Below, piece after piece: positions 1 to 64,000 of a stretch of DNA of 64,000 nucleotides. Each line of letters begins with the position of its first letter. Within the stretch, counting starts at the first letter, position 1. The stretch covers positions 8,687 through 72,686 of the forward strand of contig JAUXTN010000147.1 in assembly GCA_030684355.1 (NCBI GenBank). Reading direction: 5' to 3'. The position numbers were made by a program, and so were the translations under genes. This DNA is from Pseudomonadota bacterium (GTDB taxonomy: Bacteria; Myxococcota_A; UBA796; SXON01). Under the pieces are notes generated by a model, which saw only the letters and a list, made by a program, of their open reading frames with translations, did not search any database and was not told the origin of the DNA.

Positions 1-3000
1 GAGGGCATCGAGCACCGCCGCCTGGAGCCGCGTGAGGGCGTCGAGCTCCCCGGTCCGCGCGCGGACGGCGTCTTCGAGGAGCCGGCTGTGGGCCTGGAGC
101 GCGTCGTGGGCGACCCGCAGCTCGGCGGCGCGCACCTCTACGATCGAGAGCAGCTCGGCGTTCTCGTGCAGGGCCGACGCGACGGAGGCGAGCACGCGCA
201 GGGCCGAGACGTCGGTTGCCGCGAACGCCGCAGCGCGGTGGGTGTGCTCCAGGAGGAGGACGCCGGTGAGGGTGCCACGCAGGAAGACCGGGAGGGCCAG
301 CACGGCGCGCACGCCCGCCGATCGCACCCAGGGATCGTGCCCGAACGCGTCGGGGCGGCCCGCGTCGGCCTCCAGCACGATCTCCCCGGTGCGGGCCGCG
401 AGGCGCACCGCCGTTGCGCACGCGCGGCCGTACTCCCCGAGCGGCAGGCCCGACGTGAACGCGACGGCGCCGTTCTCCTGCACCGCGCGCACGCGCAGCT
501 CCTCGCCGCTCACCCCGATGAGCACCACGCGCTCGGCGCCCGCCTGCATCGCCGCCAGCCGCACGAGCGAGGCGAGCAGCGCGTCGCGACCGACCTCCCC
601 CGCGAGCGCCTCGGTGGCGCGCAGGACGACATCGAGGTTGGGCTCCACCGGCGGGGGGCGGCGCACGACCGGGAGCATCCGCGGGGTCGCGACGCTCGCG
701 AGGGGACCGGAGCCCCAGTCTCGCCAGCACTCCGCGGCGGACGCGCGGAGGAGCCGGGCGGACTCCTGCGCGCCCAGGTCGGCGTGCAGACGCGCCGCGG
801 TCTCGAGCGCCAGCGCGGCCTCGTGCGGAGCGCCCCGAGAGCGCGCGGAGCGGAAGGACGCGTCGAGCTCGGCCAGCGCGGCCGCGGGGCGCCCGCCGAC
901 GACGATGTCCAGGGCCTCGAGGAGCGCCACGCGGCTCGTGTAGTCGACCGGATTGGTCCGCGCGCGGCGGCGCATCTCCGCGAGCCCGCCATGGAGGCGG
1001 CGTCGGGTCGCTCGGTCCTTTGCGCCGCCGAACGCGAGCGAGCGCCCGGCCGCGACCGCCCCGTAGAAGAGGAAGAGCGGCTCGTTGATGGTGCCGCGGA
1101 CGGCGGCGCGGACGGGATCCGCGAGGCGGGCGTGCTCCAGGGCCTCGGCGTCGCGCCCGAACAGGACCGCGAGCACGCACCGGCAGAAGTTGACCGTGAA
1201 GGCCTGGTAGGGCTTCGCGGCGGACGGGGGCGGGCCCTCGAACAGCGCGTTCACGTCATCGACCCCGGCCAGGCAGCGCGCGAGCTGGTCAAACGGGGCG
1301 CTGGTCTCGATCGCGATGGCGAGGTTGTGCCGCTGGAGCTGCTCGTCGAGCCGGCGGAGGTCCTGGATGGCCCGGTCCAGGGGCTCGCCCGAAAACACGA
1401 CGTGGTTCACGTAGAACGCCGCGTTGACGCCGGCGTGGAGGGAGTCGCCCTCGGCGAAGCCGCGCCGCACCGCCTCTTCGAGCGGCTTTATGGAGTCGCG
1501 GATGGGGTGGCGGGTGTGGTGCTGGGTGGCGTACCAGACGGAGGCCACCTTCGCCTCCAGCCCGTGCGGCCGGTGGCGATCGAACATGCTCCGCGCGGCC
1601 TCGCCGAGGGCGTAGCCCCCCTCGGCGTCGCCGAGGACCGCCGACTGGAGGATGGCGAAGACGAGCAGGCCCCACGCCGTGCCCGGGCACGCGCCGGAGG
1701 CGAGGCCGATGCGCACCATCTCGCCGCACAGGTAGGCGAAGAGGTCGGGATCGGAGAGGTAGGCGGCGGTCGAGCCGCGCAGCATCACCCGCAACGCGGC
1801 GGCGGCGCGCGGGTCGGTGACCTCCGGCAGGGCGAGGAGGTCCGCGACGGAGCGCCCCCGCATCGCAAACCGGGCACGGACGAGCGCGAGGACCACCCGC
1901 CCCTTCCCCACGCGCTCCGGCAGGTGGTATCCGAGCCGGTCCAACGCGGCGCGGGTCGCGACGAGGGCGGCGGCCGGGCTCCCGCGGGCCACCTCGAGGT
2001 CGATACGCAGCTCCAGGGCCTCGGCCGCGAGCATCGGCTCGGTGACGCGCTCGAGGAGGCGGTCGATGAACGGATCCACCCGATCGGGCGCGGCGATCAC
2101 CGCCGCCCGCGCGCCCTCCAGGTAGAGCGCCGCGGCCTCCTCGGGGCGCCGCCACGGATCGTCGCCGAGCAGCGCGAACGCCGCGTCCACGAACCCGAGC
2201 CCGGCGGCGAACGCCCCCGTGGTCCGCGCCACCTGGGCGCCGCGCAGGCTCCAGCGCACCTCCTCGTCGCGTTGCGCGGCGGTCTCGAGCGCTGCGAAGC
2301 CGAGCCCGCGCTGGTGGACGGCGCGGAGGAGGGCCTCGGCCTGCGGGTGGGGGCCGAGGGCCGCGCAGAGGAGGCCGCCGAGCCGGGCGTGCAAGGCCGC
2401 CGCGGCGGCCGGCGGAAGGAGGTCGAGGGCGGCTTGCTGGAGCCGATCGTGCAGGAAACGCCAGCTCGCGGGCTCCTCGTCGGTGGCCCTCACCCGGGCG
2501 AGCACGCCGGCGGCGACGGCCTCGGCGAGCCGCGCCTCGACGCGGCTCACGGGGCGGTCCAGCACGTCGGCGACGAACGCGGCGGGGAACCGGTCGCCGA
2601 CGCGCGCGCCCACGGCGAGGACGTCCCGTACGGACGCGGGCAGGGCGCGGAGCTCCTGCACGAGGATGGCCGCCACGCCGGCGCCGATGTCCACGGCGCC
2701 CGCGGCCTCCAGATCGACCGCGAGGCCGCTCTCGCCCCCGCGGATCGCGCCGATGGCCACGAGGTGGCGCAGGAAGGCGCGCACGAAGAAGGGGTTCCCC
2801 TGGGTCCGCCGGTGGATCAGGTGGGCCAGCGGAGCGGACTCCGGCCCCACGTCGCCGAGGGTGCTCGCGAGCAGCTCGGCCAGCGCGGGCTCATCAAGGC
2901 CCCCCAGCTCAAGGCGGATCGCGCCGTCCACGCGTTCGCGCCCGATGGCCCCCTCGTCGGGCCGCCACCCGCCGATCACGAGGAGATGGCGCGCGTCCGC

Positions 3001-4377
3001 CGCGCTCGCCAAGGCGCGGAACATCCCGACGGTCTCGGCGTCGGCGCGGTGCAGGTCGTCGAGCGCGAGGACGAGCGGCGGGGCGGCCTCCGCGACCGCC
3101 AGGACGAACCGCTCGACCGCGTGGAGGAGCCGGGCTGCGGCGGCGCCCACGCCCTCGTCCCGCGGGGACGGTTCGCCGCCGGGCACGAGCCACACGAGCC
3201 GGGGCCCCAGCGCCGCGATGAGGGGGCCGTTGGCGCCCACCGCGCGCGCCACCGCCCTCCGCACCCGCTCCAGCCGCGCGGCGTCCCCCGAGAGCACCTG
3301 GGCCGCGATCTCGTCCAGCGCGCCCGCCAGGGCGCCGAGGGGGCGCGGGGCGCCGAGGGGGTCCACCCGCCCGATCCCGAAGCAGCCGCCGCGCGCGAGG
3401 GTCGGCCCGCGCAGCGTCTCGATGAGCGTGGTCTTCCCGATGCCAGCAGGCCCCACGACCTCCACCCGCAGGCACGCCCCCGCCGCCGCGCGCGCCAGGG
3501 CGTCGTCGAGCTGGTCCCGCTCGGGCTTCCGCCCCAGGAGCGCCTCGCCCTGCGGCAGGGCCCGTCCCCCGTCCGCCAGCGACCACGCGAACGGCGGGAT
3601 GTCCCCCTGGGCGTCGTAGAGACGCCGTGCATGCGCGAGGTCGGCCAGGAACGCGGCCGCGCTCCGCGGGCGATCGCGGGGATCCGTCGCCAGGAGCCTC
3701 GCCACGAGGGCCGCGAGCCCGGGCGGCACGTTCGCCAGCGGCGCCGGCTGGCTCGAGAGCGCGAGGTGGCGGCGCTCGAGCGGGTCGGCGACGTCGAACG
3801 CGGGGCGCCCGGCGCAGAGCTCGTAGAGGATTCCGCCGAGGGCGTAGAGGTCGCTCCGCGCGTCGATGATGCCGTCCGCCTGCTCCGGCGCGCGGCGATG
3901 CGCCCCCGGGTCATCGCCGCGCGTCCGCCCGATCACGAGGAGGTCCACGAGCAGCGGGCGCCCCTCGGCGTCGAGGACGTAGCTCTCCATCTCGAGCCGC
4001 CCGTGTACGAGCCCGGCGGCATGGAGCGCGACGAGCCCCTGGGCCATCCCCTCCGCCAGCCCCAGGAGTACGGCCACAGGCTGCCGGGCGCCCCGCAGTG
4101 ACGCGAGCGAGGGCCCGCCCGGGTCGCTGACGAGCACGACCTCCTGGCGCCCGAGGCGATCCCCACCGAGGAGCCGCCCCACGTGGGGATGCCGAAGCCC
4201 CCGCACCGGCTCCAGGGCGGCGAGATCGGGGCTCTCCGCCTCGTGCACGACCACGACGAGCCGGCCGCGCTCCCCACGCCACGGCCCGCGGAGCATCGTC
4301 CACGTCCCCGCGGGATCGGCCGCCAACATCTCGAGCGCCGCCTCGCCCGCGGTCCGCTCCTCGTTCGTGTCGAGCAT
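1..4377 (-). CDS. Large multidomain sensor (C-terminus outside window): degenerate Ser/Thr-kinase-like domain, P-loop NTPase, long helical/TPR-like region, GAF domain, coiled coil
   Basis: Absent from the supplied ORF track because the frame stays open to position 1. My own reverse translation from ATG 4377 gives MLDTNEERTAGEAALEML... Kinase C-lobe motif APEQADGIIDARSDLYALGGILYEL lies at ~3815-3895. Walker A VVGPAGIGKTTL lies at ~3430-3465. A GAF-like block (VVLIGVSGEELRVRAV ... LALPVFLRGTLTGVLLLEH) lies at ~230-650. Strong G/C third-position bias. The output domain is beyond the window. Confidence 0.85.
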   Translation of the reverse strand, partial: MLDTNEERTAGEAALEMLAADPAGTWTMLRGPWRGERGRLVVVVHEAESPDLAALEPVRGLRHPHVGRLLGGDRLGRQEVVLVSDPGGPSLASLRGARQPVAVLLGLAEGMAQGLVALHAAGLVHGRLEMESYVLDAEGRPLLVDLLVIGRTRGDDPGAHRRAPEQADGIIDARSDLYALGGILYELCAGRPAFDVADPLERRHLALSSQPAPLANVPPGLAALVARLLATDPRDRPRSAAAFLADLAHARRLYDAQGDIPPFAWSLADGGRALPQGEALLGRKPERDQLDDALARAAAGACLRVEVVGPAGIGKTTLIETLRGPTLARGGCFGIGRVDPLGAPRPLGALAGALDEIAAQVLSGDAARLERVRRAVARAVGANGPLIAALGPRLVWLVPGGEPSPRDEGVGAAAARLLHAVERFVLAVAEAAPPLVLALDDLHRADAETVGMFRALASAADARHLLVIGGWRPDEGAIGRERVDGAIRLELGGLDEPALAELLASTLGDVGPESAPLAHLIHRRTQGNPFFVRAFLRHLVAIGAIRGGESGLAVDLEAAGAVDIGAGVAAILVQELRALPASVRDVLAVGARVGDRFPAAFVADVLDRPVSRVEARLAEAVAAGVLARVRATDEEPASWRFLHDRLQQAALDLLPPAAAAALHARLGGLLCAALGPHPQAEALLRAVHQRGLGFAALETAAQRDEEVRWSLRGAQVARTTGAFAAGLGFVDAAFALLGDDPWRRPEEAAALYLEGARAAVIAAPDRVDPFIDRLLERVTEPMLAAEALELRIDLEVARGSPAAALVATRAALDRLGYHLPERVGKGRVVLALVRARFAMRGRSVADLLALPEVTDPRAAAALRVMLRGSTAAYLSDPDLFAYLCGEMVRIGLASGACPGTAWGLLVFAILQSAVLGDAEGGYALGEAARSMFDRHRPHGLEAKVASVWYATQHHTRHPIRDSIKPLEEAVRRGFAEGDSLHAGVNAAFYVNHVVFSGEPLDRAIQDLRRLDEQLQRHNLAIAIETSAPFDQLARCLAGVDDVNALFEGPPPSAAKPYQAFTVNFCRCVLAVLFGRDAEALEHARLADPVRAAVRGTINEPLFLFYGAVAAGRSLAFGGAKDRATRRRLHGGLAEMRRRARTNPVDYTSRVALLEALDIVVGGRPAAALAELDASFRSARSRGAPHEAALALETAARLHADLGAQESARLLRASAAECWRDWGSGPLASVATPRMLPVVRRPPPVEPNLDVVLRATEALAGEVGRDALLASLVRLAAMQAGAERVVLIGVSGEELRVRAVQENGAVAFTSGLPLGEYGRACATAVRLAARTGEIVLEADAGRPDAFGHDPWVRSAGVRAVLALPVFLRGTLTGVLLLEHTHRAAAFAATDVSALRVLASVASALHENAELLSIVEVRAAELRVAHDALQAHSRLLEDAVRARTGELDALTRLQAAVLDAL

Positions 4378-4437
4378 CGGCCGCAAGGCTACCGGTTCGC
4401 GTCCCGGAGCGCGAGCACGGGCTTGAAAACGCCCGCG

Positions 4438-4896
4438 TCAGCGGATCCGGATCATGCACTCCGCGGGCACCACGTGCTCGCCCCACTCGGGCTTCAACCG
4501 CCAGTAGGCGTACTCCGCCACGCACTCCGCGCCGAGCTCGCCGACCTTCTGCTTGAGGGCCTCGACCATCGTGCCGGGCCACGCGGTGTAGACGCTGAAC
4601 ACGGCGACCTTCTTCTCGTCGAGGGCCTCCACGCCGTCGAGGAAGACCCCCACGGGGGTGGGGAGCTCCGATGGGCGGAGGCCCAGCCGGAGCACGGGCG
4701 CGCCGACGATCACGCCCGCGTAGGGCCCGATATCGGGGATGTCCCCGCCGAGGACGAAGGTGTCGACGGAGAAGGCGCGCTCCTCCAACATCTGCTTCAT
4801 GCGGGGAACGACGGAGCCGCAGAGCCCGCGGCTGTCGTCATAGGCGATGAGGAGGCGAGGCGGCTTGAATGGCACAAGAACCCGAAACGCCCGCAA
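4438..4896 (-). CDS. Flavodoxin-like fold protein
   Basis: ORF 4438..4896. PRLLIAYDDSRGLCGSV ... GVIVGAPV ... VAVFSVYTAWPG resembles the flavodoxin-domain pattern. The track start at 4896 is TTG. An in-frame GTG at 4875 (MPFKPPRLLIAYDD) is an equally plausible start. Confidence 0.65.
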   Translation of the reverse strand: MRAFRVLVPFKPPRLLIAYDDSRGLCGSVVPRMKQMLEERAFSVDTFVLGGDIPDIGPYAGVIVGAPVLRLGLRPSELPTPVGVFLDGVEALDEKKVAVFSVYTAWPGTMVEALKQKVGELGAECVAEYAYWRLKPEWGEHVVPAECMIRIR

Positions 4897-4939
4897 GGTA
4901 GTCGGCGGTCAAGCCTCGGTCAACCACCGGATGCCGTGC

Positions 4940-4968
4940 TTGACGTCCTCGGTGCCTTCCGGTACTTC
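4940..4968 (+). promoter_or_regulatory. Candidate promoter of the GYF-domain gene
   Basis: TTGACG-N17-TACTTC, ending 23 nt upstream of ATG 4992. Confidence 0.25.
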
Positions 4969-4991
4969 GCGACCACGATCAAGGGTGCCGA

Positions 4992-6017
4992 ATGTCCCGC
5001 TGGATGATCAACGCGCGCGGTCAGCAGTACAGCGCCTCGAGCATGGAGGAGCTGCGCCAGTTCGCGAAGCGGGGCGACCTGACCGCGGGCGACATCGTGC
5101 AGCCCCCGGGCGCCGCCGACTGGATCTACGCGCTCGAAGTTCCCGAGCTCAAGGGCTCCCTCCGCGCGGACCTGGAGATGGACGCCGACGCGCCGGCCCC
5201 CGCGAGGGAGTTCCCGCCCGTCGTCCGCTGGGTCGCCGCCGCCGCGCTGGCCCTCACGGCGGTGGGCGCCTGGTCCTACGCCCTCGGCCTCCGCGACACC
5301 ATCCCGCAGCCCGATGACCTCGAGCTCATCGGCGGCAAGAGCGGCCTCTCGTTCTCCGAGGTGCTCGTCACCGCCGAGAACGGCCAGCTCTACGCCGCAC
5401 CGGACGCGAATTCGGCGGTCGTCAGCGCGCTGACGAAGAACGCCAAGGCCGAGCTCCTCGCCAAGCGTGGCAAGTGGTACCGCCTCCGTGCGGACGGCAA
5501 GGAAGGCTACGCCGCCTTCGACACCGTCATCCCCGCGTACTTCTTCGGGAACGACGTGGACAAGCTCACGCACGACCCGCTCTACAACCCCGACAAGTAC
5601 GTCTACGTCCGCAACAGCTCGTGGCAGCTCCTCCCCGAGGGCGGCAACAAGAACGTCACGGTGTTCACGTTCCTCATGCAGAACGACGCCAAGTTCGCCA
5701 TGACCGACGTGAAGCTCCTCGTCACGATCAAGGACAAGAACGACGCCGTGCTCGAGACCAAGGAGATCGCCGTCGAAGGCACGATCCCCGCGGAGTTCAG
5801 CACGATGGTGGGCGTCTTGAAGGCCGACAAGCGGGACAAGTCCAGCGTCGACCGCATCATGAGCTCGTCGAGCTTCGAAGAGATGGCGAAGGCCGATCCC
5901 GACCTCGTCGAGCGCTGGCTCGACGGCGTGGAGGTCCGGCTCACGTCGGACGGCTTCACCGAGGCCGCCATCGAGCTGCTCGAAGTGCGCGCGGTCCCCG
6001 CGGAAGCCGCGAAGTAG
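4992..6017 (+). CDS. GYF_2-domain membrane protein with SH3-like and beta-rich C-terminal region
   Basis: N-terminus WMINARGQQYSASSMEELRQFAKRGDLTAGDIVQPPGAADWIYALEVPELK matches the GYF_2 pattern. One hydrophobic helix (VVRWVAAAALALTAVGAWSYAL). Good GC3 bias. Confidence 0.75.
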   Translation: MSRWMINARGQQYSASSMEELRQFAKRGDLTAGDIVQPPGAADWIYALEVPELKGSLRADLEMDADAPAPAREFPPVVRWVAAAALALTAVGAWSYALGLRDTIPQPDDLELIGGKSGLSFSEVLVTAENGQLYAAPDANSAVVSALTKNAKAELLAKRGKWYRLRADGKEGYAAFDTVIPAYFFGNDVDKLTHDPLYNPDKYVYVRNSSWQLLPEGGNKNVTVFTFLMQNDAKFAMTDVKLLVTIKDKNDAVLETKEIAVEGTIPAEFSTMVGVLKADKRDKSSVDRIMSSSSFEEMAKADPDLVERWLDGVEVRLTSDGFTEAAIELLEVRAVPAEAAK

Positions 6018-6025
6018 CAACGGGC

Positions 6026-7969
6026 CTACGCCTCGGTCGTGGCGTCGGGCTCGTGCGCGGGCTCCGGCGCCGCTGACGCCTCCGAGGGCGGCACGAGGCC
6101 GAGCCCCTCGCGGATCGTCTCGCTGTCCCAGGCGTGGTCGCCGAACCCGTGCGCCCCCCGCAGGTCCGCCTGGAGGGCCGTGGAGAGCGCGCTGACGCGC
6201 TCGCGAGCGGTGCTGACGAGCTTCGCCTGGTCGTTGCGGAGCGCCGCCAGCTCGCGGACCGACTGCTCGTCGTAGCGACGGAACGTACGGGCACCACGGA
6301 GCGCGACATAGGCGTGCACCCCGAGCGCGCGCAGGGCGTCGGCGCCGACGCGGAGGGAGGTGTCGAAGGTCTCGCGGTAGACCTCCTCCACGCCCGCGTC
6401 GATGAGCTCGTAGGCCTCGGTGCGGCCGCGGGCCCGGGCGAGGATCGTGAGGTGGGGGAAGTGCTTCCGGGCGGTGTGGACGATCTCCATCGCCTTCGCG
6501 TGCTGGTCGACCGCCACGATGAGCACCTTCGCCGTCCCCGCGCCGGCGGCCCGGAGGAGGTCGAGGCGGGAGGCGTCCCCGTAGAACACCTTCTGGCCGA
6601 ACTTGCCGAGCACGTCCATGAGCTCGGAGTCCACGTCCACGCCCGTCACGCCGATGCCGTTCGCCCTCAGGAAGCGGCCGGCGATCTGCCCGAAGCGGCC
6701 GTAGCCCGCGACGATGACGGGGTTGTGCTCGTCCTCGACGTCGGATTCCCGGGTCTCCGCCTTCACCGTCACGAGCCGGGGGAGCACGAAGCGCTCGTTC
6801 ACCGCGAGGAGGAGCGGGCTCGCGGCCATCGAGAGCGCGGTGACCGCCACCATCGGCCGGATGATGTCGTCGGGGAGTACGCCGCTCTGGCCGGCGAACG
6901 AGAAGAGCACGAACGCGAACTCGCCGACCTGGCACAGCGCAACCGCCAGGATCGCACCCTGATCGCGGCGCGCCCCGAACGCCCGCCCGAGCGCGAGGAG
7001 CAGCCCGATCTTCACGCCGATGACGCCGACGAGGAGCCCGACGATCTTGACCGGGCCGTCGAGGAGGAGGCCGAAGTCGATGGAGGCGCCCACCGCGATG
7101 AAGAAGAGCCCGAGCAGCAGCCCCTTGAACGGCTCGATGTCGCTCTCGAGCTCGTGCCGGTACTCGCTGTTCGCGAGCACCACGCCCGCGAGGAAGGTGC
7201 CCAACGCCGGGGAGAGGCCCACCAGCGACATCAGGAGCGTCACGCCGATCACGAGCAGGAGCGCGGCCGCCGTGAACATCTCGCGCAGGCCGGTCTGCGC
7301 CACCGCGCGCATGGCCGGCCGCACCAGGAATCGCCCCGCGCCGACGACCGCCGAGATGGCGCCGAGCACGACGGCGCCGTGCTGCCAGGCCGGCAGGTGG
7401 TCCACGAAGCTCGCGCCGTGACCCTCCCCCTCCCCTCCCCCCGCGACCGTGACCGTCGCGAGCAGCGGAAACACCGCCAGCATCGGGATCACCGCGATGT
7501 CCTGGAAGAGCAGCACCGCGAAGGACTTCTGCCCCGCGTCGCTCTTCATCAGCCCCTTCTCCGCCAGCGACTGGAGCGCGATCGCGGTCGAGGACATCGC
7601 CAGGATCAGGCCGAGCGCCACCGCTTGCTGCCACGGCAGGCCGAGCGCGAGCGCGATCCCCGCGACGACCGTGGCGGTGCCCAGCACCTGGAGCCCGCCG
7701 AGCCCCAGGATGGGCCCCCGCAAGCGCCACAAGGTCGCCGGGTCGAGCTCCAGCCCCACGAGGAACAGCATCATGACGACGCCGAACTCGGCGAAGTGCA
7801 TGACGTCCTGGCCGCCCTCGGCCCCGACGAGGTGCAGGCCCCACGGCCCGATGAGCAGCCCGGCGAGCAGGTAGCCGAGCACCGAGCCGAGGCCGAGCCG
7901 CTTGGCGATCGGCACCACGACGAGCGCGGCGGCGAGGTAGACGAAGGCCTGGACGAACAACGAGTCCAT
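6026..7969 (-). CDS. kefC: Glutathione-regulated K+ efflux / CPA2 cation:proton antiporter with TrkA-N (KTN) domain
   Basis: MDSLFVQAFVYLAAALVVVPIAKRLGLGSVLGYLLAGLLIGPWGL... is a typical KefB/KefC N-terminus. The KTN Rossmann motif is VIVAGYGRFGQ. It is preceded by a kefF/G-type gene. KefB versus KefC cannot be distinguished by eye. Confidence 0.9.
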   Translation of the reverse strand: MDSLFVQAFVYLAAALVVVPIAKRLGLGSVLGYLLAGLLIGPWGLHLVGAEGGQDVMHFAEFGVVMMLFLVGLELDPATLWRLRGPILGLGGLQVLGTATVVAGIALALGLPWQQAVALGLILAMSSTAIALQSLAEKGLMKSDAGQKSFAVLLFQDIAVIPMLAVFPLLATVTVAGGGEGEGHGASFVDHLPAWQHGAVVLGAISAVVGAGRFLVRPAMRAVAQTGLREMFTAAALLLVIGVTLLMSLVGLSPALGTFLAGVVLANSEYRHELESDIEPFKGLLLGLFFIAVGASIDFGLLLDGPVKIVGLLVGVIGVKIGLLLALGRAFGARRDQGAILAVALCQVGEFAFVLFSFAGQSGVLPDDIIRPMVAVTALSMAASPLLLAVNERFVLPRLVTVKAETRESDVEDEHNPVIVAGYGRFGQIAGRFLRANGIGVTGVDVDSELMDVLGKFGQKVFYGDASRLDLLRAAGAGTAKVLIVAVDQHAKAMEIVHTARKHFPHLTILARARGRTEAYELIDAGVEEVYRETFDTSLRVGADALRALGVHAYVALRGARTFRRYDEQSVRELAALRNDQAKLVSTARERVSALSTALQADLRGAHGFGDHAWDSETIREGLGLVPPSEASAAPEPAHEPDATTEA

Positions 7970-7978
7970 GGGCGCTCC

Positions 7979-8650
7979 CTATGCGCCGGGCGCGAGGATG
8001 GAGTCGGTGAGGGTGGCGGCGGCGAGCGAGGGGCCGTCGAGCCGATCGGGATCGAGCCGCCCGTCGCGGAGGGCCTCGATGACGCGGCGATAGCCGACGG
8101 CGCTGTGCTCGATGTCCGCGTCCGTGAGGCGATGGCTGCCGTGCACGACGAACGGCGGCAGGGTCCGGATCCCGCAGAGGTGCATGCTCTGCTCGATGGG
8201 CGCCAGGAGCTGCCGGATCGTGAAGCGGTTGTAGCCGCCCGGTTGGTAGGCGGTGTCCGGGCCCCCCGTCGTGATGGCGGAGAGGAAGGTCTTGCCGTTG
8301 AGCGCGTGGCCACCGGGGCCGTAGGCCCAGCCGAACTCCAGGACGAGGTCCTGCCACTCCTTCAGGATGGCGGGCGTGCTGTACCAGTAGAACGGATGCT
8401 GCCAGACGATGATCGGGTGGGCGAGCAGCAAGGCCTGCTCGCGCTTCACGTCGATGTCGAAGTCCGGGTAGGCGTCGTAGAGGTCATGGACGGTGACCCC
8501 CTCGATCCCCAGGATCGACGACGCCAGCACCCGGTTCACGCGCGACCGGTGCATGGCCGGGTGGGCCACGAGCACCAGCACCCGCCCAGACGCGCCCCGA
8601 GGCGCCGCGCGCAACCGCGTCGTGCCCCGCTCCCCGCTCCCGTGACTCAT
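7979..8650 (-). CDS. kefF: KefF/KefG-type ancillary NAD(P)H quinone oxidoreductase (flavodoxin-like fold)
   Basis: VLVLVAHPAMHRSRVNRVL ... WQHPFYWYSTPAILKEWQD matches KefF/KefG. The gene sits 10 nt upstream of kefC, as in E. coli kefFC/kefGB. Start re-set to ATG 8650 (MSHGSGERG), which is preceded by GGAGAG. The track ORF extends to 8713. Confidence 0.85.
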   Translation of the reverse strand: MSHGSGERGTTRLRAAPRGASGRVLVLVAHPAMHRSRVNRVLASSILGIEGVTVHDLYDAYPDFDIDVKREQALLLAHPIIVWQHPFYWYSTPAILKEWQDLVLEFGWAYGPGGHALNGKTFLSAITTGGPDTAYQPGGYNRFTIRQLLAPIEQSMHLCGIRTLPPFVVHGSHRLTDADIEHSAVGYRRVIEALRDGRLDPDRLDGPSLAAATLTDSILAPGA

Positions 8651-8737
8651 CGCCTCTCCCGACGCCCTCCGCCTAACCCCGTGCGGGGAAGACGAGCTTG
8701 GGGCGCGGGACATGCCGTGCGTGGGCCGGCCCGGAGC

Positions 8738-11452
8738 CTACCAGGAGAGATCGAAGAAGAGGCTCGGGGACCAGATGTCGTACGGGTAGCCCCAGCCGTT
8801 GGGGAAGTGGTCGCAGTAGTACTCGTCCGGGCCGCACCACCCGGACGCGAAGCCGAGCGCCAGGGAGTCGAGGCTCAGCCCCATGTCGGCGAGCGCGATG
8901 TCGACCTGCACCTCGGTGTCGCTCGGGTAGGACACCGTCGGCGTCGAGATCATCGTAAAGCCGGAGTCGTAGCCCTCGAGCGTCACGACGCCCGACTGGA
9001 CGACCAGCCGGTAGTAGGTCCAGTCCGCGACGCTCGAGTAGCCCCACGCCTCGATGAAGAGCGTGGAGGGGTCGAACACGGTCGCCGACTGGAGCCGGAT
9101 CTGCAGGACGCCGTCGTTCACGCGGTACTGACCGCCCACGAGATCGAAGTCCCAACCCGAGAGGGCGTCCCCCACGGTGTCGCCACGGGGGTCGAGCTCC
9201 TCCCAGGTGGGCTCGCCGAGGATCAGCGTGGTGCGGACCTCGTAGGCGCGCGCCCCGTCGACCATGGAGAGGAGGAGGTCGACGGTGTCGCCATCGGCGC
9301 CGCCGGTGACGGTGACGGTCCAGGGGTCGTCGTTGGCGTCGGAGCGGCCGGCGAGCAGCTCGCGGTAGCTCTCGACGTTCGTGCTGATGCTGACGACGGC
9401 GGTGCTCGTGGACTCGGCGGTGAGCGTGGCGTCAAGCGCGCCCTCGGTGACGGCGTCCCCGAGGTTGCTGACCGTGAGCGTGAGGTCGGCGCTCTCGTCG
9501 GCGTCGAGGACGCCGTCGTTCCCGGCATCGTCGATGCCGACCGCGGAGACCGCGAGGTACGGAAACGGCACGGCGAGGTCGACCGGGAGGGTCCAGGACT
9601 CGACGCCATCGTCGAGGAGGAGCTCCAGGGCCACGTCGGTGCTGTCGGTATGGGTCGCGGCGATGTCGAAGGCGAAGAGCCCCGCGACGTTCACCGAGGC
9701 GCCCGCGCCGATCGCCGCGCTGGTCAGGGCGACCGGGCCGGCGTCGGTGACGGTCACGTCGGGGTCGGTCGACGAGAGCGTCGCGGTGACGGCGCCCTGC
9801 GTCGCGTCGCCGTCGTTGGTGACGTAGAGGCCGAGCGTGGCGCCGACGGTGCCGGGGGTGAGCGTCGTGGGGTCGGTCGAGGCGACGACCTCGAACGCCG
9901 GCGGTTCGGGCACGTAGGCCAGGAGCTCGCCGCCCGCGATGACGGTGGGGAGCACGGTCGCGGTGTAGTCGACGCCGTCGTAGCTCACGACGAAGTCTTC
10001 CAGGCGGCCGGCGACCTCGGGGGTCGCGCGGACGAACCAGCGCAGCGCCCCGGCGGTGGGGGGCAGGAGGTCGCCCTGGTCGGTGATGTCGACCGAGAGC
10101 GTCAGGGTGTCGCTCGTGAGGTCGTCGTAGACGGACTGCTCCCAGGTCGGCGCGGCGGGGTCGCCCACGCCCAGCACCAGCTCGAGGCTGCCGGCGGCGC
10201 TCGACGTGTACGAGATCGTCGCGGTGCTCACGACGCCCACGAGGACCTGGTCGTCGAGGGTCCAGGTGGACTCGCCCTCGGTGACGGTCACCGTGACGGG
10301 GACGTAGTGGTTGTCGGGCGTCGAGGGGTCCACCACGAGGGAGAACGCCGCCGAGCCGCTTCCGCCCGCGGTGATCGCATCGATGGCGACGCTGCTCTCG
10401 GCGACCGAGGCGCCGCCGTCCGGGAAGCTGACGCTGACCGCCACGTCCGCGGCGTCGACCAGGCCGAGGTTGTCCACGGAGACCGTGAACGTGCCCTCGC
10501 CACCGGGATCGATGGGCGCGGGGGTGACCTCGGCGTCGAGCACGAGGTCGGGCTGGAGGGCCTCCACCCGCACGTCGTCGAGGTACCAGTCGTCCGAGAC
10601 CTCGCCGACGAAGCGCCAGGCCAGGTACACGGTGGGCGCGCCGGCGTAGGCCGACAGGTCGTAGACCGCGGAGCGGCCCCAGGCGGCCTCGGCGGGCGCG
10701 GGGAGGGTCTCGGCGACCACGACGTAGTCGCCGTCCTCGGGCACCCGGCTGCCGACGCTCGCGTAGAGCGCGTGGTTCGCGAGGCTGGTCTGGCGGCCGA
10801 ACTCTCGCCACGTGACCTGCGCGTTCGGCACCGAGCTGAAGTCGAGGGCCGGCGTGATGAGCCAGTCCTCCATCTCGTCGATCCCGGTGTAGCCGCGCGA
10901 GTGGAACGCGGACTGGGTGCCGGCGTAGGCCTCGCTCGCGCTGGTCGCCCAGCCGTAGCCGTAGAAGCCGACGCTCGAGTTGGCCCAGCCGAGGTCGGAC
11001 AAGGTGCTCTGGGTCTCGTCGTACTCGAAGCCCTGAACGTAGGGCAGCGGCGCCCCGACGACGGACACGCGGAGCTCGTAGGGCTCGGACGCCCCCTCCG
11101 TGGGGAGGTAGGTCGTGGCGGGGATGTCACCCTCGTCCGTGGCCTTGAAGTAGTACTCGACCGCGGGGTCGTCGACGTCGGTCGCCTCGAGGACGACCGC
11201 CCACACGTCGGCTTCGCCTTGGGTCATCGGCGCCTGCACCCACGTCGTCTCGCCGGAGACGCGGTGGTACAGCGTCACGGCGGAGACGCCGTCGGCGTCC
11301 GTCGCGGTGACCTCGAGCGTCGTCTCCGTGGCCTCGATGACCCCGGCGTGCTCGGTATGGCCAAGCTCCGGGCCCGCGAGCGGGACGCCGGTCTCCTTCA
11401 CGTCGTCGTCACCGTTGCACGCGACCAGCAGGACGAGGAACCCGTACCGCAT
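8738..11452 (-). CDS. Large surface lipoprotein E: Ig-like N-domain, choice-of-anchor-J/MAM-like domain, CARDB-like repeats
   Basis: Real start is ATG 11452 (MRYGFLVLLVAC, lipobox), overlapping the upstream stop as TGATG. The track ORF to 11845 is an Arg-rich artefact. The segment GWANSSVGFYGYGW...EDWLITPALDFSSVPNAQVTWREF...YLAWRFVGEVSDDWYLDDVRVE resembles choice-of-anchor J. It is followed by CARDB-like repeats (PGGEGTFTVSVDNLG...). Confidence 0.8.
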   Translation of the reverse strand: MRYGFLVLLVACNGDDDVKETGVPLAGPELGHTEHAGVIEATETTLEVTATDADGVSAVTLYHRVSGETTWVQAPMTQGEADVWAVVLEATDVDDPAVEYYFKATDEGDIPATTYLPTEGASEPYELRVSVVGAPLPYVQGFEYDETQSTLSDLGWANSSVGFYGYGWATSASEAYAGTQSAFHSRGYTGIDEMEDWLITPALDFSSVPNAQVTWREFGRQTSLANHALYASVGSRVPEDGDYVVVAETLPAPAEAAWGRSAVYDLSAYAGAPTVYLAWRFVGEVSDDWYLDDVRVEALQPDLVLDAEVTPAPIDPGGEGTFTVSVDNLGLVDAADVAVSVSFPDGGASVAESSVAIDAITAGGSGSAAFSLVVDPSTPDNHYVPVTVTVTEGESTWTLDDQVLVGVVSTATISYTSSAAGSLELVLGVGDPAAPTWEQSVYDDLTSDTLTLSVDITDQGDLLPPTAGALRWFVRATPEVAGRLEDFVVSYDGVDYTATVLPTVIAGGELLAYVPEPPAFEVVASTDPTTLTPGTVGATLGLYVTNDGDATQGAVTATLSSTDPDVTVTDAGPVALTSAAIGAGASVNVAGLFAFDIAATHTDSTDVALELLLDDGVESWTLPVDLAVPFPYLAVSAVGIDDAGNDGVLDADESADLTLTVSNLGDAVTEGALDATLTAESTSTAVVSISTNVESYRELLAGRSDANDDPWTVTVTGGADGDTVDLLLSMVDGARAYEVRTTLILGEPTWEELDPRGDTVGDALSGWDFDLVGGQYRVNDGVLQIRLQSATVFDPSTLFIEAWGYSSVADWTYYRLVVQSGVVTLEGYDSGFTMISTPTVSYPSDTEVQVDIALADMGLSLDSLALGFASGWCGPDEYYCDHFPNGWGYPYDIWSPSLFFDLSW

Positions 11453-11979
11453 CACTCCTCCTCGTAGAGCCAGCAGTACGTGAAGCACTGGTTCGACACC
11501 ACATTGCCGTTGAAGTCCGACACGGGGAGGCAGTCGAAACCGCCCGGGCAGTCCGTGTCGCTGTCGCAGGTCACCCCGCAATAGCCGCCGTTGAGGCACA
11601 TGTTGCCGTTGCCGCCGCAGTCGCCGTCGTCCTCGCAGGGGGCGCAATAGTAGCCGCCGGCCTGGTAGCACTCCCCGCCGGGGTTGCAGAACTCGCCGAA
11701 GCCGCAGTCGAGCTTGGTGTCCGTGCACTCGGCGGCGACGCACTCCTGGGTCTCGGCGTCGCAGAGGTCGCCGAAGCCGCAGTCGTCGTGGGTCTCGCAG
11801 CCGTCCACGCAACTGCTGTTCTCGCAGTGCTGGTTCAGGCCGCACTGGAAGGACGTGGCGCAGCTATGGGACTCGCACTCGCCGGCGACACAGACCGACC
11901 CGAACGGGCACGGCACGTCCTCGGAGCACTCCGCGGTCTCCTGCGGGCAGCCGAGGAGCATCATCAACAGAAACACCAT
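11452..11979 (-). CDS. Cys-rich repeat lipoprotein D (myxobacterial Cys-rich repeat-like)
   Basis: Start ATG 11979 (MVFLLMMLLGC), overlapping the upstream stop as TGATG. About 30 Cys lie in repeated C-x-dD-dC-g-g-x-C modules (CETHDDCGFGDLCD, CEDDGDCGGNGNMC, CDSDTDCPGGFDC). Confidence 0.8.
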   Translation of the reverse strand: MVFLLMMLLGCPQETAECSEDVPCPFGSVCVAGECESHSCATSFQCGLNQHCENSSCVDGCETHDDCGFGDLCDAETQECVAAECTDTKLDCGFGEFCNPGGECYQAGGYYCAPCEDDGDCGGNGNMCLNGGYCGVTCDSDTDCPGGFDCLPVSDFNGNVVSNQCFTYCWLYEEE

Positions 11980-13469
11980 CAGTTGCTCCCGCTCTGGACC
12001 TTGTACTCCACGAGGATGTACTGCTGGCTCTCGGGGACCTGGTCGTACTCGAAGCGGATCAGGTTGTCCTCTTCGACGTAGGTGAAGTCCACGTCGATCG
12101 TGAGATCGCGGATCTTGCTGGCCTCGTCGGCGTCCGCATAGATCGACACCTTCAGGGAATCGAGGCGCGGCACCTTGGAGAGGGCAAACTCCGCCTCGAG
12201 GCCCGACAGGGTCAGCCCGAGCTCGTTGACGATGGGGGAGAAGTCCTCGTCGCAGATGGAGTCGACCAGGCCGGCGGTCTCCTCGACGGCCCGCAGGTAG
12301 CGACGGCCCCAGTCCGCGGTCCCGTTCGCGGAGCTGCAGCTCGGCTCGCCGTCGAACTCGGGGGCGCGATCGCCGATGACCGCCGAGACGTTCATCATCG
12401 AGTGGTCGCGGTACGCGGCCTCGCCCTTCAGATCGGCGTAGAGCGAGAGGTAGTCGTTGACCGGGAGCGGCGAGGAGTCTTCCTCGTCGGACACGATCAG
12501 CACGGAGAAGTTGGCGTCTTCCCGGATGAACCCGTCGTTGGCGCCCGAGCCGTCCCCCGCGACCGAGAGCAGCGGCTCGGAGATCGCGAGGCGAACGGCC
12601 TCCAACCCCATCTCGATGCCCGACCCGCTCACGCCCTGGGCGACCATCTCGGCGAAGATCTCCTCGGGCCCCTCGGTCTCGTCCGTCAGGTAGAGATCGT
12701 GGTTGTTGAGGGTGAAGTCGTCGCCCACGGCGAGGTCCGCACCTTCGACGTCGAGCGTGCGCGCGAAGACGAGGGCCTCGCCCGCGGGCAGGAGCGTGCC
12801 GTCCGGGACGAGGTAGGCGTTGCGGCCGTCGTCCATGAGGGCGTACCCGGAGAGGTCGACCTCGGCGGCGCTGATGTTCGTGATCTCGACCCACTCCCCG
12901 GCGGCGTCGGTCACGCCGTCGGGATCGGGGGCGAACTCGGTGATGACGATGTCGCCGCGCGTGGCGTCTGCGCCAGGGCCGGTGCCGCCGCAGCCCGGGT
13001 TCGCGGTGCCGGGGGTGGCCGCAACGTCGGTGCACCACTTCGAGGCGGAGTCGTTGCTCGTGCCCGCGAAGTAGGACGGATCGAGGGACAACACGACGCC
13101 CGGGGCGACCGGCCAGTCCCGGTTGTACTCGACGCGGTCGATCTCGCGGCCCGTCGCGTCCGCGAGGACGATCTCGTCGTCACCGCCGATGAGGTGGCCG
13201 GAGAACTGCTCCTGGTCGACGTCCGTGGTGATGACGCCGAGCTGCCAGTCGACCTTGGCTTCGTCGAAGTACTGGATGAAGCTGTCGAAGTTCCCGGCGA
13301 GCTTCGCCTGTTCCTCGACCATGGAGCAGCTGTTGTCGACGACGAGCAACAAGTCGACCGTGTTGAGGCGGTTCTGGATGAACACGTCCTCCTGGGTCGG
13401 CTGGGTGTAGCCGTAGTCGGTGCAGCCGAGGAACAACGAGGGGGAGAGGAGCAGGATCAGACTACGCAC
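11979..13469 (-). CDS. Lipoprotein C: von Willebrand A domain interrupted by a lamin-tail-domain (LTD)-like insertion
   Basis: GTG start at 13469 (MRSLILLLSPSLFLGC). The MIDAS motif is LLVVDNSCSM. The LTD-like block is DIVITEFAPDPDG..EWVEITNISAAEVDLSGYALMDDG...LPAGEALVF. The vWA fold resumes at GSGIEMGLEAV...NFSVLIVSDEED. Confidence 0.85.
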   Translation of the reverse strand: MRSLILLLSPSLFLGCTDYGYTQPTQEDVFIQNRLNTVDLLLVVDNSCSMVEEQAKLAGNFDSFIQYFDEAKVDWQLGVITTDVDQEQFSGHLIGGDDEIVLADATGREIDRVEYNRDWPVAPGVVLSLDPSYFAGTSNDSASKWCTDVAATPGTANPGCGGTGPGADATRGDIVITEFAPDPDGVTDAAGEWVEITNISAAEVDLSGYALMDDGRNAYLVPDGTLLPAGEALVFARTLDVEGADLAVGDDFTLNNHDLYLTDETEGPEEIFAEMVAQGVSGSGIEMGLEAVRLAISEPLLSVAGDGSGANDGFIREDANFSVLIVSDEEDSSPLPVNDYLSLYADLKGEAAYRDHSMMNVSAVIGDRAPEFDGEPSCSSANGTADWGRRYLRAVEETAGLVDSICDEDFSPIVNELGLTLSGLEAEFALSKVPRLDSLKVSIYADADEASKIRDLTIDVDFTYVEEDNLIRFEYDQVPESQQYILVEYKVQSGSN

Positions 13470-14361
13470 CGCCAGCCTCCGTCTTTGCCGCGGCGGCCGG
13501 AGCGGCCTCGTCGGACTCGTCGTCCCCGCTCCCCTCGGTCAAGCCCTCGACGCCCTCGAGCAGGAGCGACTGGGTGACCTGGGGGTTCTGCGCGGAGAAG
13601 TGGAACGTGGAGTAGACGACCTGACCGCGGCCGGCGACGAAGCGCACGAGCAGCGGGGCGCCCGTGAGGGTCTCCGGGAGCTGATCGGCCGAGGGCTGGT
13701 AGTCCACGTTGCCGGAGAGGAGGACCTCCGTGCCCGTGCCGACGCTCTCGATCACGGACCAGGCGGTGTAGTCGTAGGCGAGGTTGACGGTGGCGCCGAG
13801 GGCCTCGATGAGCTTGTCGCCCTTCACGTCCGCCAGCACGTCGCCCGCGATGCCGGCCTGCGCGGCGTCCGGCACGGTGTCGTCTCCGAAGAGCTCGAGC
13901 GCGTCGGGCCAGCAGTACTCGACGAGCTCGTAGGCCCAGTCGCTCACGACGAGCGTGCCGCCGCCCGTGGCGAAGTTGCAGGCGTGGTCCATCGCGTCGG
14001 TGTCGAGCAGGAGCGAGTCGTCGGGCTCGAGCTGGTTGTTGTAGCGGAAGGCGCCGAGGCCCCGCGTGCCCGAGTTGACGAACACCGCGTTGAAGGCGGA
14101 CACCTGAAGCTGTCCGTTCTCGTCGGTGCCGGTGAACAGGCCCTCGACCGAGGGCCCGCCGAAGTCGCGCACGGTGCGGTCGTCGTCCGGCTCGTAGGTC
14201 GCCTGGACGATGAAGCCGTCGTACTCCTGCGTCGCGATGTCGAGCGCGGTCAGGGTGTCTCCGACGTTGTCGAAGTCCCCGAGCACGACCGCGATCGCAT
14301 CGAGGCGGATCTCAGCGAATTCCTGGTCGGTCTTGCAGGCGAGCAGCGCCAACAGCATCAT
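13462..14361 (-). CDS. Lipoprotein B, possibly class-I glutamine-amidotransferase-like (ThuA/DUF4159-like) fold
   Basis: Start ATG 14361 (MMLLALLAC-K), forming an ATGA overlap with the upstream stop. The pattern AVVLGDFDNVG...FVNSG...GGGTLVVSDWAYELV resembles GATase1-like domains that accompany vWA proteins. The C-terminal tail is acidic and Ala-rich. The fold call is tentative. Confidence 0.7.
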   Translation of the reverse strand: MMLLALLACKTDQEFAEIRLDAIAVVLGDFDNVGDTLTALDIATQEYDGFIVQATYEPDDDRTVRDFGGPSVEGLFTGTDENGQLQVSAFNAVFVNSGTRGLGAFRYNNQLEPDDSLLLDTDAMDHACNFATGGGTLVVSDWAYELVEYCWPDALELFGDDTVPDAAQAGIAGDVLADVKGDKLIEALGATVNLAYDYTAWSVIESVGTGTEVLLSGNVDYQPSADQLPETLTGAPLLVRFVAGRGQVVYSTFHFSAQNPQVTQSLLLEGVEGLTEGSGDDESDEAAPAAAAKTEAGGA

Positions 14362-16169
14362 TCGAGCACCAGGTAGCCCTGCACGTACACGTACGTGCTG
14401 CTCTTGTTGTTCTGGATCGTGCTGAACGGGAACCCGAACTCCGGGCCCTCGGGGATGAGGCTCTCGGCCACGAACGTCGCGCTGCCGGCCTCGAGCTGGA
14501 TGAGCTCGTCGGACGTGTAGGTGTGCTCGCCGTCGTCCCAGGGGATCGAGCCGACGAAGCCGCCCTCGCCGGTCGCGACGAGCGTGCCGGAGATCTGCGT
14601 GATGAAGAAGGCGTCGGGGTAGGTCTGGGCGGGAGACCAGGTGTACGTGAGGTCTTCCAGGCGGTTGTGCGTGAAGTTGCCCCACCACCCGGGGTCGATC
14701 ATGTGGAAGTCCGCCGGGACGGTCGGCTGCACGTCCTCGAGCACGTACTCGCCGATGCCGCCGTCCTCACCCTGGGTGTGGAGGTCGTACATCTGGTCGA
14801 AGCAGTAGTCGTCGAGGGTGAGGTCGGCCGTGTAGTAGATCATGCCCGACGCGCCGTCGACGTACTTCTCGAGCTGCACCACGTTGCAGTCGGACTCGAA
14901 CCACACGTACTCGCCCGCACCGAGCGTGATGGGGTTCGGGCAGTCGGACGTGCCGCCCGTCGTGTAGGTCTGGAACACGCCGTTGCTGTCATAGGGCTGC
15001 GGGCCGGAGGCGCACGAGGGGTCACTCGAGCAGTCGTTGTCGTAGCAGTCGATGAAGCCGTCGCCGTCGTTGTCCTCTTCGTCGCCGCAGGCGTAGGCCT
15101 CGGGGCTGTTCGGGCACGCGGGATCGAGCGGGATGTAGAAGATCGCCGAACCCCTCACCTGCTCGGTGATGGCGCCCGTGGTGTTGTCGATGCCGCGCAC
15201 CACGTTGAACGACAGGGAGATGCCGACGTCTTCGAGGGCGATGTCCGCCTCGGTGACCTCGAAGGCGTCCTCCATGAATACGCCCTCGTCGTCCGTGGTG
15301 ACCATCGCGTCCCGGAAGCCGACCTCCGCGGCGTTGGACACGGTCATCCGACCCCAGAGGTTCTCGGCGTCGACGACGCTCAGGCTGTCCACCACGACGT
15401 CGCCGTTCTCGTAGCCGTTCTTCCAGAAGGTCAGCTCGGAGTCGGCGCTGAAGTGGGTGCCGGCGCCGTGGATGGTGAACTCGACGGTCTCCCCCTGTGC
15501 GGCGGTCGTGGGGTCGAACTCGGCGGAGAGTGCGACGCGGTCGACCTGGAAGCCGCCGTAGAGCGTGGTGAGGTCGGGCCCGACCTCCATCGACACGTCC
15601 CGCAGGCCGGGCACGGCGTCCGGGCCGACCGTGACGCTCGCGATGGCAAAGGTCTCGGACAGCACGTCGACCGCGGTCACCTCGATGTCGGCGCCGAAGT
15701 TGGCCCACGTGGTGCCACCCACCCACTCGGTGTTCTGGCCGAGGATCTCGACGACGATGCTCTCGCCGATCCGCGCTCGCTCCGGGGTGATGCTGAACGA
15801 GTCGTCCACCACCGTGAGGGCCTCGGAGATGCTGTAGGCGCCCTCCCCCGTGGAGATCTCCGCAGTGCGCGCGCCGAGGTCCGCGCCGGGCTCGACCGTG
15901 ATGTTGGCCGTGGCGGTCCACCCGTCGAGCACGGTCACGCTGTTGACGACCACGCCGGCCCCAAGGTCGAGCTCGGCGCCGGCGAACGAGAAGATCGACG
16001 CGCCGGCGGTGATCCGGGCCTCCTCGATCGTGATGCCGCGGCCGGCCTCGGGGGGCCAGAACTCGAGGCCCCCGAGCTCTTCCTCGGCTCCCTTGTCGTC
16101 CGAGCCGCCTGCGTCAGTGCAGCCACCCATCCACACGAGGGTCAGGGAGAGGAACAACAGGCGCGACAT
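14358..16169 (-). CDS. Lipoprotein A: three Ig/IPT-like repeats, acidic Cys-rich module, beta-rich C-terminal domain
   Basis: MSRLLFLSLTLVWMGGC lipobox. ATG 16169 is preceded by GGAG at 5-nt spacing; an alternative ATG lies at 16190. There are three ~90-aa repeats, each ending in ...G.RDV/A.V... The Cys-rich module is CPNSPEAYACGDEEDNDGDGFIDCYDNDCSSDPSC. Confidence 0.8.
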   Translation of the reverse strand: MSRLLFLSLTLVWMGGCTDAGGSDDKGAEEELGGLEFWPPEAGRGITIEEARITAGASIFSFAGAELDLGAGVVVNSVTVLDGWTATANITVEPGADLGARTAEISTGEGAYSISEALTVVDDSFSITPERARIGESIVVEILGQNTEWVGGTTWANFGADIEVTAVDVLSETFAIASVTVGPDAVPGLRDVSMEVGPDLTTLYGGFQVDRVALSAEFDPTTAAQGETVEFTIHGAGTHFSADSELTFWKNGYENGDVVVDSLSVVDAENLWGRMTVSNAAEVGFRDAMVTTDDEGVFMEDAFEVTEADIALEDVGISLSFNVVRGIDNTTGAITEQVRGSAIFYIPLDPACPNSPEAYACGDEEDNDGDGFIDCYDNDCSSDPSCASGPQPYDSNGVFQTYTTGGTSDCPNPITLGAGEYVWFESDCNVVQLEKYVDGASGMIYYTADLTLDDYCFDQMYDLHTQGEDGGIGEYVLEDVQPTVPADFHMIDPGWWGNFTHNRLEDLTYTWSPAQTYPDAFFITQISGTLVATGEGGFVGSIPWDDGEHTYTSDELIQLEAGSATFVAESLIPEGPEFGFPFSTIQNNKSSTYVYVQGYLVLE

Positions 16170-16258
16170 GCCGACTCCGGTACCCCGCATGACGCAGGGT
16201 GACGCAGTATAGCCGGGATTGGCCCAGAACGCGGAAGCGCGTCGCCGCTGCCGCGTCG

Positions 16259-17740
16259 CTACCCAGCGAGCGAAAGCAGCGAGTCCTGCGCCCAGTCCAA
16301 CGCGGTTCCGGGCACGAGCCCCAGGATGAGCATGACCGCCGAGCAGAGCGCCACGGCAAAGGCGGCGCGACGGTCGATGGTGACGGCCGGGTGCCCATCG
16401 CGCATGTACATCCAGATCATCGGGCGGATGTAGTAGTACACGCCCAGCGCCGCCGAGATCGCCCCGATGATCGCCAGGTTCCGCTCACCGGCCTGCAGCG
16501 CCGCCGAGAACAGGTAGAACTTGCCGACAAAGCCCATCGTGGGGGGGATGCCGGCAAGCGAGAGCAGGCAGATCGACAGGCCCGCCGCGATCCAAGGGTG
16601 GTCGTGCCCCAGACCGGCGAGACGCTCGATGCGGGAGTCGTCCTTGCCGTCGCGCGTGAACATCGAGAGCACCGCGAAGGCGCCCGCGTTCATGAACGTG
16701 TAGCTGAGCATGTAGAAGAGGAGGCTGCCGAGCGCCGGGCTGTGCGCGAGCCCGCCCGGCCCGATCGACACGAACGCCATCAGCAGGTAGCCGGCGTGCG
16801 CGATCGACGAGTAGGCGAGGACACGCTTGAGGTCATCCTGGACGAGCGCGCCCAGGTTGCCGACGATCATGGTGAGCGCGGACATCCACCACAGGGCACC
16901 GTGCCAGCTCGCGGCGTCCTCGCCCATGGCACCGAGCACGACGCGACCGAACGCCGCGAAGCTCGCCGCCTTGACACCGGACGCCATGAGCGCGGTCACC
17001 GAGGTGGGAGCGCCCTGGTACACGTCGGGGGCCCACATGTGGAAGGGCACGCTCGCGACCTTGAAGCCGAAGCCCACGATCAGGAGCCCGCCGCCCACCA
17101 CGACGAGGGAGTTGGACGCGGCGTCGTGACCAGCGGCGAACCAGGCGGTGAGCGCCTGGAGGGAGGTGCTGCCGATCGCCCCGTAGACGAAGGAGATGCC
17201 GTACAGCATGACGCCCGACGAGAAGGCGCCGAGGATGAAGTACTTGAAGCCGCTCTCGACGCTCTTGGGATCCCCGCGCTTGAGGGCGCAGAGCACGTAC
17301 ATCGCGATGCTCATCACCTCGAGGGCGATGAAGACCATCATCAGGTCGTTCGCGGCGCTCATGAGCATCATGCCGAGCACGCCGAACAACACCAGGGCGT
17401 AGTACTCGCCGACGCGCACGCCGATGCGCTCGAGGTACCCGTCGCTCATGAGGAGCGAGAGGAGCCCGGCGAGGATCGCGCAGACCTGGAAGAACACGCC
17501 GTAGCGGTCGATCCGGAGCATGCCGGCGTAGGCGTCGACACCGCCCTCGGCCATCCCGTGGACGAGCGCGGTGAGCGCGCCCGCGGCGAGCAGGCCGCCG
17601 AAGCCGAGCGCCCAGAAGATGCTCTTGCTCTCGGGCCGGGCCCACGCCTCGATCAACATGATCGCCAGCGCGACGCAGAAGACCAGGATGGACGGGCTCG
17701 TGAGGAGGAGGGAGTCGCCGAGGGCGGGAATCTGGATCAT
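16259..17740 (-). CDS. nuoN: NADH-quinone oxidoreductase subunit N
   Basis: Polytopic antiporter-like protein, in the last position of the nuo cluster. Contains SIAHAGYLLMAF and PPTMGFVGKFYLF motifs. Confidence 0.93.
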   Translation of the reverse strand: MIQIPALGDSLLLTSPSILVFCVALAIMLIEAWARPESKSIFWALGFGGLLAAGALTALVHGMAEGGVDAYAGMLRIDRYGVFFQVCAILAGLLSLLMSDGYLERIGVRVGEYYALVLFGVLGMMLMSAANDLMMVFIALEVMSIAMYVLCALKRGDPKSVESGFKYFILGAFSSGVMLYGISFVYGAIGSTSLQALTAWFAAGHDAASNSLVVVGGGLLIVGFGFKVASVPFHMWAPDVYQGAPTSVTALMASGVKAASFAAFGRVVLGAMGEDAASWHGALWWMSALTMIVGNLGALVQDDLKRVLAYSSIAHAGYLLMAFVSIGPGGLAHSPALGSLLFYMLSYTFMNAGAFAVLSMFTRDGKDDSRIERLAGLGHDHPWIAAGLSICLLSLAGIPPTMGFVGKFYLFSAALQAGERNLAIIGAISAALGVYYYIRPMIWMYMRDGHPAVTIDRRAAFAVALCSAVMLILGLVPGTALDWAQDSLLSLAG

Positions 17741-17743
17741 TGG

Positions 17744-19387
17744 CTACTCCCCGTGCGCGCCGGAGGCGGCGTCCGGAGCGGGCGCGTGGTGGGCGGGGGG
17801 CGCGGCGTGGGTGGGGGCGTCGTCGTGAGGGGCGGCCGCCGGGGCCGGCGCCGCGGAGGCCGCGCCGATCCAGGAAGGGACGCCGCCGGCCGCGAGGTAG
17901 GGCGTGCCGTCGAAACGCTCTTCCATCCGCGCCACGAAGGCGTTGACCGAAGGGTTGATGCGGTCCAGGAAGGGCTGCGGGAACACGCCCATCACGAAGA
18001 TGAGCACGATCAGCGGCGCCATGTACCCGATCTCCCTCGCGTTGAGGTCCGTCAGGGTCTGGTTCGCGCGGTTGGTCAGGGGCCCGAACATGACCCGCTG
18101 GAACATCCACAACATGTAGGTGGCGCCGAAGATCACGCCGGTCGTGGCGATGGCGGTCGGGATGGGCGCGTATTGGAAGGCGCCGAGCAGGATCATGAAC
18201 TCGCCGACGAACCCGTTCGTGCCCGGGAGGCCGATGGACGAGAGCGTCACGATCATGAAGGCCACCGCGAACAGGGGCACCACCTTGGTGAGGCCGCCGT
18301 AGTCCACGATCTTGCGCGTGTGGCGCCGCTCGTAGAGCACGCCGACGAGGAGGAACAGGGCGCCCGTGCTCACGCCGTGGTTGAGCATCTGGTAGATCGA
18401 CCCGGCCACGCCCTGCGGGTTGAGCGCGAAGAGGCCGAGCATCACGAACCCGAGGTGGCTCACGGAGCTGTAGGCGACGAGCTTCTTCACGTCGTCCTGC
18501 ACCATCGCGACGAGCGCGCCGTAAACGATGCCGATCACGCAGAGGGCGATGAGGAACGGCCCGAACGCCATGGTGGCTTCCGGGAAGAGCGGCATCGCGA
18601 AGCGGTAGAAGCCGTAGGTGCCCATCTTGAGCATCACGCCGGCCAGCACCACCGAGCCACCTGTGGGGGCCTCGACGTGGGCGTCGGGCAACCAGGTGTG
18701 GAGCGGGAACATCGGCACCTTGATGGCGAACGCGAGCGCGAAGCAGGCGAACATCCAGAGCTGGGTGTCGTAGGGGATGTTCAGGGCGAGGAGGCGGCCG
18801 AGGTCGGTCGTCCAGGTGCCCTCGACCTGGTGGTGCAGGACGTAGAGCCCGATGAGCGCCACCAGCATCAACAGGGAGCCGACGATCGTGTACACGAAGA
18901 GCTTGACCGCCGCGTACAGGCGGCGCTCCCCGCCCCAGATCCCGATGAGGAAGTACATCGGGAGGAGGACGAGCTCCCAGAACAGGTAGAAGAGGAACGT
19001 GTCGAGGGCGACGAACGTGCCGATCATCGCGCCTTCGAGGACGAGCATCAGCGCGAAGTAGCCGCGCTGGTTCTTGTCCACGCCGCTGAACCCGGCGAGC
19101 ACGATGATGGGGGTCAGCACCGTGGTGAGCAGGATGAGCAGGAGGCTCACCCCGTCGATGCCGACGTGGTAGCTCACGCCGAAGGCGGGGATCCAGTCCA
19201 TCTTCTCGACGAGCTGGAAGAGCTCGGCGCTGTTCGGATCGAACTGGAACCACAGCGGGATGGACACCAGGAACGCGAGCACCGACACCGCGAGGGCCGA
19301 GGACTTCGCGGCCCGCTCGGGGAGCGCAGCCACGATGGCCGCGCCGACGATCGGGAGGAAGGTGACGAGGGAGAGCAGGGAGGGCAT
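17744..19387 (-). CDS. nuoM: NADH-quinone oxidoreductase subunit M
   Basis: WIPAFGVSYHVGIDGVSLLLILLT and HTWLPDAHVEAPT motifs. It carries a ~55-aa Ala/Pro/His-rich C-terminal tail. Confidence 0.95.
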   Translation of the reverse strand: MPSLLSLVTFLPIVGAAIVAALPERAAKSSALAVSVLAFLVSIPLWFQFDPNSAELFQLVEKMDWIPAFGVSYHVGIDGVSLLLILLTTVLTPIIVLAGFSGVDKNQRGYFALMLVLEGAMIGTFVALDTFLFYLFWELVLLPMYFLIGIWGGERRLYAAVKLFVYTIVGSLLMLVALIGLYVLHHQVEGTWTTDLGRLLALNIPYDTQLWMFACFALAFAIKVPMFPLHTWLPDAHVEAPTGGSVVLAGVMLKMGTYGFYRFAMPLFPEATMAFGPFLIALCVIGIVYGALVAMVQDDVKKLVAYSSVSHLGFVMLGLFALNPQGVAGSIYQMLNHGVSTGALFLLVGVLYERRHTRKIVDYGGLTKVVPLFAVAFMIVTLSSIGLPGTNGFVGEFMILLGAFQYAPIPTAIATTGVIFGATYMLWMFQRVMFGPLTNRANQTLTDLNAREIGYMAPLIVLIFVMGVFPQPFLDRINPSVNAFVARMEERFDGTPYLAAGGVPSWIGAASAAPAPAAAPHDDAPTHAAPPAHHAPAPDAASGAHGE

Positions 19388-19388
19388 C

Positions 19389-21452
<2,064 letters not shown>

Positions 21453-21454
21453 CG

Positions 21455-21763
21455 CTACCCCTTCATCAGGTCAAGGTCATCGAGACTGACGGTGACCCGG
21501 TTGCGGAAGAGCAGGATGACGAGGGCGAGACCGACGGCCGCTTCGGCCGCCGCCACCGCCATCACGAAGAGGGCGAACACTTGACCGTCAACTAGGCCGG
21601 AGTGGCGGGAGAACGCCACGAACGACAGGTTGACCGCGTTGAGCATGAGCTCGATGCTCATGAACACGATGAGGGCGTTCTTCCGGGTGAGCACACCGCC
21701 CACGCCGGTCGCGAAGAGCACGGCGCTCACCGCGAGGACCGGGAACAATCCGACCGACTCCAT
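21455..21763 (-). CDS. nuoK: NADH-quinone oxidoreductase subunit K
   Basis: Internal ATG 21763 of track ORF 21455..22333. Sequence [51 protein letters not shown] overlap with the nuoJ stop. Confidence 0.93.
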
Positions 21764-22266
21764 CAGATCTCCCTCTTCGCGAGCACGACGGCCCCGACCA
21801 ACGCCACCGTGAGGAGCACCGAGACGACCTCGAACGGGAGCAGGTAGGCTCCCGAGAAGATCGACGTACCGACCGAGGCCACCTTGCCGTACCCGTCCGG
21901 CAGCGCTGCGGGCGCGGAGACGGGCAGGGCCTCCAACGCCGTGATCAGGCCGGTGCCGAGGACACCCGCGATGAGCATTCCCACCAGGCCTCGACGCGAG
22001 AGCTCCAGGATGGGCACCGGGGCGTCGTGACGCAGGTTCAGCAGCATGATGACGAAGATGAACAGCACCATGATGGCGCCGGCGTACACCAGGATCTGGA
22101 TGACCGCGACGAAGTGGGCGTCCAGCAGCACGTAGTCGGCGGCCAGGAAGAAGAAGCACACCACGAGCGACAACGCGCTCGCGATGGGGTTCCGGGCGAG
22201 CACCACGGAGAACCCGGCCACGATGGCCACGAGCGAGAAGAGGTAGAAGAGAACCGCTTCGGTCAT
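21763..22266 (-). CDS. nuoJ: NADH-quinone oxidoreductase subunit J
   Basis: [35 protein letters not shown]...[19 protein letters not shown]. Confidence 0.93.
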
Positions 22267-22304
22267 CGGCTGCCCGGTTTGGGGGGATGGGCGGTGGGGT
22301 GCGC

Positions 22305-22333
22305 GGTTTACGACGCCGGGGGGGCGCTGTCAA
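22305..22333 (-). promoter_or_regulatory. Candidate internal promoter in the nuoI-nuoJ gap
   Basis: The minus strand reads TTGACA-N17-TAAACC, inside the only sizeable (94-nt) intergenic gap of the nuo cluster. Confidence 0.25.
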
Positions 22334-22360
22334 CGCGTGCGGAGGAGGGCGTGCTCGTCG

Positions 22361-22927
22361 CTACGCGACAGGCTTCTCGTCGAACGTGTAGCCGGCGGGC
22401 GCCTGCTCGGGATGGGCCCGGTAGACGTCCTCCGCCTCGGGCTTCAAGCCGTCCATGAGGTTGATCATGTACGACTTGTTGTGGACCATGTCCTGCCGGG
22501 TGTAGGCGTTGATCTCGTAGATCTTCGTGTCCATCCGGATGGCGTCCTTCGGGCACGCCTCGACACAGAAGCCGCAGAAGATGCAGCGCAGCATGTCGAT
22601 GTCGAACTCGATGGGGAACTTCTCGGCCGGGTCGTCCGCGGCCTCGCCGGCGATGATCGTGATGCACTTGGCCGGGCAGATCGTCGGGCAGCACATGCAC
22701 GCGACGCACTTGACCTTGCCGTCGGGGCGGGTCGTTAGCCGGTGGGCGCCCCGGTAGCGCGCCGCCATGGGCTTGCGCATGTCCGGGTATTCGATGGTGC
22801 GGAAGCGGTCCTGGTCGAGGATGTTCTTGATGACGTGCGACATCGTCAGGAACATCCCCTTGATCACCTCGACGAGGTAGACCGACTCAGGGGTCGACAG
22901 CTTCTTTCTTGGCGCGGGGAGAGCCAT
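22361..22927 (-). CDS. nuoI: NADH-quinone oxidoreductase subunit I (2x[4Fe-4S])
   Basis: Start re-set to ATG 22927 (MALPAPRKK). Two ferredoxin motifs are present: CVACMCCPTICP and CIFCGFCVEACP. Confidence 0.94.
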   Translation of the reverse strand: MALPAPRKKLSTPESVYLVEVIKGMFLTMSHVIKNILDQDRFRTIEYPDMRKPMAARYRGAHRLTTRPDGKVKCVACMCCPTICPAKCITIIAGEAADDPAEKFPIEFDIDMLRCIFCGFCVEACPKDAIRMDTKIYEINAYTRQDMVHNKSYMINLMDGLKPEAEDVYRAHPEQAPAGYTFDEKPVA

Positions 22928-22941
22928 AGCGGCGGACCTCT

Positions 22942-24279
22942 TCAGGCGAACAGGGACTCTTTGACGATGATCCAGACGGCCGCGACGAACACGTTCACCA
23001 GCGCGACCGGCAGCATCACGCGCCAGCCGAGGTTCATGAGCTGGTCGTAACGGAAGCGCGGGAGCGTCCACCGGACCCAGATCATGATCCAACACCCGAG
23101 GAGCACCTTCAACGCCAACGCGGTGAGCTGCAGGACGAAGGCCACCGTGTCGGGGCCGATGCCCGTGGGCCCGTTCGCGCCGATGATGCCGGAGAGGCCG
23201 AGGACACCGACGCCGGCGTGCACGACCGCGAGGCCCAACCAGGTCGCGGTCCAGAACTTGGGCTCGCGGTGGCGGATGTCATCGACGGCGATGGCCCGGT
23301 AGAAGGGCCGGTTGCGCCGCTTCCAAGCCAGCGCGGAGAAGAACAAGAGCACCGGCACCGCGCCGAACCCGATCAACGCGACGAGGGTGTCGGCGTTGGC
23401 CCGGATGGTCTCGCCGTTGAGGAACGGAACGTTGTACCCGCCGAAGAACAGCGTGGCCGTGACGGCCGACGCCACGATCATGTTCGCGTACTCCGCCATG
23501 AAGAACAGGGCGAAGCGGAGCGAGCTGTACTCGGTGTGGTACCCGCCGACGAGCTCGGCCTCCCCTTCCGGGAGGTCGAACGGGGTGCGATTGGTCTCGG
23601 CGAACGCGGCCACCCAGAAGAGGATGAACGCGATGGCGCCGGGAACGCTGAACACGTTCCAGTTGAACGCCGGGATCGAGATGAACCCGAGCTCGAGCGG
23701 GAGCGCCTGCTGCTCGGCGATGACCGAGAGGGACAGCGAACCGGAGCCGAGGAAGATGACCACGGCGGAGAGGCCCATGGCCAGCTCGTAGCTGACCATC
23801 TGCGCGCTCGCGCGGAGGCCGCCGAGGAGGCTGAACTTGTTGTTGCTCGCCCAACCGGCGAGCATGATGCCGTAGACGCCGAGGCTGGTCATCGCGAGCA
23901 CGAAGAGCAGCCCGCCGTCGATGTCCGAGACCTTGAGCGGCACGCCCATGAAGGTGTCACCGAACGGCACGACGATGAAGGTCACCAACGCGACAGTCAT
24001 CGCGATGACCGGCGCGAGCGCCCAGTAGAACTTCTCGACGTGCTGCGGGACGATGTCTTCCTTCATCACCAGCTTCACGACGTCGTTGAGGGTGTGGACC
24101 AACCCTCCGGCGCGGATGCCCATGATGTCGGCGCGGTTCGGACCCGGGCGGTCCTGGATGTACGCCGCGCCCTTGCGCTCGCCCCAGATGAGGAGCGGCA
24201 CGATCTGCATGACGAAGGCCACGGCGAAGACGCACTTGCCGAGGACGATGAGGTAGGGGAGCACCGTCTCGAAGCTCAT
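22942..24279 (-). CDS. nuoH: NADH-quinone oxidoreductase subunit H (long form, 445 aa)
   Basis: GERKGAAYIQDRPGPNR, AETNRTPFDLPEGEAELVGGYHTEYS and RWTLPRFRYDQLM motifs. A ~90-aa insertion lies before the last conserved helix. Confidence 0.95.
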   Translation of the reverse strand: MSFETVLPYLIVLGKCVFAVAFVMQIVPLLIWGERKGAAYIQDRPGPNRADIMGIRAGGLVHTLNDVVKLVMKEDIVPQHVEKFYWALAPVIAMTVALVTFIVVPFGDTFMGVPLKVSDIDGGLLFVLAMTSLGVYGIMLAGWASNNKFSLLGGLRASAQMVSYELAMGLSAVVIFLGSGSLSLSVIAEQQALPLELGFISIPAFNWNVFSVPGAIAFILFWVAAFAETNRTPFDLPEGEAELVGGYHTEYSSLRFALFFMAEYANMIVASAVTATLFFGGYNVPFLNGETIRANADTLVALIGFGAVPVLLFFSALAWKRRNRPFYRAIAVDDIRHREPKFWTATWLGLAVVHAGVGVLGLSGIIGANGPTGIGPDTVAFVLQLTALALKVLLGCWIMIWVRWTLPRFRYDQLMNLGWRVMLPVALVNVFVAAVWIIVKESLFA

Positions 24280-25859
24280 GTCGATGCCTCCGCGCCGGGG
24301 ACGGCGGTGACGGCTTCGGGCGCCAGCAGGCGGCCCTCGGCACCCAGGCCCTTGAATTCCAGGCCGCGCATGCGCTCGACCGCGCGCGCCATGCCGTTGA
24401 AGGCGGCGGCCACCATCTGCGTGCCCGGGGCCTTGCCGAGGCGCGCGCCGAGGCGATCCACGACGACGTAGGCGGGAGCGGACTCACCGACGGGGTTCAC
24501 CGCGCGGCGCACGCGCTGCACGCGATCCTGGCGGTTGATGTAGCTGCCGTCCTGCTCGACCGGGTGAGCGGTCGGGACGACGATCGCCGCCGCCTGGGCA
24601 GTCGCGTTCTTGAAGGCCCCGAAGAAGACGACCGGCGGCAGGGCTGCGCCGAGGCGCCCCAGCACGTCGTCTTCGAGGACCACGAGGAGCTTGAGCTCCG
24701 GGAGCGCGGCGAGGAGCGCGAGACGATCCCCCACGTTGCCGTCGTGGCGCGCCAGGAGGCGGGCTCCGGCGGTGTTGGGGTTGCGGTCCCCGGAGAGGAG
24801 GAGGGTGTCACCCTGCGCGGCCTGACCGCCGTCGTTGCCCTCGACCACGAAGATCCGGGCCCCGGGCACGTTGGCGCGCACCATCTGCAGGAGCGCCCAA
24901 TTCGCCTCGTTCGTGGCGCGGGTCCCGAGCACGAACCCCACGCCCGCGGCGCCGGCGGCGCGGATGCGCGTGGCGATCTCGCCGGTGGCGACATCGGGCT
25001 CGACGGCCTTGCCGTCCACCGAGGCCTTCAAGATGCGCTTCAGCCCGGCGATCTCCTGGTAGGAGAGCCGACCCATGTCACACATCCAGGACTTGTTCAC
25101 CTGGTCGTTGCGGCGCGGGAGGTAACGGAACACCTCCCCTTCCTGGTGGCAGACCTGGATGTTGCAGCCGGTCGCGCAGCCGGTGCACACGCTCGCGGTC
25201 TCCTTCAGGTACCAGACGCGGCGCTGGAACCGGAAGTCCTTGTTGGTGAGCGCCCCGACGGGACAAATGTCCGCCAGGTTGCCCTGGTAGTTGTGGGAGA
25301 GACGGTCACCGGGGAACATGCCGATCTCGGTGTGGTCCCCGCGGTTCATGAGGCGAAGCTCACCGGTGCCGGTCACCTCGTCTCCGAAGCGCTCGCAACG
25401 GCTGCACTGCACGCAGCGCTCGGCGTCGAGGACGATGAGATCCCCGATGTCCTGGCGCTTGTTCTTCCCGACCTTGGGGTCGAGGCCGCGCGAGTCGTAC
25501 TGGCCGTGCTCCATGTAGTAGTCCTGGAGGCGGCACTCACCCGACTGGTCGCAGATCGGACAGTCGAGCGGGTGGTTCACCAGCAGGAACTCCATCACCG
25601 ACTTGCGCATGTGCAAGACCTGCGCGGTGTCGGTGCGGATGGCCAGGCCGTCCCGCGCCTGCATGTTGCAGGCGATCTCGAGCACCGGGCCGCGCGGCGT
25701 GGTCGTCTCGACCAGGCACATGCGGCAGTTGCCCGCGATCGAGAGGTGGGGGTGGTAGCAGTAGTGGGGGATCTCCTCCCCCGCCAACTTGGCCGCCTCG
25801 ATCATGTTGGTCCCGTTGGGGACCTCGATCTCGGTGTCGTTGATCTTGACCTTTGCCAT
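24276..25859 (-). CDS. nuoG: NADH-quinone oxidoreductase subunit G (short form, 527 aa)
   Basis: Fe-S motifs CRMCLV, HPLDCPICDQSGECRLQD, CVQCSRCERF and CPVGALT. The molybdopterin-like part is much shorter than in the E. coli or Thermus subunits. Confidence 0.92.
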   Translation of the reverse strand: MAKVKINDTEIEVPNGTNMIEAAKLAGEEIPHYCYHPHLSIAGNCRMCLVETTTPRGPVLEIACNMQARDGLAIRTDTAQVLHMRKSVMEFLLVNHPLDCPICDQSGECRLQDYYMEHGQYDSRGLDPKVGKNKRQDIGDLIVLDAERCVQCSRCERFGDEVTGTGELRLMNRGDHTEIGMFPGDRLSHNYQGNLADICPVGALTNKDFRFQRRVWYLKETASVCTGCATGCNIQVCHQEGEVFRYLPRRNDQVNKSWMCDMGRLSYQEIAGLKRILKASVDGKAVEPDVATGEIATRIRAAGAAGVGFVLGTRATNEANWALLQMVRANVPGARIFVVEGNDGGQAAQGDTLLLSGDRNPNTAGARLLARHDGNVGDRLALLAALPELKLLVVLEDDVLGRLGAALPPVVFFGAFKNATAQAAAIVVPTAHPVEQDGSYINRQDRVQRVRRAVNPVGESAPAYVVVDRLGARLGKAPGTQMVAAAFNGMARAVERMRGLEFKGLGAEGRLLAPEAVTAVPGAEAST

Positions 25860-25862
25860 GAC

Positions 25863-27176
25863 CTACGCTCCGGCGCTCGGGATGGGGGCGCTCGCCATGA
25901 CGGTCACCGCGGCCGCGGGTCGTTGGACCCGCTCGAGGAACTCGTCACGGAACTTGGTGAGGAAGCTCTGCACCGGCATCGCGGCGCTGGCGCCGAAGAA
26001 GCAGATGGTCTTGCTGTGGATGTTGTCGGCGAGGTCGCGGAGGGTACCGAGGTCCTCGGGGGTCGCGTAGCCGTCACGCACGCGGCAGAGGATCTGGTAC
26101 ATCCACCCGCAACCTTCGCGGCAGGGGGTGCACTGCCCGCAGCTCTCGTGCGCGTAGAAGCGCAGGAGGTTCGTCAGGGCGGCGACCATGTCGGTCGTCT
26201 CGTCCATGACGATGAACCCGCCGGAGCCGAGGTACGAGCCCGCGTTCTGGTTGATGGACTCGTAGTCCATCGAGCACAGGTCGACCTCGGCCGCGGTCAT
26301 CACCGGGACGGAGGAGCCGCCGGGGATGATGGCCTTGAGCTTCTTGCCGCCCCTCACGCCGCCGCAGACCTCGTCGAGGAACTGCCGCATCGGCATCCCC
26401 ATCGGGATCTCGTAGACGCCGGGCTTGTTGACGTGCCCGGAGACCGAGAAGAGCTTGGTGCCCGGGGCCTTCTCGGTGCCGAGGGCCTTGTAGGCGGCGG
26501 CGCCGTGCTCGAGGATCCAGGGGACCGCCGCGAGGGTCTCGACGTTGTTCACGACCGTCGGGGCCTTCCATGCGCCCTCGACCGCCGGGAACGGGGGCTT
26601 CAGCTTGGGCTGGCCCTTCTCGCCCTCGAGGCTCGAGATGAGCGCGGTCTCTTCGCCGCAGATGTAGGCGCCGGCCCCGAGGTGCACGTGCAGGTCGAAG
26701 TCGAAGCCGCTGCCGAGGATGTTCTTCCCGAGCAGGCCGGCCTTGTAGGCCTCGGCCACGGCCTCGTCCAGGCGCGCCTGGATGAACCGGAACTCACCAC
26801 GGATGTAGATGTAGGCGGTGTGGCAGTCGAGCGCCCAGGCCGCGATGATCATGCCCTCGATCAGCAGGTGCGGATCGAGCCACATGCAGTAGCGATCCTT
26901 GAACGTGCCGGGCTCGGACTCGTCCGCGTTGCAGAGGAGGTACACGGGCTTGTCGCCACGCTTCTCCTTCGACGGCACGAAGCTCCACTTCATGCCCGTA
27001 GGGAAACCGGCGCCGCCACGCCCACGAAGCCCCGAGTCCTTGACCACTTGCGTGATGTCGGCGGGCTTCATGGCGAGCGCGGGCGCGACGCGGGAGTAGA
27101 CCCCGCGGCTGCGTGCGACTTCGAGGGTGTGCGAACCGGGAACGTCCCAGTTCGCGCTCAGGATCTTGGGGCCCAT
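25863..27176 (-). CDS. nuoF: NADH-quinone oxidoreductase subunit F
   Basis: Start re-set to ATG 27176 (MGPKILSANW). GLRGRGGAGFPTGMKW is the FMN/NADH site. ESCGQCTPCREG is the N3 cluster motif. Confidence 0.96.
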   Translation of the reverse strand: MGPKILSANWDVPGSHTLEVARSRGVYSRVAPALAMKPADITQVVKDSGLRGRGGAGFPTGMKWSFVPSKEKRGDKPVYLLCNADESEPGTFKDRYCMWLDPHLLIEGMIIAAWALDCHTAYIYIRGEFRFIQARLDEAVAEAYKAGLLGKNILGSGFDFDLHVHLGAGAYICGEETALISSLEGEKGQPKLKPPFPAVEGAWKAPTVVNNVETLAAVPWILEHGAAAYKALGTEKAPGTKLFSVSGHVNKPGVYEIPMGMPMRQFLDEVCGGVRGGKKLKAIIPGGSSVPVMTAAEVDLCSMDYESINQNAGSYLGSGGFIVMDETTDMVAALTNLLRFYAHESCGQCTPCREGCGWMYQILCRVRDGYATPEDLGTLRDLADNIHSKTICFFGASAAMPVQSFLTKFRDEFLERVQRPAAAVTVMASAPIPSAGA

Positions 27177-27730
27177 TGCCACTCGTTGGCCTCGGGACGA
27201 GGCGTGGGAAGCGGGTTGCCACTGCGCAGACCGGAGACGATCTGGTCGACCGACTCGGGGGTCAGGAACTCGTAGAAGTGGTCGTTGACCTGCATCATCG
27301 GCCCGGAGCCGCACGACGCGAGGCACTCCACCTTGTGGAGCGTGAAGAGGCCATCCTTGCTGTTGCCGTAGGCGTCCGGCTCCAGGATGCGCTCGAGGTG
27401 CGCGATGATGCCCTCCGCGCCGACGAGGTTGCAGGACAGGGTCTGGCACACGTCGATGACGTAGCGACCGGTCGGCACCTTCTTGAACATCGTGTAGAAG
27501 CTGGCGACGGCGTGCACGTGGCTCGGCGGGATCGACAACGTGCGCGCCACCAGCCGCATCACGTCGAGATCCAGCCAACCGAAGTCGTCCTGCGCCAGCC
27601 AGAGCACGGGCATGATCGCGCCCTGCTTGGTCGGGTACTTGGCCAGGATCACCTGGATCTTGGCCAACTGTTCCGGGGACCACTCACGGGGGCCGCGAGA
27701 GGGATGATGTGCAACGGCGCCGTGGCTCAT
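27158..27730 (-). CDS. nuoE: NADH-quinone oxidoreductase subunit E
   Basis: Start ATG 27730, forming an ATGA overlap with the nuoD stop. The 2Fe-2S motifs are CQTLSCNLVGA and ECLASCGSGPMMQV. The 3' end overlaps nuoF by 19 nt. Confidence 0.93.
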   Translation of the reverse strand: MSHGAVAHHPSRGPREWSPEQLAKIQVILAKYPTKQGAIMPVLWLAQDDFGWLDLDVMRLVARTLSIPPSHVHAVASFYTMFKKVPTGRYVIDVCQTLSCNLVGAEGIIAHLERILEPDAYGNSKDGLFTLHKVECLASCGSGPMMQVNDHFYEFLTPESVDQIVSGLRSGNPLPTPRPEANEWQWAPRS

Positions 27731-28941
27731 CGGTCCAGCTCCCCTGCGATGACGTTGATCGAGCCGAGGGCTGCCACGGCGTCGGCGACCATGCCGCCCG
27801 TGATGATCTTCGGGAACACCGAGTAGTTGGCGAAGCAGGGCGGCCGGATGCGCACCCGCCAGGCGGACGGGCTCCCGTCCGACACGATGTAGAAGCCGAG
27901 CTCGCCGCAGCCACCCTCGGTGGCCGAGTAGATCTCGCCCTTGGGCGGCCGGATGCCGTGCATGATCAACTTGAAGTGGTTGATCAGGCCTTCCATCGTG
28001 TTGTAGACCTTGTCCTTGGGCGGCAGGGCCACGAGGTGGTCGTCCACCATGACGGGGCCGCCCGGGATGCTCGCGACCGCCTGCTTGATGATGCGGACGC
28101 TCTGCTCCATCTCGCGGAAGCGCACGATGGTGCGGTCGTAGGTGTCGCCACCCTCGCCCGTCGGGATGTCGAAGTCGTACTTCTCGTAGCCCCAGTACGG
28201 CTGCGCCTTGCGCACGTCGTAGGGGATGCCGGCCGCGCGGAGGCAGGGGCCGGTCACCGAGTGCTGGATCGCCAGCTCCTTGGTGATGGCACCGACGCCG
28301 ATCGTCCGGTCCATGAAGATGCGGTTGCGCTCGACGAGGCTCCGCACGTCTCCGACGGCCTCGCCCATCTCGTCGATGACCTTGATGAGGCTCTCGAACC
28401 ACCCGTCCGGAGCGTCCATCGCGACGCCGCCGATGCGCGGGTAGTTGACCATCATGCGGGCGCCCGTGAGCTCCTCGTAGAGGTCGTAGATCTTCTCCCG
28501 GTAGTTGTACATGTACCAGAAGTTGGTGAGCGCCCCGATATCCACGAGGTTGGTGCCGATGCACACCGCGTGGTCGATGATGCGCCCCATCTCGCTCGTG
28601 ATGACCCGGAGCGCCTGGGCGCGGGCGGGGACCTCGATGCCGAGGAGCTGCTCGCAGGCGTGACACCACGCGTTCGAGTTGTTGACCGGCCCCATGTAGT
28701 TGAGGCGCTCGGCGTAGGGGATCACCAGTTGGTAGAAGGTGCTCTCCGCCTGCTTCTCATACCCGCGGTGCAGGTACCCGATCTCGGCGCCGCAGTTCAC
28801 GATGGTCTCGCCGTCCAGCTGGAGCTGGAGGCGCAACGTGCCGTGGGTCGCCGGGTGAGCGGGGCCGATGTTGATCGTCAGCAGCTCGGTCGGGATCGGC
28901 TGGACGTGCGTGCCAGGCCCGCCTTGATCAAGTCGCTTCAT
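27727..28941 (-). CDS. nuoD: NADH-quinone oxidoreductase subunit D
   Basis: Start ATG 28941 (MKRLDQGG), forming an ATGA overlap with the nuoC stop. Contains NIGPAHPATHGTLRLQLQLDGE and YLHRGYEK motifs. Confidence 0.96.
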   Translation of the reverse strand: MKRLDQGGPGTHVQPIPTELLTINIGPAHPATHGTLRLQLQLDGETIVNCGAEIGYLHRGYEKQAESTFYQLVIPYAERLNYMGPVNNSNAWCHACEQLLGIEVPARAQALRVITSEMGRIIDHAVCIGTNLVDIGALTNFWYMYNYREKIYDLYEELTGARMMVNYPRIGGVAMDAPDGWFESLIKVIDEMGEAVGDVRSLVERNRIFMDRTIGVGAITKELAIQHSVTGPCLRAAGIPYDVRKAQPYWGYEKYDFDIPTGEGGDTYDRTIVRFREMEQSVRIIKQAVASIPGGPVMVDDHLVALPPKDKVYNTMEGLINHFKLIMHGIRPPKGEIYSATEGGCGELGFYIVSDGSPSAWRVRIRPPCFANYSVFPKIITGGMVADAVAALGSINVIAGELDR

Positions 28942-29471
28942 GCCCACTCCACCTTCTCGCAGAGGATCATCTCCGAGGGCTGCGAGAGCTTCTGCCGCTT
29001 GTTGATCGGGTAGTCCTTGCGGAGCGCGTGGCCGACGAACTCGTCGTGGCAGAGGATGCGGCGCAGGTTCGGGTGCCCGGTGAACCGGATGCCGAACATG
29101 TCCCAGACCTCGCGCTCTTCCCAGTTGGCGATCGCCCAGAGGTCCCACACCGAGGGGATCTCGACGGTCTCGTCGCGTACGGCCACCTTCACGCGGAAGC
29201 GGTGGTTCTTGCCCATGCTGTAGAGCTGGTAGGCGACCTCGAAGCGCCAGTCGCGCTCGTCCTCGTCACTGCCGTAGCCGAGGTAGTCGACGCCCCCCAC
29301 GTCCATAAGCCAGTCCATCTGGGTCTCCTGGTCGTCCCGAAGGAACAGCAGGAGCTCCCGGAGGGTCTCCGGAGCGATGGTCACCGCGGTCTGCCCGCGG
29401 AACGTGTACTCGGCCAATACCCGAGCGCCGAAGCGCTCCTTGACCCGGGCGAGAATGTCGGACTCGTTCAC
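28938..29471 (-). CDS. nuoC: NADH-quinone oxidoreductase subunit C
   Basis: WAIANWEEREVWDMFGIRFTGHPNLRRIL motif. Confidence 0.94.
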   Translation of the reverse strand: MNESDILARVKERFGARVLAEYTFRGQTAVTIAPETLRELLLFLRDDQETQMDWLMDVGGVDYLGYGSDEDERDWRFEVAYQLYSMGKNHRFRVKVAVRDETVEIPSVWDLWAIANWEEREVWDMFGIRFTGHPNLRRILCHDEFVGHALRKDYPINKRQKLSQPSEMILCEKVEWA

Positions 29472-29484
29472 CGCTCCCTCCCTC

Positions 29485-29964
29485 TCACCGCCAATCGGCG
29501 GCTTTCTCGGTGGAGATCTTCTCCATGATCTTCACAATCGCCCCGAGCACGTTCTCCGGCCGCGGCGGGCAGCCAGCCACGTACACGTCGACCGGGATGA
29601 TCTCGTCGATGCCCTGGACCACGGAGTAGTTGTCGTAGAAGCCGCCGGAGCTCGCGCAGGCGCCCATGGACACGACCCACTTGGGGTCTGGCATCTGGTC
29701 GTAGATCTGCTTCAAGACCGGCGCCTGCTTCTGCGTGATGGTGCCCATCACGAGCAGCAGATCGGCCTGGCGGGGCGAGAACCGCACGAGCTCCGCGCCG
29801 AAGCGCGACACGTCGAAGCGGCCCGACACCACGCCCATGAACTCGATCGCGCAGCACGCCGTCCCGAAGGGCATCGGCCACATCGAGTACTTCCGGCCCC
29901 AGTTGATCACCTCGTCGAGGCGCGTCGCGAGGAAGGGCTGGTTGACACTGGATTCTAGTCCCAT
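29485..29964 (-). CDS. nuoB: NADH-quinone oxidoreductase subunit B
   Basis: [17 protein letters not shown] and GCPPRPE are the N2-cluster ligand motifs. I prefer ATG 29964 (MGLESSV), which overlaps nuoA by 10 nt, over the track start at 29997. Confidence 0.94.
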
Positions 29965-30326
29965 TCGAGCGCTCCACGCTTCAGGCAGTACACCCACCCC
30001 AGGAAGAGGACGCCGAGGAAGGTGAACATCTCGACGAGCATGAACATCCCCTGGCCCTGGCGCACGAAGTCACGGAAGACGACGGACCAGGGGAAGAGGA
30101 ACACGGCCTCGAGATCGAAGAGAATGAACAAGACGGCCACGAGGTAGAACTTCACGCTGAACCGCTGGTGAGCGGGCGCGATGGAGGGCATGCCGCACTC
30201 GTAGAGCGACACCTTGGTGGCGTTCGGGCGCTGGGGCCCGAAGAACTTGCTCATCGCCACGAAAGCGAGGCTGAACACGATGGCGATGAGCAGCGACACC
30301 ATCACGGGGACGTAGGGATCCACCAC
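29955..30326 (-). CDS. nuoA: NADH-quinone oxidoreductase subunit A
   Basis: [39 protein letters not shown]. The start is GTG, preceded by GGAGG at 6-nt spacing. Confidence 0.93.
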
Positions 30327-30346
30327 CTCAGACCTCCGGGCCGGCC

Positions 30347-30375
30347 CGCATATCTCTGCGCGAGTACGGAGTCAA
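30347..30375 (-). promoter_or_regulatory. Candidate sigma-70-type promoter of the nuo operon
   Basis: The minus strand reads TTGACT-N17-TATGCG, about 10 nt upstream of the GGAGG SD of nuoA. The -10 element is poor. Confidence 0.3.
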
Positions 30376-30433
30376 CGGGCATGCTCTGCCCCCGCATGCA
30401 GCCGCGGTCCGTACCCCGTGGTACCCTCTCGGC

Positions 30434-31102
30434 ATGCGCATCCTGGGGCTCGACGAGGCAGGCCGTGGCTCGGTTCTGGGGCCCCTGGTCGTAGGCGGGT
30501 TTGTGTGGGAGGGGGACGACCAGGCCGCGCTCCGCGCCGCCGGCGCCGACGACTCGAAGGCGCTGTCGCACGCCCGCCGGGTGGAGGTCCGGGCCCGGCT
30601 CGCGGACATGGGGCGCGGTGTCGTTCGCGCGATCCAGGCAACCGCCATCGACGACGGCAACGTGAACCGCCTGGAAGAGGAGGCCTTCCTCGACCTCGTG
30701 CGGGCGGAGAAGCCCGACCGCGTCTACCTCGACGCCCCGGTGCACCCCGCCGGGATCCCGAAGCTGCGCGCCCGCCTCGTGGCGATGAGCGGCGTGGAGG
30801 ACTGGGTCGTCGAGTGCAAGGCCGACTCCACCTTCCCCGTCGTCGGCGCCGCGAGCATCTTCGCGAAGGTCGCGCGTGACGCCGCCATCGCCGCGATCGG
30901 CGTGATCACGGTGCAGGACGGCCACGGGCCCATCGGCAGCGGCTACCCCTCCGATCCGGTGACCCGCGCCTTCCTCTCGGGCCGCCTCGCCACCCCCGAT
31001 CCCCTCCCCGCCTTCGTCCGCACGCGGTGGGCAACGCTCGACATCCTCCGCCAGCAGGCGCTCTTCGGCGGTGCTGGCCCGGATCCGCTCCGCGATCGTT
31101 GA
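30434..31102 (+). CDS. rnhB: Ribonuclease HII
   Basis: MRILGLDEAGRGSVLGPLVV (DEAGRG motif) ... ADSTFPVVGAASIFAKVARD ... GSGYPSD. Confidence 0.93.
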   Translation: MRILGLDEAGRGSVLGPLVVGGFVWEGDDQAALRAAGADDSKALSHARRVEVRARLADMGRGVVRAIQATAIDDGNVNRLEEEAFLDLVRAEKPDRVYLDAPVHPAGIPKLRARLVAMSGVEDWVVECKADSTFPVVGAASIFAKVARDAAIAAIGVITVQDGHGPIGSGYPSDPVTRAFLSGRLATPDPLPAFVRTRWATLDILRQQALFGGAGPDPLRDR

Positions 31103-31136
31103 CAGCGGGCGGGAGCGGCGCGCATCCTCCGCCATC

Positions 31137-31616
31137 ATGCTTGCGCTCGCCCTCTCGTCCCTCCTCGGCTGCACCGGCAGCGTCGCCGACGACACCGCGC
31201 TCGACACCGCGCCCGTCGTCGCCACCGGCCCCGGCACCCTCGCCCTCTCCTTCCGGATGGACGACGACTACCTCGCCACCATGGCGAAGGCCGGGGAGAG
31301 CCCCGTCGGGCCCTTCTACGGCTCGTGCTTCAAGGAAGAGGACGCCTCGGCGACCGGCCCGGTCGACGGCGCGGTGCCGCTCTTCGACATCGAGGTCGCG
31401 CTCGACCTCTCCGCGGACGGCGGCCCGACCGGCGTGCTCTACACGACGGAGCCCCTCGAGCCGCAGATCGTCTGGATCCTCGGCTGCCTCGACGCGGATG
31501 CCAACGGCTGCGAAGAGGCCGATCCGATCACGCTCCCGAACGAGAACAAGTTCCAGATCGCCGCCGAGGCGGAGACCCCCATCGAGATCTACTTCGGAAT
31601 GTTGAACCCATCATGA
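31137..31616 (+). CDS. Small lipoprotein, unknown function (first gene of the Cu-monooxygenase operon)
   Basis: Start re-set to ATG 31137 (MLALALSSLLGC lipobox). The stop overlaps the next start as ATGA. No domain recognised. Confidence 0.7.
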   Translation: MLALALSSLLGCTGSVADDTALDTAPVVATGPGTLALSFRMDDDYLATMAKAGESPVGPFYGSCFKEEDASATGPVDGAVPLFDIEVALDLSADGGPTGVLYTTEPLEPQIVWILGCLDADANGCEEADPITLPNENKFQIAAEAETPIEIYFGMLNPS

Positions 31617-32572
31617 TCCTGGCCCTCCTCGCGGCGTGCGACAGCGACCTCCCCGCCACGGACGACACCGCCGCCGTCGACCTCCGTCTCACCGACGCCG
31701 ACTACCCCTCCCCCGCCGCGAACGAGGAGGTGTGGTTCGGGCCCGAGGTGACCATCGCCCCGGGCGCGGACGAGATGTGGTGCGTCGTCGGGACCTACAC
31801 GGGGCCGGACGTCGGCATCCACACCCAGGTCACCTACCAGAACGCGTTCGGGCACCACCTCGTGCTCATGGGCATGACCTCGAGCCCGCTCGATCACCCC
31901 GATGGCGAGGTCTTCGAGTGCACCACGTCGGACCAGTACTCGATGACCGACCTGGAGCCGCTCGTGCTCGCGACCTCCGGCTACGTCGGCGGCACGCAGC
32001 TGGAGAACGAGATCACCATGCCCGAGGGCATGGCGGTCAAGCTCGATAGCGGCCAGCGCTACCTCATCCAGGCGCACTACCTCAACACCGGGACCGAGCC
32101 CTTCGTGGCGCGGGATGCCTTGTTGATGGACTACCTCGACCCCGACACGGAGGTCGACGTGTGGGCGGCCCCGTTCGTGCTCAACAAGGACGACTTCTCC
32201 CTCCCGCCCGGCGAGGCGACCACGGCGTCCTTCGACTGCGAGGCCGAGGCCGATTGGAACGCGCTCTACCTCAACGCCCACATGCACGAGTGGGGGCGCT
32301 CCTTCACGCTCGAGCGCGTGTTGGAGGACGGGAACGAGCCCATCCTCGACATCCCGGAGTGGGACCCCTACTTCCGCGACGCGCCGCCGACCAACTACTA
32401 CGAACCCGGCGAATTCTGGATCCACCAGGGAGACGTGCTGCGGACCACGTGCAACTGGTTCAACGACACGGACGCGGTCATCGAGTTCCCGCACGAGATG
32501 TGCGACTCGGTCGGGCTGGTCTACCCCCAGCTCACGCCCGTAATCTGCAACGGCGGCGGAGCCTCCGAATGA
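31613..32572 (+). CDS. PHM/DBH-like type II copper monooxygenase lipoprotein, paralog 1
   Basis: Start ATG 31613 (MILALLAAC). The ordered motifs are FGHHLVLMG, IQAHYLN, NAHMHEWG and PHEMCDSVGLVY. They parallel the PHM CuH ligands (HH...H) and CuM ligands (HxH...M in an EMC context). Confidence 0.85.
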   Translation: MILALLAACDSDLPATDDTAAVDLRLTDADYPSPAANEEVWFGPEVTIAPGADEMWCVVGTYTGPDVGIHTQVTYQNAFGHHLVLMGMTSSPLDHPDGEVFECTTSDQYSMTDLEPLVLATSGYVGGTQLENEITMPEGMAVKLDSGQRYLIQAHYLNTGTEPFVARDALLMDYLDPDTEVDVWAAPFVLNKDDFSLPPGEATTASFDCEAEADWNALYLNAHMHEWGRSFTLERVLEDGNEPILDIPEWDPYFRDAPPTNYYEPGEFWIHQGDVLRTTCNWFNDTDAVIEFPHEMCDSVGLVYPQLTPVICNGGGASE

Positions 32573-33516
32573 TCACCCTCCTTCTCCTCGCCTGCGCTGC
32601 CGGCCCCACCTCCGACGGCACCCCTGTGGACGACACCGCTGTGGACGACGCCGTGGACCAGCGCCTCTCCTTCGCGGACGTGACCGCCGCCCCCGCCAAC
32701 GGGGAGCAGTGGTACGGCCCCGAGGCCGTGCTCGAGCCCGGAGAGGAGCTCCAGTACTGCCTCTTCGGCACGTATGACGGGCCGGACATCGGCATCTCCA
32801 CCTACGAGTCGTTCCAGTCGGAGATCGGCCACCACCTGATCCTGCTCGGGACCACCGCCTCCGACCTCGACTACCCCGACGGCACCGTGGTCGACTGCAC
32901 GCAGACCAACGACATGATGACCAGCTTCGAGCCGCTCATCAACGCGGAGCCCACCGGCGCCGGGAGCTCCTACATCAACCTGCCCGAGGGGATGGCGGTC
33001 AAGCTCGACCAGGGCCAGCGCTGGGTGGTCCAGGCACACTGGCTCAACTCCACCCCCGAGCGCGTGCGCGTCCGCGACGTGCTGAACATGGGGTACGTCG
33101 CCGAAGACGAGGTCGAGACGTGGGCCGCCGCCTTCGCGCTCACGCAGGTCGACCTCTCGCTCCCCCCGCAGCAGGCCTCGACGCTCACCTTCGATTGCAG
33201 CTTCCCGGCCGACTACAACCTGCTCTACCTGACCGGGCACATGCACGAGAACGGCGAGCGGTTCCGCTTCGAGCTCGGCGACGGCGCGACGATGGAGACC
33301 CTCTACGAGATCGAGGAGTGGGACCCCAGCTACCGCGACGCCCCTCCCCTCACCCACTTCGAGGCCGGCGAGCAGCCGTTCGCGGCGAACACGACGCTGC
33401 GGACGACGTGCGACTGGTACAACGCCACGGACGAGGCCATCGAGTTCCCCAACGAGATGTGCGCGACCTACGGCATGCTCTACCCCTCCCTGAACCCCGT
33501 CGTCTGCTCGGACTGA
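32569..33516 (+). CDS. PHM/DBH-like type II copper monooxygenase lipoprotein, paralog 2
   Basis: Start ATG 32569 (MITLLLLAC), forming an ATGA overlap. Motifs are IGHHLILLG, VQAHWLN, TGHMHENG and PNEMCATYGMLY. It is collinear with paralog 1 along its whole length. Confidence 0.85.
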   Translation: MITLLLLACAAGPTSDGTPVDDTAVDDAVDQRLSFADVTAAPANGEQWYGPEAVLEPGEELQYCLFGTYDGPDIGISTYESFQSEIGHHLILLGTTASDLDYPDGTVVDCTQTNDMMTSFEPLINAEPTGAGSSYINLPEGMAVKLDQGQRWVVQAHWLNSTPERVRVRDVLNMGYVAEDEVETWAAAFALTQVDLSLPPQQASTLTFDCSFPADYNLLYLTGHMHENGERFRFELGDGATMETLYEIEEWDPSYRDAPPLTHFEAGEQPFAANTTLRTTCDWYNATDEAIEFPNEMCATYGMLYPSLNPVVCSD

Positions 33517-33519
33517 ACG

Positions 33520-33915
33520 ATGCTGCTGCTCCTCTTCCTGGCCTGCGCGGGTGCTCCCGCCGATGACACCGGCGAACCCTCCCTCGAGCCCACGCTCACC
33601 AACGTACAGGCCGAGGTATTCACGGCCTCCTGCGCCTTCAGCTCCTGCCACGGCGGCAGCGGCGGCGGCGCGGCGGACCTCGACCTCACGGACGGCGTCT
33701 CCCACGCCGAGCTCGTCGGGATCGAGAGCACGGACGCCCCGGGCGAGATCCTCGTCGTCGCGGGGGACTCCGCGGCGAGCTACCTCGTGAAGAAGTCCGC
33801 GGCGCTGGCCGGGATCGTGGGCGAGCCCATGCCGGACGGAGACGCCGACGGCCTCGACGCCGACCGCCTCGCGCTGCTCACGGCGTGGATCGACGCGGGC
33901 GCACTCGACGACTGA
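33520..33915 (+). CDS. Small lipoprotein with planctomycete-cytochrome-c-like (PSCyt1-like) domain and a CX4CH motif
   Basis: MLLLLFLAC lipobox. VQAEVFTASCAFSSCHGGSGGGAADLDL ... ILVVAGDSAASYLV ... EPMP ... LALLTAWIDAGA follows the PSCyt1 pattern (C..CHG..gGL.L ... ivpG.p..S.l ... MP ... l..WI..GA). The Cys spacing is widened to C-x4-CH. Confidence 0.7.
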   Translation: MLLLLFLACAGAPADDTGEPSLEPTLTNVQAEVFTASCAFSSCHGGSGGGAADLDLTDGVSHAELVGIESTDAPGEILVVAGDSAASYLVKKSAALAGIVGEPMPDGDADGLDADRLALLTAWIDAGALDD

Positions 33916-33929
33916 GGGGCCCTCCCCTC
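33914..33929. terminator. Short GC hairpin in the 19-nt convergent gap (cytochrome-like lipoprotein / rnhA)
   Basis: gagggg-ccct-cccctc forms a 6-bp stem overlapping the TGA stop. There is no U-tract. Confidence 0.35.
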
Positions 33930-33934
33930 GTCGC

Positions 33935-34756
33935 TTAGCGCCGCTTGCTCTCGTCCACGCCCTTCCGGGCGAGGGCGTCCGCGCGCTCGTTCTCCGGCAC
34001 GCCGACGTGCCCGGCGACCCACTCGATCTTCAGGCGCTTCCAGGGCCGCAAGGCGGCCTTCAGCGACGCGATGAGCTCGACGTTCGCCTTCGCCTTCCAC
34101 CCCTTCGTGAGCACGCCGAGGGCGTACTGGGAGTCGGTATAGAGCGCGACGGGCGTCGAGGGATCGACGGCGTTCTCCGTCAGCAGATCCACCGCGAGTT
34201 GGATCGCGGTGAGCTCGCCGATGTTGTTCGTGCCGATGCCGAGCGCCGCGAAGCGCTCGAACACGCGCCCGTCCGGGAGCTTGACCACGGCGCCGCTGCC
34301 GGCCGGGCCGGGGTTGCCGGTGCAGGCCCCGTCGGTGAACGCCATGACCGTGCCCGTGGGGAGCGCCGCGATGCGGCCCTGGGCGTCGGTCGCGGCGGCT
34401 GCCGACTGGGCCGCGGTGCGCGTGCCCGCCTTCCCGAACCCGCTACCCCGCCCGTTCGTGCGCGCGGGGGCCCCCGGCGCGCTCGTGCCCGCGGCGCCAC
34501 GGGAGGCCCCATTGGAGGCCCCGCTGGAAGCCCCGGTGGTGGCCCCGGTGCTCGGCGCCGCCGGCGTCCCCGCGTCCAGGCCCCGGGGCGCGCCGCCCAG
34601 GTCCTTCACGGCGGAGGCCGCGGCCCGGTAGACCTTCGCGCCGGGAGCGTCGCTGTAGCGGATCCCGCGTCGGCCGTCGGCCGCGACCGGCCTCCCCGCA
34701 TCGTCCACCTCGGCCCACACCTTCGTGCCCTTGAAGTCCGCCTCGATCCAATTCAT
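33935..34756 (-). CDS. rnhA: Ribonuclease HI with ~130-aa N-terminal extension
   Basis: The C-terminal domain reads FTDGACTGNPGPAG, NNIGELTAI, LYTDSQYA and GHVGVPENERADALA, giving a DEDD active site. The N-terminal ~50-aa domain and an Ala/Gly/Ser/Thr linker are not the classical hybrid-binding domain. Confidence 0.9.
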   Translation of the reverse strand: MNWIEADFKGTKVWAEVDDAGRPVAADGRRGIRYSDAPGAKVYRAAASAVKDLGGAPRGLDAGTPAAPSTGATTGASSGASNGASRGAAGTSAPGAPARTNGRGSGFGKAGTRTAAQSAAAATDAQGRIAALPTGTVMAFTDGACTGNPGPAGSGAVVKLPDGRVFERFAALGIGTNNIGELTAIQLAVDLLTENAVDPSTPVALYTDSQYALGVLTKGWKAKANVELIASLKAALRPWKRLKIEWVAGHVGVPENERADALARKGVDESKRR

Positions 34757-36922
34757 CTAAGGTTCCACCCGATGCGTCTGTCCCGTCGACGCGACGAACT
34801 CGTACAGGCTGTGGTTGTAGCACCCGGCCGTACACCCCGATGTGTACAGCCCCTCGCGGTGCGCCTGGACCTCCGGCGAATACCACAGCTCGGTCAGCGG
34901 ACGTTCGAACACGTTGCCGACGCGCAGGCCATCCCCGCCCCACACACAACACGGGAGCAGGGCGCCGTCGTAGGTGACACCGAACTGATCGACGAGCCCC
35001 AGGCATCGCATCGGGACGCGCTCGCCGTCGTGGTAGCGCAGGGCCTCGCCGTAGTAGTGCGCGCGCGCGGCCACCTCGCGGTCGTGGCGCCCGATGTGGG
35101 CGACGGCGTCCCGCCAGGCCGCGCGATCGTCGTCGGTCTTGAGGTACAGGTCGGTCGCGTCGTTCACCGGCCAGAAGTCGAAGCCGGCGCCGACCCGCCG
35201 GACCTCCTCCCACACGGGCACGAGCTCCCGCACATTCGTGCGCGTCACGGTGAAGTAGACGTTGACACCCATCTTCCGCTCGTGGCGCACCCGGAGCAGC
35301 GCGCGCCACGTCCGCCCGTGCGCGCCCACCTGCCCCCGGAGGGCGTCGTGGGTGTCGGCGAGGCCGTCCACGCTCAACGACAGGCTGTCCACGCCGGCCG
35401 CGACGAGCGCGTCGTGGTGGCGCTCCACGAGGGTGCCGTTGGTCGTGATGTTCACGCCCATGCCGCGCTCCTTGGCGGCGCGGGCGATCGCGAAGATGCC
35501 GGGGTGCAACAGCGGCTCGCCGCCCGTGAGCACCACGGTGCGGGTGCCGATGGCGCGGGCCTCGTCGAGCAGGCGGATCGCGCGGTCGACCGGGATCTCC
35601 TCCTTGCGGTCCCACAGGTCGCAGAAGGAGCAGCGCAGGTTGCACCCGCGGTTCACGAGCAGGAGCATCGTGAGCGGCTTGCTCGGCTCCCGCGGCGGGA
35701 GGTGGGACTCGATGGAGGCGCGCGGCTCGAAGCGGGTCCGCTCGCCGCGATGCACCTGCCGGTAGGACGCGGTGACCGCGCTCCAGTCCCGAGCGCGCGC
35801 GTAGGCCCGTGCGGCGCGGCCGATGCGACGGCGCCGGTCGGGGTCGTCGAGGAGCGCGCGGACCGCGGCGGGGAAGGCCTCCCGCTCGGCGAACACGATG
35901 TGCTCGTCGTCGCGTACCTCGAGCCCCTCCGCGCCCACCGCCGTGGAGACGACCGGCTTCCCGGCCGCGAAGTACTCCAGGAGCTTCATGCGCGTGCCGC
36001 CGCCCGCGAAGATCGGGCACACGCACACGTCGGCGGCCTCGATGTGGGCAGGCAGGTCGTCGAGCGGGCCGGTGAAGCGCACCCGGTCGGACTCCAGGGC
36101 GCGCGGCGGCGACATCCCGGCCAGGAGCAGGGTGGCCTCGGGGGGCAAGCGCGGCGCGACCTCTTCGACGAGGAAGCGCACGGCGTCCGCGTTGGGGCCG
36201 TAGTGGAGCGTGCCGTGGAAGAACACGACCGGCCCCCCGCCGAGCCCGTAGCGCACGCGCAGATCGACGGGGCGGCCGCCGTAGGCCTCGACGTCGACGC
36301 CGTGGGGCACCACCGACACCCGCGCATCGGGCAGGCCCGCCGCGACGATCCGCCCGCGGTCCGCCTCGGAGACGGCCACCACGCCGTCCATCGCGCGGAG
36401 GAGCGCGACCTCGACCGCTCGGATGCGACGGAGCGCGCGCGCGGGGAGCCCCGCCATCTGCCCGAGCCGATCGAACTCGACGTTGTGCATGACGGCGACC
36501 GCGCGCCCGCCGAGCACGCGCGACGCGAGCCACGCGGGGGCGGCGTAGCCGGGGAACTCGGCCTGGTACACGTCGATGCGCTCGCGCACCCCCACGTAGA
36601 GGGCCCGGGCCCACCACGCGGGGTCGAACACCGGCCGGTAGAGGAAGTGCTCCTCGGGCGGGTAGCCGACGCGAGCGCACCAACGCTCGGCGCGGGCCCC
36701 GTTGCGTAGGAGAGGGGCCTCCTCGAACGCCCGGAACGTCTGCCCGAACGGAACGCGGCGCCACCCCGCGCGCGCCACGGCCCAGTAGGCGTCGCGATCG
36801 TCGGTGATCACGAACACGGTGTCCCCCGCCGCGGCGAGCGCCTCGGCGGTCCGGACGATCTTCACCGCGGCGCCGTGCCAGGTCGGGAACAGATCCCCGC
36901 GGGTCAGGAGAGCGATGCGCAC
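34757..36922 (-). CDS. Fusion protein: GT4-type glycosyltransferase plus radical SAM plus SPASM domain
   Basis: GTG start at 36922 (VRIALLTRGDLFPTWHGAAV), a typical GT4 N-terminus. The GT-B C-lobe is FFHGTLHYGPN...GGGTRMKLLEYFAAGKPVVST. The rSAM motif is LLLVNRGCNLRCSFCDLW. The SPASM-like Cys cluster is MRCLG...LLPCCVWGG...SGCTAGCYN. The track ORF's upstream extension to 37288 was rejected. Confidence 0.85.
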   Translation of the reverse strand: MRIALLTRGDLFPTWHGAAVKIVRTAEALAAAGDTVFVITDDRDAYWAVARAGWRRVPFGQTFRAFEEAPLLRNGARAERWCARVGYPPEEHFLYRPVFDPAWWARALYVGVRERIDVYQAEFPGYAAPAWLASRVLGGRAVAVMHNVEFDRLGQMAGLPARALRRIRAVEVALLRAMDGVVAVSEADRGRIVAAGLPDARVSVVPHGVDVEAYGGRPVDLRVRYGLGGGPVVFFHGTLHYGPNADAVRFLVEEVAPRLPPEATLLLAGMSPPRALESDRVRFTGPLDDLPAHIEAADVCVCPIFAGGGTRMKLLEYFAAGKPVVSTAVGAEGLEVRDDEHIVFAEREAFPAAVRALLDDPDRRRRIGRAARAYARARDWSAVTASYRQVHRGERTRFEPRASIESHLPPREPSKPLTMLLLVNRGCNLRCSFCDLWDRKEEIPVDRAIRLLDEARAIGTRTVVLTGGEPLLHPGIFAIARAAKERGMGVNITTNGTLVERHHDALVAAGVDSLSLSVDGLADTHDALRGQVGAHGRTWRALLRVRHERKMGVNVYFTVTRTNVRELVPVWEEVRRVGAGFDFWPVNDATDLYLKTDDDRAAWRDAVAHIGRHDREVAARAHYYGEALRYHDGERVPMRCLGLVDQFGVTYDGALLPCCVWGGDGLRVGNVFERPLTELWYSPEVQAHREGLYTSGCTAGCYNHSLYEFVASTGQTHRVEP

Positions 36923-36977
36923 CGCTCGAGTGTACCCCGGCGGCGGGTCGGGCCCGACTCCCGCTATACTCTCGGGT

Positions 36978-37799
36978 GTGTCAGCCTCGTCCCCACGCTT
37001 CGTCGTCCTCGGCGGTCCCGTCCCCGAGCGCCTCCGCGCCGATCTCTCCGGTGAGGTCGATCTCCTCGAGGGAGCCGACCTCGTCGATCCCGCGACGGAC
37101 GGCGTCCTCGTCCACGCGCACGCCGAGCTGTTTCCCGCCCTCCGCCGCTTTCGCGACGGGGGGGGCCGGCTACCGATCTTCGGGCTGGCCGAGGGCCCGG
37201 TCGACGTCGACCAGCGCATCCGTTGGATCCGGGAGGGCGCGGACGACCTCCTCGACCTGGAGACCGCCGCGGCGACCCTCTCCCGCAAGCTGCGCGCCGA
37301 GGTGTGGCGGCCTGCCGGTCGGCCGACGCCCCCGACCGAGAACCTGCCCGTGGCCGCCCGCGTCGATCGCTGGCTGACGGCGGCGGGCCGCTACCTGCCG
37401 GCGCGTGAGCTCCTCGTCGAAACCCTCGGCCTGGGCGGACGCAACCGCTACCTCGACTGTGCCTTCCTCCGCGATCAGCTCGTGCGCGCCGGGGACACCG
37501 ACGTCACCGCCGATGTGTTCGGGCAGCGCCGTGGCAGCGAGCGCGAGCCCCTGGGGTGGCCGGTGCAGCTCCTCGCGCCCATCGAGGGGGGCGGCGAGCT
37601 GCTCAACATCGGCGCGGACGGCGCGTGCATCTCGCTCCCGTCCGCCCCGGGCCCGGGCGAGCGCCTCCACGTGCGCATCGAGGGGACCAACGTGGCCGCC
37701 ACCATGGAGCTCGAGGTGCGCTGGCGCCGCCGCGTCTCGCGCGATCGGTGGCAGGTCGGCGCATTCGGGATCGCCTGCTCCGTCGCGCGGGACGTGTGA
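36978..37799 (+). CDS. Degenerate receiver-like domain plus PilZ domain protein
   Basis: GTG 36978 (VSASSPRFVVLGG...GADDLL is receiver-like but has no obvious phospho-acceptor Asp). The C-terminal RRGSEREPLGWPVQLL...LLNIGADGACISLP resembles the PilZ RxxxR / D-x-S-x-x-G elements. The start is uncertain. Confidence 0.55.
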   Translation: MSASSPRFVVLGGPVPERLRADLSGEVDLLEGADLVDPATDGVLVHAHAELFPALRRFRDGGGRLPIFGLAEGPVDVDQRIRWIREGADDLLDLETAAATLSRKLRAEVWRPAGRPTPPTENLPVAARVDRWLTAAGRYLPARELLVETLGLGGRNRYLDCAFLRDQLVRAGDTDVTADVFGQRRGSEREPLGWPVQLLAPIEGGGELLNIGADGACISLPSAPGPGERLHVRIEGTNVAATMELEVRWRRRVSRDRWQVGAFGIACSVARDV

Positions 37800-38809
37800 C
37801 GAGCCGACCCCCGACAGGCCTCGTCGCCGGGCCGCCGCCGCTGCTGGGTTCGCTGCGTCGGCGCCGCCGTGTCGCCGTGGATCCCCACGGCAGCACCTGG
37901 GAAGCCTGGGACACCGTCTCCGGCGAGCGCGTCCTGCTGCGCGTCTCCGGCGACGGGGAGCCCCTCCACGCCGACCTCGCCGGCCTCGCCGCGTTGCCGC
38001 TCCCGGTGCGCCCCTCCTCCGCCGACTGGCCGCACCTCCGCACCTCCGCCATCGCCTGCTCCCTCGCCGATCTCCTCCCGATCGACCTCCCGCCCGGTCC
38101 GGTCTGGACGGCGCGCCTCGCGCTCGGCGTCTTCGCCGCCCTCTCCGCCATCCACGCCACCGGGCACGCCCACGGCTGGGTCAGCGCCGAGAGCGTCGTC
38201 TCGCGCGTGGAGGGGTGGACCCTCGCCTGGCTCGGCCCCGTCGAAGGCGCCGCGATGGTCGACGATGTGCGGGCGGCCAGCACCCTCGTGGCCGGCTTCG
38301 ATCCGGACGGGCCGATCGGCGAGCTCGTGGCCGGGTTCGCCGACGACCCGCCGCCCTCCGCCGCCGACGCCACGCGCCTGCTCCTCCACGCCTGCGCCAC
38401 CACGCTCGCCGCCGAGCATCACGCCCTCGTGCGGCGCGCCCGCGCTCTAGGGGCGGCGTCCGGGCGCGCGCGCCTGCGTCGGCTCGCCGGCCGCCTCCAC
38501 GGGTCGACCCCACCTCCGCGGGCCCGGGGCCGGATCGCGGTCGATGCCGACAGCATCGCGCTCACCGTCGAGAGCGACGGGGTCGAGATCCGCGGCGCGC
38601 ACGGGCTCGGCGCGGCGACACCCCCGGCCGCCGGCTTCGTGGTGTGGGGGCGGAGCGGGCTCGACCCGGTGTCGGCGCGGCTCCTCTTGCGGGCGTGGGC
38701 CCGCCGCGAGGGCGCCGACGAGGATCCCGACGTCGCCGCGCTGATGCGCTGGCTCGCCGCGGCGTCGCGGCTTCGGGTGGACCTCCTGCTGCTCGCCGCG
38801 CGCGGCTGA
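37796..38809 (+). CDS. Kinase-like (probable pseudokinase) protein
   Basis: GTG 37796 overlaps the previous stop as GTGA. VAVDPHGSTWEAWDTVSGERVLLRV and LSAIHATGHAHGWVSAESVV resemble the kinase N-lobe and catalytic loop, but they lack the Lys, HRD and DFG residues. GC3 bias is good. The assignment is weak. Confidence 0.5.
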   Translation: MTSRPPTGLVAGPPPLLGSLRRRRRVAVDPHGSTWEAWDTVSGERVLLRVSGDGEPLHADLAGLAALPLPVRPSSADWPHLRTSAIACSLADLLPIDLPPGPVWTARLALGVFAALSAIHATGHAHGWVSAESVVSRVEGWTLAWLGPVEGAAMVDDVRAASTLVAGFDPDGPIGELVAGFADDPPPSAADATRLLLHACATTLAAEHHALVRRARALGAASGRARLRRLAGRLHGSTPPPRARGRIAVDADSIALTVESDGVEIRGAHGLGAATPPAAGFVVWGRSGLDPVSARLLLRAWARREGADEDPDVAALMRWLAAASRLRVDLLLLAARG

Positions 38810-38813
38810 GCGG

Positions 38814-39521
38814 CTACCAGCCCACCGCCAGCAGGTACGACCGCCCGCAGTCCGCGTTCGCGATCGACTCGACCACGAGCTCGTAGGTCCCACCGTCGTC
38901 CTGGAAGCTCACGTCCTCCATCGTGAGCGTCAGGGTGTCGCTGCCGAACACCTGCGCCACCTCCTCGGCGGGGAGGTCCCCGTCGGAGGAGAGCCGGTTG
39001 AGCGTGAAGCGCCAGGTGGCGTCCTCCGGGATGCCGGAGAGCGTCATCGTCACGGTGAACAGGCTCCAGCCGCTGTCCGTCATGGTGAACGCGTAGCGGT
39101 CCACGTCGTCCTCGCCGGACAGCGTCGCGACGGCCGAGAGCTCGGGATCGTCGTCGAGGCCGCCCACGGACACGGCGGTGGCGTCGTTCGGCTCGTAGCC
39201 GTCCGGCGCGGCGTCCTCGTCGACGGCGTCGTCGCAGTCGTCGTCAACCGCGTTGCACACGTCCTCGGCGTCGGGGTGCACGGTGAGGTCGAAGTCGTCG
39301 CAGTCGCCCTGGGCCTCGGACCAGCCGTCGCCGTCGTCGTCGACCTCGAGGGGGTCGGGCGGCGCGGTGTCGTCGGTCTCCCCGGGGTCGGTGTCGGTCT
39401 CGGCGCCCCCGGTGTCGGTGTCCTCGGCGGTGTCGGCGCGGTCGTCGACGGCGGCGGTGTCGTCCACCACGACGCCCGTCGCGGCCGAGAAGTCGCATGC
39501 GAGCGCGAGGAGCAGGAGCAT
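38814..39521 (-). CDS. Acidic lipoprotein with MopE-like putative metal-binding motif and pre-peptidase-C-terminal-like domain
   Basis: Start ATG 39521 (MLLLLALAC). GDCDDFDLTVHPDAEDVCNAVDDDCDDAVDE resembles the myxobacterial putative metal-binding motif. EPNDATAVSVGGL...DVDRYAF is PPC-like. The rest of track ORF 38814..41447 was rejected. Confidence 0.75.
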   Translation of the reverse strand: MLLLLALACDFSAATGVVVDDTAAVDDRADTAEDTDTGGAETDTDPGETDDTAPPDPLEVDDDGDGWSEAQGDCDDFDLTVHPDAEDVCNAVDDDCDDAVDEDAAPDGYEPNDATAVSVGGLDDDPELSAVATLSGEDDVDRYAFTMTDSGWSLFTVTMTLSGIPEDATWRFTLNRLSSDGDLPAEEVAQVFGSDTLTLTMEDVSFQDDGGTYELVVESIANADCGRSYLLAVGW

Positions 39522-39554
39522 CACCGATACAGTAGCCCGAGTAGACTGCCGCGC

Positions 39555-41345
39555 ATGCCCTGGGTCGCCCTCCTCCCCGCGGTCCTCGCCGCCGCCGCGC
39601 TCACCGACGGCCGCCACGAGCTCGTCGTGGCCGCCTTCGCCGTGCCCGCGCTGCTCTGGCTCCCCGGGCGCGGGATCGCGCGCCGCCTCTCCCGCGATCC
39701 GCTCGAGCGCGTCGTCCTCGCGTTCTGGGTCTCGGCGCTCCTCGCCGTGCCGGCGGTGTTGATCGGGATGTGGACCGGCCTCGGCGGCACGGGGACCCTC
39801 GCGGCGGCCGCGACCTTCACCGCGGCGAGCGAGCGGCTCGCGGCGCCCCGCGCCCGCCGCGTCCCGATCGGGCCGGTGGTGGGCGCCCTCGCGGTGGTCG
39901 TGCTCGTCGGCGGCCTCGCGTGGAGCTGGCGCGAGACCATCGCGCGCCCGATGGACGGCTACTGGTGGTTCGCGCCCGCGGAGTCGGCGTGGAGCGAAGG
40001 GCGCGCCACGAGCCCGCCGACGGCGGGGGCCGGCTGGCGCGATCGGCGGCTCGTCGGGTGGCCGGAGGCCGGGGCGATCCGCCTCGTGCCGCGCGCGCCA
40101 GACCCCTTCCTCCTCGGCCCGGCGGAGGGCCCGCTCGTCGTGGCGCTCCAGGCCCCCGTCGGCGCGGCCATGCGCGTCGGCGACCAGGAGGTCATCGTCC
40201 GGTCGCAGGTCGAGGAGTCGGCCGACGAGGGGCCCGTCCAGCGCTACCTCGCGCGGGGCGTGGCCGCGGTCGAGGTCAACGCGACGCTCGGCGCCGGCCA
40301 GCGCCTCCAGATCAAGCTCTCCCAGCCCGCGCAGAGCACCGTCTACCTGCTCGCCGGCCCCGATGCCGTCTGGGCCCTGGACGCCGGCGGCGCGCTGCGC
40401 TTCGTCCACTACTACCAGCTCCTCAACATGGTGGAGCAGGTCGTCTGGGCGCGCGAGCTCTACGGGGATCGCCGGGTCACGGACGTCCAGCCGCCGCTCC
40501 CCAGCTACGTCCTCGCCGCGCCCCTCGCGGTGGCCGGAGGCGAGCTGCCCACCGCGAACCTCGTGTTCCTCCTCGAGCTCCTGATGGTGGGGATCGCCGG
40601 CGTGCTCGCCATCCGGGCCTGGGCCCCCCGCGCACCGGCCCTGACCTGGCTCCTCCCCGCGGGCGCCGTCGCGATGCACGGCAAGCTCCTCCTGGAGCCC
40701 GCGAGCGCCATGCTGCCCGACACGCTCTACACCCTCGCCGTGCTGGGCACGGTCACGACGCTCGCCCGGTCCCGCGACCGCGGCGCGGCCAGCGCGTACG
40801 CCGGCTTCTCGCTCCTCGCCCAGCTCACGCGCTACCCGGGCGGGTTGGTGGCGGCGATCGCGGGCCTCTTCGCGGGCGTGCCGCGCCGGGTCGCCGCCAT
40901 GCTCGTCCTGGTGCTGGGGGTGGCCGGCGTGTTCGCCCTCGCCGGCCGCGCGAGCGGGAGCCTGGATGGCTGGATGGGCACCGTCTGGTGGGAGACCTTC
41001 CCCGAGCACTGGCACGACGAGGCCGATCCCGCCGTGCTCCTGGCGCGCGCGCCCCGCTTCTACGGACTCTGGCTCGCCTACGCCGGCGGCCTCCCGATCC
41101 TCGCTGCGCTCCGCTGGCCGCGGGGCACGCGCGTGGCCCTCGGCACCGCACTGGTCTACTCCCTGCTCCTCTGCACCATCGATCACACGCCGCCGCACTA
41201 CTTCCTGCCCTTGCTCCAGCTCTCCGCGGTCGCGACGGCCTGCACCGCGGCCGCGATGGAGCACCCCGCGTTGCGCGTCGGGATCCCATTCGTCGGCCTC
41301 GTGGGGATGGGCGTCGCCTATGGGTGGATGCCGATCGAGGGATAG
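39555..41345 (+). CDS. Polytopic membrane protein with a large extracytoplasmic loop (function unknown; possibly GT-C-like)
   Basis: Start ATG 39555 (MPWVALLPAVLAAAAL). There are more than 10 hydrophobic segments and a ~200-aa soluble insertion after TM4. No catalytic motif recognised. Confidence 0.7.
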   Translation: MPWVALLPAVLAAAALTDGRHELVVAAFAVPALLWLPGRGIARRLSRDPLERVVLAFWVSALLAVPAVLIGMWTGLGGTGTLAAAATFTAASERLAAPRARRVPIGPVVGALAVVVLVGGLAWSWRETIARPMDGYWWFAPAESAWSEGRATSPPTAGAGWRDRRLVGWPEAGAIRLVPRAPDPFLLGPAEGPLVVALQAPVGAAMRVGDQEVIVRSQVEESADEGPVQRYLARGVAAVEVNATLGAGQRLQIKLSQPAQSTVYLLAGPDAVWALDAGGALRFVHYYQLLNMVEQVVWARELYGDRRVTDVQPPLPSYVLAAPLAVAGGELPTANLVFLLELLMVGIAGVLAIRAWAPRAPALTWLLPAGAVAMHGKLLLEPASAMLPDTLYTLAVLGTVTTLARSRDRGAASAYAGFSLLAQLTRYPGGLVAAIAGLFAGVPRRVAAMLVLVLGVAGVFALAGRASGSLDGWMGTVWWETFPEHWHDEADPAVLLARAPRFYGLWLAYAGGLPILAALRWPRGTRVALGTALVYSLLLCTIDHTPPHYFLPLLQLSAVATACTAAAMEHPALRVGIPFVGLVGMGVAYGWMPIEG

Positions 41346-41428
41346 GCATCGCGGAAGCCCCTGTTCCTGCGATGGGTAGCCGCCTTCCCATCGCCAGGGA
41401 ACCAAACGCTCGGCAAGTTGTCCCCCGA

Positions 41429-41450
41429 GTTGTGCATAGCTGGGCACAAC
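41429..41450. promoter_or_regulatory. Inverted repeat upstream of the DUF5989-like gene (possible operator)
   Basis: gttgtgc-atagctgg-gcacaac has 7-bp perfect arms and lies 82 nt upstream of ATG 41532. A half-site-like agttgt occurs 12 nt further upstream. Confidence 0.25.
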
Positions 41451-41531
41451 TCACGGAGGACCCCGCGTCAAGTGTGCTGGCAGGCGGTCTTGCGCGTTTC
41501 CGATCGCCTCGATCTGAGGTACGATCGGTGC

Positions 41532-41711
41532 ATGTCCAGCGATCCCGTCCTCCCCGGCGCACCGAAGAGCATCCTCTCCGAATTCTGGGACTTCATCGTC
41601 CACGAGAAGCTCTGGTGGATGACCCCCATCGTGGTCGTCCTCCTGGCGATGGTCGCGTTCATCCTCTTCGCCGAGGCGAGCCCGGTCCTGCCGTTCATCT
41701 ACGCGCTCTGA
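41532..41711 (+). CDS. Small membrane protein, DUF5989-like
   Basis: MSSDPVLPGAPKSILSEFWDFIVHEKLWWMTPIVVVLLAMVAFILFAEASPVLPFIYAL. The pattern (amphipathic N-terminus, K.WW..P, one TM, PFIYxL C-terminus) matches small proteins usually found next to carbamoyltransferases. Confidence 0.6.
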   Translation: MSSDPVLPGAPKSILSEFWDFIVHEKLWWMTPIVVVLLAMVAFILFAEASPVLPFIYAL

Positions 41712-41832
41712 CGGCGGCGAAGACGGCTCCGATCCGCGCCCGCGTGGCGGCGGCCCCTCGTTCGCGTGGTGGCCCGGCCCGGAGAGCCGTCGCTCGCGCC
41801 GCGTAGGACTCGCGCCGCCTGGAACTCGCCGC

Positions 41833-42078
41833 CTAGAACATGCGGGACGCGCGCTCCATGTCGAGCGGCGTCGGATCCCGCGTCACCCGGTGCGTCGCCG
41901 CGTCCTTGTCGGCCGGCGCGCGATCCAGCATCCGCTTTCCGCGCGCGCGCATCACCAGCGCGACGGGCGCCAGCCCGACCACCCAGGTGACGAACATGAG
42001 CACGGCGCTCTGCGCCCCGACGATGCCGCGGACGGCAACGTTCCACCCGATCCACAACCGTCGGAACAGCTCGAGCAT
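41833..42078 (-). CDS. Small hypothetical membrane protein
   Basis: 81-aa ORF with high GC3. One or two hydrophobic segments (SAVLMFVTWVVGLAPVALV). No homolog recognised. Confidence 0.45.
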   Translation of the reverse strand: MLELFRRLWIGWNVAVRGIVGAQSAVLMFVTWVVGLAPVALVMRARGKRMLDRAPADKDAATHRVTRDPTPLDMERASRMF

Positions 42079-42216
42079 GTGTCAATGTCCGTCGTCGGCC
42101 GCGCTCCGTCAAGCACGTCCGTTGCCCAGGGATCCGTCGCGTGCTACTCCGGCCCCGCGCCGGCCTGCCCGGTCGGACGGGCCTCCCGGCGCGTTCGAGC
42201 TCGATCGGAGTAAACG

Positions 42217-43545
42217 TTGACCGCTTCCCTCCTCGCGCTCCTCCTCCAGTCCGGGTCGGCTTCGGCCACCGAGCTCACGTGGGACGGCTTCTACCGCGGC
42301 CGTGCCCTCGCCTACGACTCGTTGTCGCTCTCGAGCACCAACGCGTCGACGGAGGGGTTCAGCGGCTCGTTTGACCACCGCATGTCGCTGCGGCCGGCCT
42401 GGCTCCTCTCGGAGCACGCGTCGCTGCACGCCCAGGTGGACCTCTTCCCGTTCCAGCTCTGGGGCGCGGAGCCGGCCACCTACGTCGATCCCGTCACCGG
42501 CGAAGAGACCGCCATCGCCACGGCGGACGGCACGGCCACCTCCGGCGCCGGCCTCGTGGCCACGCGCGCCTGGGCCGAGGCCTACACGCCCATCGGCCGC
42601 TTCGCCCTCGGGCGCATGCCGATGCAGTGGGGCGCCGGGATCCTCTGGAACGACGGGAACGATCCCGAGGACGAGTACGGCGACACCGCCGACCGCCTCA
42701 TGTTCTCCACCCGCGTGGGCCCGGTCTTCGTCTTCGGCGCGTATGACGTGCAGTTCGAGGGCGACGTCGGCTTCGAGGACGACATGCAGTCGGCCTCCCT
42801 CGGCATCGGGTACCGCAGCGAGACCGCCGGCGTGGGCCTCCTGAACAACTACCGTTACCAGACGAGCAAGCAGTACAAGGCGTACACCGGGGACATCTGG
42901 GCGTTCACCGAGCTCGGCCCCGTGCGCGCGGAGCTCGAGGTCGTGGGCGTCGTCGGCGGGGGGGACCTCGAGACGGGCGCCACCGGCGTCGACATCCTCG
43001 CCTTCGGCGGCATGCTCAACGCCGCGTACTCCACCGACAAGCTGACGCTGGGCATCGAGGGCGGCTTCGCCACGGGCGACGCCGACCCCGCCGACTCGAG
43101 CATCCGCACCTTCTCGTTCGACCGCGACCACAACGTGGCGCTGGTCCTCTTCGAGGAGACGCTCCCCACCCTCCAGGCCGCCGTCCCGAACGACAGCAAC
43201 CAGGGCCGGAACACCGACGCCGCGCTCCTCGGGGACGGGCTCTCCAACGTGCTCTACCTGCGCCCGGCGGTGAAGTACCACCTCCTCCCCGAGGTCGAGG
43301 CCGAGCTCTCCTGGTTCACCGGCACGATGGCCGCGGGCCCGGACACGACCGACGGCCGCAAGGGCTACGGCAACGAGATCGACCTCTCCCTCCGCTACGA
43401 TCCGCACCCGCACGTGTGGGTGAAGGGGTCGGCCGGCATCCTGCTCCCGGGCAAGTACTTCACGGAGTACGAGGATCCGGATCTCGGCCGCGGGTTCGAG
43501 AAGGCGAGCTGGGGCGCGCGCCTCATCGGCACGGTGGAGTTCTGA
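42217..43545 (+). CDS. Outer-membrane beta-barrel protein (porin-like)
   Basis: TTG start is the only start after an in-frame TAA two codons upstream. The signal peptide ends SASA-TE. The sequence shows alternating beta-strand patterns and a C-terminal ...ARLIGTVEF (terminal Phe, an OMP signature). Confidence 0.75.
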   Translation: MTASLLALLLQSGSASATELTWDGFYRGRALAYDSLSLSSTNASTEGFSGSFDHRMSLRPAWLLSEHASLHAQVDLFPFQLWGAEPATYVDPVTGEETAIATADGTATSGAGLVATRAWAEAYTPIGRFALGRMPMQWGAGILWNDGNDPEDEYGDTADRLMFSTRVGPVFVFGAYDVQFEGDVGFEDDMQSASLGIGYRSETAGVGLLNNYRYQTSKQYKAYTGDIWAFTELGPVRAELEVVGVVGGGDLETGATGVDILAFGGMLNAAYSTDKLTLGIEGGFATGDADPADSSIRTFSFDRDHNVALVLFEETLPTLQAAVPNDSNQGRNTDAALLGDGLSNVLYLRPAVKYHLLPEVEAELSWFTGTMAAGPDTTDGRKGYGNEIDLSLRYDPHPHVWVKGSAGILLPGKYFTEYEDPDLGRGFEKASWGARLIGTVEF

Positions 43546-44414
43546 TGCCGGGCGTGTGGCAGGGCGTCCACACCGCCATCGTCACCCCCTTCCGGGACAC
43601 AGCGTCGTCTTCGAGCGTGGTCGACGAGCCCGCCTTCCGCGCCCTGGTCGCGAGGCAGATCCGCGGCGGGGTCCAGGGCGTCGTCGTCGCGGGCACCACC
43701 GGAGAGTCCCCCACCGTCGACGCCCACGAGCGCGAGGTCCTCCTCCGCATCGCCCTCGAAGAGGCCGGTGGCGGCATGCCCATCACCATGGGCGTCGGCA
43801 CGAACGACACGCGGTCCACCGTCGCGAACACCGAGCGGGCACGCGAGCTCGGGGCCGCGGCCGGGCTCCTGGTCCTCCCCTACTACAACAAGCCCACCCC
43901 CGAGGGCCTGCGCGCGCACGTGCGCGCCACCGCCGCCGTCGGGCTCCCCCTCGTCGTCTACCACGTGCCCGGCCGCACCGCGCAGCGCCTCTCCCCCGAG
44001 CTGCTCGCGTCGCTCTGCGACATCGACAACGTGGTGGCGTGCAAGGAAGCCACGGGGGACATCCAGTTCGGCCAGGACCTCATGCTCCTGACGAAGAAGC
44101 CGGTCCTCTCGGGGGATGACTTCACCTGGCTCCCGCTCCTCTCGGTCGGCGGCACGGGCGTCATCTCGGTGGTCTCGAACATCGCGCCCGCCGCCACCGT
44201 AGCGGTGTGGAAGGCCTGGAAGGCGCGCGAGGTCCTCGACGCCGCCGCGCGGCACCGCCGGCTCTACCCGCTCATCCGCTGGCTCTTCTCGCAGACCAGC
44301 CCCGTGCCCTGCAAGGCCGCCCTCGCCTCGCTCGGCCTGTGCGCGCCGGACTGCCGCCTCCCGCTCTCCACGGGCCAGGCCCCGCCGCCGGAGCTGCTCG
44401 CGGGGCTCACCTGA
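43545..44414 (+). CDS. dapA: 4-hydroxy-tetrahydrodipicolinate synthase
   Basis: Start ATG 43545 (TGATG overlap with the OMP stop). TAIVTPF, VVAGTTGESPT, YYNKPT and VACKEATGD (Schiff-base Lys) motifs are present. Confidence 0.93.
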   Translation: MPGVWQGVHTAIVTPFRDTASSSSVVDEPAFRALVARQIRGGVQGVVVAGTTGESPTVDAHEREVLLRIALEEAGGGMPITMGVGTNDTRSTVANTERARELGAAAGLLVLPYYNKPTPEGLRAHVRATAAVGLPLVVYHVPGRTAQRLSPELLASLCDIDNVVACKEATGDIQFGQDLMLLTKKPVLSGDDFTWLPLLSVGGTGVISVVSNIAPAATVAVWKAWKAREVLDAAARHRRLYPLIRWLFSQTSPVPCKAALASLGLCAPDCRLPLSTGQAPPPELLAGLT

Positions 44415-45073
44415 TCCGCGTCGGCGTGCACGGCGCCAGCGGGCGCATGGGCCGCCTCGTGATCGCGGAGGTGGAGGACGCTCCCGACCTCACCCTCGCG
44501 TGGGCGTGCGGCCGGGAGCTCCCCGAGAGCCTCGACGCCGACGTGATCGTGGACTTCTCCACCCCCGACGGCCTCCGCGCCCTCCTCGCCCGCGCGCGCG
44601 CCCCCGTCGTGACTGGCACGACCGGCCTCCTCCCGCACGACCTCCCCGCGGACCTGCCGTTCCCCGTTCTCCACGCCGCGAACTTCTCGCTCGGCGTGGC
44701 GGTGCTGGCGCGGCTCGTGCACGAGGCCGCGGCGGCGCTCCCCGGCTACGACATCGAGGTCGTCGAGCTCCACCACAAGCACAAGCGCGACGCCCCCTCC
44801 GGCACCGCGCTCCGGCTCGTCGAGGGCCTCGGCCCCGCGGTCTCCGGGCGCACCGGCCCGCGCGCCCCCGGCGAGGTCGGCCTCCACGCCGTGCGCGGCG
44901 GCGACATCGTGGGCGAGCACCGCGTCTACCTCTGCGGCCCCGGCGAGCGCCTGGAGCTCGCCCACGTCGCGACGCACCGGGGCTTGTTCGCGGCGGGCGC
45001 CCTCACCGCGGCGCGGTGGCTCATCGGGAAGCCGCCCGGCTTGTATCGAATCGAGGACGTCGTCGGCGGCTGA
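44411..45073 (+). CDS. dapB: 4-hydroxy-tetrahydrodipicolinate reductase (short form)
   Basis: (L)IRVGVHGASGRMGR is the Rossmann motif. ELHHKHKRDAPSGTA is the catalytic motif. No ATG/GTG/TTG precedes the Rossmann strand. The first canonical codon is GTG 44426, and CTG 44411 overlaps the dapA stop as CTGA. The 5' end is therefore uncertain. Confidence 0.85.
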   Translation: MIRVGVHGASGRMGRLVIAEVEDAPDLTLAWACGRELPESLDADVIVDFSTPDGLRALLARARAPVVTGTTGLLPHDLPADLPFPVLHAANFSLGVAVLARLVHEAAAALPGYDIEVVELHHKHKRDAPSGTALRLVEGLGPAVSGRTGPRAPGEVGLHAVRGGDIVGEHRVYLCGPGERLELAHVATHRGLFAAGALTAARWLIGKPPGLYRIEDVVGG

Positions 45074-45084
45074 GTATGCATGGG

Positions 45085-45102
45085 GCGGGGCGGCTGCCCC
45101 GC
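45085..45102. terminator. GC hairpin between convergent dapB and the radical SAM gene
   Basis: gcggggc-ggct-gccccgc forms a 7-bp stem. Flanking gggg/cccc could extend it. Confidence 0.4.
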
Positions 45103-45147
45103 AACGCCCCGCTCGAGCAGGGTTCGCGGCGGGCGGTCCGGTGCCTT

Positions 45148-46863
45148 TCAGGCCGGAAACCGCCCCCAGATCCGCCCCATCGGCTCCTTCAGCACGTCCC
45201 CGAGCCGCCGGGCGAGCGCGGTGTCGTCCACCGACACCGTGAGGTGCCCGTCCCAGGAGAGCGCCGGCGCGACGGCGTCCCGCGGCGGCACCCCGCGGCG
45301 CGCCCCGACGGCGGCCGCGCGCGTCGTCACGACGCCCACGCATGCATCGCCCCCGAACGCCGTCCGCGCCGGGTCGATCCACACCTCGGCCCGACGCAAC
45401 AACGGCACGTGGTCGTCGCGCAGGAGCAGCCCCGACGTCGTGACCCGGATCCGCTCGGCGATGCCGTCGAGGGCGTCCCACACGACCGGGAGCTCCGGGT
45501 GGAGGAGCGGCTCCCCGCGCCACGTGAGCGAGACCGTCCGGAACCGCAGCCGCGCCTCGCGGAGGCCGTCCCGCACCGTCGCGACCACGTCGGCGCCGAG
45601 GAAGCCCCGCCCGAAGTCGAGGTAGCGGCGGTCGCGCAGCTCGAGGAGCCGCGCCGGGTCGAGGAAGCACGTGGCGAGCGGGACCGGCGACGCCGCGAAG
45701 AGCGCGCGGGCCCGCGGGTGGGCGGGGTCGTCGGGGGTGTCGGAGAGCTCCAACGTGAGCGTCCCCTCGACGGTGCGCGTCGGCAGGATCCGCGCCACCT
45801 TCGCGCGCACGGGCGCCGTCACGTTCGCGACGAGCCCCGCGGCGATGACCGAGGCGGAGTCGCTCTCCTTGCGCAGGTAGCAGCCCTGGATGCACGGCGT
45901 GGTGCAGGTCTTCACCACCTCCCGGCGCGCGCGCAGGGCGGGCGACGCCCAGAGCTCCCGCAAGGTCTGCTCGCGCACGCTGCCGTAGCGCCCGGCCAGG
46001 AAGTCGAGCTTGCCGTCGCACATGATGACGCTGCCGTCGGAGTTGACGTAGAGCTCCTTCCACCCCGCCCAGCACGGCGCCTCCAAAGGACCGAGCCCTT
46101 CTCGGTAGTAGCGGGGCACGAGCGGCAACGCGTGCCGATTGAGCACGAGGGGGTGCTCGGCGAGCGTCGCGCACACGGCTTCGAGCTTGGGGAGCTGCGC
46201 CGGCGCGAACCACATCCCGCCCACGTCGGCGTCCTCGTCGTCGCGGAACAGGTGGAGCACCTGCACGCCGGAGAACCCCTCCCCCTCCAGGAACGCGACC
46301 AGCTCGAGGTACTCGTCGACGTTCCCCGCGTGGAGGATGCTGTTCGCGCAGATCTTGCGCCGCGGGTTCCCCGCCTGCTCGTCGGCCTCGCGCAAGCGCC
46401 GGTAGCCCGCGAGGGTCTTCTGGAACGTGCCCTTCCCGCGCACGCCGTCGTGCGTCGCCTCCAGCCCGTCGATGGACACGTTGATGTGCAGCTTCTCGGG
46501 CGGGATGGCCGCGATCCGGGCCGCGCGCGCCGACGTGATCAACGTGCCGTTCGTCGTGAGCGTGGTGTAGAGGTCCCGCCGCGCCGCGTGCGCGAGGATG
46601 TCCTCGAGGTCCAACCGCACGAACGGCTCGCCGCCGAGCGGGTTGAAGACCTTCACCCCCCACCCCGCGGCCTGGTCGACGAGGTCGAGCACCTCGCGCA
46701 GCGAGAGCTCCGGCGCGTCGTAGCAGGTGGTGCACATGACGCAGGCGAGGTTGCAGCGGAGCGTCAGGTTGATGGAGAGCCAGTCCGGCGGCGCGAACGA
46801 GCGGTTCAGCGCGCGTGACGCGTACAGCTTCGCGTCGTGGACGAGCTCGCCGGTCGACCTCAA
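45148..46863 (-). CDS. Radical SAM/SPASM domain protein with extra C-terminal domain
   Basis: INLTLRCNLACVMCTTC is the CxxxCxxC motif. The SPASM-like cluster is CWAGWKELYVNSDGSVIMCDG...CTTPCIQGCY. A ~200-aa C-terminal extension has no recognised motif. Start is either TTG 46863 (TTGA overlap with the upstream stop) or GTG 46932. Confidence 0.85.
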   Translation of the reverse strand: MRSTGELVHDAKLYASRALNRSFAPPDWLSINLTLRCNLACVMCTTCYDAPELSLREVLDLVDQAAGWGVKVFNPLGGEPFVRLDLEDILAHAARRDLYTTLTTNGTLITSARAARIAAIPPEKLHINVSIDGLEATHDGVRGKGTFQKTLAGYRRLREADEQAGNPRRKICANSILHAGNVDEYLELVAFLEGEGFSGVQVLHLFRDDEDADVGGMWFAPAQLPKLEAVCATLAEHPLVLNRHALPLVPRYYREGLGPLEAPCWAGWKELYVNSDGSVIMCDGKLDFLAGRYGSVREQTLRELWASPALRARREVVKTCTTPCIQGCYLRKESDSASVIAAGLVANVTAPVRAKVARILPTRTVEGTLTLELSDTPDDPAHPRARALFAASPVPLATCFLDPARLLELRDRRYLDFGRGFLGADVVATVRDGLREARLRFRTVSLTWRGEPLLHPELPVVWDALDGIAERIRVTTSGLLLRDDHVPLLRRAEVWIDPARTAFGGDACVGVVTTRAAAVGARRGVPPRDAVAPALSWDGHLTVSVDDTALARRLGDVLKEPMGRIWGRFPA

Positions 46864-49331
46864 GGCGCTTCGGCCGGCAACGCGTCGATCCACGCGCGGA
46901 TGTCGCCGATGGCGTCGAGGTCCGGCTCCCACACCGCGAGGCGCGGCATGTCCGTCGCCTCCAGCATGCCCACGAGCGCGCTGCCGTCGGCGTCTCCGGG
47001 GGAGACGAGCGGAAGACCGTCATTCTCGTAGGGGTTCGCGTTCCAGTACTCGGCGTGGGTGTCGAGGAGCCCGGGGTCGGCGGCCGAATAGCGGAAGTCG
47101 AGCGTCACGACCGAGACCCGCGACACCACTCCCGCCGGCTGGTGGCAGAACGCGCAGTTGCCGTGCAGGTACCCGCGCACGCTCGCCTCGAGCGGGTCGG
47201 CGATGTCGAGCTCGGGGGCGTCGCCGTAGGGCGTGTCGAGCGCGGTTTCGAGCGCCGCGAGCCCCTCGTTGCCGAGCTGGAAGGGCTCTACCCCGAGGAC
47301 GTAGTCCTGGCCGAGGGTCGCCTCGTGGCAGACGGCGCAGGCGTACTGGGAGGGCACCGTGTAGGGCGCGCCCGACGGGAGCACGAGATCCTGGCGCGTG
47401 CCGTCGCTGAGGTAGGCGTCGTCGCCGTCCCAGACGTAGGTGCCCGAGATCCACGCGTCGTCGCGCTTCTCCAGGAGGCGGGTCTCCACCGGCACGCCCT
47501 CCATGACAAAGCGCTTCCACACGCGCGTTCCCTCTGGGAACGCCCATGCCTCGGGATCGGTCGTGTCGATCGTCGTCCCCACCGGGAGCTCGAGCCAGCG
47601 GTCCTTCTCCGCCCCGTTCGACCAGAGCGGGTAGCGCACGTCGTAGGCGATCCCGCCGGGGGCGGCGTCGGAGAGGCGGGCGCCGGCGTCGTCGATGCGG
47701 GTGCGGTCCGCCCGGTAGCCGAGCCGCCAGACCCCGCCCGACAGCGACACCGCGTAGAGGGTCCCGTCGGGCGCCTCGGTCATGGCGAGCACGTAGGGCA
47801 GGAACGCGAGCGGCACGTCGTCGCCGAGGGCGCCGGTGTCGTCGAGCGCCGCGCCGCGGATCCAGCCGTCGAAGACGTCCGCGTAGAGCAGCACCCCGTC
47901 GAGCCGCCCGGCGTAGGCCGCGCCGGAGGCACGCACCCCGATCATCGGCGCGTTCTCGATGCCGGTCTTCCCGGGGCCGTCGCGATCGGCGAGCGCGAAC
48001 GCGTCGTCCTCGTCCTCCCACCACAGGAAGGGGTCGTCGTGGGGCCCGGAGTCGGGGCCCTCCTCGCGCGGGTAGCCGAAGTTCATCCCGGCGCCCGTGT
48101 AGAGGTTGACCTCCTCGTAGAAGTCGCTGCCCGCGTCGGCGACGCAGATGCCCCTCCCGCAGTCGGCGAGCCGCCAGGGGTTCCGCAGCCCCTTCGCAAC
48201 GATGTAGGGGTTCTCGAAGCCCGCGTCGATCCCCGGCGAGAGCGTGCCGTCCTCGGCGATCGCGAAGGCGAGGAGCTTCTGGCCGGGCTCCACCTCCTCC
48301 TGCGGGTTCGCGTCGATGGTGGGCCCGATGCCCAGGTAGAGCAGCGGCTCGGCGGACTCGCCCTGCCAGAAGAGGAGGTCCCCGCCGGCGTGGCCGCCCA
48401 GGAGCGGGCAGTCCATCTGCGTCAGCTCCTCGGTCGCCGTGACCGTGAGCGGGTCGAACGTGATCGCGTGGCGCGCGAGGACGCAGGTGTGGTTGGTCCA
48501 GGTGTAGAGCCAGTCGTGGACGCCGTCGCCGAAGCGCGGATCGAGCGCGAGGGACACGAGATCGTCGGGCTCGTAGAGGTTGACGGTCCCGAGGACGGTG
48601 CCGGTGGCGGGATCGACGTGGGAGAGGTCTCCGAGGAGCGTCGCGACGAGGAGCGTGCCGTCGGCGACGGCCTCGATGTCGGCCGGCATCAGCAGGTCGG
48701 TCACGCGCTCGAACGAGTACGCGCCGGAGAGCGGCCCGGAGAGCTCGAGGGTGTCGGTGCCGGAGGGGCCGAGCGCCTCGCCGTCGTCGGGGCGGGCCTC
48801 GCAGGTCCAGAGCGAACCGCGAGCGGTCTCGACGAGGGGGAGCGTCGCGCCGATGGCCGCGTAGCCGTCGGTGGAGAGGAACACGTCGGTGGTGACGACG
48901 TCGTCATCGGCGTCGGTGGCGGCGGTGACGATCGTGCAGACGAGGCCCTCGTCGGTCAGCGACAGCTCCACGGTGGGGCCGGTGGGCGGCGTGTTCAGCA
49001 CCGTGACCCCGTCGGAGGCGACCGGCGTGCTCGTGTCGCCGTCCTTCGTGGCGGTCACCTCGACGTGGACGACCTGCCCCTTCGCGAAGCTCGTGCCCGC
49101 GAGCGACGCCCCCGTCTCCGCCACCGCCACCCCGTCGACGAACCAGGCATACGCCAGCTCCCCGTCGGATCCGGTCACCGTGGCGGTCACGACGTCGTCG
49201 GTGCGGGGGTCCTCGGGGGAGAGGGTGACGGCGCCGGCGTGCGGCCCGTCGACCGGATCGACGGTGTCGTCGGGCTTGGGGGTGTCACCGTCGCAGCCGG
49301 CGAAGAGGGCGAGGAGGAGGAGCGGGCGCAT
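46860..49331 (-). CDS. Lipoprotein: Ig-like repeats plus glucose/sorbosone-dehydrogenase-like beta-propeller plus C-terminal dihaem cytochrome c
   Basis: MRPLLLLALFAGC lipobox. The propeller motif is AKGLRNPWRLAD...EEVNLYTGAGMNFGYP. Two CxxCH motifs are present: YACAVCHE (~47322-47348) and GNCAFCHQ (~47138-47168). Confidence 0.85.
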   Translation of the reverse strand: MRPLLLLALFAGCDGDTPKPDDTVDPVDGPHAGAVTLSPEDPRTDDVVTATVTGSDGELAYAWFVDGVAVAETGASLAGTSFAKGQVVHVEVTATKDGDTSTPVASDGVTVLNTPPTGPTVELSLTDEGLVCTIVTAATDADDDVVTTDVFLSTDGYAAIGATLPLVETARGSLWTCEARPDDGEALGPSGTDTLELSGPLSGAYSFERVTDLLMPADIEAVADGTLLVATLLGDLSHVDPATGTVLGTVNLYEPDDLVSLALDPRFGDGVHDWLYTWTNHTCVLARHAITFDPLTVTATEELTQMDCPLLGGHAGGDLLFWQGESAEPLLYLGIGPTIDANPQEEVEPGQKLLAFAIAEDGTLSPGIDAGFENPYIVAKGLRNPWRLADCGRGICVADAGSDFYEEVNLYTGAGMNFGYPREEGPDSGPHDDPFLWWEDEDDAFALADRDGPGKTGIENAPMIGVRASGAAYAGRLDGVLLYADVFDGWIRGAALDDTGALGDDVPLAFLPYVLAMTEAPDGTLYAVSLSGGVWRLGYRADRTRIDDAGARLSDAAPGGIAYDVRYPLWSNGAEKDRWLELPVGTTIDTTDPEAWAFPEGTRVWKRFVMEGVPVETRLLEKRDDAWISGTYVWDGDDAYLSDGTRQDLVLPSGAPYTVPSQYACAVCHEATLGQDYVLGVEPFQLGNEGLAALETALDTPYGDAPELDIADPLEASVRGYLHGNCAFCHQPAGVVSRVSVVTLDFRYSAADPGLLDTHAEYWNANPYENDGLPLVSPGDADGSALVGMLEATDMPRLAVWEPDLDAIGDIRAWIDALPAEAP

Positions 49332-49404
49332 CTGCGCAGGATGCCACGATCCCGGCCGGATCGGGGTGGGCGCGGATACCGGCGGGCGCGTGGAGCCGGC
49401 GCAC

Positions 49405-50289
49405 CTACGCCGCCGGCACCCCGACCGCCGCCCCCTCGCGCGCCACGGTTCGCGCGGAGCCCTCGAAGAGCCGCGCGAGCAGGATCGGGTAGAGCCCGAG
49501 CATGCCCCAGGAGAACATCCCGAGGTCCATCGTCAGGGCGATGCCGAGGTGCATCGCGGCGCCGCCCAGCGCCCAGTAGGGCGCGAAGCGCGTGAACACG
49601 AGGGGTGCGGAGCACTCCAGCGCGATGGTGCCCCATCCCAGGACGCGCAGGACGGGCCAGAAGGGCACGGCGGCCTCGGGATCGACGTGGGCGGCGAGCG
49701 GATCGCCCATGACGCGGTAGAGCACGGGGGTGCCCGTCCACGCGAGCCACCCCGGCTGCTGCTGGAGCTTGGCGACGCCCGCGGAGAGGTAGACGAGGAC
49801 GAGCAGGAGCCGGATGGTGTCCGCGGGCCAAGCGGGCACGCGATCCTGGCGGGTGCCGGTCAAGGCGAAGCGGCGGTGCGCGCCGGACACGAGGACCAGC
49901 AGCAGCGCGCTGCGGAGGAGGCGGTCGATCGCGCGGTCGCCCGGCGGGTAGAGATGGCCGAGCTGGGCGTAGGCGAGGAGCCCCACGACGAGCGCCGGGC
50001 GGGTCCACACGCCGAGCGCCACGAGCGCCAAGCACACGAGCGTAACGACGTAGGCGACCGGCCCGCCCCACGTCGGCGACAGGGCGACGAGCACGTTGGC
50101 GTCGTCCTGGACGACGGAGAGGCCGCCGGCGGCCCATGGGCGGAACAGCGTCTCGACGAGGCCGAGCCGCCCGACCTGGAGGAGGTCGAGGAGGATCGCG
50201 ACGCACGCGAAGATGCGGACGAGCGCGAGCGGCCGCGCGTCCATGTCGCGGCTCGTGTACCGCACCCAGCGGGCCCAGGGCGTCGTCAT
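49405..50289 (-). CDS. HTTM-domain (vitamin-K-dependent gamma-carboxylase-like) membrane protein
   Basis: DARPLALVRIFACVAILLDLLQ is a typical HTTM N-terminus. There are multiple TM helices and conserved His/Trp-rich loops. Confidence 0.8.
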   Translation of the reverse strand: MTTPWARWVRYTSRDMDARPLALVRIFACVAILLDLLQVGRLGLVETLFRPWAAGGLSVVQDDANVLVALSPTWGGPVAYVVTLVCLALVALGVWTRPALVVGLLAYAQLGHLYPPGDRAIDRLLRSALLLVLVSGAHRRFALTGTRQDRVPAWPADTIRLLLVLVYLSAGVAKLQQQPGWLAWTGTPVLYRVMGDPLAAHVDPEAAVPFWPVLRVLGWGTIALECSAPLVFTRFAPYWALGGAAMHLGIALTMDLGMFSWGMLGLYPILLARLFEGSARTVAREGAAVGVPAA

Positions 50290-50310
50290 CGGGGGCCCCC
50301 TATCGAACGG

Positions 50311-51663
50311 TCAGGCCGCCGCCCACCATCGCACGAAGCCGACGAGCTCCGACTTCGGTCGCACGGTGTGCCGCACGCCGTCGCCGCTGTTGCCCTCGAT
50401 GAGCCGCACGCCCGCGCCTTCGTCGCAGAGGACGAGGCCGGTGTGGCCCTTCGTGAACGCCACGCCCGGGGGCGTCACCAGGCCGTCGCGCCGCATCACG
50501 AGGATCGACCCCGGCTGGGCAACCCGCCCCTCCGCCGGCGCGATGCACCCGCGGGCGTTGCCCCACGCCCGGATCTGCTCGACGGCGGCGAACTCCTGCC
50601 CGAAGGGGGTCTCCGCCCAGCTCGTCGCCCCCAGCCCCGTCTTCAACCACGCGCTCACCGCGAGCGCGCACCAGGGCAGGGCGCGCGTCCCGACGAGCTG
50701 GTCGACCTCTACGCCCCGGTTGCTCCCCACGGGCTTCTCGCGGATCCCGAGCGAGGCGATCGCGGCGTCGACGACGCGTCGGATGCGCGGCGCCTCCGCG
50801 GGCGGCACCTGCGGGATCGCCGCCTCGAAGCGCGCGCGCAGGTCGGTCTCCTCGGCGCCGAGGCCCTCCGCGGGGGCGGCGTTCGTCGCGCTCGCGAGGA
50901 CCAGCACCCGCCAATCGTCGAGCGAGACGGTGCCGGTCACCGGGCGCGAGTACTCCGTCTGGAACGAGAGGACCGCGGCCTTCGTCCGGTCCGCGAAGTT
51001 GCCCGTGCCGGTGAGCGTGGCGACGCCCAGGGCATCGAGGAGGCGCTGGAGCACGCGGACGATCGCCCCCGACGTGCCCGGCCCGAGGACCGGCACCCCC
51101 TCCATCAGCGCCGCCCACGTCTTCGGGCCGACCATCCCGTCGACCTCCAGGTGCGCCGCCGTCTGGAAGGCCCGCACGGCATCGCGCGTGGCGGGGCCGT
51201 ACTCGCCGTCGACCTCGATGGCCGCGCCGCGATCGACCAGCCGCTCCTGGAGGAGCTCGATGGCGGGCATCGCCGGGCTCTCCTCGTCGAAGCTCGGCCA
51301 CTCGGCGGCGGGAGGGGCGAGATCGGGGTCGACGCTGCTGGCGAGGGCGAGCGCCGCGGAGAGCTCCATCGCGCCGGGCGGCATGCGGGAGAGCAGCACC
51401 AGCACGTCGTCGTAGGCGAGCAGCCCGTTCGGGACGAGGCCGGACTGCGCCTGCATCGTGCGGATGGCATCCACCGTGGCGCCGACCTCCATGGGGACCG
51501 GCACGAGGAGCGCCTGGCGCACGACGGAGAGCAGCGTGGCGTCCATCCGCAGATCCACCACCTGGGTGGGGGCGGTCAGCTTCAGCACGTCCGCGTCCAT
51601 CGTGAGCGTGCCCATGTTCGGCCGCGCGACGAGGTTGACCGGCTTGCGGATCGGAGGTGCCAT
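50311..51663 (-). CDS. Two peptidoglycan-binding (PG_binding_1) repeats plus a CHAP-like cysteine peptidase/amidase domain; no signal peptide
   Basis: Start ATG 51663. No in-frame start codon lies between it and the upstream gene. The PG-binding repeats are DGEYGPATRDAVRAFQ and GNFADRTKAAVLSFQ. The CHAP-like residues are ALPWCALAVSAWL ... KGHTGLVL. Confidence 0.8.
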   Translation of the reverse strand: MAPPIRKPVNLVARPNMGTLTMDADVLKLTAPTQVVDLRMDATLLSVVRQALLVPVPMEVGATVDAIRTMQAQSGLVPNGLLAYDDVLVLLSRMPPGAMELSAALALASSVDPDLAPPAAEWPSFDEESPAMPAIELLQERLVDRGAAIEVDGEYGPATRDAVRAFQTAAHLEVDGMVGPKTWAALMEGVPVLGPGTSGAIVRVLQRLLDALGVATLTGTGNFADRTKAAVLSFQTEYSRPVTGTVSLDDWRVLVLASATNAAPAEGLGAEETDLRARFEAAIPQVPPAEAPRIRRVVDAAIASLGIREKPVGSNRGVEVDQLVGTRALPWCALAVSAWLKTGLGATSWAETPFGQEFAAVEQIRAWGNARGCIAPAEGRVAQPGSILVMRRDGLVTPPGVAFTKGHTGLVLCDEGAGVRLIEGNSGDGVRHTVRPKSELVGFVRWWAAA

Positions 51664-51705
51664 GGGGTGGTCCGTGGTTGAGAAGAGAGGGTAGAAGCGA
51701 CGCTT

Positions 51706-51727
51706 GCCGCGATCCGCGTATCGCGGC
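51706..51727 (-). terminator. Hairpin in the 104-nt gap between the 51768..52379 gene and the PG-binding/CHAP gene (terminator or attenuator)
   Basis: gccgcgat-ccgcgt-atcgcggc forms an 8-bp stem. On the minus strand it is followed by a pyrimidine-rich tract, cttctaccctctcttctc. Confidence 0.3.
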
Positions 51728-51767
51728 CGACCTCGAACGCAACCTCCCCGCCTCCCGACGATCCGCT

Positions 51768-52379
51768 TCAACCCGGCGCGACCACCCAGCCCGGCGCCGT
51801 CGCGACGTAGCGGTGATGGACCGTGGCGTCGCGGCCGGGGAACGGGGCGACCGTGCAGGCGAGCTCCACGGTCGCCGCGTCCGGCCACTCCGCGCGGGCG
51901 CGCGCCACCACGAGGCGCCCGAGCCCCCGCCAATTCGCGCCCGTCTCCGTCGTGCACGTGCTCTCGACGACCGGCCGGACGCGGCGGTTGCGCAGCACGC
52001 CGGCGAGCCAGCCGTGCTCGGCGTCCGCGCTCCGGTGGCGGAGCACCCCGTCCACGCGGACCTCGAGCCGCCGCACCTTGGAGGGTCCGTCGCGGTAGAG
52101 CGCCCACTCCTGGCTCACGCGGAAGGGGCGCTGGAGCGGCCCCACGGCCTCCGCCAGCGGCAGGCGAACCTCGCGGTTGAACCGCGTCACCTGGATCGCC
52201 AGGGCGGTCCACGGCTCGCCGATCCGCCCGCGGAGCACGTCCTGGTCCGACGTCGTGCGCAGGGTCTTCGCGTTGAGGAAGTCGAGGCCCGGCGTGCCGA
52301 GGAGCACGAGCAGCGCCCACAAGGCGAGGATGAGGGCGGCGCGGAGGGCGGGCGACCGGGGCGGCATGGAGGAGCGCAT
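51768..52379 (-). CDS. Hypothetical N-terminally anchored protein
   Basis: MRSSMPPRSPALRAALILALWALLVLLG is a signal/anchor sequence. GC3 bias is good. No domain recognised. Confidence 0.6.
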   Translation of the reverse strand: MRSSMPPRSPALRAALILALWALLVLLGTPGLDFLNAKTLRTTSDQDVLRGRIGEPWTALAIQVTRFNREVRLPLAEAVGPLQRPFRVSQEWALYRDGPSKVRRLEVRVDGVLRHRSADAEHGWLAGVLRNRRVRPVVESTCTTETGANWRGLGRLVVARARAEWPDAATVELACTVAPFPGRDATVHHRYVATAPGWVVAPG

Positions 52380-52477
52380 TGTGACGCCTCCGGCCCAAAG
52401 CGCAACGGCTCCGTCGGCGCCCCCATCAACGGACGGGTCGCCTCCCCGGGCGCCCGCGCGCGTCGTAGACTCCCGCC

Positions 52478-53869
52478 ATGCGGGTCCTCGTCGTCCACCA
52501 CGGCCGCCTCCCCACCCCGGGCTCCCGGAGCGACGCCCCCGTCACCGGCGGGGCCCGGCGCGCCGCCGTGCACGTCGCGGCCTTGCGCGGCGCCGGCCAC
52601 GACGTGCTCACCCTCGCGCGCGACCAGGACGACGCCGACCCGCGCGCCGCCGGCGTCCTCCCCGGGTTCCGCTCCCCAGGCGACCTCCGGCGCCTCGCCG
52701 CCGCCGCCGCGCCCGACTGGATCCTCTGCGTCGCGCCCGAGGAGGCCCCCGCGCTCGCGCCCGTCGCGCCGCTCGTCGTCGACCTCTACGCGCCGCGCGT
52801 GTTGGAGGCCGCGTTCGAGGGCCTCCAGCGCGAGGAGGCGGGGCGCGCGCTCGCCGCCATCGAGGCCGCCGACGAGGTCTTGTTCTCGAACCCGCGCCAG
52901 CGCTGGCTCTGGACCGGGCTCCTCGGCGCCGGCGGGTGGGATCTCGCGCGCCCCGCCGGGCTCCTCGTCCCGCTCGCCGCCCTCCCGGGCCCCGCCCGCC
53001 GTGCCCCCGAGCGCCCGACCTTCGTGATCGGCGGGCGCCCCTGGCCCTGGCTCGACGCCACCGACACCCTGCGGCGCGCGGTCGCCACGCTCGGAACGCG
53101 CGTCGACATCGTCTCCGTCGGCCTTTCCCCCGTCGACGGCGTGCGCGCCCTGCCCGCGGTGTCGCTCGACGCGTGGCTCGACCTCCTCGCCGGCGCCACC
53201 GCCGCCCTGGATCGCTACGCCCCGAACCCCGAGCGCGCCCTCGCCCTTAGCTTCCGCCAGATGGACTACCTCGGCGCGGGCCTCCCCCTCGTCAGCGACG
53301 CCGACACCCCCCTCGCGGACGCCATCCGGGAGACACGCGCCGGCTGGGTCGACGAGCCGCTCGAGGACGCCCTCGAGGCCGCGCTCGCCGCCCCGCGTGC
53401 CTCCGCGGCGCTCGCCGCCCGCTACGCCCCCGCCGTCACCGAAGCGCCGCTGCTCGCCTGGATCCCGCGCCGCCGCGACCGCCCCTGGTCGTTCCTCGGG
53501 CGGGGTGCGCGCGTCGCCGGGGTCGAGGGCCGCGCCGCCGTGGACCGCGCCGCCCGGGCCGCCGCCGAAGCCGAGCTCGCCCGCAAGCGGACGGAGGTCG
53601 ACGGGCTCCACGGGCAGCTCCGCGCGCTGACCACCTCCGTCGAGGCCCTGTCCGTCGCGATGCACGACGTCGCTGGCCTGCGTAGGGAGACCGTCGCCGT
53701 GCTGGGCACGCGCCTCAACGCGCAGACGGACGAGGCCGAGCATCTCCGCCGCGAGCTCGCCATCGCGCACGCCGATCTGGACAAGAAGAACCTGGAGTTG
53801 GGCCGGTTGCAGCAGGAACGTGACAGATTGGGACGCGCCTTCACACTCTTGCGACCAAACCGGGGCTGA
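52478..53869 (+). CDS. Glycosyltransferase-like (GT-B) protein with C-terminal coiled coil
   Basis: MRVLVVHHGRLPTPGS...GGARRAAVHVAALRGAGHDV is GT4-like. The C-terminal ~90 aa form a heptad-rich coiled coil (ELARKRTEVDGLHGQLRAL...LELGRLQQERDRL). Confidence 0.7.
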   Translation: MRVLVVHHGRLPTPGSRSDAPVTGGARRAAVHVAALRGAGHDVLTLARDQDDADPRAAGVLPGFRSPGDLRRLAAAAAPDWILCVAPEEAPALAPVAPLVVDLYAPRVLEAAFEGLQREEAGRALAAIEAADEVLFSNPRQRWLWTGLLGAGGWDLARPAGLLVPLAALPGPARRAPERPTFVIGGRPWPWLDATDTLRRAVATLGTRVDIVSVGLSPVDGVRALPAVSLDAWLDLLAGATAALDRYAPNPERALALSFRQMDYLGAGLPLVSDADTPLADAIRETRAGWVDEPLEDALEAALAAPRASAALAARYAPAVTEAPLLAWIPRRRDRPWSFLGRGARVAGVEGRAAVDRAARAAAEAELARKRTEVDGLHGQLRALTTSVEALSVAMHDVAGLRRETVAVLGTRLNAQTDEAEHLRRELAIAHADLDKKNLELGRLQQERDRLGRAFTLLRPNRG

Positions 53870-53901
53870 CGGAAGCCCGACCCCGTGTCACGCTGGCGCC
53901 C

Positions 53902-54918
53902 ATGTTGCTCCTCGCCAGCCTCGTGCTCGCCCCCCATGCCCTCGCCCAGGAGGCCCCCCCGGTCGTCAACGGGGACCTCACGTCCGACTACGAGGAGGTG
54001 CTGCTCATCTACGCCCTCACGAGTGACGGCTACGGCGGCGTGTGCACCGGCTCGCTCGTGGCCGACGAGTGGGTGCTCACCGCGGCGCACTGCGTCCAGG
54101 GGGTGGACGAGATGTACGTCTACGTGGGCCCCGACTCCAACAACCTGGAGCAGGAGGCCGTGGTGGACGAGTGGTACGCCCACCCCCGCTACGACGGCAG
54201 CGGGTACTACGACGTCGCGATGCTCCACCTCCGCTCTACGTTCCGCGGCGTGGATCTCATGGCGGTGAACAAGGACAGCATCACCGCCCGCGACGTGGGC
54301 GACGACTACCGTGTCGTCGGCTTCGGCATCACGTCCGACAACGACACCAGCCCCGTGTCGAAGAAGCGGTACGCCGACCTCCCGCTCTACGAGTACGACA
54401 CGCTCCTGGCCATGTTCTACGGGGACGCCGAGCGCCAGAACGCCTGCCACGGCGACTCCGGCGGGCCCATGCTCGAGATCCAGTCCGACGGCGTCGGCTA
54501 CGAGGTCGCCGCGGTCGTCGACTTCGCGTACGGCAGCACCGGGGACTGCGAGAACAACGGCGTCGCGACCGCCCGGGTGGATGCCTACGTGGACTGGATC
54601 GAGGACTACACCCCGGTCTACAGCTACTCGGAGCTCTACGGCAGCGGGGACGCCGACACGGACACCGACACGGACACCGACACCGATTCGGACACCGACA
54701 CCGACACCGACACCGATACCGACACGGACGCCGACACCGACACCGACGGCACGCCCATGGCCGACCTCGGAGAGGACCCCGTGCGGCCCGACACCGTCGG
54801 CGAGGACTACGACACCCAGGGCATCCTCTCGTGCAGCACCGGCGGCACCGGGCCCCAGGGCCTCGCCCTCGCGTTCGGCGCCCTCGCGCTCGCCGCGCGC
54901 CGCCGTCGGTCGCGCTAG
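53902..54918 (+). CDS. Secreted trypsin-like S1 serine protease with (Asp-Thr)n linker and MYXO-CTERM-like sorting tail
   Basis: Signal peptide, then VVNGD at the mature N-terminus. The catalytic triad motifs are LTAAHC, YYDVAML and CHGDSGGP. The linker is DADTDTDTDTDTDSDTDTDTDTDTDTDADTDTD. The tail is GILSCSTGG...ALAFGALALAARRRRSR. Confidence 0.9.
   Translation: MLLLASLVLAPHALAQEAPPVVNGDLTSDYEEVLLIYALTSDGYGGVCTGSLVADEWVLTAAHCVQGVDEMYVYVGPDSNNLEQEAVVDEWYAHPRYDGSGYYDVAMLHLRSTFRGVDLMAVNKDSITARDVGDDYRVVGFGITSDNDTSPVSKKRYADLPLYEYDTLLAMFYGDAERQNACHGDSGGPMLEIQSDGVGYEVAAVVDFAYGSTGDCENNGVATARVDAYVDWIEDYTPVYSYSELYGSGDADTDTDTDTDTDSDTDTDTDTDTDTDADTDTDGTPMADLGEDPVRPDTVGEDYDTQGILSCSTGGTGPQGLALAFGALALAARRRRSR
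54649..54747 (+). repeat. Hexanucleotide tandem repeat (GACACS)n encoding the (Asp-Thr)n linker of the S1 protease
   Basis: Direct reading gives gacgccgacacggacaccgacacggacaccgacaccgattcggacaccgacaccgacaccgacaccgataccgacacggacgccgacaccgacaccgac. That is about 16 imperfect 6-nt units. Confidence 0.9.
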
Positions 54919-54936
54919 CCGCCCCCGGTCGAGACC

Positions 54937-56022
54937 TTAGGCCTCGATCCCCAGCGCCACGCCCCGCGCCCGCGCCGCCGCGGCGTGCTCGGGGCCGAGC
55001 GTGTACCAGTTGATGCCGCCGCACCCCGCGCACGCGCCCTCGAAGCGGCCCGCGAGGTGCGCGAGCCGCGTGCGGGTGGCCTTCTCGCCGTCCCACAGCG
55101 TGCGGAACGAGGTGTCCGCGAGCGAGCCCAGGTCGAGCTCGCCGCGCAGGTCGGCGCAGCACATGAGCAGGTGCCCGTCCTGGCGCACGACCGGCGTGAA
55201 CCACAAGCCGGGGCACGCGGTGCGGGCGGCGTGGGCATCGTCGCGTTGCCAGGGCCGTTCGGACCACACGCGCACCGAGAGGGCGTCCCCCTCGACGGGC
55301 ACGATCCCGAAGCGCGTCATGGTGCGTTCGTAGAGCCGGTCGGCCTCCGCCTGCCCCGCCGCGCCGCCGCCGACGGAGAGGCGCTTGAAGAGGATCTCGG
55401 CGTGCCCGTGCCCCGCGCCGTGGCAGGTCAGGGCGTCGGTCCAGTAGCGCAGGAATTCGCCGGCCTCGTGCGCGTTGCCGGGCTGCACCACGAACTGCAC
55501 CTGGACGTGCAGGTTGTGGGGGGGCGGCATGCGCGCCCGGGCCGACAGGAGCGCGCGGACGTGGCGACGGGCGCGCGCGAGGCCGTCGCGACCCTTGACC
55601 CGCGTGTAGGTGTCGGCGGTCGCGGCGTCGAGCGTGAACACCACGAGCAGCGGGACCTCGGGATCGCGCCGCGCCACGAGGCGCGCGACGCGCTCGGGGC
55701 CGAACGTCAGCGCATTCGTGTCGAAGCGGAGGTAGCCGACGCGGCCGCGTAGCGTGCGGCCGGCGGTCGCGACGAACTCCTCCAGCGCCGGGTGGAGCGA
55801 CGGATCGCCGAGCCACTGGAGGATCACGTGGTCGAACCGGCAGTCCTCCGCCACCAGGCCATCGAGGACGTGCTGGAAGAGCGACGGATCCAGGAAGCCT
55901 TTCGGCACGCCGTGCACGGTCTCCCAGCGCTCGGCGTGGGGCGCGCACATGGCGCAGGCGAGGTTGCAGTGATCGGTCGGCTCGATCTGCAGCACGCCCA
56001 GGTGTGACGGCGAGGTGGCCAT
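54937..56022 (-). CDS. Radical SAM/SPASM domain protein
   Basis: LQIEPTDHCNLACAMCAPH is the CxxxCxxC motif. The C-terminal Cys cluster is TACPGLWFTPVVRQDGHLLMCCAD...GACAGCGG. Confidence 0.85.
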   Translation of the reverse strand: MATSPSHLGVLQIEPTDHCNLACAMCAPHAERWETVHGVPKGFLDPSLFQHVLDGLVAEDCRFDHVILQWLGDPSLHPALEEFVATAGRTLRGRVGYLRFDTNALTFGPERVARLVARRDPEVPLLVVFTLDAATADTYTRVKGRDGLARARRHVRALLSARARMPPPHNLHVQVQFVVQPGNAHEAGEFLRYWTDALTCHGAGHGHAEILFKRLSVGGGAAGQAEADRLYERTMTRFGIVPVEGDALSVRVWSERPWQRDDAHAARTACPGLWFTPVVRQDGHLLMCCADLRGELDLGSLADTSFRTLWDGEKATRTRLAHLAGRFEGACAGCGGINWYTLGPEHAAAARARGVALGIEA

Positions 56023-56065
56023 GGGCCCATCCTACCTGCTACGCTGCGCCCCCGGAGAGAGACGG

Positions 56066-56338
56066 ATGGTCCGCTTGCTACCCCTCGCCTCGATGCTGCT
56101 CCTGGCCGCGTGCAACAACCCGTGCCAGGCGCTGTGCGTCGAGATGGCGGAGTACGCGCGCGAATGCGGGTACGACGCCACCGCCGAGGACGTGCAGAGC
56201 TGCAACGACGAGTACGCCGGACCCAACCTCGCCGAGGGGGACGCCGAGGCCTGCATCGAGGCCTCCGATCCCCAGCAGTTGCGCGAATGGTGGACCTGCG
56301 AGCAGCTCCTCGACAACTACCAGTCCGGGGCGAACTGA
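56066..56338 (+). CDS. Small Cys-rich lipoprotein
   Basis: Start re-set to ATG 56066 (MVRLLPLASMLLLAAC), preceded by GGAGAGAG. The ~74-aa mature part carries 6 further Cys after the lipobox Cys. Confidence 0.7.
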   Translation: MVRLLPLASMLLLAACNNPCQALCVEMAEYARECGYDATAEDVQSCNDEYAGPNLAEGDAEACIEASDPQQLREWWTCEQLLDNYQSGAN

Positions 56339-56446
56339 ACCGGACGGCCTCGCGTCCCCGGCCCCGGCAACGCTACGGGGCGTCGCGAGCCCCGGCTGTG
56401 CTCCGCGTTGACCCTTACACCCGCCTCGCCGTATGATGCAGGCCGC

Positions 56447-58453
56447 ATGAATCCGAGTGCCCCCGCTTCCGACCGCACCGCCACCGGGGTCCCGACGGCC
56501 GTATTTTCGCCCGAGGTGTTCGGGAAGTACTTCCTCGTCGACAAGATCGCCATGGGGGGCATGGCCGAGATCTTCAAGGCGAAGACCTTCGGGCACGGCG
56601 GCTTCGAGAACCTGCTCGTCATCAAGCGGATCCTCTCGCACCTGTCCGACAACGAGCAGTTCGTCCGCATGTTCATGGACGAGGCGAAGGTCTCCGCGCT
56701 CCTCCAGAACGCGAACATCGTCCGCATCTACGACTTCGGGCGCCTGCGCGACAACTACTTCATCGCGATGGAGCACGTCGAGGGGAAGGACGTAAAGCTC
56801 ATCCTCCGGAAGCTCGCCGAGCGTCGCAAGCTCTTGCCGCGCGAGTTCGCCGTCTACATCGCGATGGAGGCCGCGAAGGGCCTCGACTACGCGCACAAGC
56901 GCACCACGCTCCAGGGCCAGCCCCTCTCGATCGTGCATCGCGACGTTTCGCCGTCGAACCTGCTCGTGTCCTACAACGGCGAGGTCAAGGTCGCCGACTT
57001 CGGCATCGTCAAGGCCGCCAATTGCGCCGAAGACACCGACGCCGGCATGCTCAAGGGCAAGTTCGAGTACATGAGCCCCGAGCAGGCGAGCGGGAAGGAT
57101 CTCGACCGGCGCTCCGACATCTTCTCGCTCGGCATCATCCTCCACGAGATGTTGACGGGCCGCCGCCTCTTCAAGAGCGACGACGAGATCAAGACCCTCG
57201 AGCGCATCAAGTCGGGCGACGTCGACCCGCCGAGCACCCTGAACCCCTCGGTCCCCGCGCGCCTCGACGAGATCGTCATGCGCGCCCTCGCGAAGGACCC
57301 CGGCGATCGCTTCCAGGACGCCCGGGAGCTCCACGCCGAGCTCCTGGAGTTCCTCTACCCCGCCTCGCCGGACCTCACGCAGCAGAGCCTCGCCCACTTC
57401 ATGGCGGAGCTCTTCGCGGACGAGGTCAGCCAGGAGCGCGCGCGCTTGGAGGAGGGCACCCGGCTCGCCCTCGCGTTGCACGAGGCCAACCAGTCCGTCG
57501 AGCTCGAGCCCGAGTGGGAGGAAGAGTCCCCCAGCACGCGCACCCGCGGCGGCGGCCCCCTGGAGCCCGCCCCGGCCCCGCCGCAGTCGAAGTTCCCGTA
57601 CGTCGTCGCGGTGCTCGCGCTCCTCCTCTCCGCCGGGACCGCCGGGTTCTTCCTCACCCGTCCGGGTGCCGAGCCCGCGCCGACCACGGGCATCGCGGCC
57701 GTCTCGCCGCAGACCGGCTCCGTCCAGCTCAAGGTGGGCCCCGTCGCCGGCACGATCACGGTCGACGGCCTGCTGGTCGACGAGGGCACGAACGTCACCG
57801 TGGGGGACCTCGCGCCCGGCACCGACCACATCGTGCAGGTCGCGGCCGAGGGCTACGGCACCTACACCGAGACCGTGACCGTCGCCGCGGGTGACCGCGT
57901 GATGTTGAAGGTCACCCTCGTGCCGACCCCCGCCACGCCGGGCGCACAGGTGCGCCGGGAGCCACGGGACAACTCGCCGCGCGGAAGCTCGTCCGCCCCC
58001 CCTCCCGGCGAGGTCAACGTGGCGATCGCCTCGTTCGCCTCGACCCCCTCCGGCGCGGACGTGTTCGTGGACGGCAAGCTCGTCGGCAAGACCCCCGTGG
58101 AGTGGGACGACGGCACCGCCGGCAACCGCTACGGCGTCGAATACCGGCTCTCCGGCTACGAGACGCTCCGGTTCACCGCGAACCTGCCCCGCGCGGGCGG
58201 CCGCGAGCCCTTCGAGCGCAACCTCTCCGAGCGCGCCAAGGCAGAGGGCAAGCTCTCCGTCAACGTGAGCGGCGGCTGGGCGGAGATCTACGTCGAAGGC
58301 AAGAAGATCGGCGACACCCCCATCTTCGGCTACGCGCTCCCCGCCGGCAGCTACGCCGTTCGCGCGCGGAACGACGGCATCGGCCTCGACCAGACGAAGC
58401 AGGTCACGGTGAAGGCCGGCGAGACCGCCACGCTGCCCTTCTCGGCGAACTAG
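56447..58453 (+). CDS. Ser/Thr protein kinase, one TM helix, extracytoplasmic PEGA domains
   Basis: MGGMAEIFKAK, IVHRDVSPSNLLV, VKVADFGIVK, YMSPEQ and RSDIFSLGIILHEM give a complete catalytic motif set. The TM helix is YVVAVLALLLSAGTAGFFL. Three PEGA-like repeats are present (e.g. IASFASTPSGADVFVDGKLVGKTP). ATG 56447 is preferred over TTG 56408. Confidence 0.92.
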   Translation: MNPSAPASDRTATGVPTAVFSPEVFGKYFLVDKIAMGGMAEIFKAKTFGHGGFENLLVIKRILSHLSDNEQFVRMFMDEAKVSALLQNANIVRIYDFGRLRDNYFIAMEHVEGKDVKLILRKLAERRKLLPREFAVYIAMEAAKGLDYAHKRTTLQGQPLSIVHRDVSPSNLLVSYNGEVKVADFGIVKAANCAEDTDAGMLKGKFEYMSPEQASGKDLDRRSDIFSLGIILHEMLTGRRLFKSDDEIKTLERIKSGDVDPPSTLNPSVPARLDEIVMRALAKDPGDRFQDARELHAELLEFLYPASPDLTQQSLAHFMAELFADEVSQERARLEEGTRLALALHEANQSVELEPEWEEESPSTRTRGGGPLEPAPAPPQSKFPYVVAVLALLLSAGTAGFFLTRPGAEPAPTTGIAAVSPQTGSVQLKVGPVAGTITVDGLLVDEGTNVTVGDLAPGTDHIVQVAAEGYGTYTETVTVAAGDRVMLKVTLVPTPATPGAQVRREPRDNSPRGSSSAPPPGEVNVAIASFASTPSGADVFVDGKLVGKTPVEWDDGTAGNRYGVEYRLSGYETLRFTANLPRAGGREPFERNLSERAKAEGKLSVNVSGGWAEIYVEGKKIGDTPIFGYALPAGSYAVRARNDGIGLDQTKQVTVKAGETATLPFSAN

Positions 58454-58498
58454 GCCCCGTTCGGCGAACCAGGCCCCGTTCGGCGAACCAGGCACGGT
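58442..58498. repeat. 3 x 19-nt tandem direct repeat spanning the kinase stop codon
   Basis: The three units are tcggcgaacTaggccccgt, tcggcgaacCaggccccgt and tcggcgaacCaggcAcGgt. The TAG stop (58451-58453) is the only difference between units 1 and 2. Confidence 0.85.
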
Positions 58499-58561
58499 TC
58501 GGGCGGCCCGGCGGCCCCGAGCGGCCGCCGTCGGTGGCCTGCGGGCTTCGCGCTGCGCGCT

Positions 58562-58608
58562 CGGCTGGCGCCTCCCTCGGCCTGCCGGCCTCCGGAGGCG
58601 CCGAGCCG
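58562..58608. terminator. Long GC-rich stem-loop between the convergent kinase gene and the 58696..59964 gene
   Basis: cggct-ggcgcctcc-ctc-ggcc-tgcc-ggcc-tcc-ggaggcgcc-g-agccg. Nine outer base pairs plus a 4-bp inner stem plus a 5-bp extension. Confidence 0.45.
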
Positions 58609-58695
58609 GCCGGCTGCGCCGTCCGCCCTCCGGTCCCCTGCCGCGCGTGCATGCGTACGATCGGGCCGGCCGCATCGCCGGCGCGGCGCCAGGTG

Positions 58696-59964
58696 CTACG
58701 GGATCGGCCCGAACGTGATCGTCCCGTTGTCGCCGCCTTCGTCGTCCCCGGCCGTCGCGAGCACGACCGCCGCCGTGGTGCCGCCGCCGACCGCGAGCGC
58801 CCCGAGGCCCGCCCACAGGTACCAGGGCGCACCCTTGCGCGCGGTGCCCGCCGTGGCGGTGGGGGGGGCCGCCTTCGCGGGGTCGAGCAGGAGCGAGGCG
58901 AGCACCGCGTTGCTCCCGATGTCGAGGGGCACGACCTGCGGGCTCACGCGGTCGCTCTTGATGTCGCCGCTCTCGGTCAGGAAGCCGACCGCAGCCGGCA
59001 CGAGGTCGAGGATCGCGGAGACGGGGTCGTTCCCGCCGTCCGCGGTCAGGGCGCGCGAGAAGTTGCCCGACGCGGGCGCGTAGACCTGGAGGGCCACCTG
59101 CCCGTCGGTCGTGACGCCGACGACCATCACGGGGTCCCGGTCGGTGTACTGCCCGATGCTCTTGTAGAGGTCGCGCGTCTGGCGCGTGCGGCCGGCGGCG
59201 TCGGTCGCGGCCCGGCCCACCGCGCGCGGGGAGAGGTCCGGCGCGATGGACTTGCGCTCGCCGGGGGCGAGCGTGAGTGTCTGGAAGGCCGAGGATCCGT
59301 CGGTGCCGCGGAGGGTGAGGTGGTGCTCGCCGGGCACCATCGAGACCTCGCCCGGGGGGGTCTGGCGGCCGTCGATCCACAGTTGCGCGTTCGCCGGGGC
59401 GGTGATGGTGAGCAGGCAGGGCGGCTCCGCGACGGCCTGGCTCCGCACCTCGGCGTAGAGCGCCACGATCTGCGGGGGGTAGTTCACGGCGTCGAGCTGG
59501 CGCGACGGGTTGAGCGTGACGGAGCGGCGGAAGGCCTGGCGCGCGGCGGCCTCGTTGCCGAGCCCGGCGTTCGCGAGCCCCAGCAGCGTGAGGGCGTCGT
59601 GCAGATCGCGGACGTCGGTGCTCGACGCGAGCCCGGCGACGAGCTGGCGGGTCGCCTGCTCCAGCACGGGGATGGCCTGGTCGGGCTGGGCGCGGTCGTA
59701 GAGGATCTTCCCCTCGCGGAGCGCGTCGCGGCCGGGGCCGAGCGCGAAGGCATCCACGATGAGGGCCTCGCGGCCCGCGAGCCGGACGCGCACCTCGGAG
59801 GGGGCCAGGGCGTCGACCTTGCCGGTGGCGTCGAGCGCCTCGGCGAGGCGGTCGGCGGCGGTGTCGGCGGCGTTCCCGGTGAGCCCGGGCACGTGCACCC
59901 CCACCACGACGAGCTCGGGCACGGCGGCCCAGGCGACGCTTGCGAGCAACCATGCAGCGAACAT
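58696..59964 (-). CDS. Secreted/anchored protein: TPR-like region, PEGA-like domain, C-terminal TM helix
   Basis: The signal peptide is MFAAWLLASVAWAAV. LLGLANAGLGNEAAARQAFRRSVTLNP is TPR-like. LTITAPANAQLWIDGRQ is PEGA-like. The C-terminal helix is WYLWAGLGALAVGGG. Confidence 0.7.
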   Translation of the reverse strand: MFAAWLLASVAWAAVPELVVVGVHVPGLTGNAADTAADRLAEALDATGKVDALAPSEVRVRLAGREALIVDAFALGPGRDALREGKILYDRAQPDQAIPVLEQATRQLVAGLASSTDVRDLHDALTLLGLANAGLGNEAAARQAFRRSVTLNPSRQLDAVNYPPQIVALYAEVRSQAVAEPPCLLTITAPANAQLWIDGRQTPPGEVSMVPGEHHLTLRGTDGSSAFQTLTLAPGERKSIAPDLSPRAVGRAATDAAGRTRQTRDLYKSIGQYTDRDPVMVVGVTTDGQVALQVYAPASGNFSRALTADGGNDPVSAILDLVPAAVGFLTESGDIKSDRVSPQVVPLDIGSNAVLASLLLDPAKAAPPTATAGTARKGAPWYLWAGLGALAVGGGTTAAVVLATAGDDEGGDNGTITFGPIP

Positions 59965-60038
59965 GACCGCATGGTAGCACCTCGCTTGCAGGTGCCCTCG
60001 GGCCCGCCGCCGGATAAACCGCGCGCTCAGGTGTTCGC

Positions 60039-60665
60039 ATGAAGGTTCTCGGCATCGACCCGGGCAGCCGCTCGACCGGGTGGGGTGTCGTCACCCGCGA
60101 GCATGGCCGCTACCGACTCCTCGCGGCCGGCGCGATCCGGACCAGCTCGGACACCCCGATGCCGGAGCGGCTGCTCGCCATCCACCAGGGCCTCGTCGCG
60201 GTGCTCGTGACGCACGCGCCCGACGTGATCGCCATCGAGGCCATCTTCTCCCACAAGAGCGCCACCAGCGCGCTCGTGCTGGGCCAGGCGCGCGGCGTGG
60301 CGCTGGTCGCCGCGGCGGCCTCCGGGCGGCCGGTGTTCGAGTACAATGCGATGACCATCAAGAGCTCGGTGGCGGGCAGCGGGCGCGCGGACAAGGAGGC
60401 GGTGGGACGCATGGTCGCCGTGTTGCTGGGCGGGGCCGTCGAGGGCCCCCACGACGCCGTGGACGCCGTCGCCGTCGCCATGACCCACCACGCGCACGCC
60501 CATCGCCACGCCGCCGCCGAGCGGCTCGCCGTCGTGACCGCGAAGATCGACCTCGCGCGGGCGGCTGCCCGTCGCCCCGCCCGCAGCGCTGCCCCCGCCG
60601 CCACCCGCAGCGCTCCCGCGCGGATCGCCCCCTCCCCTCCCCCCTCCGACGAGGCCGACGAATGA
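60039..60665 (+). CDS. ruvC: Crossover junction endodeoxyribonuclease RuvC (with ~50-aa basic/Pro-rich C-terminal tail)
   Basis: [18 protein letters not shown]..., IAIEAIF and [10 protein letters not shown] motifs. Confidence 0.92.
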
Positions 60666-61261
60666 TCGCCCGCTTGCGGGGGGAGGTCGCCGAGATCGCC
60701 CCCGACCACCTCGTGCTCGACGTGAACGGCGTCGGCTACGAGGTCTTCGTGACGACGCGCACCTCCGAGTCCGCGCGCCTCGAGGCCTCCCTGACCCTCC
60801 ACGTGCACACCGCGCTGCGCGAGGACTCCCTCACGCTCTACGGGTTCGCGTCGGCGTCGGAGAAGGGCGCCTTCCTCCAGCTCAACACGGTCCAGGGCGT
60901 CGGGGCGCGCACGGCGCTCAACGCGCTCTCCACCCTGGCGGTCGACGCCCTGGCCCACGCCGTGAACGCCAACGATCTGAAGGCCTTGTGCGCCATCCCC
61001 GGCGTCGGCAAGAAGACCGCCGAGCGCATGGTCCTGGAGCTCAAGGGCAAGCTCGCCTTCGCGCCCGCGGCCATCCCCACCTCCGCGCCGCGCGCCGCCC
61101 CGGACGATCCGCTCCCCCTCGCGCTCGCGCAGCTCGGCTACAAGAAGTCCGAGATCGATCAGGCGCTCGCGCGCCTCTCCGAGCGCGGCCTCACCGCGGC
61201 GCCGCTGAACGATCGCCTCGCCGAGTCCCTCCGCATGTTCGCGGCCGGAGGGCGCGCGTGA
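60662..61261 (+). CDS. ruvA: Holliday junction branch migration complex subunit RuvA
   Basis: MIARLRGEV...[11 protein letters not shown]..., [18 protein letters not shown] and [17 protein letters not shown] motifs. ATGA overlap with the ruvC stop. Confidence 0.93.
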
Positions 61262-62280
61262 GCCGCTTCGTGGACCCCCACCGGGCCGGGGAGGGCGAGG
61301 CCGAGCCCCTCGATCCGGCGCTGCGCCCGGTCCGCCTCGACGACTACGTCGGGCAGGACCGCATCAAGGACAACCTCCGCGTCTACATCCGCGCGGCGCT
61401 CCAGCGCGGCGAGTCGCTCGACCACGTGCTGCTCTCGGGGCCCCCGGGCCTCGGCAAGACCTCCCTCGCCCACATCCTCGCGGAGGAGCTCGGCGTCGAG
61501 CTCCGCATGGCGTCGGGGCCCACGCTCGAGCGCGGTGGGGACCTCGCCGCGATCCTCAACGGCCTCGGCCCTCGCGAGGTGCTGTTCATCGACGAGATCC
61601 ACCGCATGAACCGCGCGGTGGAGGAGATCCTCTACCCGGCGATGGAGGACTTCCAGATCGACCTCATCCTGGGCCAGGGCCCGGGCGCGCAGTCGGTCCG
61701 CCTCCCGCTCCAGCGTTTCACGCTCGTCGGCGCCACGACCCGCTCCGGCCTGCTCACCGCGCCGCTCCGGGCCCGCTTCGGCATCCACTGCTCGCTCGAC
61801 TTCTACTCGCCCGCCGAGCTCAAGAAGATCCTGCTCCGGAGCGCCGAGCGCCTGTCGCTCGACATCGAGGACGCCGCCGCCGACGAGCTCGCCGGCCGGT
61901 GCCGCGGCACGCCGCGCATCGCGAACCGCCTCCTCCGCCGCATCCGGGACTTCGCGCAGGTCGAGACCAGCGGCCGCATCGACGTGACGCTCACGCGGCA
62001 CGCGCTGGAGCGCCTCGAGGTCGACGCCCGCGGGCTCGACGCGATGGACCGCCGCATCCTCGAGGTCATCGCGCTGAAGTTCGACGGCGGGCCCGTGGGG
62101 CTCTCGAACCTCTCCGCGGCGATCGGCGAGGAGACCGACACCATCGAGGAGGTCTACGAGCCGTTCCTCATCCGCGAGGGCCTCCTCCAGCGCACCCCGC
62201 AGGGCCGGATGCTCACGTCGGGCGGCTGGAAGGTCGTCGGGATCGAACCGCCGCCGCCGAAGGGGAGCATGTTCCGATGA
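61258..62280 (+). CDS. ruvB: Holliday junction branch migration DNA helicase RuvB
   Basis: GTG 61258 (GTGA overlap). [34 protein letters not shown] and [13 protein letters not shown] motifs. Confidence 0.96.
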
Positions 62281-62696
62281 CCGCCAGCGTGCTGCTGCTG
62301 ACGCTCGCCTGCGCGGGCGCGAAGGCCAACGAGGTGACGCTCACGGTGAAGGGCCACGCCATCACCGTCGAGGTGGCGGACGAGCCCGCGGAGCGGAGCA
62401 TCGGCCTGATGTACCGGGACGACCTCCCCTCCGACCACGGCATGGTGTTCGTGTACCCCGACACCAAGGAGCGCAGCTTCTGGATGAAGGACACGCGCGT
62501 GCCCCTGACGATCGCGTATGTCGACAGCGCCGGAATCATCGTGCATCTTGCAGACATGACGCCGCTCGACACCTCCTCGGTGCCCTCGGTCAAGCCCGCC
62601 ATGTACGCGCTGGAGATGCGCCAGGGCTGGTTCGCCGCGCACGACGTGGCCGTGGGGGACACCCTCACCGGCCTGCCGAAGCCGTCGGCCCGGTAG
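62277..62696 (+). CDS. DUF192-family lipoprotein
   Basis: ATG 62277 (ATGA overlap with the ruvB stop). [12 protein letters not shown] lipobox. [22 protein letters not shown]...[16 protein letters not shown] and [10 protein letters not shown] match the DUF192 pattern. Confidence 0.8.
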
Positions 62697-62700
62697 GCGG

Positions 62701-63516
62701 ATGCAGCACACCCTGGGCCGCCCATTCCGCGTGGTGGGCGTCGGCCTTCGCGGCGGCCGCCCCGCCGCGGTCGAGGTCCGTCCGGCCGCCGTCGGCACCG
62801 GGCGCGTCTTCGTCGTGGACGGCGTCGCCATCCCCGCGACCGTCGAGCACGTCGTCGACACCCGCCTCGCCACCACCCTCGGCCGCGCGGGGGCGCGCGT
62901 CTCGCTCGTCGAGCACCTCTCGGCGGCGCTCTACGCCGGCGGCGTCGACAACGTGGAGATCCACGTGGAAGGCGGCGAGATCCCGGTGCTCGACGGGTCG
63001 GCGCGCCTCTGGTCGCTCGCCATCCGGCAGGCCGGCCTGGTCCCGCAAGGCGTGCCGCAGCGGATCGTCGCGGTGCGCGAGCCCATCGAGGTGCGGCGGG
63101 ACGACGCCTGGGCGCGCTTCGAGCCCGCCGACCACTTCGAGCTCGACCTCACCATCGCGTTCGACCACCCGACGATCGGCGTCCAGCGCTACACGGGCGC
63201 GGCCACCGGCGCCTCGTTCTACACCGAGCTCGCGTGGGCGCGCACCTTCGGCTTCTTCCGCGACGCCGAGCCCCTGCGCGCGCTCGGGATCGCGCTCGGC
63301 GCGTCGCTCGACAACACCGTCGTCTACGACGACCTCGGCGTGATGAACCCCGCGGGCCTGCGCGCCGCGGACGAGGCCGTGCGCCACAAGGCCCTCGACG
63401 CCGTGGGCGACGCCGCGCTGCTCGGCGCGCCGATCCGGGGCCGCTTCACGGCGTACCGCGCCGGCCACGCGCTCCACCTGGCGCTGCTGCGGCGGCTGGC
63501 CGAACACGCGGCGTAG
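62701..63516 (+). CDS. lpxC: UDP-3-O-acyl-N-acetylglucosamine deacetylase
   Basis: VEHLSAALYAGGVDN, EIPVLDGSA, FEPADHFELD and RHKALDAVGDAALLG motifs. Confidence 0.92.
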   Translation: MQHTLGRPFRVVGVGLRGGRPAAVEVRPAAVGTGRVFVVDGVAIPATVEHVVDTRLATTLGRAGARVSLVEHLSAALYAGGVDNVEIHVEGGEIPVLDGSARLWSLAIRQAGLVPQGVPQRIVAVREPIEVRRDDAWARFEPADHFELDLTIAFDHPTIGVQRYTGAATGASFYTELAWARTFGFFRDAEPLRALGIALGASLDNTVVYDDLGVMNPAGLRAADEAVRHKALDAVGDAALLGAPIRGRFTAYRAGHALHLALLRRLAEHAA

Positions 63517-63527
63517 CCAGGCCGGCC

Positions 63528-63550
63528 GGGCGCCCCGAGGGGCGGCGCCC
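63528..63550. terminator. GC hairpin between convergent lpxC and the last gene
   Basis: gggcgcc-ccgaggggc-ggcgccc forms a 7-bp stem. Confidence 0.4.
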
Positions 63551-63558
63551 GAACGTTC

Positions 63559-64000
63559 CTAAAACGGAACGACCAGCGGGAGGTCGAGGCCGGTCGTGTT
63601 CGTCGAGCCCGTGGCGATGCGCCCGCTGCGACCGGCGCTCCCGACCGGCTCGCCCGGCTCGTTGAGCAGGCCGTCGCCGTCCGTGTCGGCGTAGGCCCAC
63701 ACGTAGGCGACCGCGTTGGACGGCGAGACGAGCAGGTAGTCGAGGCTCGTGCCCGCGAGCTCGGCGCCCGTGAAGCTCTGCCAATCGTACGCGCGCCCCA
63801 GGTCGGCCACGCCGAAGTCGGCGGTCGGGCGCGTGCGGAGCGCGGCGACGTAGATGGTCGTGCCCGCGGCGAACGAGCTGAAGTCGGAGTCGTAGGTGAT
63901 CGCCCCCTCGATGCGCACGAACGGGGTGAGCGCGGGCGGGAGGCCGTACGGGAGGAGCACGGTGTAGCCGGAGATGTCGGCGTCGAGGACGGTGATGGGG
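63559..64000 (-). CDS. Hypothetical beta-rich secreted protein, 5' end outside window
   Basis: Track ORF 63559..63960 starts at an internal GTG. The frame remains open to position 64000 (...PITVLDADISGYTVLLPYG...). It contains a thrombospondin-type-3-like DTDGDGLLNE motif. Confidence 0.5.
   Translation of the reverse strand, partial: PITVLDADISGYTVLLPYGLPPALTPFVRIEGAITYDSDFSSFAAGTTIYVAALRTRPTADFGVADLGRAYDWQSFTGAELAGTSLDYLLVSPSNAVAYVWAYADTDGDGLLNEPGEPVGSAGRSGRIATGSTNTTGLDLPLVVPF

Follow-up and report, generated by a model that had tools for sequence, protein, structure and literature searches.

Five overlapping lipoprotein genes conserved as a block in Myxococcota-like bacteria, a possible integrin-like adhesin-type complex

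A block of five minus-strand lipoprotein genes, called here A to E, lies next to the nuo operon in the window, that is, the whole 64,000-nucleotide stretch of DNA that was analysed. The gene set is previously undescribed. As the original prediction had put forward, no described system matches it, the homologues of A-E being all annotated as "hypothetical" or "lamin tail domain-containing". The explanation that we favour, with a probability of about 0.45, is that A-E form an autonomous coupled operon, the five products of which would be exported via Sec/SPII, lipid-anchored and assembled outside the cytoplasm into a single hetero-complex of integrin-like adhesin type. This complex would most likely be anchored in the outer membrane.

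Gene arrangement and conservation of the block

The coordinates of the genes and of their parts are collected in Table 1. GC3 values range from 0.95 to 0.97. Each product carries a lipobox (A, WMGGC-T; B, LLAC-K; C, FLGC-T; D, LLGC-P; E, LVAC-N), the cysteine of which is invariant in all five families. Together with the 26 further invariant cysteines of D and with a strong acidity typical of the exported proteins of this organism, these lipoboxes speak for export of all five products. Base-by-base reading of the junctions gives ATGA for A/B (4-nt overlap), GTGCGTAG for B/C (8 nt), TGATG for C/D (1 nt) and GTGATG for D/E (1 nt, or 4 nt should translation start at GTG). A GGAG-type Shine-Dalgarno sequence precedes all four junctions. 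Hence, the five lipobox genes with overlapping junctions that had been described beforehand are borne out by the ORF list and by the reading of lipoboxes and junctions; the length of E, given as 905 residues, is corrected to 904, counted from the ATG. Translational coupling at these junctions would allow the subunits to be produced stoichiometrically.

Table 1. Features of the A-E block and of its surroundings. Genes A to E come from the ORF list and the GC3-based gene call.
Feature	Position in window	Strand	Description
Gene A	14358..16169	minus	603-aa lipoprotein, Cys17
A, three Ig-like repeats	15216-16064		aa 36-124, 125-214, 215-318
A, acidic double-disulfide module	15012-15101		aa 357-386
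A, orphan C-terminal domain	14361-15002		aa 390-603
Gene B	13462..14361	minus	299-aa lipoprotein, Cys9
Gene C	11979..13469	minus	496-aa lipoprotein, GTG start, Cys16
C, MIDAS-type motif	13323-13337		D45-x-S47-x-S49
C, lamin-tail-domain insertion	12675-13220		aa ~84-265
Gene D	11452..11979	minus	175-aa lipoprotein, Cys11
Gene E	8738..11452	minus	904-aa lipoprotein, Cys12
E, N-terminal Ig-like domain	11042-11395		aa ~20-137
E, choice-of-anchor J (MAM-like) domain	10565-11035		aa 140-296
E, CARDB domain	10289-10555		aa 300-388
nuoN	16259..17740	minus	last gene of the 14-gene nuoA-N operon (16259-30326); context gene, outside the system
Putative -10 box TATACT	16206..16211	minus	36 nt 5′ of the gene A start codon
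Shine-Dalgarno GGAG of gene A	16175..16178	minus	CCGGAG-N6/7-ATG, conserved in orthologous loci
GYF_2/SH3_3/DUF3426 protein (Pfam)	4992..6017	plus	341 aa; convergent downstream neighbour
kefF/kefB	6026-8581		between the GYF_2/SH3_3/DUF3426 gene and E

The order A-B-C-D-E is identical in 51 out of 51 further related loci, all from uncultured Myxococcota-like MAGs; 44 of them are complete and the seven others run into contig ends; internal genes are never missing, even where identity is only about 30-40%. Tight junctions prevail among the 38-53 orthologous junctions available per gene pair, and overlapping start and stop codons are kept at all four. With the same five genes, order and tight junctions in so many loci, the block is more than a chance association, and the expectations that it would be kept as a unit and that its junctions would be tightly coupled held up in relatives. 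About 50 related species possess the block. The window itself derives from an uncultured groundwater myxobacterium-like organism.

The assembly of the five proteins into one complex would be suggested by this gene arrangement. Alternatively, A-E could be co-regulated yet independent surface or periplasmic lipoproteins, for instance a toolbox of binding proteins. All five indeed consist of generic modules of extracytoplasmic proteins (Ig-like, CARDB, MAM-like, LTD, Cys repeats), and the module content differs among orthologues: A may or may not include its acidic Cys module, and C lacks the LTD in locus L060 and has an additional domain in locus L003. Furthermore, orphan acidic lipoproteins other than these are numerous in the organism, and some of them are clustered too (for example at 31071-33915), so that a lipoprotein cluster as such is not special. 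However, independent functions would account poorly for an order kept without gene loss over 51 loci, for start/stop overlaps conserved at four junctions and for the recurrence elsewhere of a gene pair resembling B and the N-terminal part of E (see below). We consider this alternative unlikely.

Domain composition of the five proteins

A check with profile HMMs (NCBIfam, Pfam), hhalign, AF2 and Foldseek indicated that the domain calls made by eye were almost all right. In protein C, a vWA domain carries a complete MIDAS-type motif, the residues of which are invariant across 35 sequences; T81/T82/D83, E286 and D328 are invariant residues of this protein. The lamin-tail domain is inserted after strand β2 and scores 70.6 bits with PF00932, over the cut-off, and a β-sandwich is found toward the C-terminus (aa ~425-491). 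The AF2 model (pLDDT 84) displays a β-α-β Rossmann-like order with terminal β strands. Foldseek ranks integrin β chains, RrgA and SpaC first for this model (probability about 1.0, E 2e-5 to 1e-4). The multi-domain nature of the match keeps the TM-scores low, at about 0.27, and no PDB sequence was retrieved when C was searched as a profile. Thus, the predicted vWA protein with an LTD-like insertion is upheld by PF00932, model, Foldseek and invariant MIDAS residues, and the topology of C, as modelled, appears to be integrin-β-like.

The other proteins are unrelated in fold to C and to one another. Protein D is made of cysteine-knot repeats. It contains 27 cysteines, 26 plus that of the lipobox, all invariant; it is therefore a Cys-repeat protein as proposed, with a count lower than the 30 initially given. 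DUF7107 matches 20 of 26 D orthologues below threshold. The three Ig-like repeats of A are homologous to one another (hhalign 98-99%, E about 1e-15), and the Ig-like domain Qn_am_d_aIII matches 16 of 22 A orthologues. The acidic module of A resembles the teneurin C-rich domain (7plp), its acid_disulf_rpt score of 30 bits being under the cut-off. The expected composition of A, three Ig-like repeats and an acidic Cys module, is thereby confirmed, with a module that is missing from about half of the orthologues. The C-terminal domain of A, with its invariant motif PWDDGEH, is an orphan represented by only 58 clusters among 1.84 billion representatives, always in C-terminal position in proteins of about 560-610 aa.

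The N-terminal domain of protein E is similar to the Ig-like domain at the C-terminus of PPAD (E 6e-6). As anticipated, it is followed by choice-of-anchor J and CARDB domains, both above their cut-offs (choice_anch_J, 42.2 bits for 30; CARDB, 38.1 bits for 22.7). CARDB matches 23 of 26 E orthologues, InhA-like_MAM two of 26. Beyond CARDB, E comprises more all-β regions; its C-terminal domain is conserved and bears the motif GWCGP..YYCDHFP.GWGYPY.

The fold of B is of the class-I glutamine-amidotransferase (GATase1) type, as previously recognised by eye and now supported by its AF2 model (pLDDT 86, pTM 0.83) and by Foldseek matches in the PDB to ThuA-like 4jqs, STM3548 2gk3, the GH42 middle domain, GATase1-like 3rht and GMP synthase (E 5e-7 to 1e-5, TM about 0.45). 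B has no Cys-His-Glu triad, since the lipobox cysteine is its sole invariant cysteine. It shares its fold with non-catalytic GATase1-like modules (ThuA-like, STM3548, GH42 middle domain, DUF4350), including a weak DUF4350 match in three of 41 orthologues, but it is a lipoprotein devoid of the triad and belongs to no Pfam family at threshold. Genes for GATase1-like domains, DUF4350 among them, frequently lie next to genes for vWA proteins, as in MoxR/DUF58 or Bat-type operons; in contrast, the survey of the locus and its neighbours revealed no MoxR ATPase or DUF58 gene near B. Provided that the retention rule reported for Myxococcus applies, the lysine at position +2 of B had been proposed to retain this protein in the inner membrane. 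Only six of 41 B orthologues have this lysine, also present in some A and E orthologues; it is not a conserved sorting feature and this proposal is abandoned.

Four other loci (L059, L066, L072, L074) contain, directly 5′ of a B-like lipoprotein gene and overlapping it, a gene for a 144-aa lipoprotein that is a homologue of the E N-terminal domain (pairwise identity 26%, profile E about 1e-16). The recurrence of this gene pair argues for a contact between B and E, in which B, lacking the triad, may serve as a scaffold docking the N-terminal Ig-like domain of E. It may also be considered that the polar motifs invariant in B (GDFD, NSGTRG, DWAY, WPD, DAAQ) could form an active site or a ligand site that has gone unnoticed, and not a surface for docking. 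If so, A-E might be a system for capturing nutrients, metals or polymers, or an enzymatic system, with B or E being catalytic or binding a soluble ligand, and the function would be acquisition rather than adhesion. The GATase1-like fold of B, in which invariant motifs with Asp, Ser, Arg, Trp and Gln coincide with the GATase1 active site, is in keeping with this idea. Choice-of-anchor J/MAM and CARDB domains are frequent accessories of secreted hydrolases, and E associates a MAM-like domain, recognised as InhA-like in the two orthologues mentioned above, with large uncharacterised C-terminal regions. The high acidity of all five proteins would favour cation binding. On the other hand, besides the missing triad, Pfam and NCBIfam reveal no catalytic domain in any of the five proteins nor in the 22-41 orthologues of each, A-E contain no CxxCH/heme motif, and strong acidity also marks the other exported proteins of the window and is not specific to A-E. 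Neither a TonB-dependent receptor nor an ABC transporter is conserved beside the block according to neighbour clustering. An acquisition system appears quite unlikely. Hence, of the two functions originally envisaged for the complex, adhesion or metal/ligand capture, adhesion at the envelope or surface stays the best reading, and nothing specific points to metal capture.

Comparison with known adhesins

The best reading of the A-E complex is that it would be related in kind to the Bd0875, CglB and CglD adhesins, yet outside those families. Bd0875 and Bd1483 of Bdellovibrio bacteriovorus combine a lipobox with a vWA domain inserted in a β-domain (Tyson et al., 2024, PMC11003981). C shares with these proteins (NF052240) the lipobox cysteine, a short N-terminal β segment, a vWA domain with an intact DxSxS...D motif and a C-terminal β-rich domain. 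On both sides, an extra "cap" sequence is inserted beside the MIDAS face; it corresponds to a 34-aa loop in the Bdellovibrio proteins and to the whole lamin-tail domain, about 180 aa, in C. However, C reaches only 54 bits with NF052240 (E 1e-14) for a cut-off of 700, the match being restricted to about 60 residues of the MIDAS-bearing N-terminal part. In addition, C sits in a fixed five-gene lipoprotein operon, whereas Bd0875 was described as a single adhesin (PMC11003981), and C is not known to act in predation.

The gliding adhesins CglB and CglD of Myxococcus xanthus, a member of the Myxococcota, are lipoproteins of the outer membrane or cell surface that carry vWA/MIDAS domains (Islam et al., 2023, PMC9946355; bioRxiv 10.1101/2023.10.19.562135). 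CglD is an integrin-β-like surface lipoprotein with a vWA domain, a Cys-rich stalk and acidic Ca-binding repeats (bioRxiv 10.1101/2023.10.19.562135). Similar modules are found here in the vWA domain of C, the Cys-rich D and the acidic double-disulfide module of A, but they are split over five polypeptides, whereas CglD fuses them in one 1130-aa protein, and A-E are devoid of COMP-like DxDxDG repeats. C matches the vWA region of CglD (NF033765) with an E-value of 2e-11, yet at 42 bits for a cut-off of 400. No glt or agl genes adjoin A-E, and A, B, D and E have no match to gliding families.

As in the integrin β headpiece, where the βI domain lies in the hybrid domain, and as in RrgA and SpaC, the vWA/MIDAS domain of C is inserted in a β-sandwich. 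The insertion after β2 occupies the position of the specificity-determining loop of integrins or of the inserted arm of RrgA and SpaC. With TM-scores as low as those given above and identities of 8-11%, the resemblance is an analogy of architecture only. C is also distinguished by its predicted lipid anchor, in place of a transmembrane helix or a sortase link, and has no partner equivalent to the β-propeller of the integrin α subunit. Type V pili are encoded by operons of some five genes, with subunits synthesised as lipoproteins and a vWA domain in Mfa5. The resemblance of C to the pilus tip adhesins RrgA and SpaC could thus evoke a polymer comparable to the Bacteroidota fimA-E or mfa1-5 pili, in which lipoprotein precursors would be exported, clipped and polymerised behind a vWA tip. 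But neither A-E nor their orthologues match a FimA/Mfa-family Pfam entry, the five proteins differ in fold and thus display no stalk-pilin paralogy, and no conserved Arg/Lys cleavage site was noted after the lipobox in the alignments. A pilus of this type is extremely improbable.

In the adhesin-type complex that we favour, C would be the working head, the divalent cation of its MIDAS completing its coordination with a carboxylate from a ligand, which might belong to the substratum, to a prey or to a matrix, or else be a partner protein. By virtue of its position, the lamin-tail insertion might shape or gate the access of ligands. D could form 13 disulfides and would be a rigid stalk or spacer, reminiscent of the Cys-rich EGF stalk of integrin β and of that of CglD. 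The Ig-like repeats and orphan domain of A, together with the Ig-like, MAM-like lectin-type and CARDB domains of E, may provide reach and secondary binding surfaces.

Genomic context and putative promoter

The gap between nuoN and A is 68 nt up to ATG 16190 and 89 nt up to ATG 16169, the latter being the supported start of A because its GGAG is conserved in orthologues. No terminator-like site was found in this gap, the fold of which is unremarkable (z = -0.4), in line with the earlier description of a short gap without convincing terminator, the 68-nt figure holding only for ATG 16190. With nuoN directly upstream on the same strand, it may be imagined that A-E would be a periplasmic accessory module of complex I, co-transcribed with nuoA-N by read-through and acting on or with the respiratory chain. 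This linkage is found in 22 of 43 informative loci, including the deeply diverged L042 and L051 (B 36-40% identical, nuoN about 52%). However, it is absent in 18 of the 43 and interrupted by intervening genes in three more, with a clade-structured pattern, as inherited gene order predicts.

Moreover, A is preceded by a conserved -10-like box of its own. Only two TATAMT sites occur in the 64-kb window, one of which is the TATACT upstream of A, and TATA[AC]T is present 15-110 nt 5′ of A in 35 of 44 orthologous loci (0.005 expected per such window), nuo-linked and unlinked alike. Some loci add a -35-like hexamer at 17-18 nt, as in L060 (TTGACC-N17-TATACT). Since the box is present irrespective of a nuo linkage limited to about half of the loci, A-E are probably an autonomous operon with a putative promoter of its own and not part of complex I; their position beside nuo most likely reflects inheritance of gene order. 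Accordingly, the link with nuo, functional or transcriptional, that the original prediction implied is not retained. A search for RNA runs containing this sequence found none. Neither Fe-S motifs nor transmembrane helices other than the signal peptide were found in A-E, and a role as a complex I module is very unlikely.

The survey of the locus and its neighbours revealed no dedicated translocator or β-barrel gene within the block. As judged from neighbour clustering, the most frequently conserved neighbour is the GYF_2/SH3_3/DUF3426 gene, slightly ahead of nuo (29/52 loci versus 25/52). The kefF/kefB genes inserted between this neighbour and E are found at that place in only five close relatives.

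Organization and conservation of the five-gene unit

The lipoprotein genes A to E (Table) are organized as a translationally coupled five-gene unit with a promoter-like box of its own. As the original prediction had it, all five lie on the minus strand, each encodes a lipobox protein, and every junction overlaps. The lipobox cysteine ends a short hydrophobic N-terminal signal peptide in each case. Base-by-base reading gives ATGA at A/B, an 8-nt overlap (GTGCGTAG) at B/C, TGATG at C/D and (G)TGATG at D/E, with a GGAG-type ribosome-binding site at every junction. The third-position GC of the genes is 0.95-0.97. The gap to the nuoN stop had been counted as 68 nt, from ATG 16190. ATG 16169 should be retained as the start of A, because it is preceded by a GGAG 6 nt upstream and because the arrangement CCGGAG-N6/7-ATG is kept in orthologues; the gap between nuoN and A is thus 89 nt. 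Two counts also have to be amended: D contains 27 cysteines rather than 30, and E is one residue shorter than the 905 announced.

In a collection of 5.8 billion proteins, B has 115 relatives, all of 285-315 aa and unannotated; those carrying an organism label all come from uncultured MAGs. A has 239 relatives and C 460, those listed being annotated either as 'hypothetical' or as 'lamin tail domain-containing protein'. Around three relatives of B (72%, 47% and 42% identical), these five genes are found again, in unchanged order. Scanning one genome per GTDB species yielded 76 loci, and in 51 of them A and C flank B, as seen by tblastn. The order A-B-C-D-E is complete in 44 of these 51 loci, the other seven stop at a contig edge, and no internal gene loss occurs among them. 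Order and junctions are kept even where A, B and E are only 30-45% identical to the proteins of the window, and in most loci the downstream gene starts -8 to +2 nt from the upstream stop. The block is therefore conserved as a unit. It is a real feature, and an undescribed one.

Two readings of this arrangement may be considered. The products could be independent lipoproteins sharing only their regulation; with the overlapping junctions on one side and a gene set kept whole on the other, we hold this to be unlikely. Alternatively, the five proteins would assemble in a fixed stoichiometry.

All 51 loci belong to uncultured MAGs labelled Myxococcota, Deltaproteobacteria or Proteobacteria, apart from some obviously wrong labels. 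Thus, the public titles of L010, L017, L018, L026 and others read Klebsiella pneumoniae, Bifidobacterium breve, Enterobacterales or Rickettsiales. Isolate or sample names of many of these MAGs indicate lakes and groundwater. The sequence of the window is itself present in a groundwater metagenome, and the sequencing runs matching it are DNA metagenomes only (groundwater, freshwater sediment).

Table. Positions of the genes and elements discussed. L numbers designate loci of related genomes carrying B or B-like genes, in their own coordinates.
Feature	Sequence	Position	Strand	Remarks
A	window	14358..16169	-	603 aa; lipobox WMGGC
B	window	13462..14361	-	299 aa; lipobox LLAC, Cys9
C	window	11979..13469	-	496 aa; lipobox FLGC, Cys16
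Lamin-tail insertion of C	window	12675-13220	-	aa ~84-265
D	window	11452..11979	-	175 aa; lipobox LLGC
E	window	8738..11452	-	904 aa; lipobox LVAC
nuoN	window	16259..17740		end of nuoA-N
TATACT	window	16206-16211		upstream of A
Second TATAMT	window	36965-36970	+	intergenic, just upstream of gene at 36978
GYF_2/SH3_3/DUF3426 gene	window	4992-6017	+	
GYF_2/SH3_3/DUF3426 gene	L001	18302-19321		
GYF_2/SH3_3/DUF3426 gene	L005	16169-17182		
kefF and kefB/C	window	6026-8581	-	
Kinase-like/AAA_16/GAF gene	window	1-4386	-	>1460 aa; runs off window end
Acidic exported proteins	window	31071-33915	+	cluster
Acidic exported protein	window	46860-49331	-	
Acidic exported protein	window	53902-54918	+	
Acidic exported protein	window	56066-56338	+	
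C orthologue	L060	10882-12540		
C orthologue	L003	10854-13004		716 aa
Mini-pair	L059	9192-10687		
Mini-pair	L066	9192-10687		
Mini-pair	L072	8893-10441		
Mini-pair	L074	2158-3617		
Lipoprotein gene run	L081	7161-14723		
Lipoprotein gene run	L070/L080	5905-10552		
Lipoprotein gene run	L057	7353-14825		

Genomic setting and putative promoter

In the window, the block follows the 14-gene nuoA-N operon encoding complex I, to which a tie had been implied. In 43 loci, the sequence extends 2.5 kb or more beyond A on its upstream side; nuoN immediately precedes A in 22 of them and lies somewhere within the flank in 25, and the other 18 show unrelated genes at this place, frequently on the opposite strand. 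Linked and unlinked loci form clades on a tree of A and C, which points to an inherited gene order with a few rearrangements. With direct linkage in 22 of 43 loci only, distributed by clade, and with a -10-like box proper to the block, the tie to nuo is not upheld. That A-E would be accessories of complex I, as their position in about half of the loci might evoke, is thus very improbable. Adjacency to a housekeeping operon, however tight, need not imply a common function.

The -10-like box was found only through comparison of orthologous intergenic regions. TATA[AC]T occurs 15-110 nt before the A start in 35 of 44 loci, nuo-linked or not, for an expectation of 0.005 per such interval at about 70% GC. 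Several loci display a -35-like hexamer 17-18 nt further upstream (for example TTGACC-N17-TATACT in L060), and the distance from TATA[AC]T to the start codon varies among loci. TATAMT is present twice in the 64 kb of the window, each time upstream of a gene; that the second copy is also intergenic fits a motif used as a -10 box by an organism of ~70% GC. From these comparisons, we read the hexamer as the putative -10 box of the operon's own promoter. A scan of positions 7800-17000 with the sigma-70 consensus gave no match. A terminator scan of the same interval returned a single, irrelevant plus-strand site inside A and none between nuoN and A, where indeed no convincing terminator had been seen at the outset. 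Read-through from nuoN is accordingly possible, but it is not needed. Folding of the gap (z = -0.4) and an Rfam search (nothing at E <= 1) do not suggest any RNA element.

On the downstream side, the neighbour most often conserved is a gene (~340 aa product) of the GYF_2/SH3_3/DUF3426 type, found in 29 of 52 loci, mostly convergent and immediately adjacent. Between this gene and E, the window carries kefF (Flavodoxin_2) and kefB/C (Na_H_Exchanger and TrkA_N); since only four close relatives share them at this place, the kef genes look like a recent insertion into an older arrangement. At the window end lies the gene of a large kinase-like/AAA_16/GAF signalling protein, a type of gene that also follows the block in L001.

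Architecture of the five proteins

Protein C has, as judged from its sequence, a complete and intact MIDAS, the metal-site motif of vWA domains (DxSxS plus distal Thr/Glu and Asp). D45-x-S47-x-S49, T81/T82/D83, E286 and D328 do not vary across 35 sequences, nor does the lipobox cysteine. An AlphaFold2 (AF2) model (pLDDT 84) shows the strand-helix order of a vWA domain; in its secondary structure, a strand (25-32) precedes the core and six strands (426-491) follow it. Its best PDB matches are integrin beta chains, whose hybrid domain carries the beta-I domain as an insertion, together with RrgA and SpaC, two pilus tip adhesins. A profile search of C against PDB sequences gave no match. The predicted LTD-like insertion was also recovered, PF00932 being recognized at residues 169-238 with 70.6 bits (threshold 34.3). 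It comes after strand beta2, where integrin beta has its specificity loop. A circular permutation of the insertion is suggested by two matches to the LTD profile, a weak one of residues 93-116 to its last 24 positions and one of residues 170-239 to its positions 4-71. C has six cysteines and no DxDxDG array. In L060, the most divergent system, the lamin-tail insert is missing, and long acidic Cys-rich repeats are inserted late in the vWA domain. The L003 orthologue has an extra insert of ~200 aa (Gly/Pro-rich linkers and a further domain). Modules have thus been swapped among C orthologues.

Protein A contains three Ig-like repeats that are homologous to one another (hhalign 98-99%, E about 1e-15), and Pfam Qn_am_d_aIII matches 16 of 22 orthologues. 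Its acidic Cys module, which had been recognized by eye together with the repeats, matches the NF033662 double-disulfide repeat as a single copy, below the cut-off (residues 357-386; 30.1 bits versus 41). It resembles the teneurin C-rich domain, the sole match of A in a profile search against PDB sequences, and only about half of the orthologues have it. In the C-terminal domain (214 aa), the motif PWDDGEH is invariant. When 1.84 billion representative proteins were searched exhaustively with phmmer, no more than 58 clusters contained this domain, each time at the C-terminal end of proteins of the size of A or in fragments. From such searches, this domain and the B family would be components restricted to the lineage, without relatives outside it.

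Protein D is a string of cysteine-knot repeats in which 26 cysteines are invariant; DUF7107 is detected below threshold in 20 of 26 orthologues. Protein E begins with an Ig-like domain that resembles the C-terminal domain of PPAD. The choice-of-anchor J and CARDB domains that had been assigned to it both exceed their curated cut-offs (NF038128, MAM-like, 42.2 bits versus 30; PF07705, 38.1 bits versus 22.7), CARDB being found in 23 of 26 orthologues. About 500 further residues have no matches, and a profile search of E against PDB sequences returned Ig-like pieces only.

Protein B has no match in Pfam or NCBIfam. Its AF2 model, built from 41 sequences (pLDDT 86), matches ThuA-like proteins, STM3548, the GH42 middle domain, 3rht and GMP synthase (E 5e-7 to 1e-5). 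It has 111 PDB matches at E <= 1e-3, and each of the 50 listed is a GATase1-type enzyme, a GATase1-like or ThuA-like protein, or a GH42 glycosidase, the middle domain of which has a GATase1-like fold. The model thereby agrees with the fold first proposed, and B is predicted to be a class-I glutamine-amidotransferase (GATase1)-like alpha/beta protein with nucleophile-elbow architecture. The lipobox Cys9 is the sole invariant cysteine of the 41 sequences and the elbow position reads D141-W142, hence the Cys-His-Glu triad is absent. An invariant polar cluster is formed by GDFD, NSGTRG, DWAY, WPD and DAAQ. From this cluster and the enzyme-type fold, one might imagine a system for capture or catalysis built around B or E; set against the missing triad, it seems improbable.

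The five proteins would be lipidated and sorted to the outer membrane, possibly to the surface. In M. xanthus, +2 Lys is enriched in inner-membrane lipoproteins (8 of 12; PMC3222651). In the window, B alone among A-E has this residue, and retention of B in the inner membrane had been considered on that basis. This sorting is rejected, the lysine being found in only 6 of 41 B orthologues and also in some A and E orthologues. Thus, the anatomy of the original prediction was accurate, whereas its nuo tie and its sorting of B lack support. The +7 Ala signal of extracellular-matrix lipoproteins is absent from all five window proteins.

The net charge of A-E is -13 to -18 per 100 aa. Every predicted exported protein or lipoprotein of the window has -10 to -18 per 100 aa (pI about 4.1), against almost no net charge in cytoplasmic and membrane proteins. 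In this organism, acidity is thus a mark of export and not of some special function, and it was discarded as evidence of metal binding. Heme-based electron transfer was rejected as well, since A-E contain no CxxCH motif. A second acidic cluster is located divergently upstream of nuoA; of its four proteins, three show a lipobox in the sequence as called, and Pfam matches none.

A possible adhesion complex

Lipid-anchored vWA/MIDAS adhesins have recently been recognized as contact devices of predatory or gliding bacteria, such as CglB and CglD of Myxococcus and Bd0875 of Bdellovibrio. C would work like Bd0875/Bd1483, which are MIDAS adhesins with a lipobox, and like the vWA part of CglD; its sequence appears distantly related to theirs. 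C has in common with Bd0875/Bd1483 an N-terminal lipobox cysteine and an intact MIDAS motif. However, it has a lamin-tail cap and stays far below the family cut-off (NF052240, 54.4 bits versus 700, E 1e-14), the match linking only residues 37-95 to profile positions 56-116 of 378. With CglD (NF033765, 42.3 bits versus 400, E 2e-11), the match is limited to the MIDAS region, and, unlike CglD, C does not combine a Cys-rich stalk with COMP-like Ca-binding repeats in one chain.

This gene set matches no described system, in agreement with the initial statement. A gliding (Glt) module was set aside, no glt or agl gene occurring within 10 kb in any locus. A Bat/MoxR-vWA system is rejected, as genes for MoxR AAA+ ATPases and DUF58 proteins are absent from the called neighbours and the conserved neighbour clusters. 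A fibre resembling type V pili could be evoked by the likeness of C to pilus tip adhesins, but neither A-E nor their orthologues match the FimA/Mfa pilin families of Pfam; a type V pilus operon is rejected on this ground and a fibre of that kind is scarcely credible.

Lipoboxes on all five proteins, a MIDAS in a vWA domain of predicted integrin-beta-like topology with a lamin-tail insert, a Cys-knot protein, Ig-like, MAM-like and CARDB domains and a triad-less GATase1-like protein make up the set. We rate A-E as an undescribed form of the lipid-anchored vWA/MIDAS adhesion systems. That they build an adhesion complex, a function deduced from architecture alone, may be given a probability of about 0.45; it is likely that they form, more generally, an extracytoplasmic hetero-complex with a MIDAS-dependent binding subunit. 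In the adhesion complex, the MIDAS cation of C would bind a carboxylate of the ligand, as in integrins, CglB/CglD and Bd0875, and the lamin-tail insert would shape access to this site. D would be a stalk, A and E would provide reach and secondary binding, and B would serve as a scaffold.

It is tempting to go further and to imagine a heteromeric 'split integrin', an undescribed bacterial class in which the functions of CglD or integrin beta would be spread over five stoichiometric lipoproteins. MIDAS head, Cys-rich stalk, Ca-binding acidic module and Ig-like legs would be divided among them, and the GATase1-like subunit, with its conserved and possibly ligand-sensing or catalytic pocket, would organize the whole. 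The assembly would serve an entire uncultured freshwater and groundwater Myxococcota lineage as its main device for contact with substratum or prey, and its position behind complex I, being ancient, would reflect co-regulation with respiratory energy supply. Taken together, these propositions are improbable.

To our knowledge, the described lipid-anchored vWA/MIDAS adhesins are all single proteins docking onto other machinery. In contrast, about 50 species-level genomes from an uncultured lineage share here a fixed, translationally coupled set of five lipoproteins arranged around a vWA/MIDAS head. If A-E do assemble, they would offer a compact and genetically tractable case of an integrin-like adhesion module made from separate subunits. 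The set is a good lead for the envelope biology of uncultured Myxococcota.

The best available sign of a contact between subunits comes from paralogous mini-pairs (L059, L066, L072, L074), where the gene of a 144-aa lipoprotein immediately precedes and overlaps that of a 353-aa B-like lipoprotein (a CarboxypepD_reg-like and a GATase1-like domain). The 144-aa protein shares homology with the Ig-like domain at the N-terminus of E (profile E about 1e-16; 26% identity), and the recurrence of this pair hints that B may dock the N-terminal domain of E. Apart from these 144-aa genes and an LTD-less C-like gene in L071, no remote homologue of A, C or E was found beside B-like paralogues. The B-like domain is also present in other lipoproteins of the same genomes, of 353 aa or of about 550 aa with CarboxypepD_reg-like N-terminal domains. 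In other runs of consecutive lipoprotein genes (L081, L070/L080, L057), the B-like domain is fused to one to three CarboxypepD_reg-like domains, which suggests that several lipoprotein clusters of Myxococcota make use of this GATase1-like module. Assembly of A-E would give the module its first role.

Follow-up and report, generated by a model that had tools for sequence, protein, structure and literature searches.

A four-gene operon from an uncultured freshwater Myxococcota bacterium encodes two paralogous proteins that retain all six copper-ligand positions of peptidylglycine alpha-hydroxylating monooxygenase (PHM) and dopamine beta-monooxygenase (DBH), together with a c-type-cytochrome-like protein and a predicted beta-sandwich protein. 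We lean towards reading the operon as a three-component, extracytoplasmic, membrane-anchored copper monooxygenase system that would be reduced by a cytochrome instead of ascorbate. An earlier sequence-only reading of this DNA is partly supported by our analysis, in that its core holds while four of its points are corrected below.

The operon, its neighbours and its leaders

The four genes, which we call g1 to g4, are co-directional and occupy positions 31137-33915 of the window, the 64,000-nucleotide stretch that was analysed (Table 1). The gene positions, the two ATGA overlaps and the 3-nt spacing between g3 and g4 (33517-33519) can be read directly from the sequence and agree with those given earlier, as does the presence of a lipobox on every gene (LLGC, LAAC, LLAC and FLAC in g1 to g4, respectively). 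The overlap between g1 and g2 suggests translational coupling. The GC3 of the four genes (0.94-0.98), their homologs (86 PHM-like, 69 g4 and 44 g1 clusters at 90% identity) and their conserved synteny indicate that these are real genes and not chance ORFs. Upstream, rnhB is a conserved neighbour in this clade that lies outside the module (tblastn identity of 60-86% in L001 and L005-L011), and the rnhA-like gene marks the 3' end of the operon.

Table 1. Features of the operon and its flanks, in window coordinates
Feature	Position	Strand	Product or reading	Remarks
rnhB	30434..31102	+	RNase HII	35 nt upstream of g1, co-directional; Pfam RNase_HII on syntenic genes in L001 and L005
g1	31137..31616	+	159 aa, lipoprotein-like, predicted beta-sandwich accessory protein	Leader MLALALSSLLGC; lipobox Cys12
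g1-g2 ATGA stop/start overlap	31613..31616	+		Direct sequence reading
g2	31613..32572	+	319 aa, PHM/DBH-superfamily copper monooxygenase homolog, g2-type paralog	Leader MILALLAAC
g2-g3 ATGA stop/start overlap	32569..32572	+		Direct sequence reading
g3	32569..33516	+	315 aa, PHM/DBH-superfamily copper monooxygenase homolog, g3-type paralog	Leader MITLLLLAC
g4	33520..33915	+	131 aa, lipoprotein-like, predicted c-type cytochrome domain of PSCyt1/FoxE type	Leader MLLLLFLAC
rnhA-like gene	33935..34756	-	RNase H	Convergent, 19 nt past g4; from the ORF list; Pfam RNase_H on syntenic genes in L001 and L005

A canonical lipoprotein signal peptide, as described by the PROSITE PS51257 rule, has a positively charged n-region and a Cys at about position 15-35. 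The leaders of g1 to g4 depart from this rule, being abnormally short, with the Cys at position 9-12, and having no Lys or Arg; for g4 a longer leader is impossible because an in-frame stop stands two codons upstream of the ATG. The short form is common to 86 of 192 relatives, and canonical leaders are found in 83, 79 of them with K or R. The lipobox Cys is kept in 199 of 216 PHM-like relatives and never varies in the alignments of g4 and g1. In the PHM-like relatives, this residue and the conserved cysteines described below argue for an oxidising, extracytoplasmic location, where the proteins would be held by a lipid anchor.

Homology, fold and predicted copper sites of g2 and g3

The two middle proteins share 48% identity along their whole length (E 3e-98), as expected of the paralogs they had been taken for. 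A profile of 66 sequences (A1) matches rat PHM over profile positions 55-304 with the six copper ligands in register (E 7e-5), and it matches DBH with E 0.004. The Pfam family Cu2_monoox_C (PF03712) is matched by 38 of the 66 A1 members at E<0.1 (best E 5e-8). The sequence-only reading had proposed the Pfam families as a check, and both proteins fall short of the curated thresholds: on PF03712, the C domain, g3 reaches 15.6 bits (E 0.011) where 23 are required, g2 has no match to this family, and neither matches PF01082, the N domain. The AlphaFold (AF2) model of g3 (pLDDT 92.9) has a two-domain all-beta catalytic core, and its top 31 Foldseek matches in the PDB consist of PHM and DBH structures only (E 1e-14 to 1e-10, TM 0.55-0.67), the next match lying at E 3e-5 with a TM of 0.23. 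On the evidence of the profile, the modelled fold and the retained ligand sets of both copper sites, g2 and g3 are true but distant members of the PHM/DBH superfamily, and the kinship proposed for them stands.

The motifs GHH, QAH, HMH and EMC occur in both proteins in the order reported for them (aa 80-82, 153-155, 223-225 and 295-297 in g2; aa 87-89, 155-157, 224-226 and 296-298 in g3). The predicted ligands of the CuH site are H81, H82 and H155 in g2 and H88, H89 and H157 in g3 (codons 32830-32835 and 33037-33039), and those of the CuM site are H223, H225 and M296 in g2 and H224, H226 and M297 in g3 (codons 33238-33246 and 33457-33459). In A1, the segments HH, QxH, HxH and EMC align to VHHM, QVH, HTH and EMC of PHM, which contain H107, H108, Q170, H172, H242, H244 and M314 in the established numbering. 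All six ligands are among the invariant columns of A1, an alignment that includes g2, and the six positions are kept without exception in 216/216 full-length relatives, the conservation that the sequence-only reading had called for. Besides its lipobox Cys, g2 has six cysteines; six such residues are conserved in 213-216 of the 216 relatives, five of which match C81, C126, C227, C293 and C315 of PHM by alignment, while the sixth, C313, falls beyond the aligned part and is matched to PHM C334 by its similar spacing.

Other positions bear on electron transfer and on the substrate. Q155 of g3, the equivalent of PHM Q170, a residue implicated in the electron-transfer pathway of that enzyme, is present in 177/216 relatives, and W251, R256 and N285 are kept in 215, 191 and 207 of them, respectively. 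R240, N316 and Y318, with which PHM binds the peptidylglycine carboxylate, are not conserved among the 216 relatives, the corresponding columns holding T/L/G/F, A/T/V/D and V/F/Y/A. This argues that g2 and g3 are not peptide amidases, so the peptide substrate considered earlier is not favoured, and the substrate is probably something other than a glycine-extended peptide.

The family had been described as essentially eukaryotic, a view that does not survive a search with the clade profile, which recovers 4898 clusters (50% identity) at E<=1e-3 and at least 361 at E<=1e-30; the best 150 of these clusters are bacterial lipoprotein-type proteins of 300 aa, all unnamed. The bacterial family is wholly unannotated, and the relatives found here come only from metagenome-assembled genomes. 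Orthologs of the g2 type exist in L005, L009, L010 and L011, and the g2/g3 tandem goes back to an old duplication, after which copies were lost in some relatives and kept in others. In the closest relative (89% identity) there is a single PHM-like copy, which implies that two enzymes are not obligatory.

The partner proteins and their linkage to the copper enzymes

In g4 we find a haem-type motif, C38-x4-C43-H44 (CAFSSCH, aa 38-44; nt 33631-33651), and a Met-Pro pair, M104-P105 (nt 33829-33834). Throughout its family of 46 sequences C38, C43, H44 and P105 are invariant, and M104, in the place of the distal Met ligand of c-type cytochromes, is present in at least 90%. The canonical CXXCH is absent from g4, and C-x4-C-H occurs in 46/46 family members and in the fused versions. 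PSCyt1 is matched by 30 of the 46 relatives (best E 1.3e-7) and Cytochrome_CBB3 by 20; g4 itself gives weak matches to Cytochrome_CBB3 and Cytochrom_C, below the Pfam cut-offs. The family profile matches the dihaem cytochrome FoxE (5mab) with E 2.8e-5 and aligns with both of its haem domains, from the CH to the C-terminal W-I-x-x-G-A and with the Met-Pro included. Judged by these matches, g4 is a PSCyt1/FoxE-like c-type cytochrome domain, which bears out the haem-protein-like partner claimed for the enzymes; the attachment of haem is something we infer, because the motif is CX4CH and not CXXCH and the scores of g4 lie below the Pfam thresholds. The window proteins that were scanned include neither cytochrome c maturation genes nor copper chaperones, and the missing Ccm genes say little because the window is only part of the genome.

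The AF2 model of g1 (pLDDT 89.5) is an all-beta beta-sandwich with no significant fold match in the PDB (best Foldseek E 0.025), and g1 has no Pfam match. Likeness of the model to binding or pilin-type sandwiches appears at non-significant scores only. There is no histidine in g1, and the alignment of its family (44 clusters) contains no conserved Met; the C117/C125 pair is the only conserved non-lipobox Cys, and is missing from the fused versions, and an acidic loop, LDADANGC..DPIT, is conserved. A folded beta-sandwich without histidine is no substrate peptide and makes no obvious copper chaperone, and some relatives carry the domain at the C-terminus of the enzyme, making the two roles first suggested for g1 unlikely. 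Its most likely role is to bind or present the substrate, or to dock the complex, beside the CuM domain.

Three lines of sequence evidence tie these proteins together: synteny, the reappearance of the trio in unrelated surroundings, and rare domain fusions. The order g1, one or two PHM-like genes, g4 is conserved across L001, L005 and L008-L012, in keeping with the four-gene synteny sought for the cassette, and contigs of equal length join 13 PHM-g4 and 10 PHM-g1 cluster pairs. Most loci have one neighbourhood order, nuo-rnhB-cassette-rnhA, so part of the synteny could be simple inheritance, but in L014 the same three gene types occur in other surroundings, where rnhB and nuo are absent and g1 is inverted. 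Among the relatives, P0197 and P0282 have a CuH domain immediately preceded by a g4-like domain (hhalign probability 99.1 and 99.6), and P0235 and P0290 have a g1-like domain C-terminal to the CuM domain. The placement of the fused domains fits electron delivery from cytochrome to CuH and a substrate-side role for g1. The cytochrome is not a universal partner, since L003 and L013 have no g1 or g4, and there the PHM-like gene adjoins an FG-GAP/MopE-motif protein. Proteins with MopE-type metal-binding motifs lie nearby in L003, in L001 and at 38817-39521 of the window.

Proposed mechanism, rival explanations and known systems

In the reading we favour, g2 and g3 would be paralogous non-coupled binuclear copper enzymes of the PHM/DBH superfamily, in which the N-terminal domain would hold the electron-accepting CuH site (His-His...His) and the C-terminal domain the CuM site (His-x-His...Met), where O2 and substrate are activated. 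The g4 protein would be a monohaem c-type cytochrome on a lipid anchor, with CX4CH and His/Met ligation, and would take the place of ascorbate and hand single electrons, ultimately derived from the respiratory chain, to CuH; g1 would be a beta-sandwich module by the CuM domain. The enzymes would then transfer one O atom from O2 to a C-H bond of a periplasmic or envelope substrate. A fuller version is possible and is offered tentatively, with more doubt than confidence: a respiratory-chain-fed bacterial form of the PHM/DBH reaction in which the CX4CH cytochrome feeds CuH, the g1 module selects a non-peptidylglycine substrate and the two paralogs have two specificities. Envelope lipid, glycan, secreted metabolite and protein side chain are the substrate classes named in that version.

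The same fold and copper sites may serve another chemistry, although we regard this as somewhat unlikely. The proteins would then be cytochrome c-dependent oxidases or reductases, or copper-handling proteins, and not C-H hydroxylases; they might reduce O2, peroxide, superoxide or nitrogen oxides, or buffer copper in the periplasm. The poor conservation of the PHM substrate anchors R240, N316 and Y318, an operon without a candidate substrate gene, the recurrence of MopE-type proteins near these loci, and the small anions seen at CuM in PHM structures (the nitrite and azide complexes 3mib and 3mic) would all agree with such a role. However, the full CuH and CuM ligand set is invariant in every relative and Q155 is kept in most, the conserved W251, R256 and N285 suggest a defined substrate pocket, and two diverged paralogs are better explained by two substrate specificities than by bulk copper buffering; to our knowledge, every characterised member of the superfamily is a monooxygenase.

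It is quite unlikely that g4 is not a haem protein and that its CX4CH and Met form a site for copper or another metal, or else a redox-active dithiol, with g4 loading or maintaining the copper sites as a metallochaperone or thiol-redox partner while a small-molecule reductant supplies the electrons. Cys, His and Met typically serve to bind Cu(I), and the unusual motif, the sub-threshold Pfam scores and the lack of maturation genes among the window proteins scanned point the same way; but most relatives match PSCyt1 and 20 match Cytochrome_CBB3, the profile aligns with both FoxE haem domains including the Met-Pro, CX4CH haem c sites are known, for example in tetrahaem cytochromes c3, and missing Ccm genes carry little weight in a window that covers part of a genome. 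That the four genes are merely adjacent, unrelated lipoproteins carried along with rnhB and the nuo operon is very improbable: the single neighbourhood of most loci would fit this, but the trio is found again in L014, where rnhB and nuo are absent and g1 is inverted, g4 with PHM and PHM with g1 have fused independently, the ATGA overlaps indicate coupled translation, and the three families are similar in size and found on common contigs.

PHM and DBH, which make amidated hormones and noradrenaline in animals, are medically central, and debate continues over their mechanism, above all over how electrons enter at CuH and cross about 11 A to CuM. The characterised members known to us are all eukaryotic and use ascorbate. 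A bacterial clade that keeps both copper sites and is genetically wired, and sometimes fused, to a predicted c-type cytochrome would offer a small model of prokaryotic origin with a defined protein electron donor. It would show the enzyme class to be common among uncultured bacteria, where hundreds to thousands of clusters lack annotation, would point to oxidative modification in the bacterial envelope, and would let three families of 'hypothetical protein' be annotated. The cytochrome-reduced reading, if true, would describe the first protein-reduced, prokaryotic non-coupled binuclear copper monooxygenase system, and a genetically simple model for electron entry at CuH and crossing to CuM.

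Among known systems, the PHM core (rat PAM; 1PHM, 1SDW, 3MIC) resembles g2 and g3 in its length of about 310 residues, its two beta-sandwich domains, its HH...H and HxH...M ligands (successive gaps of 68, 67 and 71 in g3 against 64, 70 and 70 in PHM) and its Q-x-H and E-M-C contexts. Three of the five PHM disulfides have equivalents in the bacterial family (C313-C334 placed by spacing, the other five Cys by alignment), and an oxidising extracytoplasmic compartment would be common to both. In contrast, identity to PHM is only 13-17%, the proteins lie under the Pfam thresholds, the peptidylglycine anchors are not conserved, and the bacterial proteins have no PAL partner domain and carry lipoprotein-type anchoring; the animal enzyme uses ascorbate, whereas here a cytochrome c is encoded next to the enzyme or fused to it as a domain. 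DBH, tyramine beta-monooxygenase and MOXD1 (4ZEL) have the same core as g3 (Foldseek E 1e-13, TM 0.67 on the query). The additional DOMON domain that precedes the CuH domain in DBH parallels the N-terminal cytochrome domain of P0197 and P0282, although the bacterial partner has a predicted c-type cytochrome fold and not a DOMON. Unlike the members of this group, g2 and g3, at 315-319 aa, have no dimerisation domain and no DOMON: there is no DOMON match in Pfam, which finds nothing else either, and only about 30 residues precede the core.

A functional analogy only is offered by lytic polysaccharide monooxygenase and the cytochrome domain of cellobiose dehydrogenase, likewise an extracytoplasmic copper monooxygenase with a dedicated cytochrome reductant, and often combined with a beta-sandwich binding module. 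Its fold is unrelated and has a single histidine-brace copper site, the cytochrome is DOMON-like and binds haem b, and the analogy does not extend to the substrate, as this operon has no sign of a polysaccharide. PSCyt1 (PF07635, 'Planctomycete cytochrome C') usually forms the N-terminal part of large DUF1549/DUF1553-type proteins. Together with FoxE (5MAB) it has the CH...MP...W-I-x-x-G-A signature of g4 and belongs by profile to the same domain family, whereas g4 has an invariant CX4CH in place of CXXCH and is a stand-alone lipoprotein of 130 aa, apparently dedicated to the copper enzyme.

Cassette layout and the copper-protein family of g2 and g3

Direct reading and alignment bear out the layout described in the sequence-only reading: four genes (g1 to g4) with lipobox leaders, ATGA overlaps at the g1/g2 and g2/g3 junctions, a gap of 3 bases between g3 and g4, the paralogy of g2 and g3 (48% identity over the full length, E = 3e-98), and the motifs GHH, QAH, HMH and EMC in the same order in both paralogs. 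That the four genes are coding is indicated by their GC3 of 0.94-0.98 in a window of roughly 70% GC. A scan of 30200-34900 found no promoter or terminator above shuffle expectation, and the 64-kb window contains no Rfam family, no tRNA and no further copy of g1-g4.

Features of the window and of related loci (coordinates are those of the window unless a locus is named)
Feature	Position	Strand	Remarks
g1	31137-31616	+	159 aa, leader MLALALSSLLGC
g2	31613-32572	+	319 aa, leader MILALLAAC
g3	32569-33516	+	315 aa, leader MITLLLLAC
g4	33520-33915	+	131 aa, leader MLLLLFLAC
nuo (complex I) cluster	21455-30326	-	immediately upstream of rnhB, divergent
GT4/GT1 glycosyltransferase + radical SAM + SPASM fusion	34760-37000	-	adjoins rnhA, kept in L001 and L005
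MopE-type putative metal-binding-motif protein	38817-39521	-	PF11617, E = 2e-7; 235 aa, short-leader lipoprotein-like
Second radical SAM/SPASM protein	45151-46932	-	594 aa
FG-GAP (VCBS/ASPIC-type) repeat protein, locus L003	6949-8202		adjoins or lies near PHM-like gene
FG-GAP (VCBS/ASPIC-type) repeat protein, locus L013	6025-7056		adjoins or lies near PHM-like gene
FG-GAP (VCBS/ASPIC-type) repeat protein, locus L014	2671-4293		adjoins or lies near PHM-like gene

The expected affinity to the copper type II monooxygenase families of Pfam is found at the level of the family but not for the single proteins. The g3 protein matches Cu2_monoox_C only below threshold (E = 0.011; 15.6 bits, where 23 would be needed) and g2 matches nothing in Pfam, whereas 38 of the 66 members of our family alignment (A1) match Cu2_monoox_C individually, the best with E = 5e-8. 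Neither protein has a match in NCBIfam, and phmmer searches with each as a single sequence against PDB sequences returned nothing relevant. Homolog searching recovered 86 clusters of PHM-like proteins of about 310 aa, and most of the named ones belong to MAGs of Myxococcota or 'Deltaproteobacteria'. The A1 profile aligns over its positions 55-304 with the rat PHM catalytic core (E = 7e-5) and also matches human DBH (E = 0.004). The alignment with PHM pairs HH with VHHM, QxH with QVH, HxH with HTH and EMC with EMC, and the PHM counterparts, in the established numbering, are H107, H108, Q170, H172, H242, H244 and M314.

We aligned 216 full-length PHM-like relatives pooled from both searches and found all six copper-ligand positions invariant (216/216). 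Six cysteines are kept in 213-216 of these relatives, and the lipobox cysteine in 199. Five of the six align with PHM C81, C126, C227, C293 and C315; the sixth, C313, lies past the aligned region and we assign it from its similar spacing as the probable counterpart of C334, the set corresponding to three of the five PHM disulfides. This pattern fits an oxidising compartment.

The predicted fold agrees. The AlphaFold2 model of g3 (pLDDT 92.9, pTM 0.85) has PHM or DBH as all of its best 31 matches in the PDB (E = 1e-14 to 1e-10, TM 0.55-0.67), and the first match outside these enzymes follows at E = 3e-5 and TM 0.23. We discarded a PNGase F-like fold without metal, because the significant fold matches are to PHM/DBH only and the copper ligands are all invariant. 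Taking profile, fold, and ligand and cysteine conservation together, we consider it very probable that g2 and g3 are copper proteins of the PHM/DBH superfamily; they are genuine but distant members in which both predicted sites, CuH and CuM, are intact.

The partner proteins and their leaders

The g4 family comprises 69 clusters, in which the lipobox cysteine, C38-x4-C43-H44, P105 and a C-terminal W...GA are invariant, while at least 90% of the sequences keep M104. Of 46 family members, 30 match PSCyt1 of Pfam ('Planctomycete cytochrome C'; best E = 1.3e-7) and 20 match Cytochrome_CBB3, and the g4 profile matches the dihaem c-type cytochrome FoxE (5mab; E = 2.8e-5) in an alignment that takes in the CH, MP and C-terminal helix. 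On the strength of these motifs and matches we assign g4 to the c-type cytochrome fold, with predicted His/Met ligation. Of the earlier description of g4 as a putative haem protein, the cytochrome fold is upheld by PSCyt1 and FoxE, and the binding of haem, through the unusual invariant CX4CH, is likely.

The g1 family (44 clusters) matches no Pfam family and no PDB sequence, and a suspected resemblance to DUF2141 was not confirmed by Pfam. The protein is modelled with confidence (pLDDT 89.5) as a sandwich made entirely of beta strands. A fold search with this model gave nothing significant, the best match (E = 0.025) falling within a group of sandwiches of CnaB or pilin type and of carbohydrate-binding-like type. 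A cysteine pair (C117/C125), glycines, prolines and acidic residues are conserved, and the g1 of the window has no histidine at all. That g1 is the substrate or a copper chaperone, as was suggested, is unlikely, since a confidently folded protein without histidine argues against a substrate peptide and g1 lacks the usual His/Met signatures of copper chaperones.

The leaders of g1-g4 have 8-11 residues before the cysteine and contain neither Lys nor Arg. The short leaders are real: longer upstream starts that would yield canonical signal peptides are not conserved for any of the four genes and are impossible for g4, whose ATG is preceded, two codons before it, by a stop in the same frame. They are a lineage trait, the short form without Lys or Arg occurring in 86 of 192 members of the PHM-like family and canonical leaders in 83. 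The leaders are the weakest link in the predicted lipoprotein status of g1-g4. The genome uses ultra-short lipoprotein-like leaders of Met, 7-10 hydrophobic residues and Cys, free of Lys and Arg, in other open reading frames of the window too (at 11979 and 39521 on the minus strand and 62277 on the plus strand), MVFLLMMLLGC and MLLLLALAC being examples.

Linkage, duplication and fusion

The order rnhB, g1, PHM-like gene, g4 is kept in relatives whose rnhB is 60-86% identical, and the trio recurs in a different context in L014, without rnhB or nuo and with g1 inverted, so the expected synteny is found, with one or two PHM-like copies. Both paralogs are present in three related loci (L009, L010 and L011), only the g3 type in L001/L007, L008 and L012, and only the g2 type in L005. 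In a neighbour-joining tree the two paralogs form separate orthologous groups of old standing, and L014 splits off earlier than the duplication, which implies that the tandem pair is ancestral in the clade and was lost differentially. In L001, the closest relative (g3 89% identical), g2 is cleanly absent, and g1 and g3 likewise meet in an ATGA overlap (L001 6001-6004). The 5' ends of g2 and g3 are near-identical (ATGAT..CTCCT..GC.TGC leaders), and recombination between them could remove or add one copy precisely. The locus search of species-representative genomes, made with a 14-sequence alignment, reached close relatives only (six loci, all in MAGs), and no cultured carrier turned up. Among clusters, 13 PHM-g4, 10 PHM-g1 and 10 g1-g4 pairs apparently share contigs, as judged from identical values for the longest contig.

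Linkage extends to fusion. Two PHM-like relatives, P0197 and P0282 (the latter from a Binatia MAG), begin with a g4-like CX4CH domain to which the PHM-like core is joined directly (hhalign probability 99.1 and 99.6%), and P0235/P0346 and P0290 end in a g1-like domain, the only true cases among the extended relatives examined. C-terminal extensions of about 120 aa in P0203, P0207, P0216 and similar proteins were considered as g1-like and rejected (hhalign 15% for P0203), and the 445-aa 'fusion' P0164 was discounted because its Arg-rich tail resembles out-of-frame read-through. This beta-rich tail, non-g1-like by the P0203 test and about 120 aa long, is shared by P0203, P0207, P0216, P0220, P0225, P0231 and P0268, whereas P0266, P0227 and P0273 end in Cys-rich tails of about 90-100 aa. 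The PHM-like family has several accessory-domain solutions.

Where g1 and g4 are absent (L003 and L013), an FG-GAP protein follows the PHM-like gene, standing in the place of g4, and is possibly an alternative partner. The FG-GAP protein of L003 also has a MopE motif, and a second MopE-motif protein lies slightly further downstream on the opposite strand; L001 has a MopE-type gene at the same relative place as that of the window. Such genes may mark a copper-related neighbourhood. The neighbours of distant members (L015 6378-7289, L014 1516-2628) gave no functional clue. Complex I families of Pfam are found on the genes syntenic to nuo in L001 and L005. The glycosyltransferase-radical SAM/SPASM fusion has an unusual architecture, and large open reading frames without Pfam match (44267-47023 and 46863-49331) flank the second radical SAM/SPASM gene.

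Proposed mechanism and comparison with PHM and DBH

In PHM, electrons enter at CuH of the N-terminal domain, whereas O2 is bound at CuM of the C-terminal domain, the site turned towards the substrate. In the cassette, ferrocytochrome g4 would reduce CuH in place of ascorbate, which fits the fusion of the cytochrome domain on the CuH side, and g1 would bind or present the substrate or dock the complex, as fits the fusion of the g1-like domain on the CuM side. The four proteins would all be anchored to a membrane that faces the periplasm, so that the respiratory chain could supply the electrons, and the enzyme would yield a molecule of the envelope, or a secreted one, that has been hydroxylated (or oxidised further). 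We lean modestly towards this full statement, a membrane-anchored copper monooxygenase fed by cytochrome g4 and assisted by g1, the steps of which we infer. Homology, fold, motif conservation and gene linkage support the core of the sequence-only reading; several of its side claims are corrected, and the function is inferred.

The view that the family is essentially eukaryotic was too strong. A complete HMMER search using profile A1 gave 4898 clusters (50% identity) at E<=1e-3, 1996 at E<=1e-10 and 361 at E<=1e-30, and the best 150 matches are bacterial-type proteins of about 300 aa. Named relatives of the PHM-like, g4 and g1 families are all annotated 'hypothetical protein', and the literature searched, of which coverage is incomplete so that this is absence of evidence only, yielded no characterised bacterial PHM/DBH-type enzyme.

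PHM holds the carboxylate of its peptidyl-glycine substrate through R240, N316 and Y318, whereas the equivalent columns of the bacterial family are variable (T/L/G, A/T/V and V/F/Y), and Pfam finds in g2 and g3 no DOMON domain of the DBH type. By these differences g2 and g3 are neither PHM proper nor DBH-type proteins, and the peptide substrate proposed earlier, at least a glycine-extended one, is not favoured. We rate the fold and the metal sites as known, and the electron-donor logic, the accessory module and the host domain of life as what would be new.
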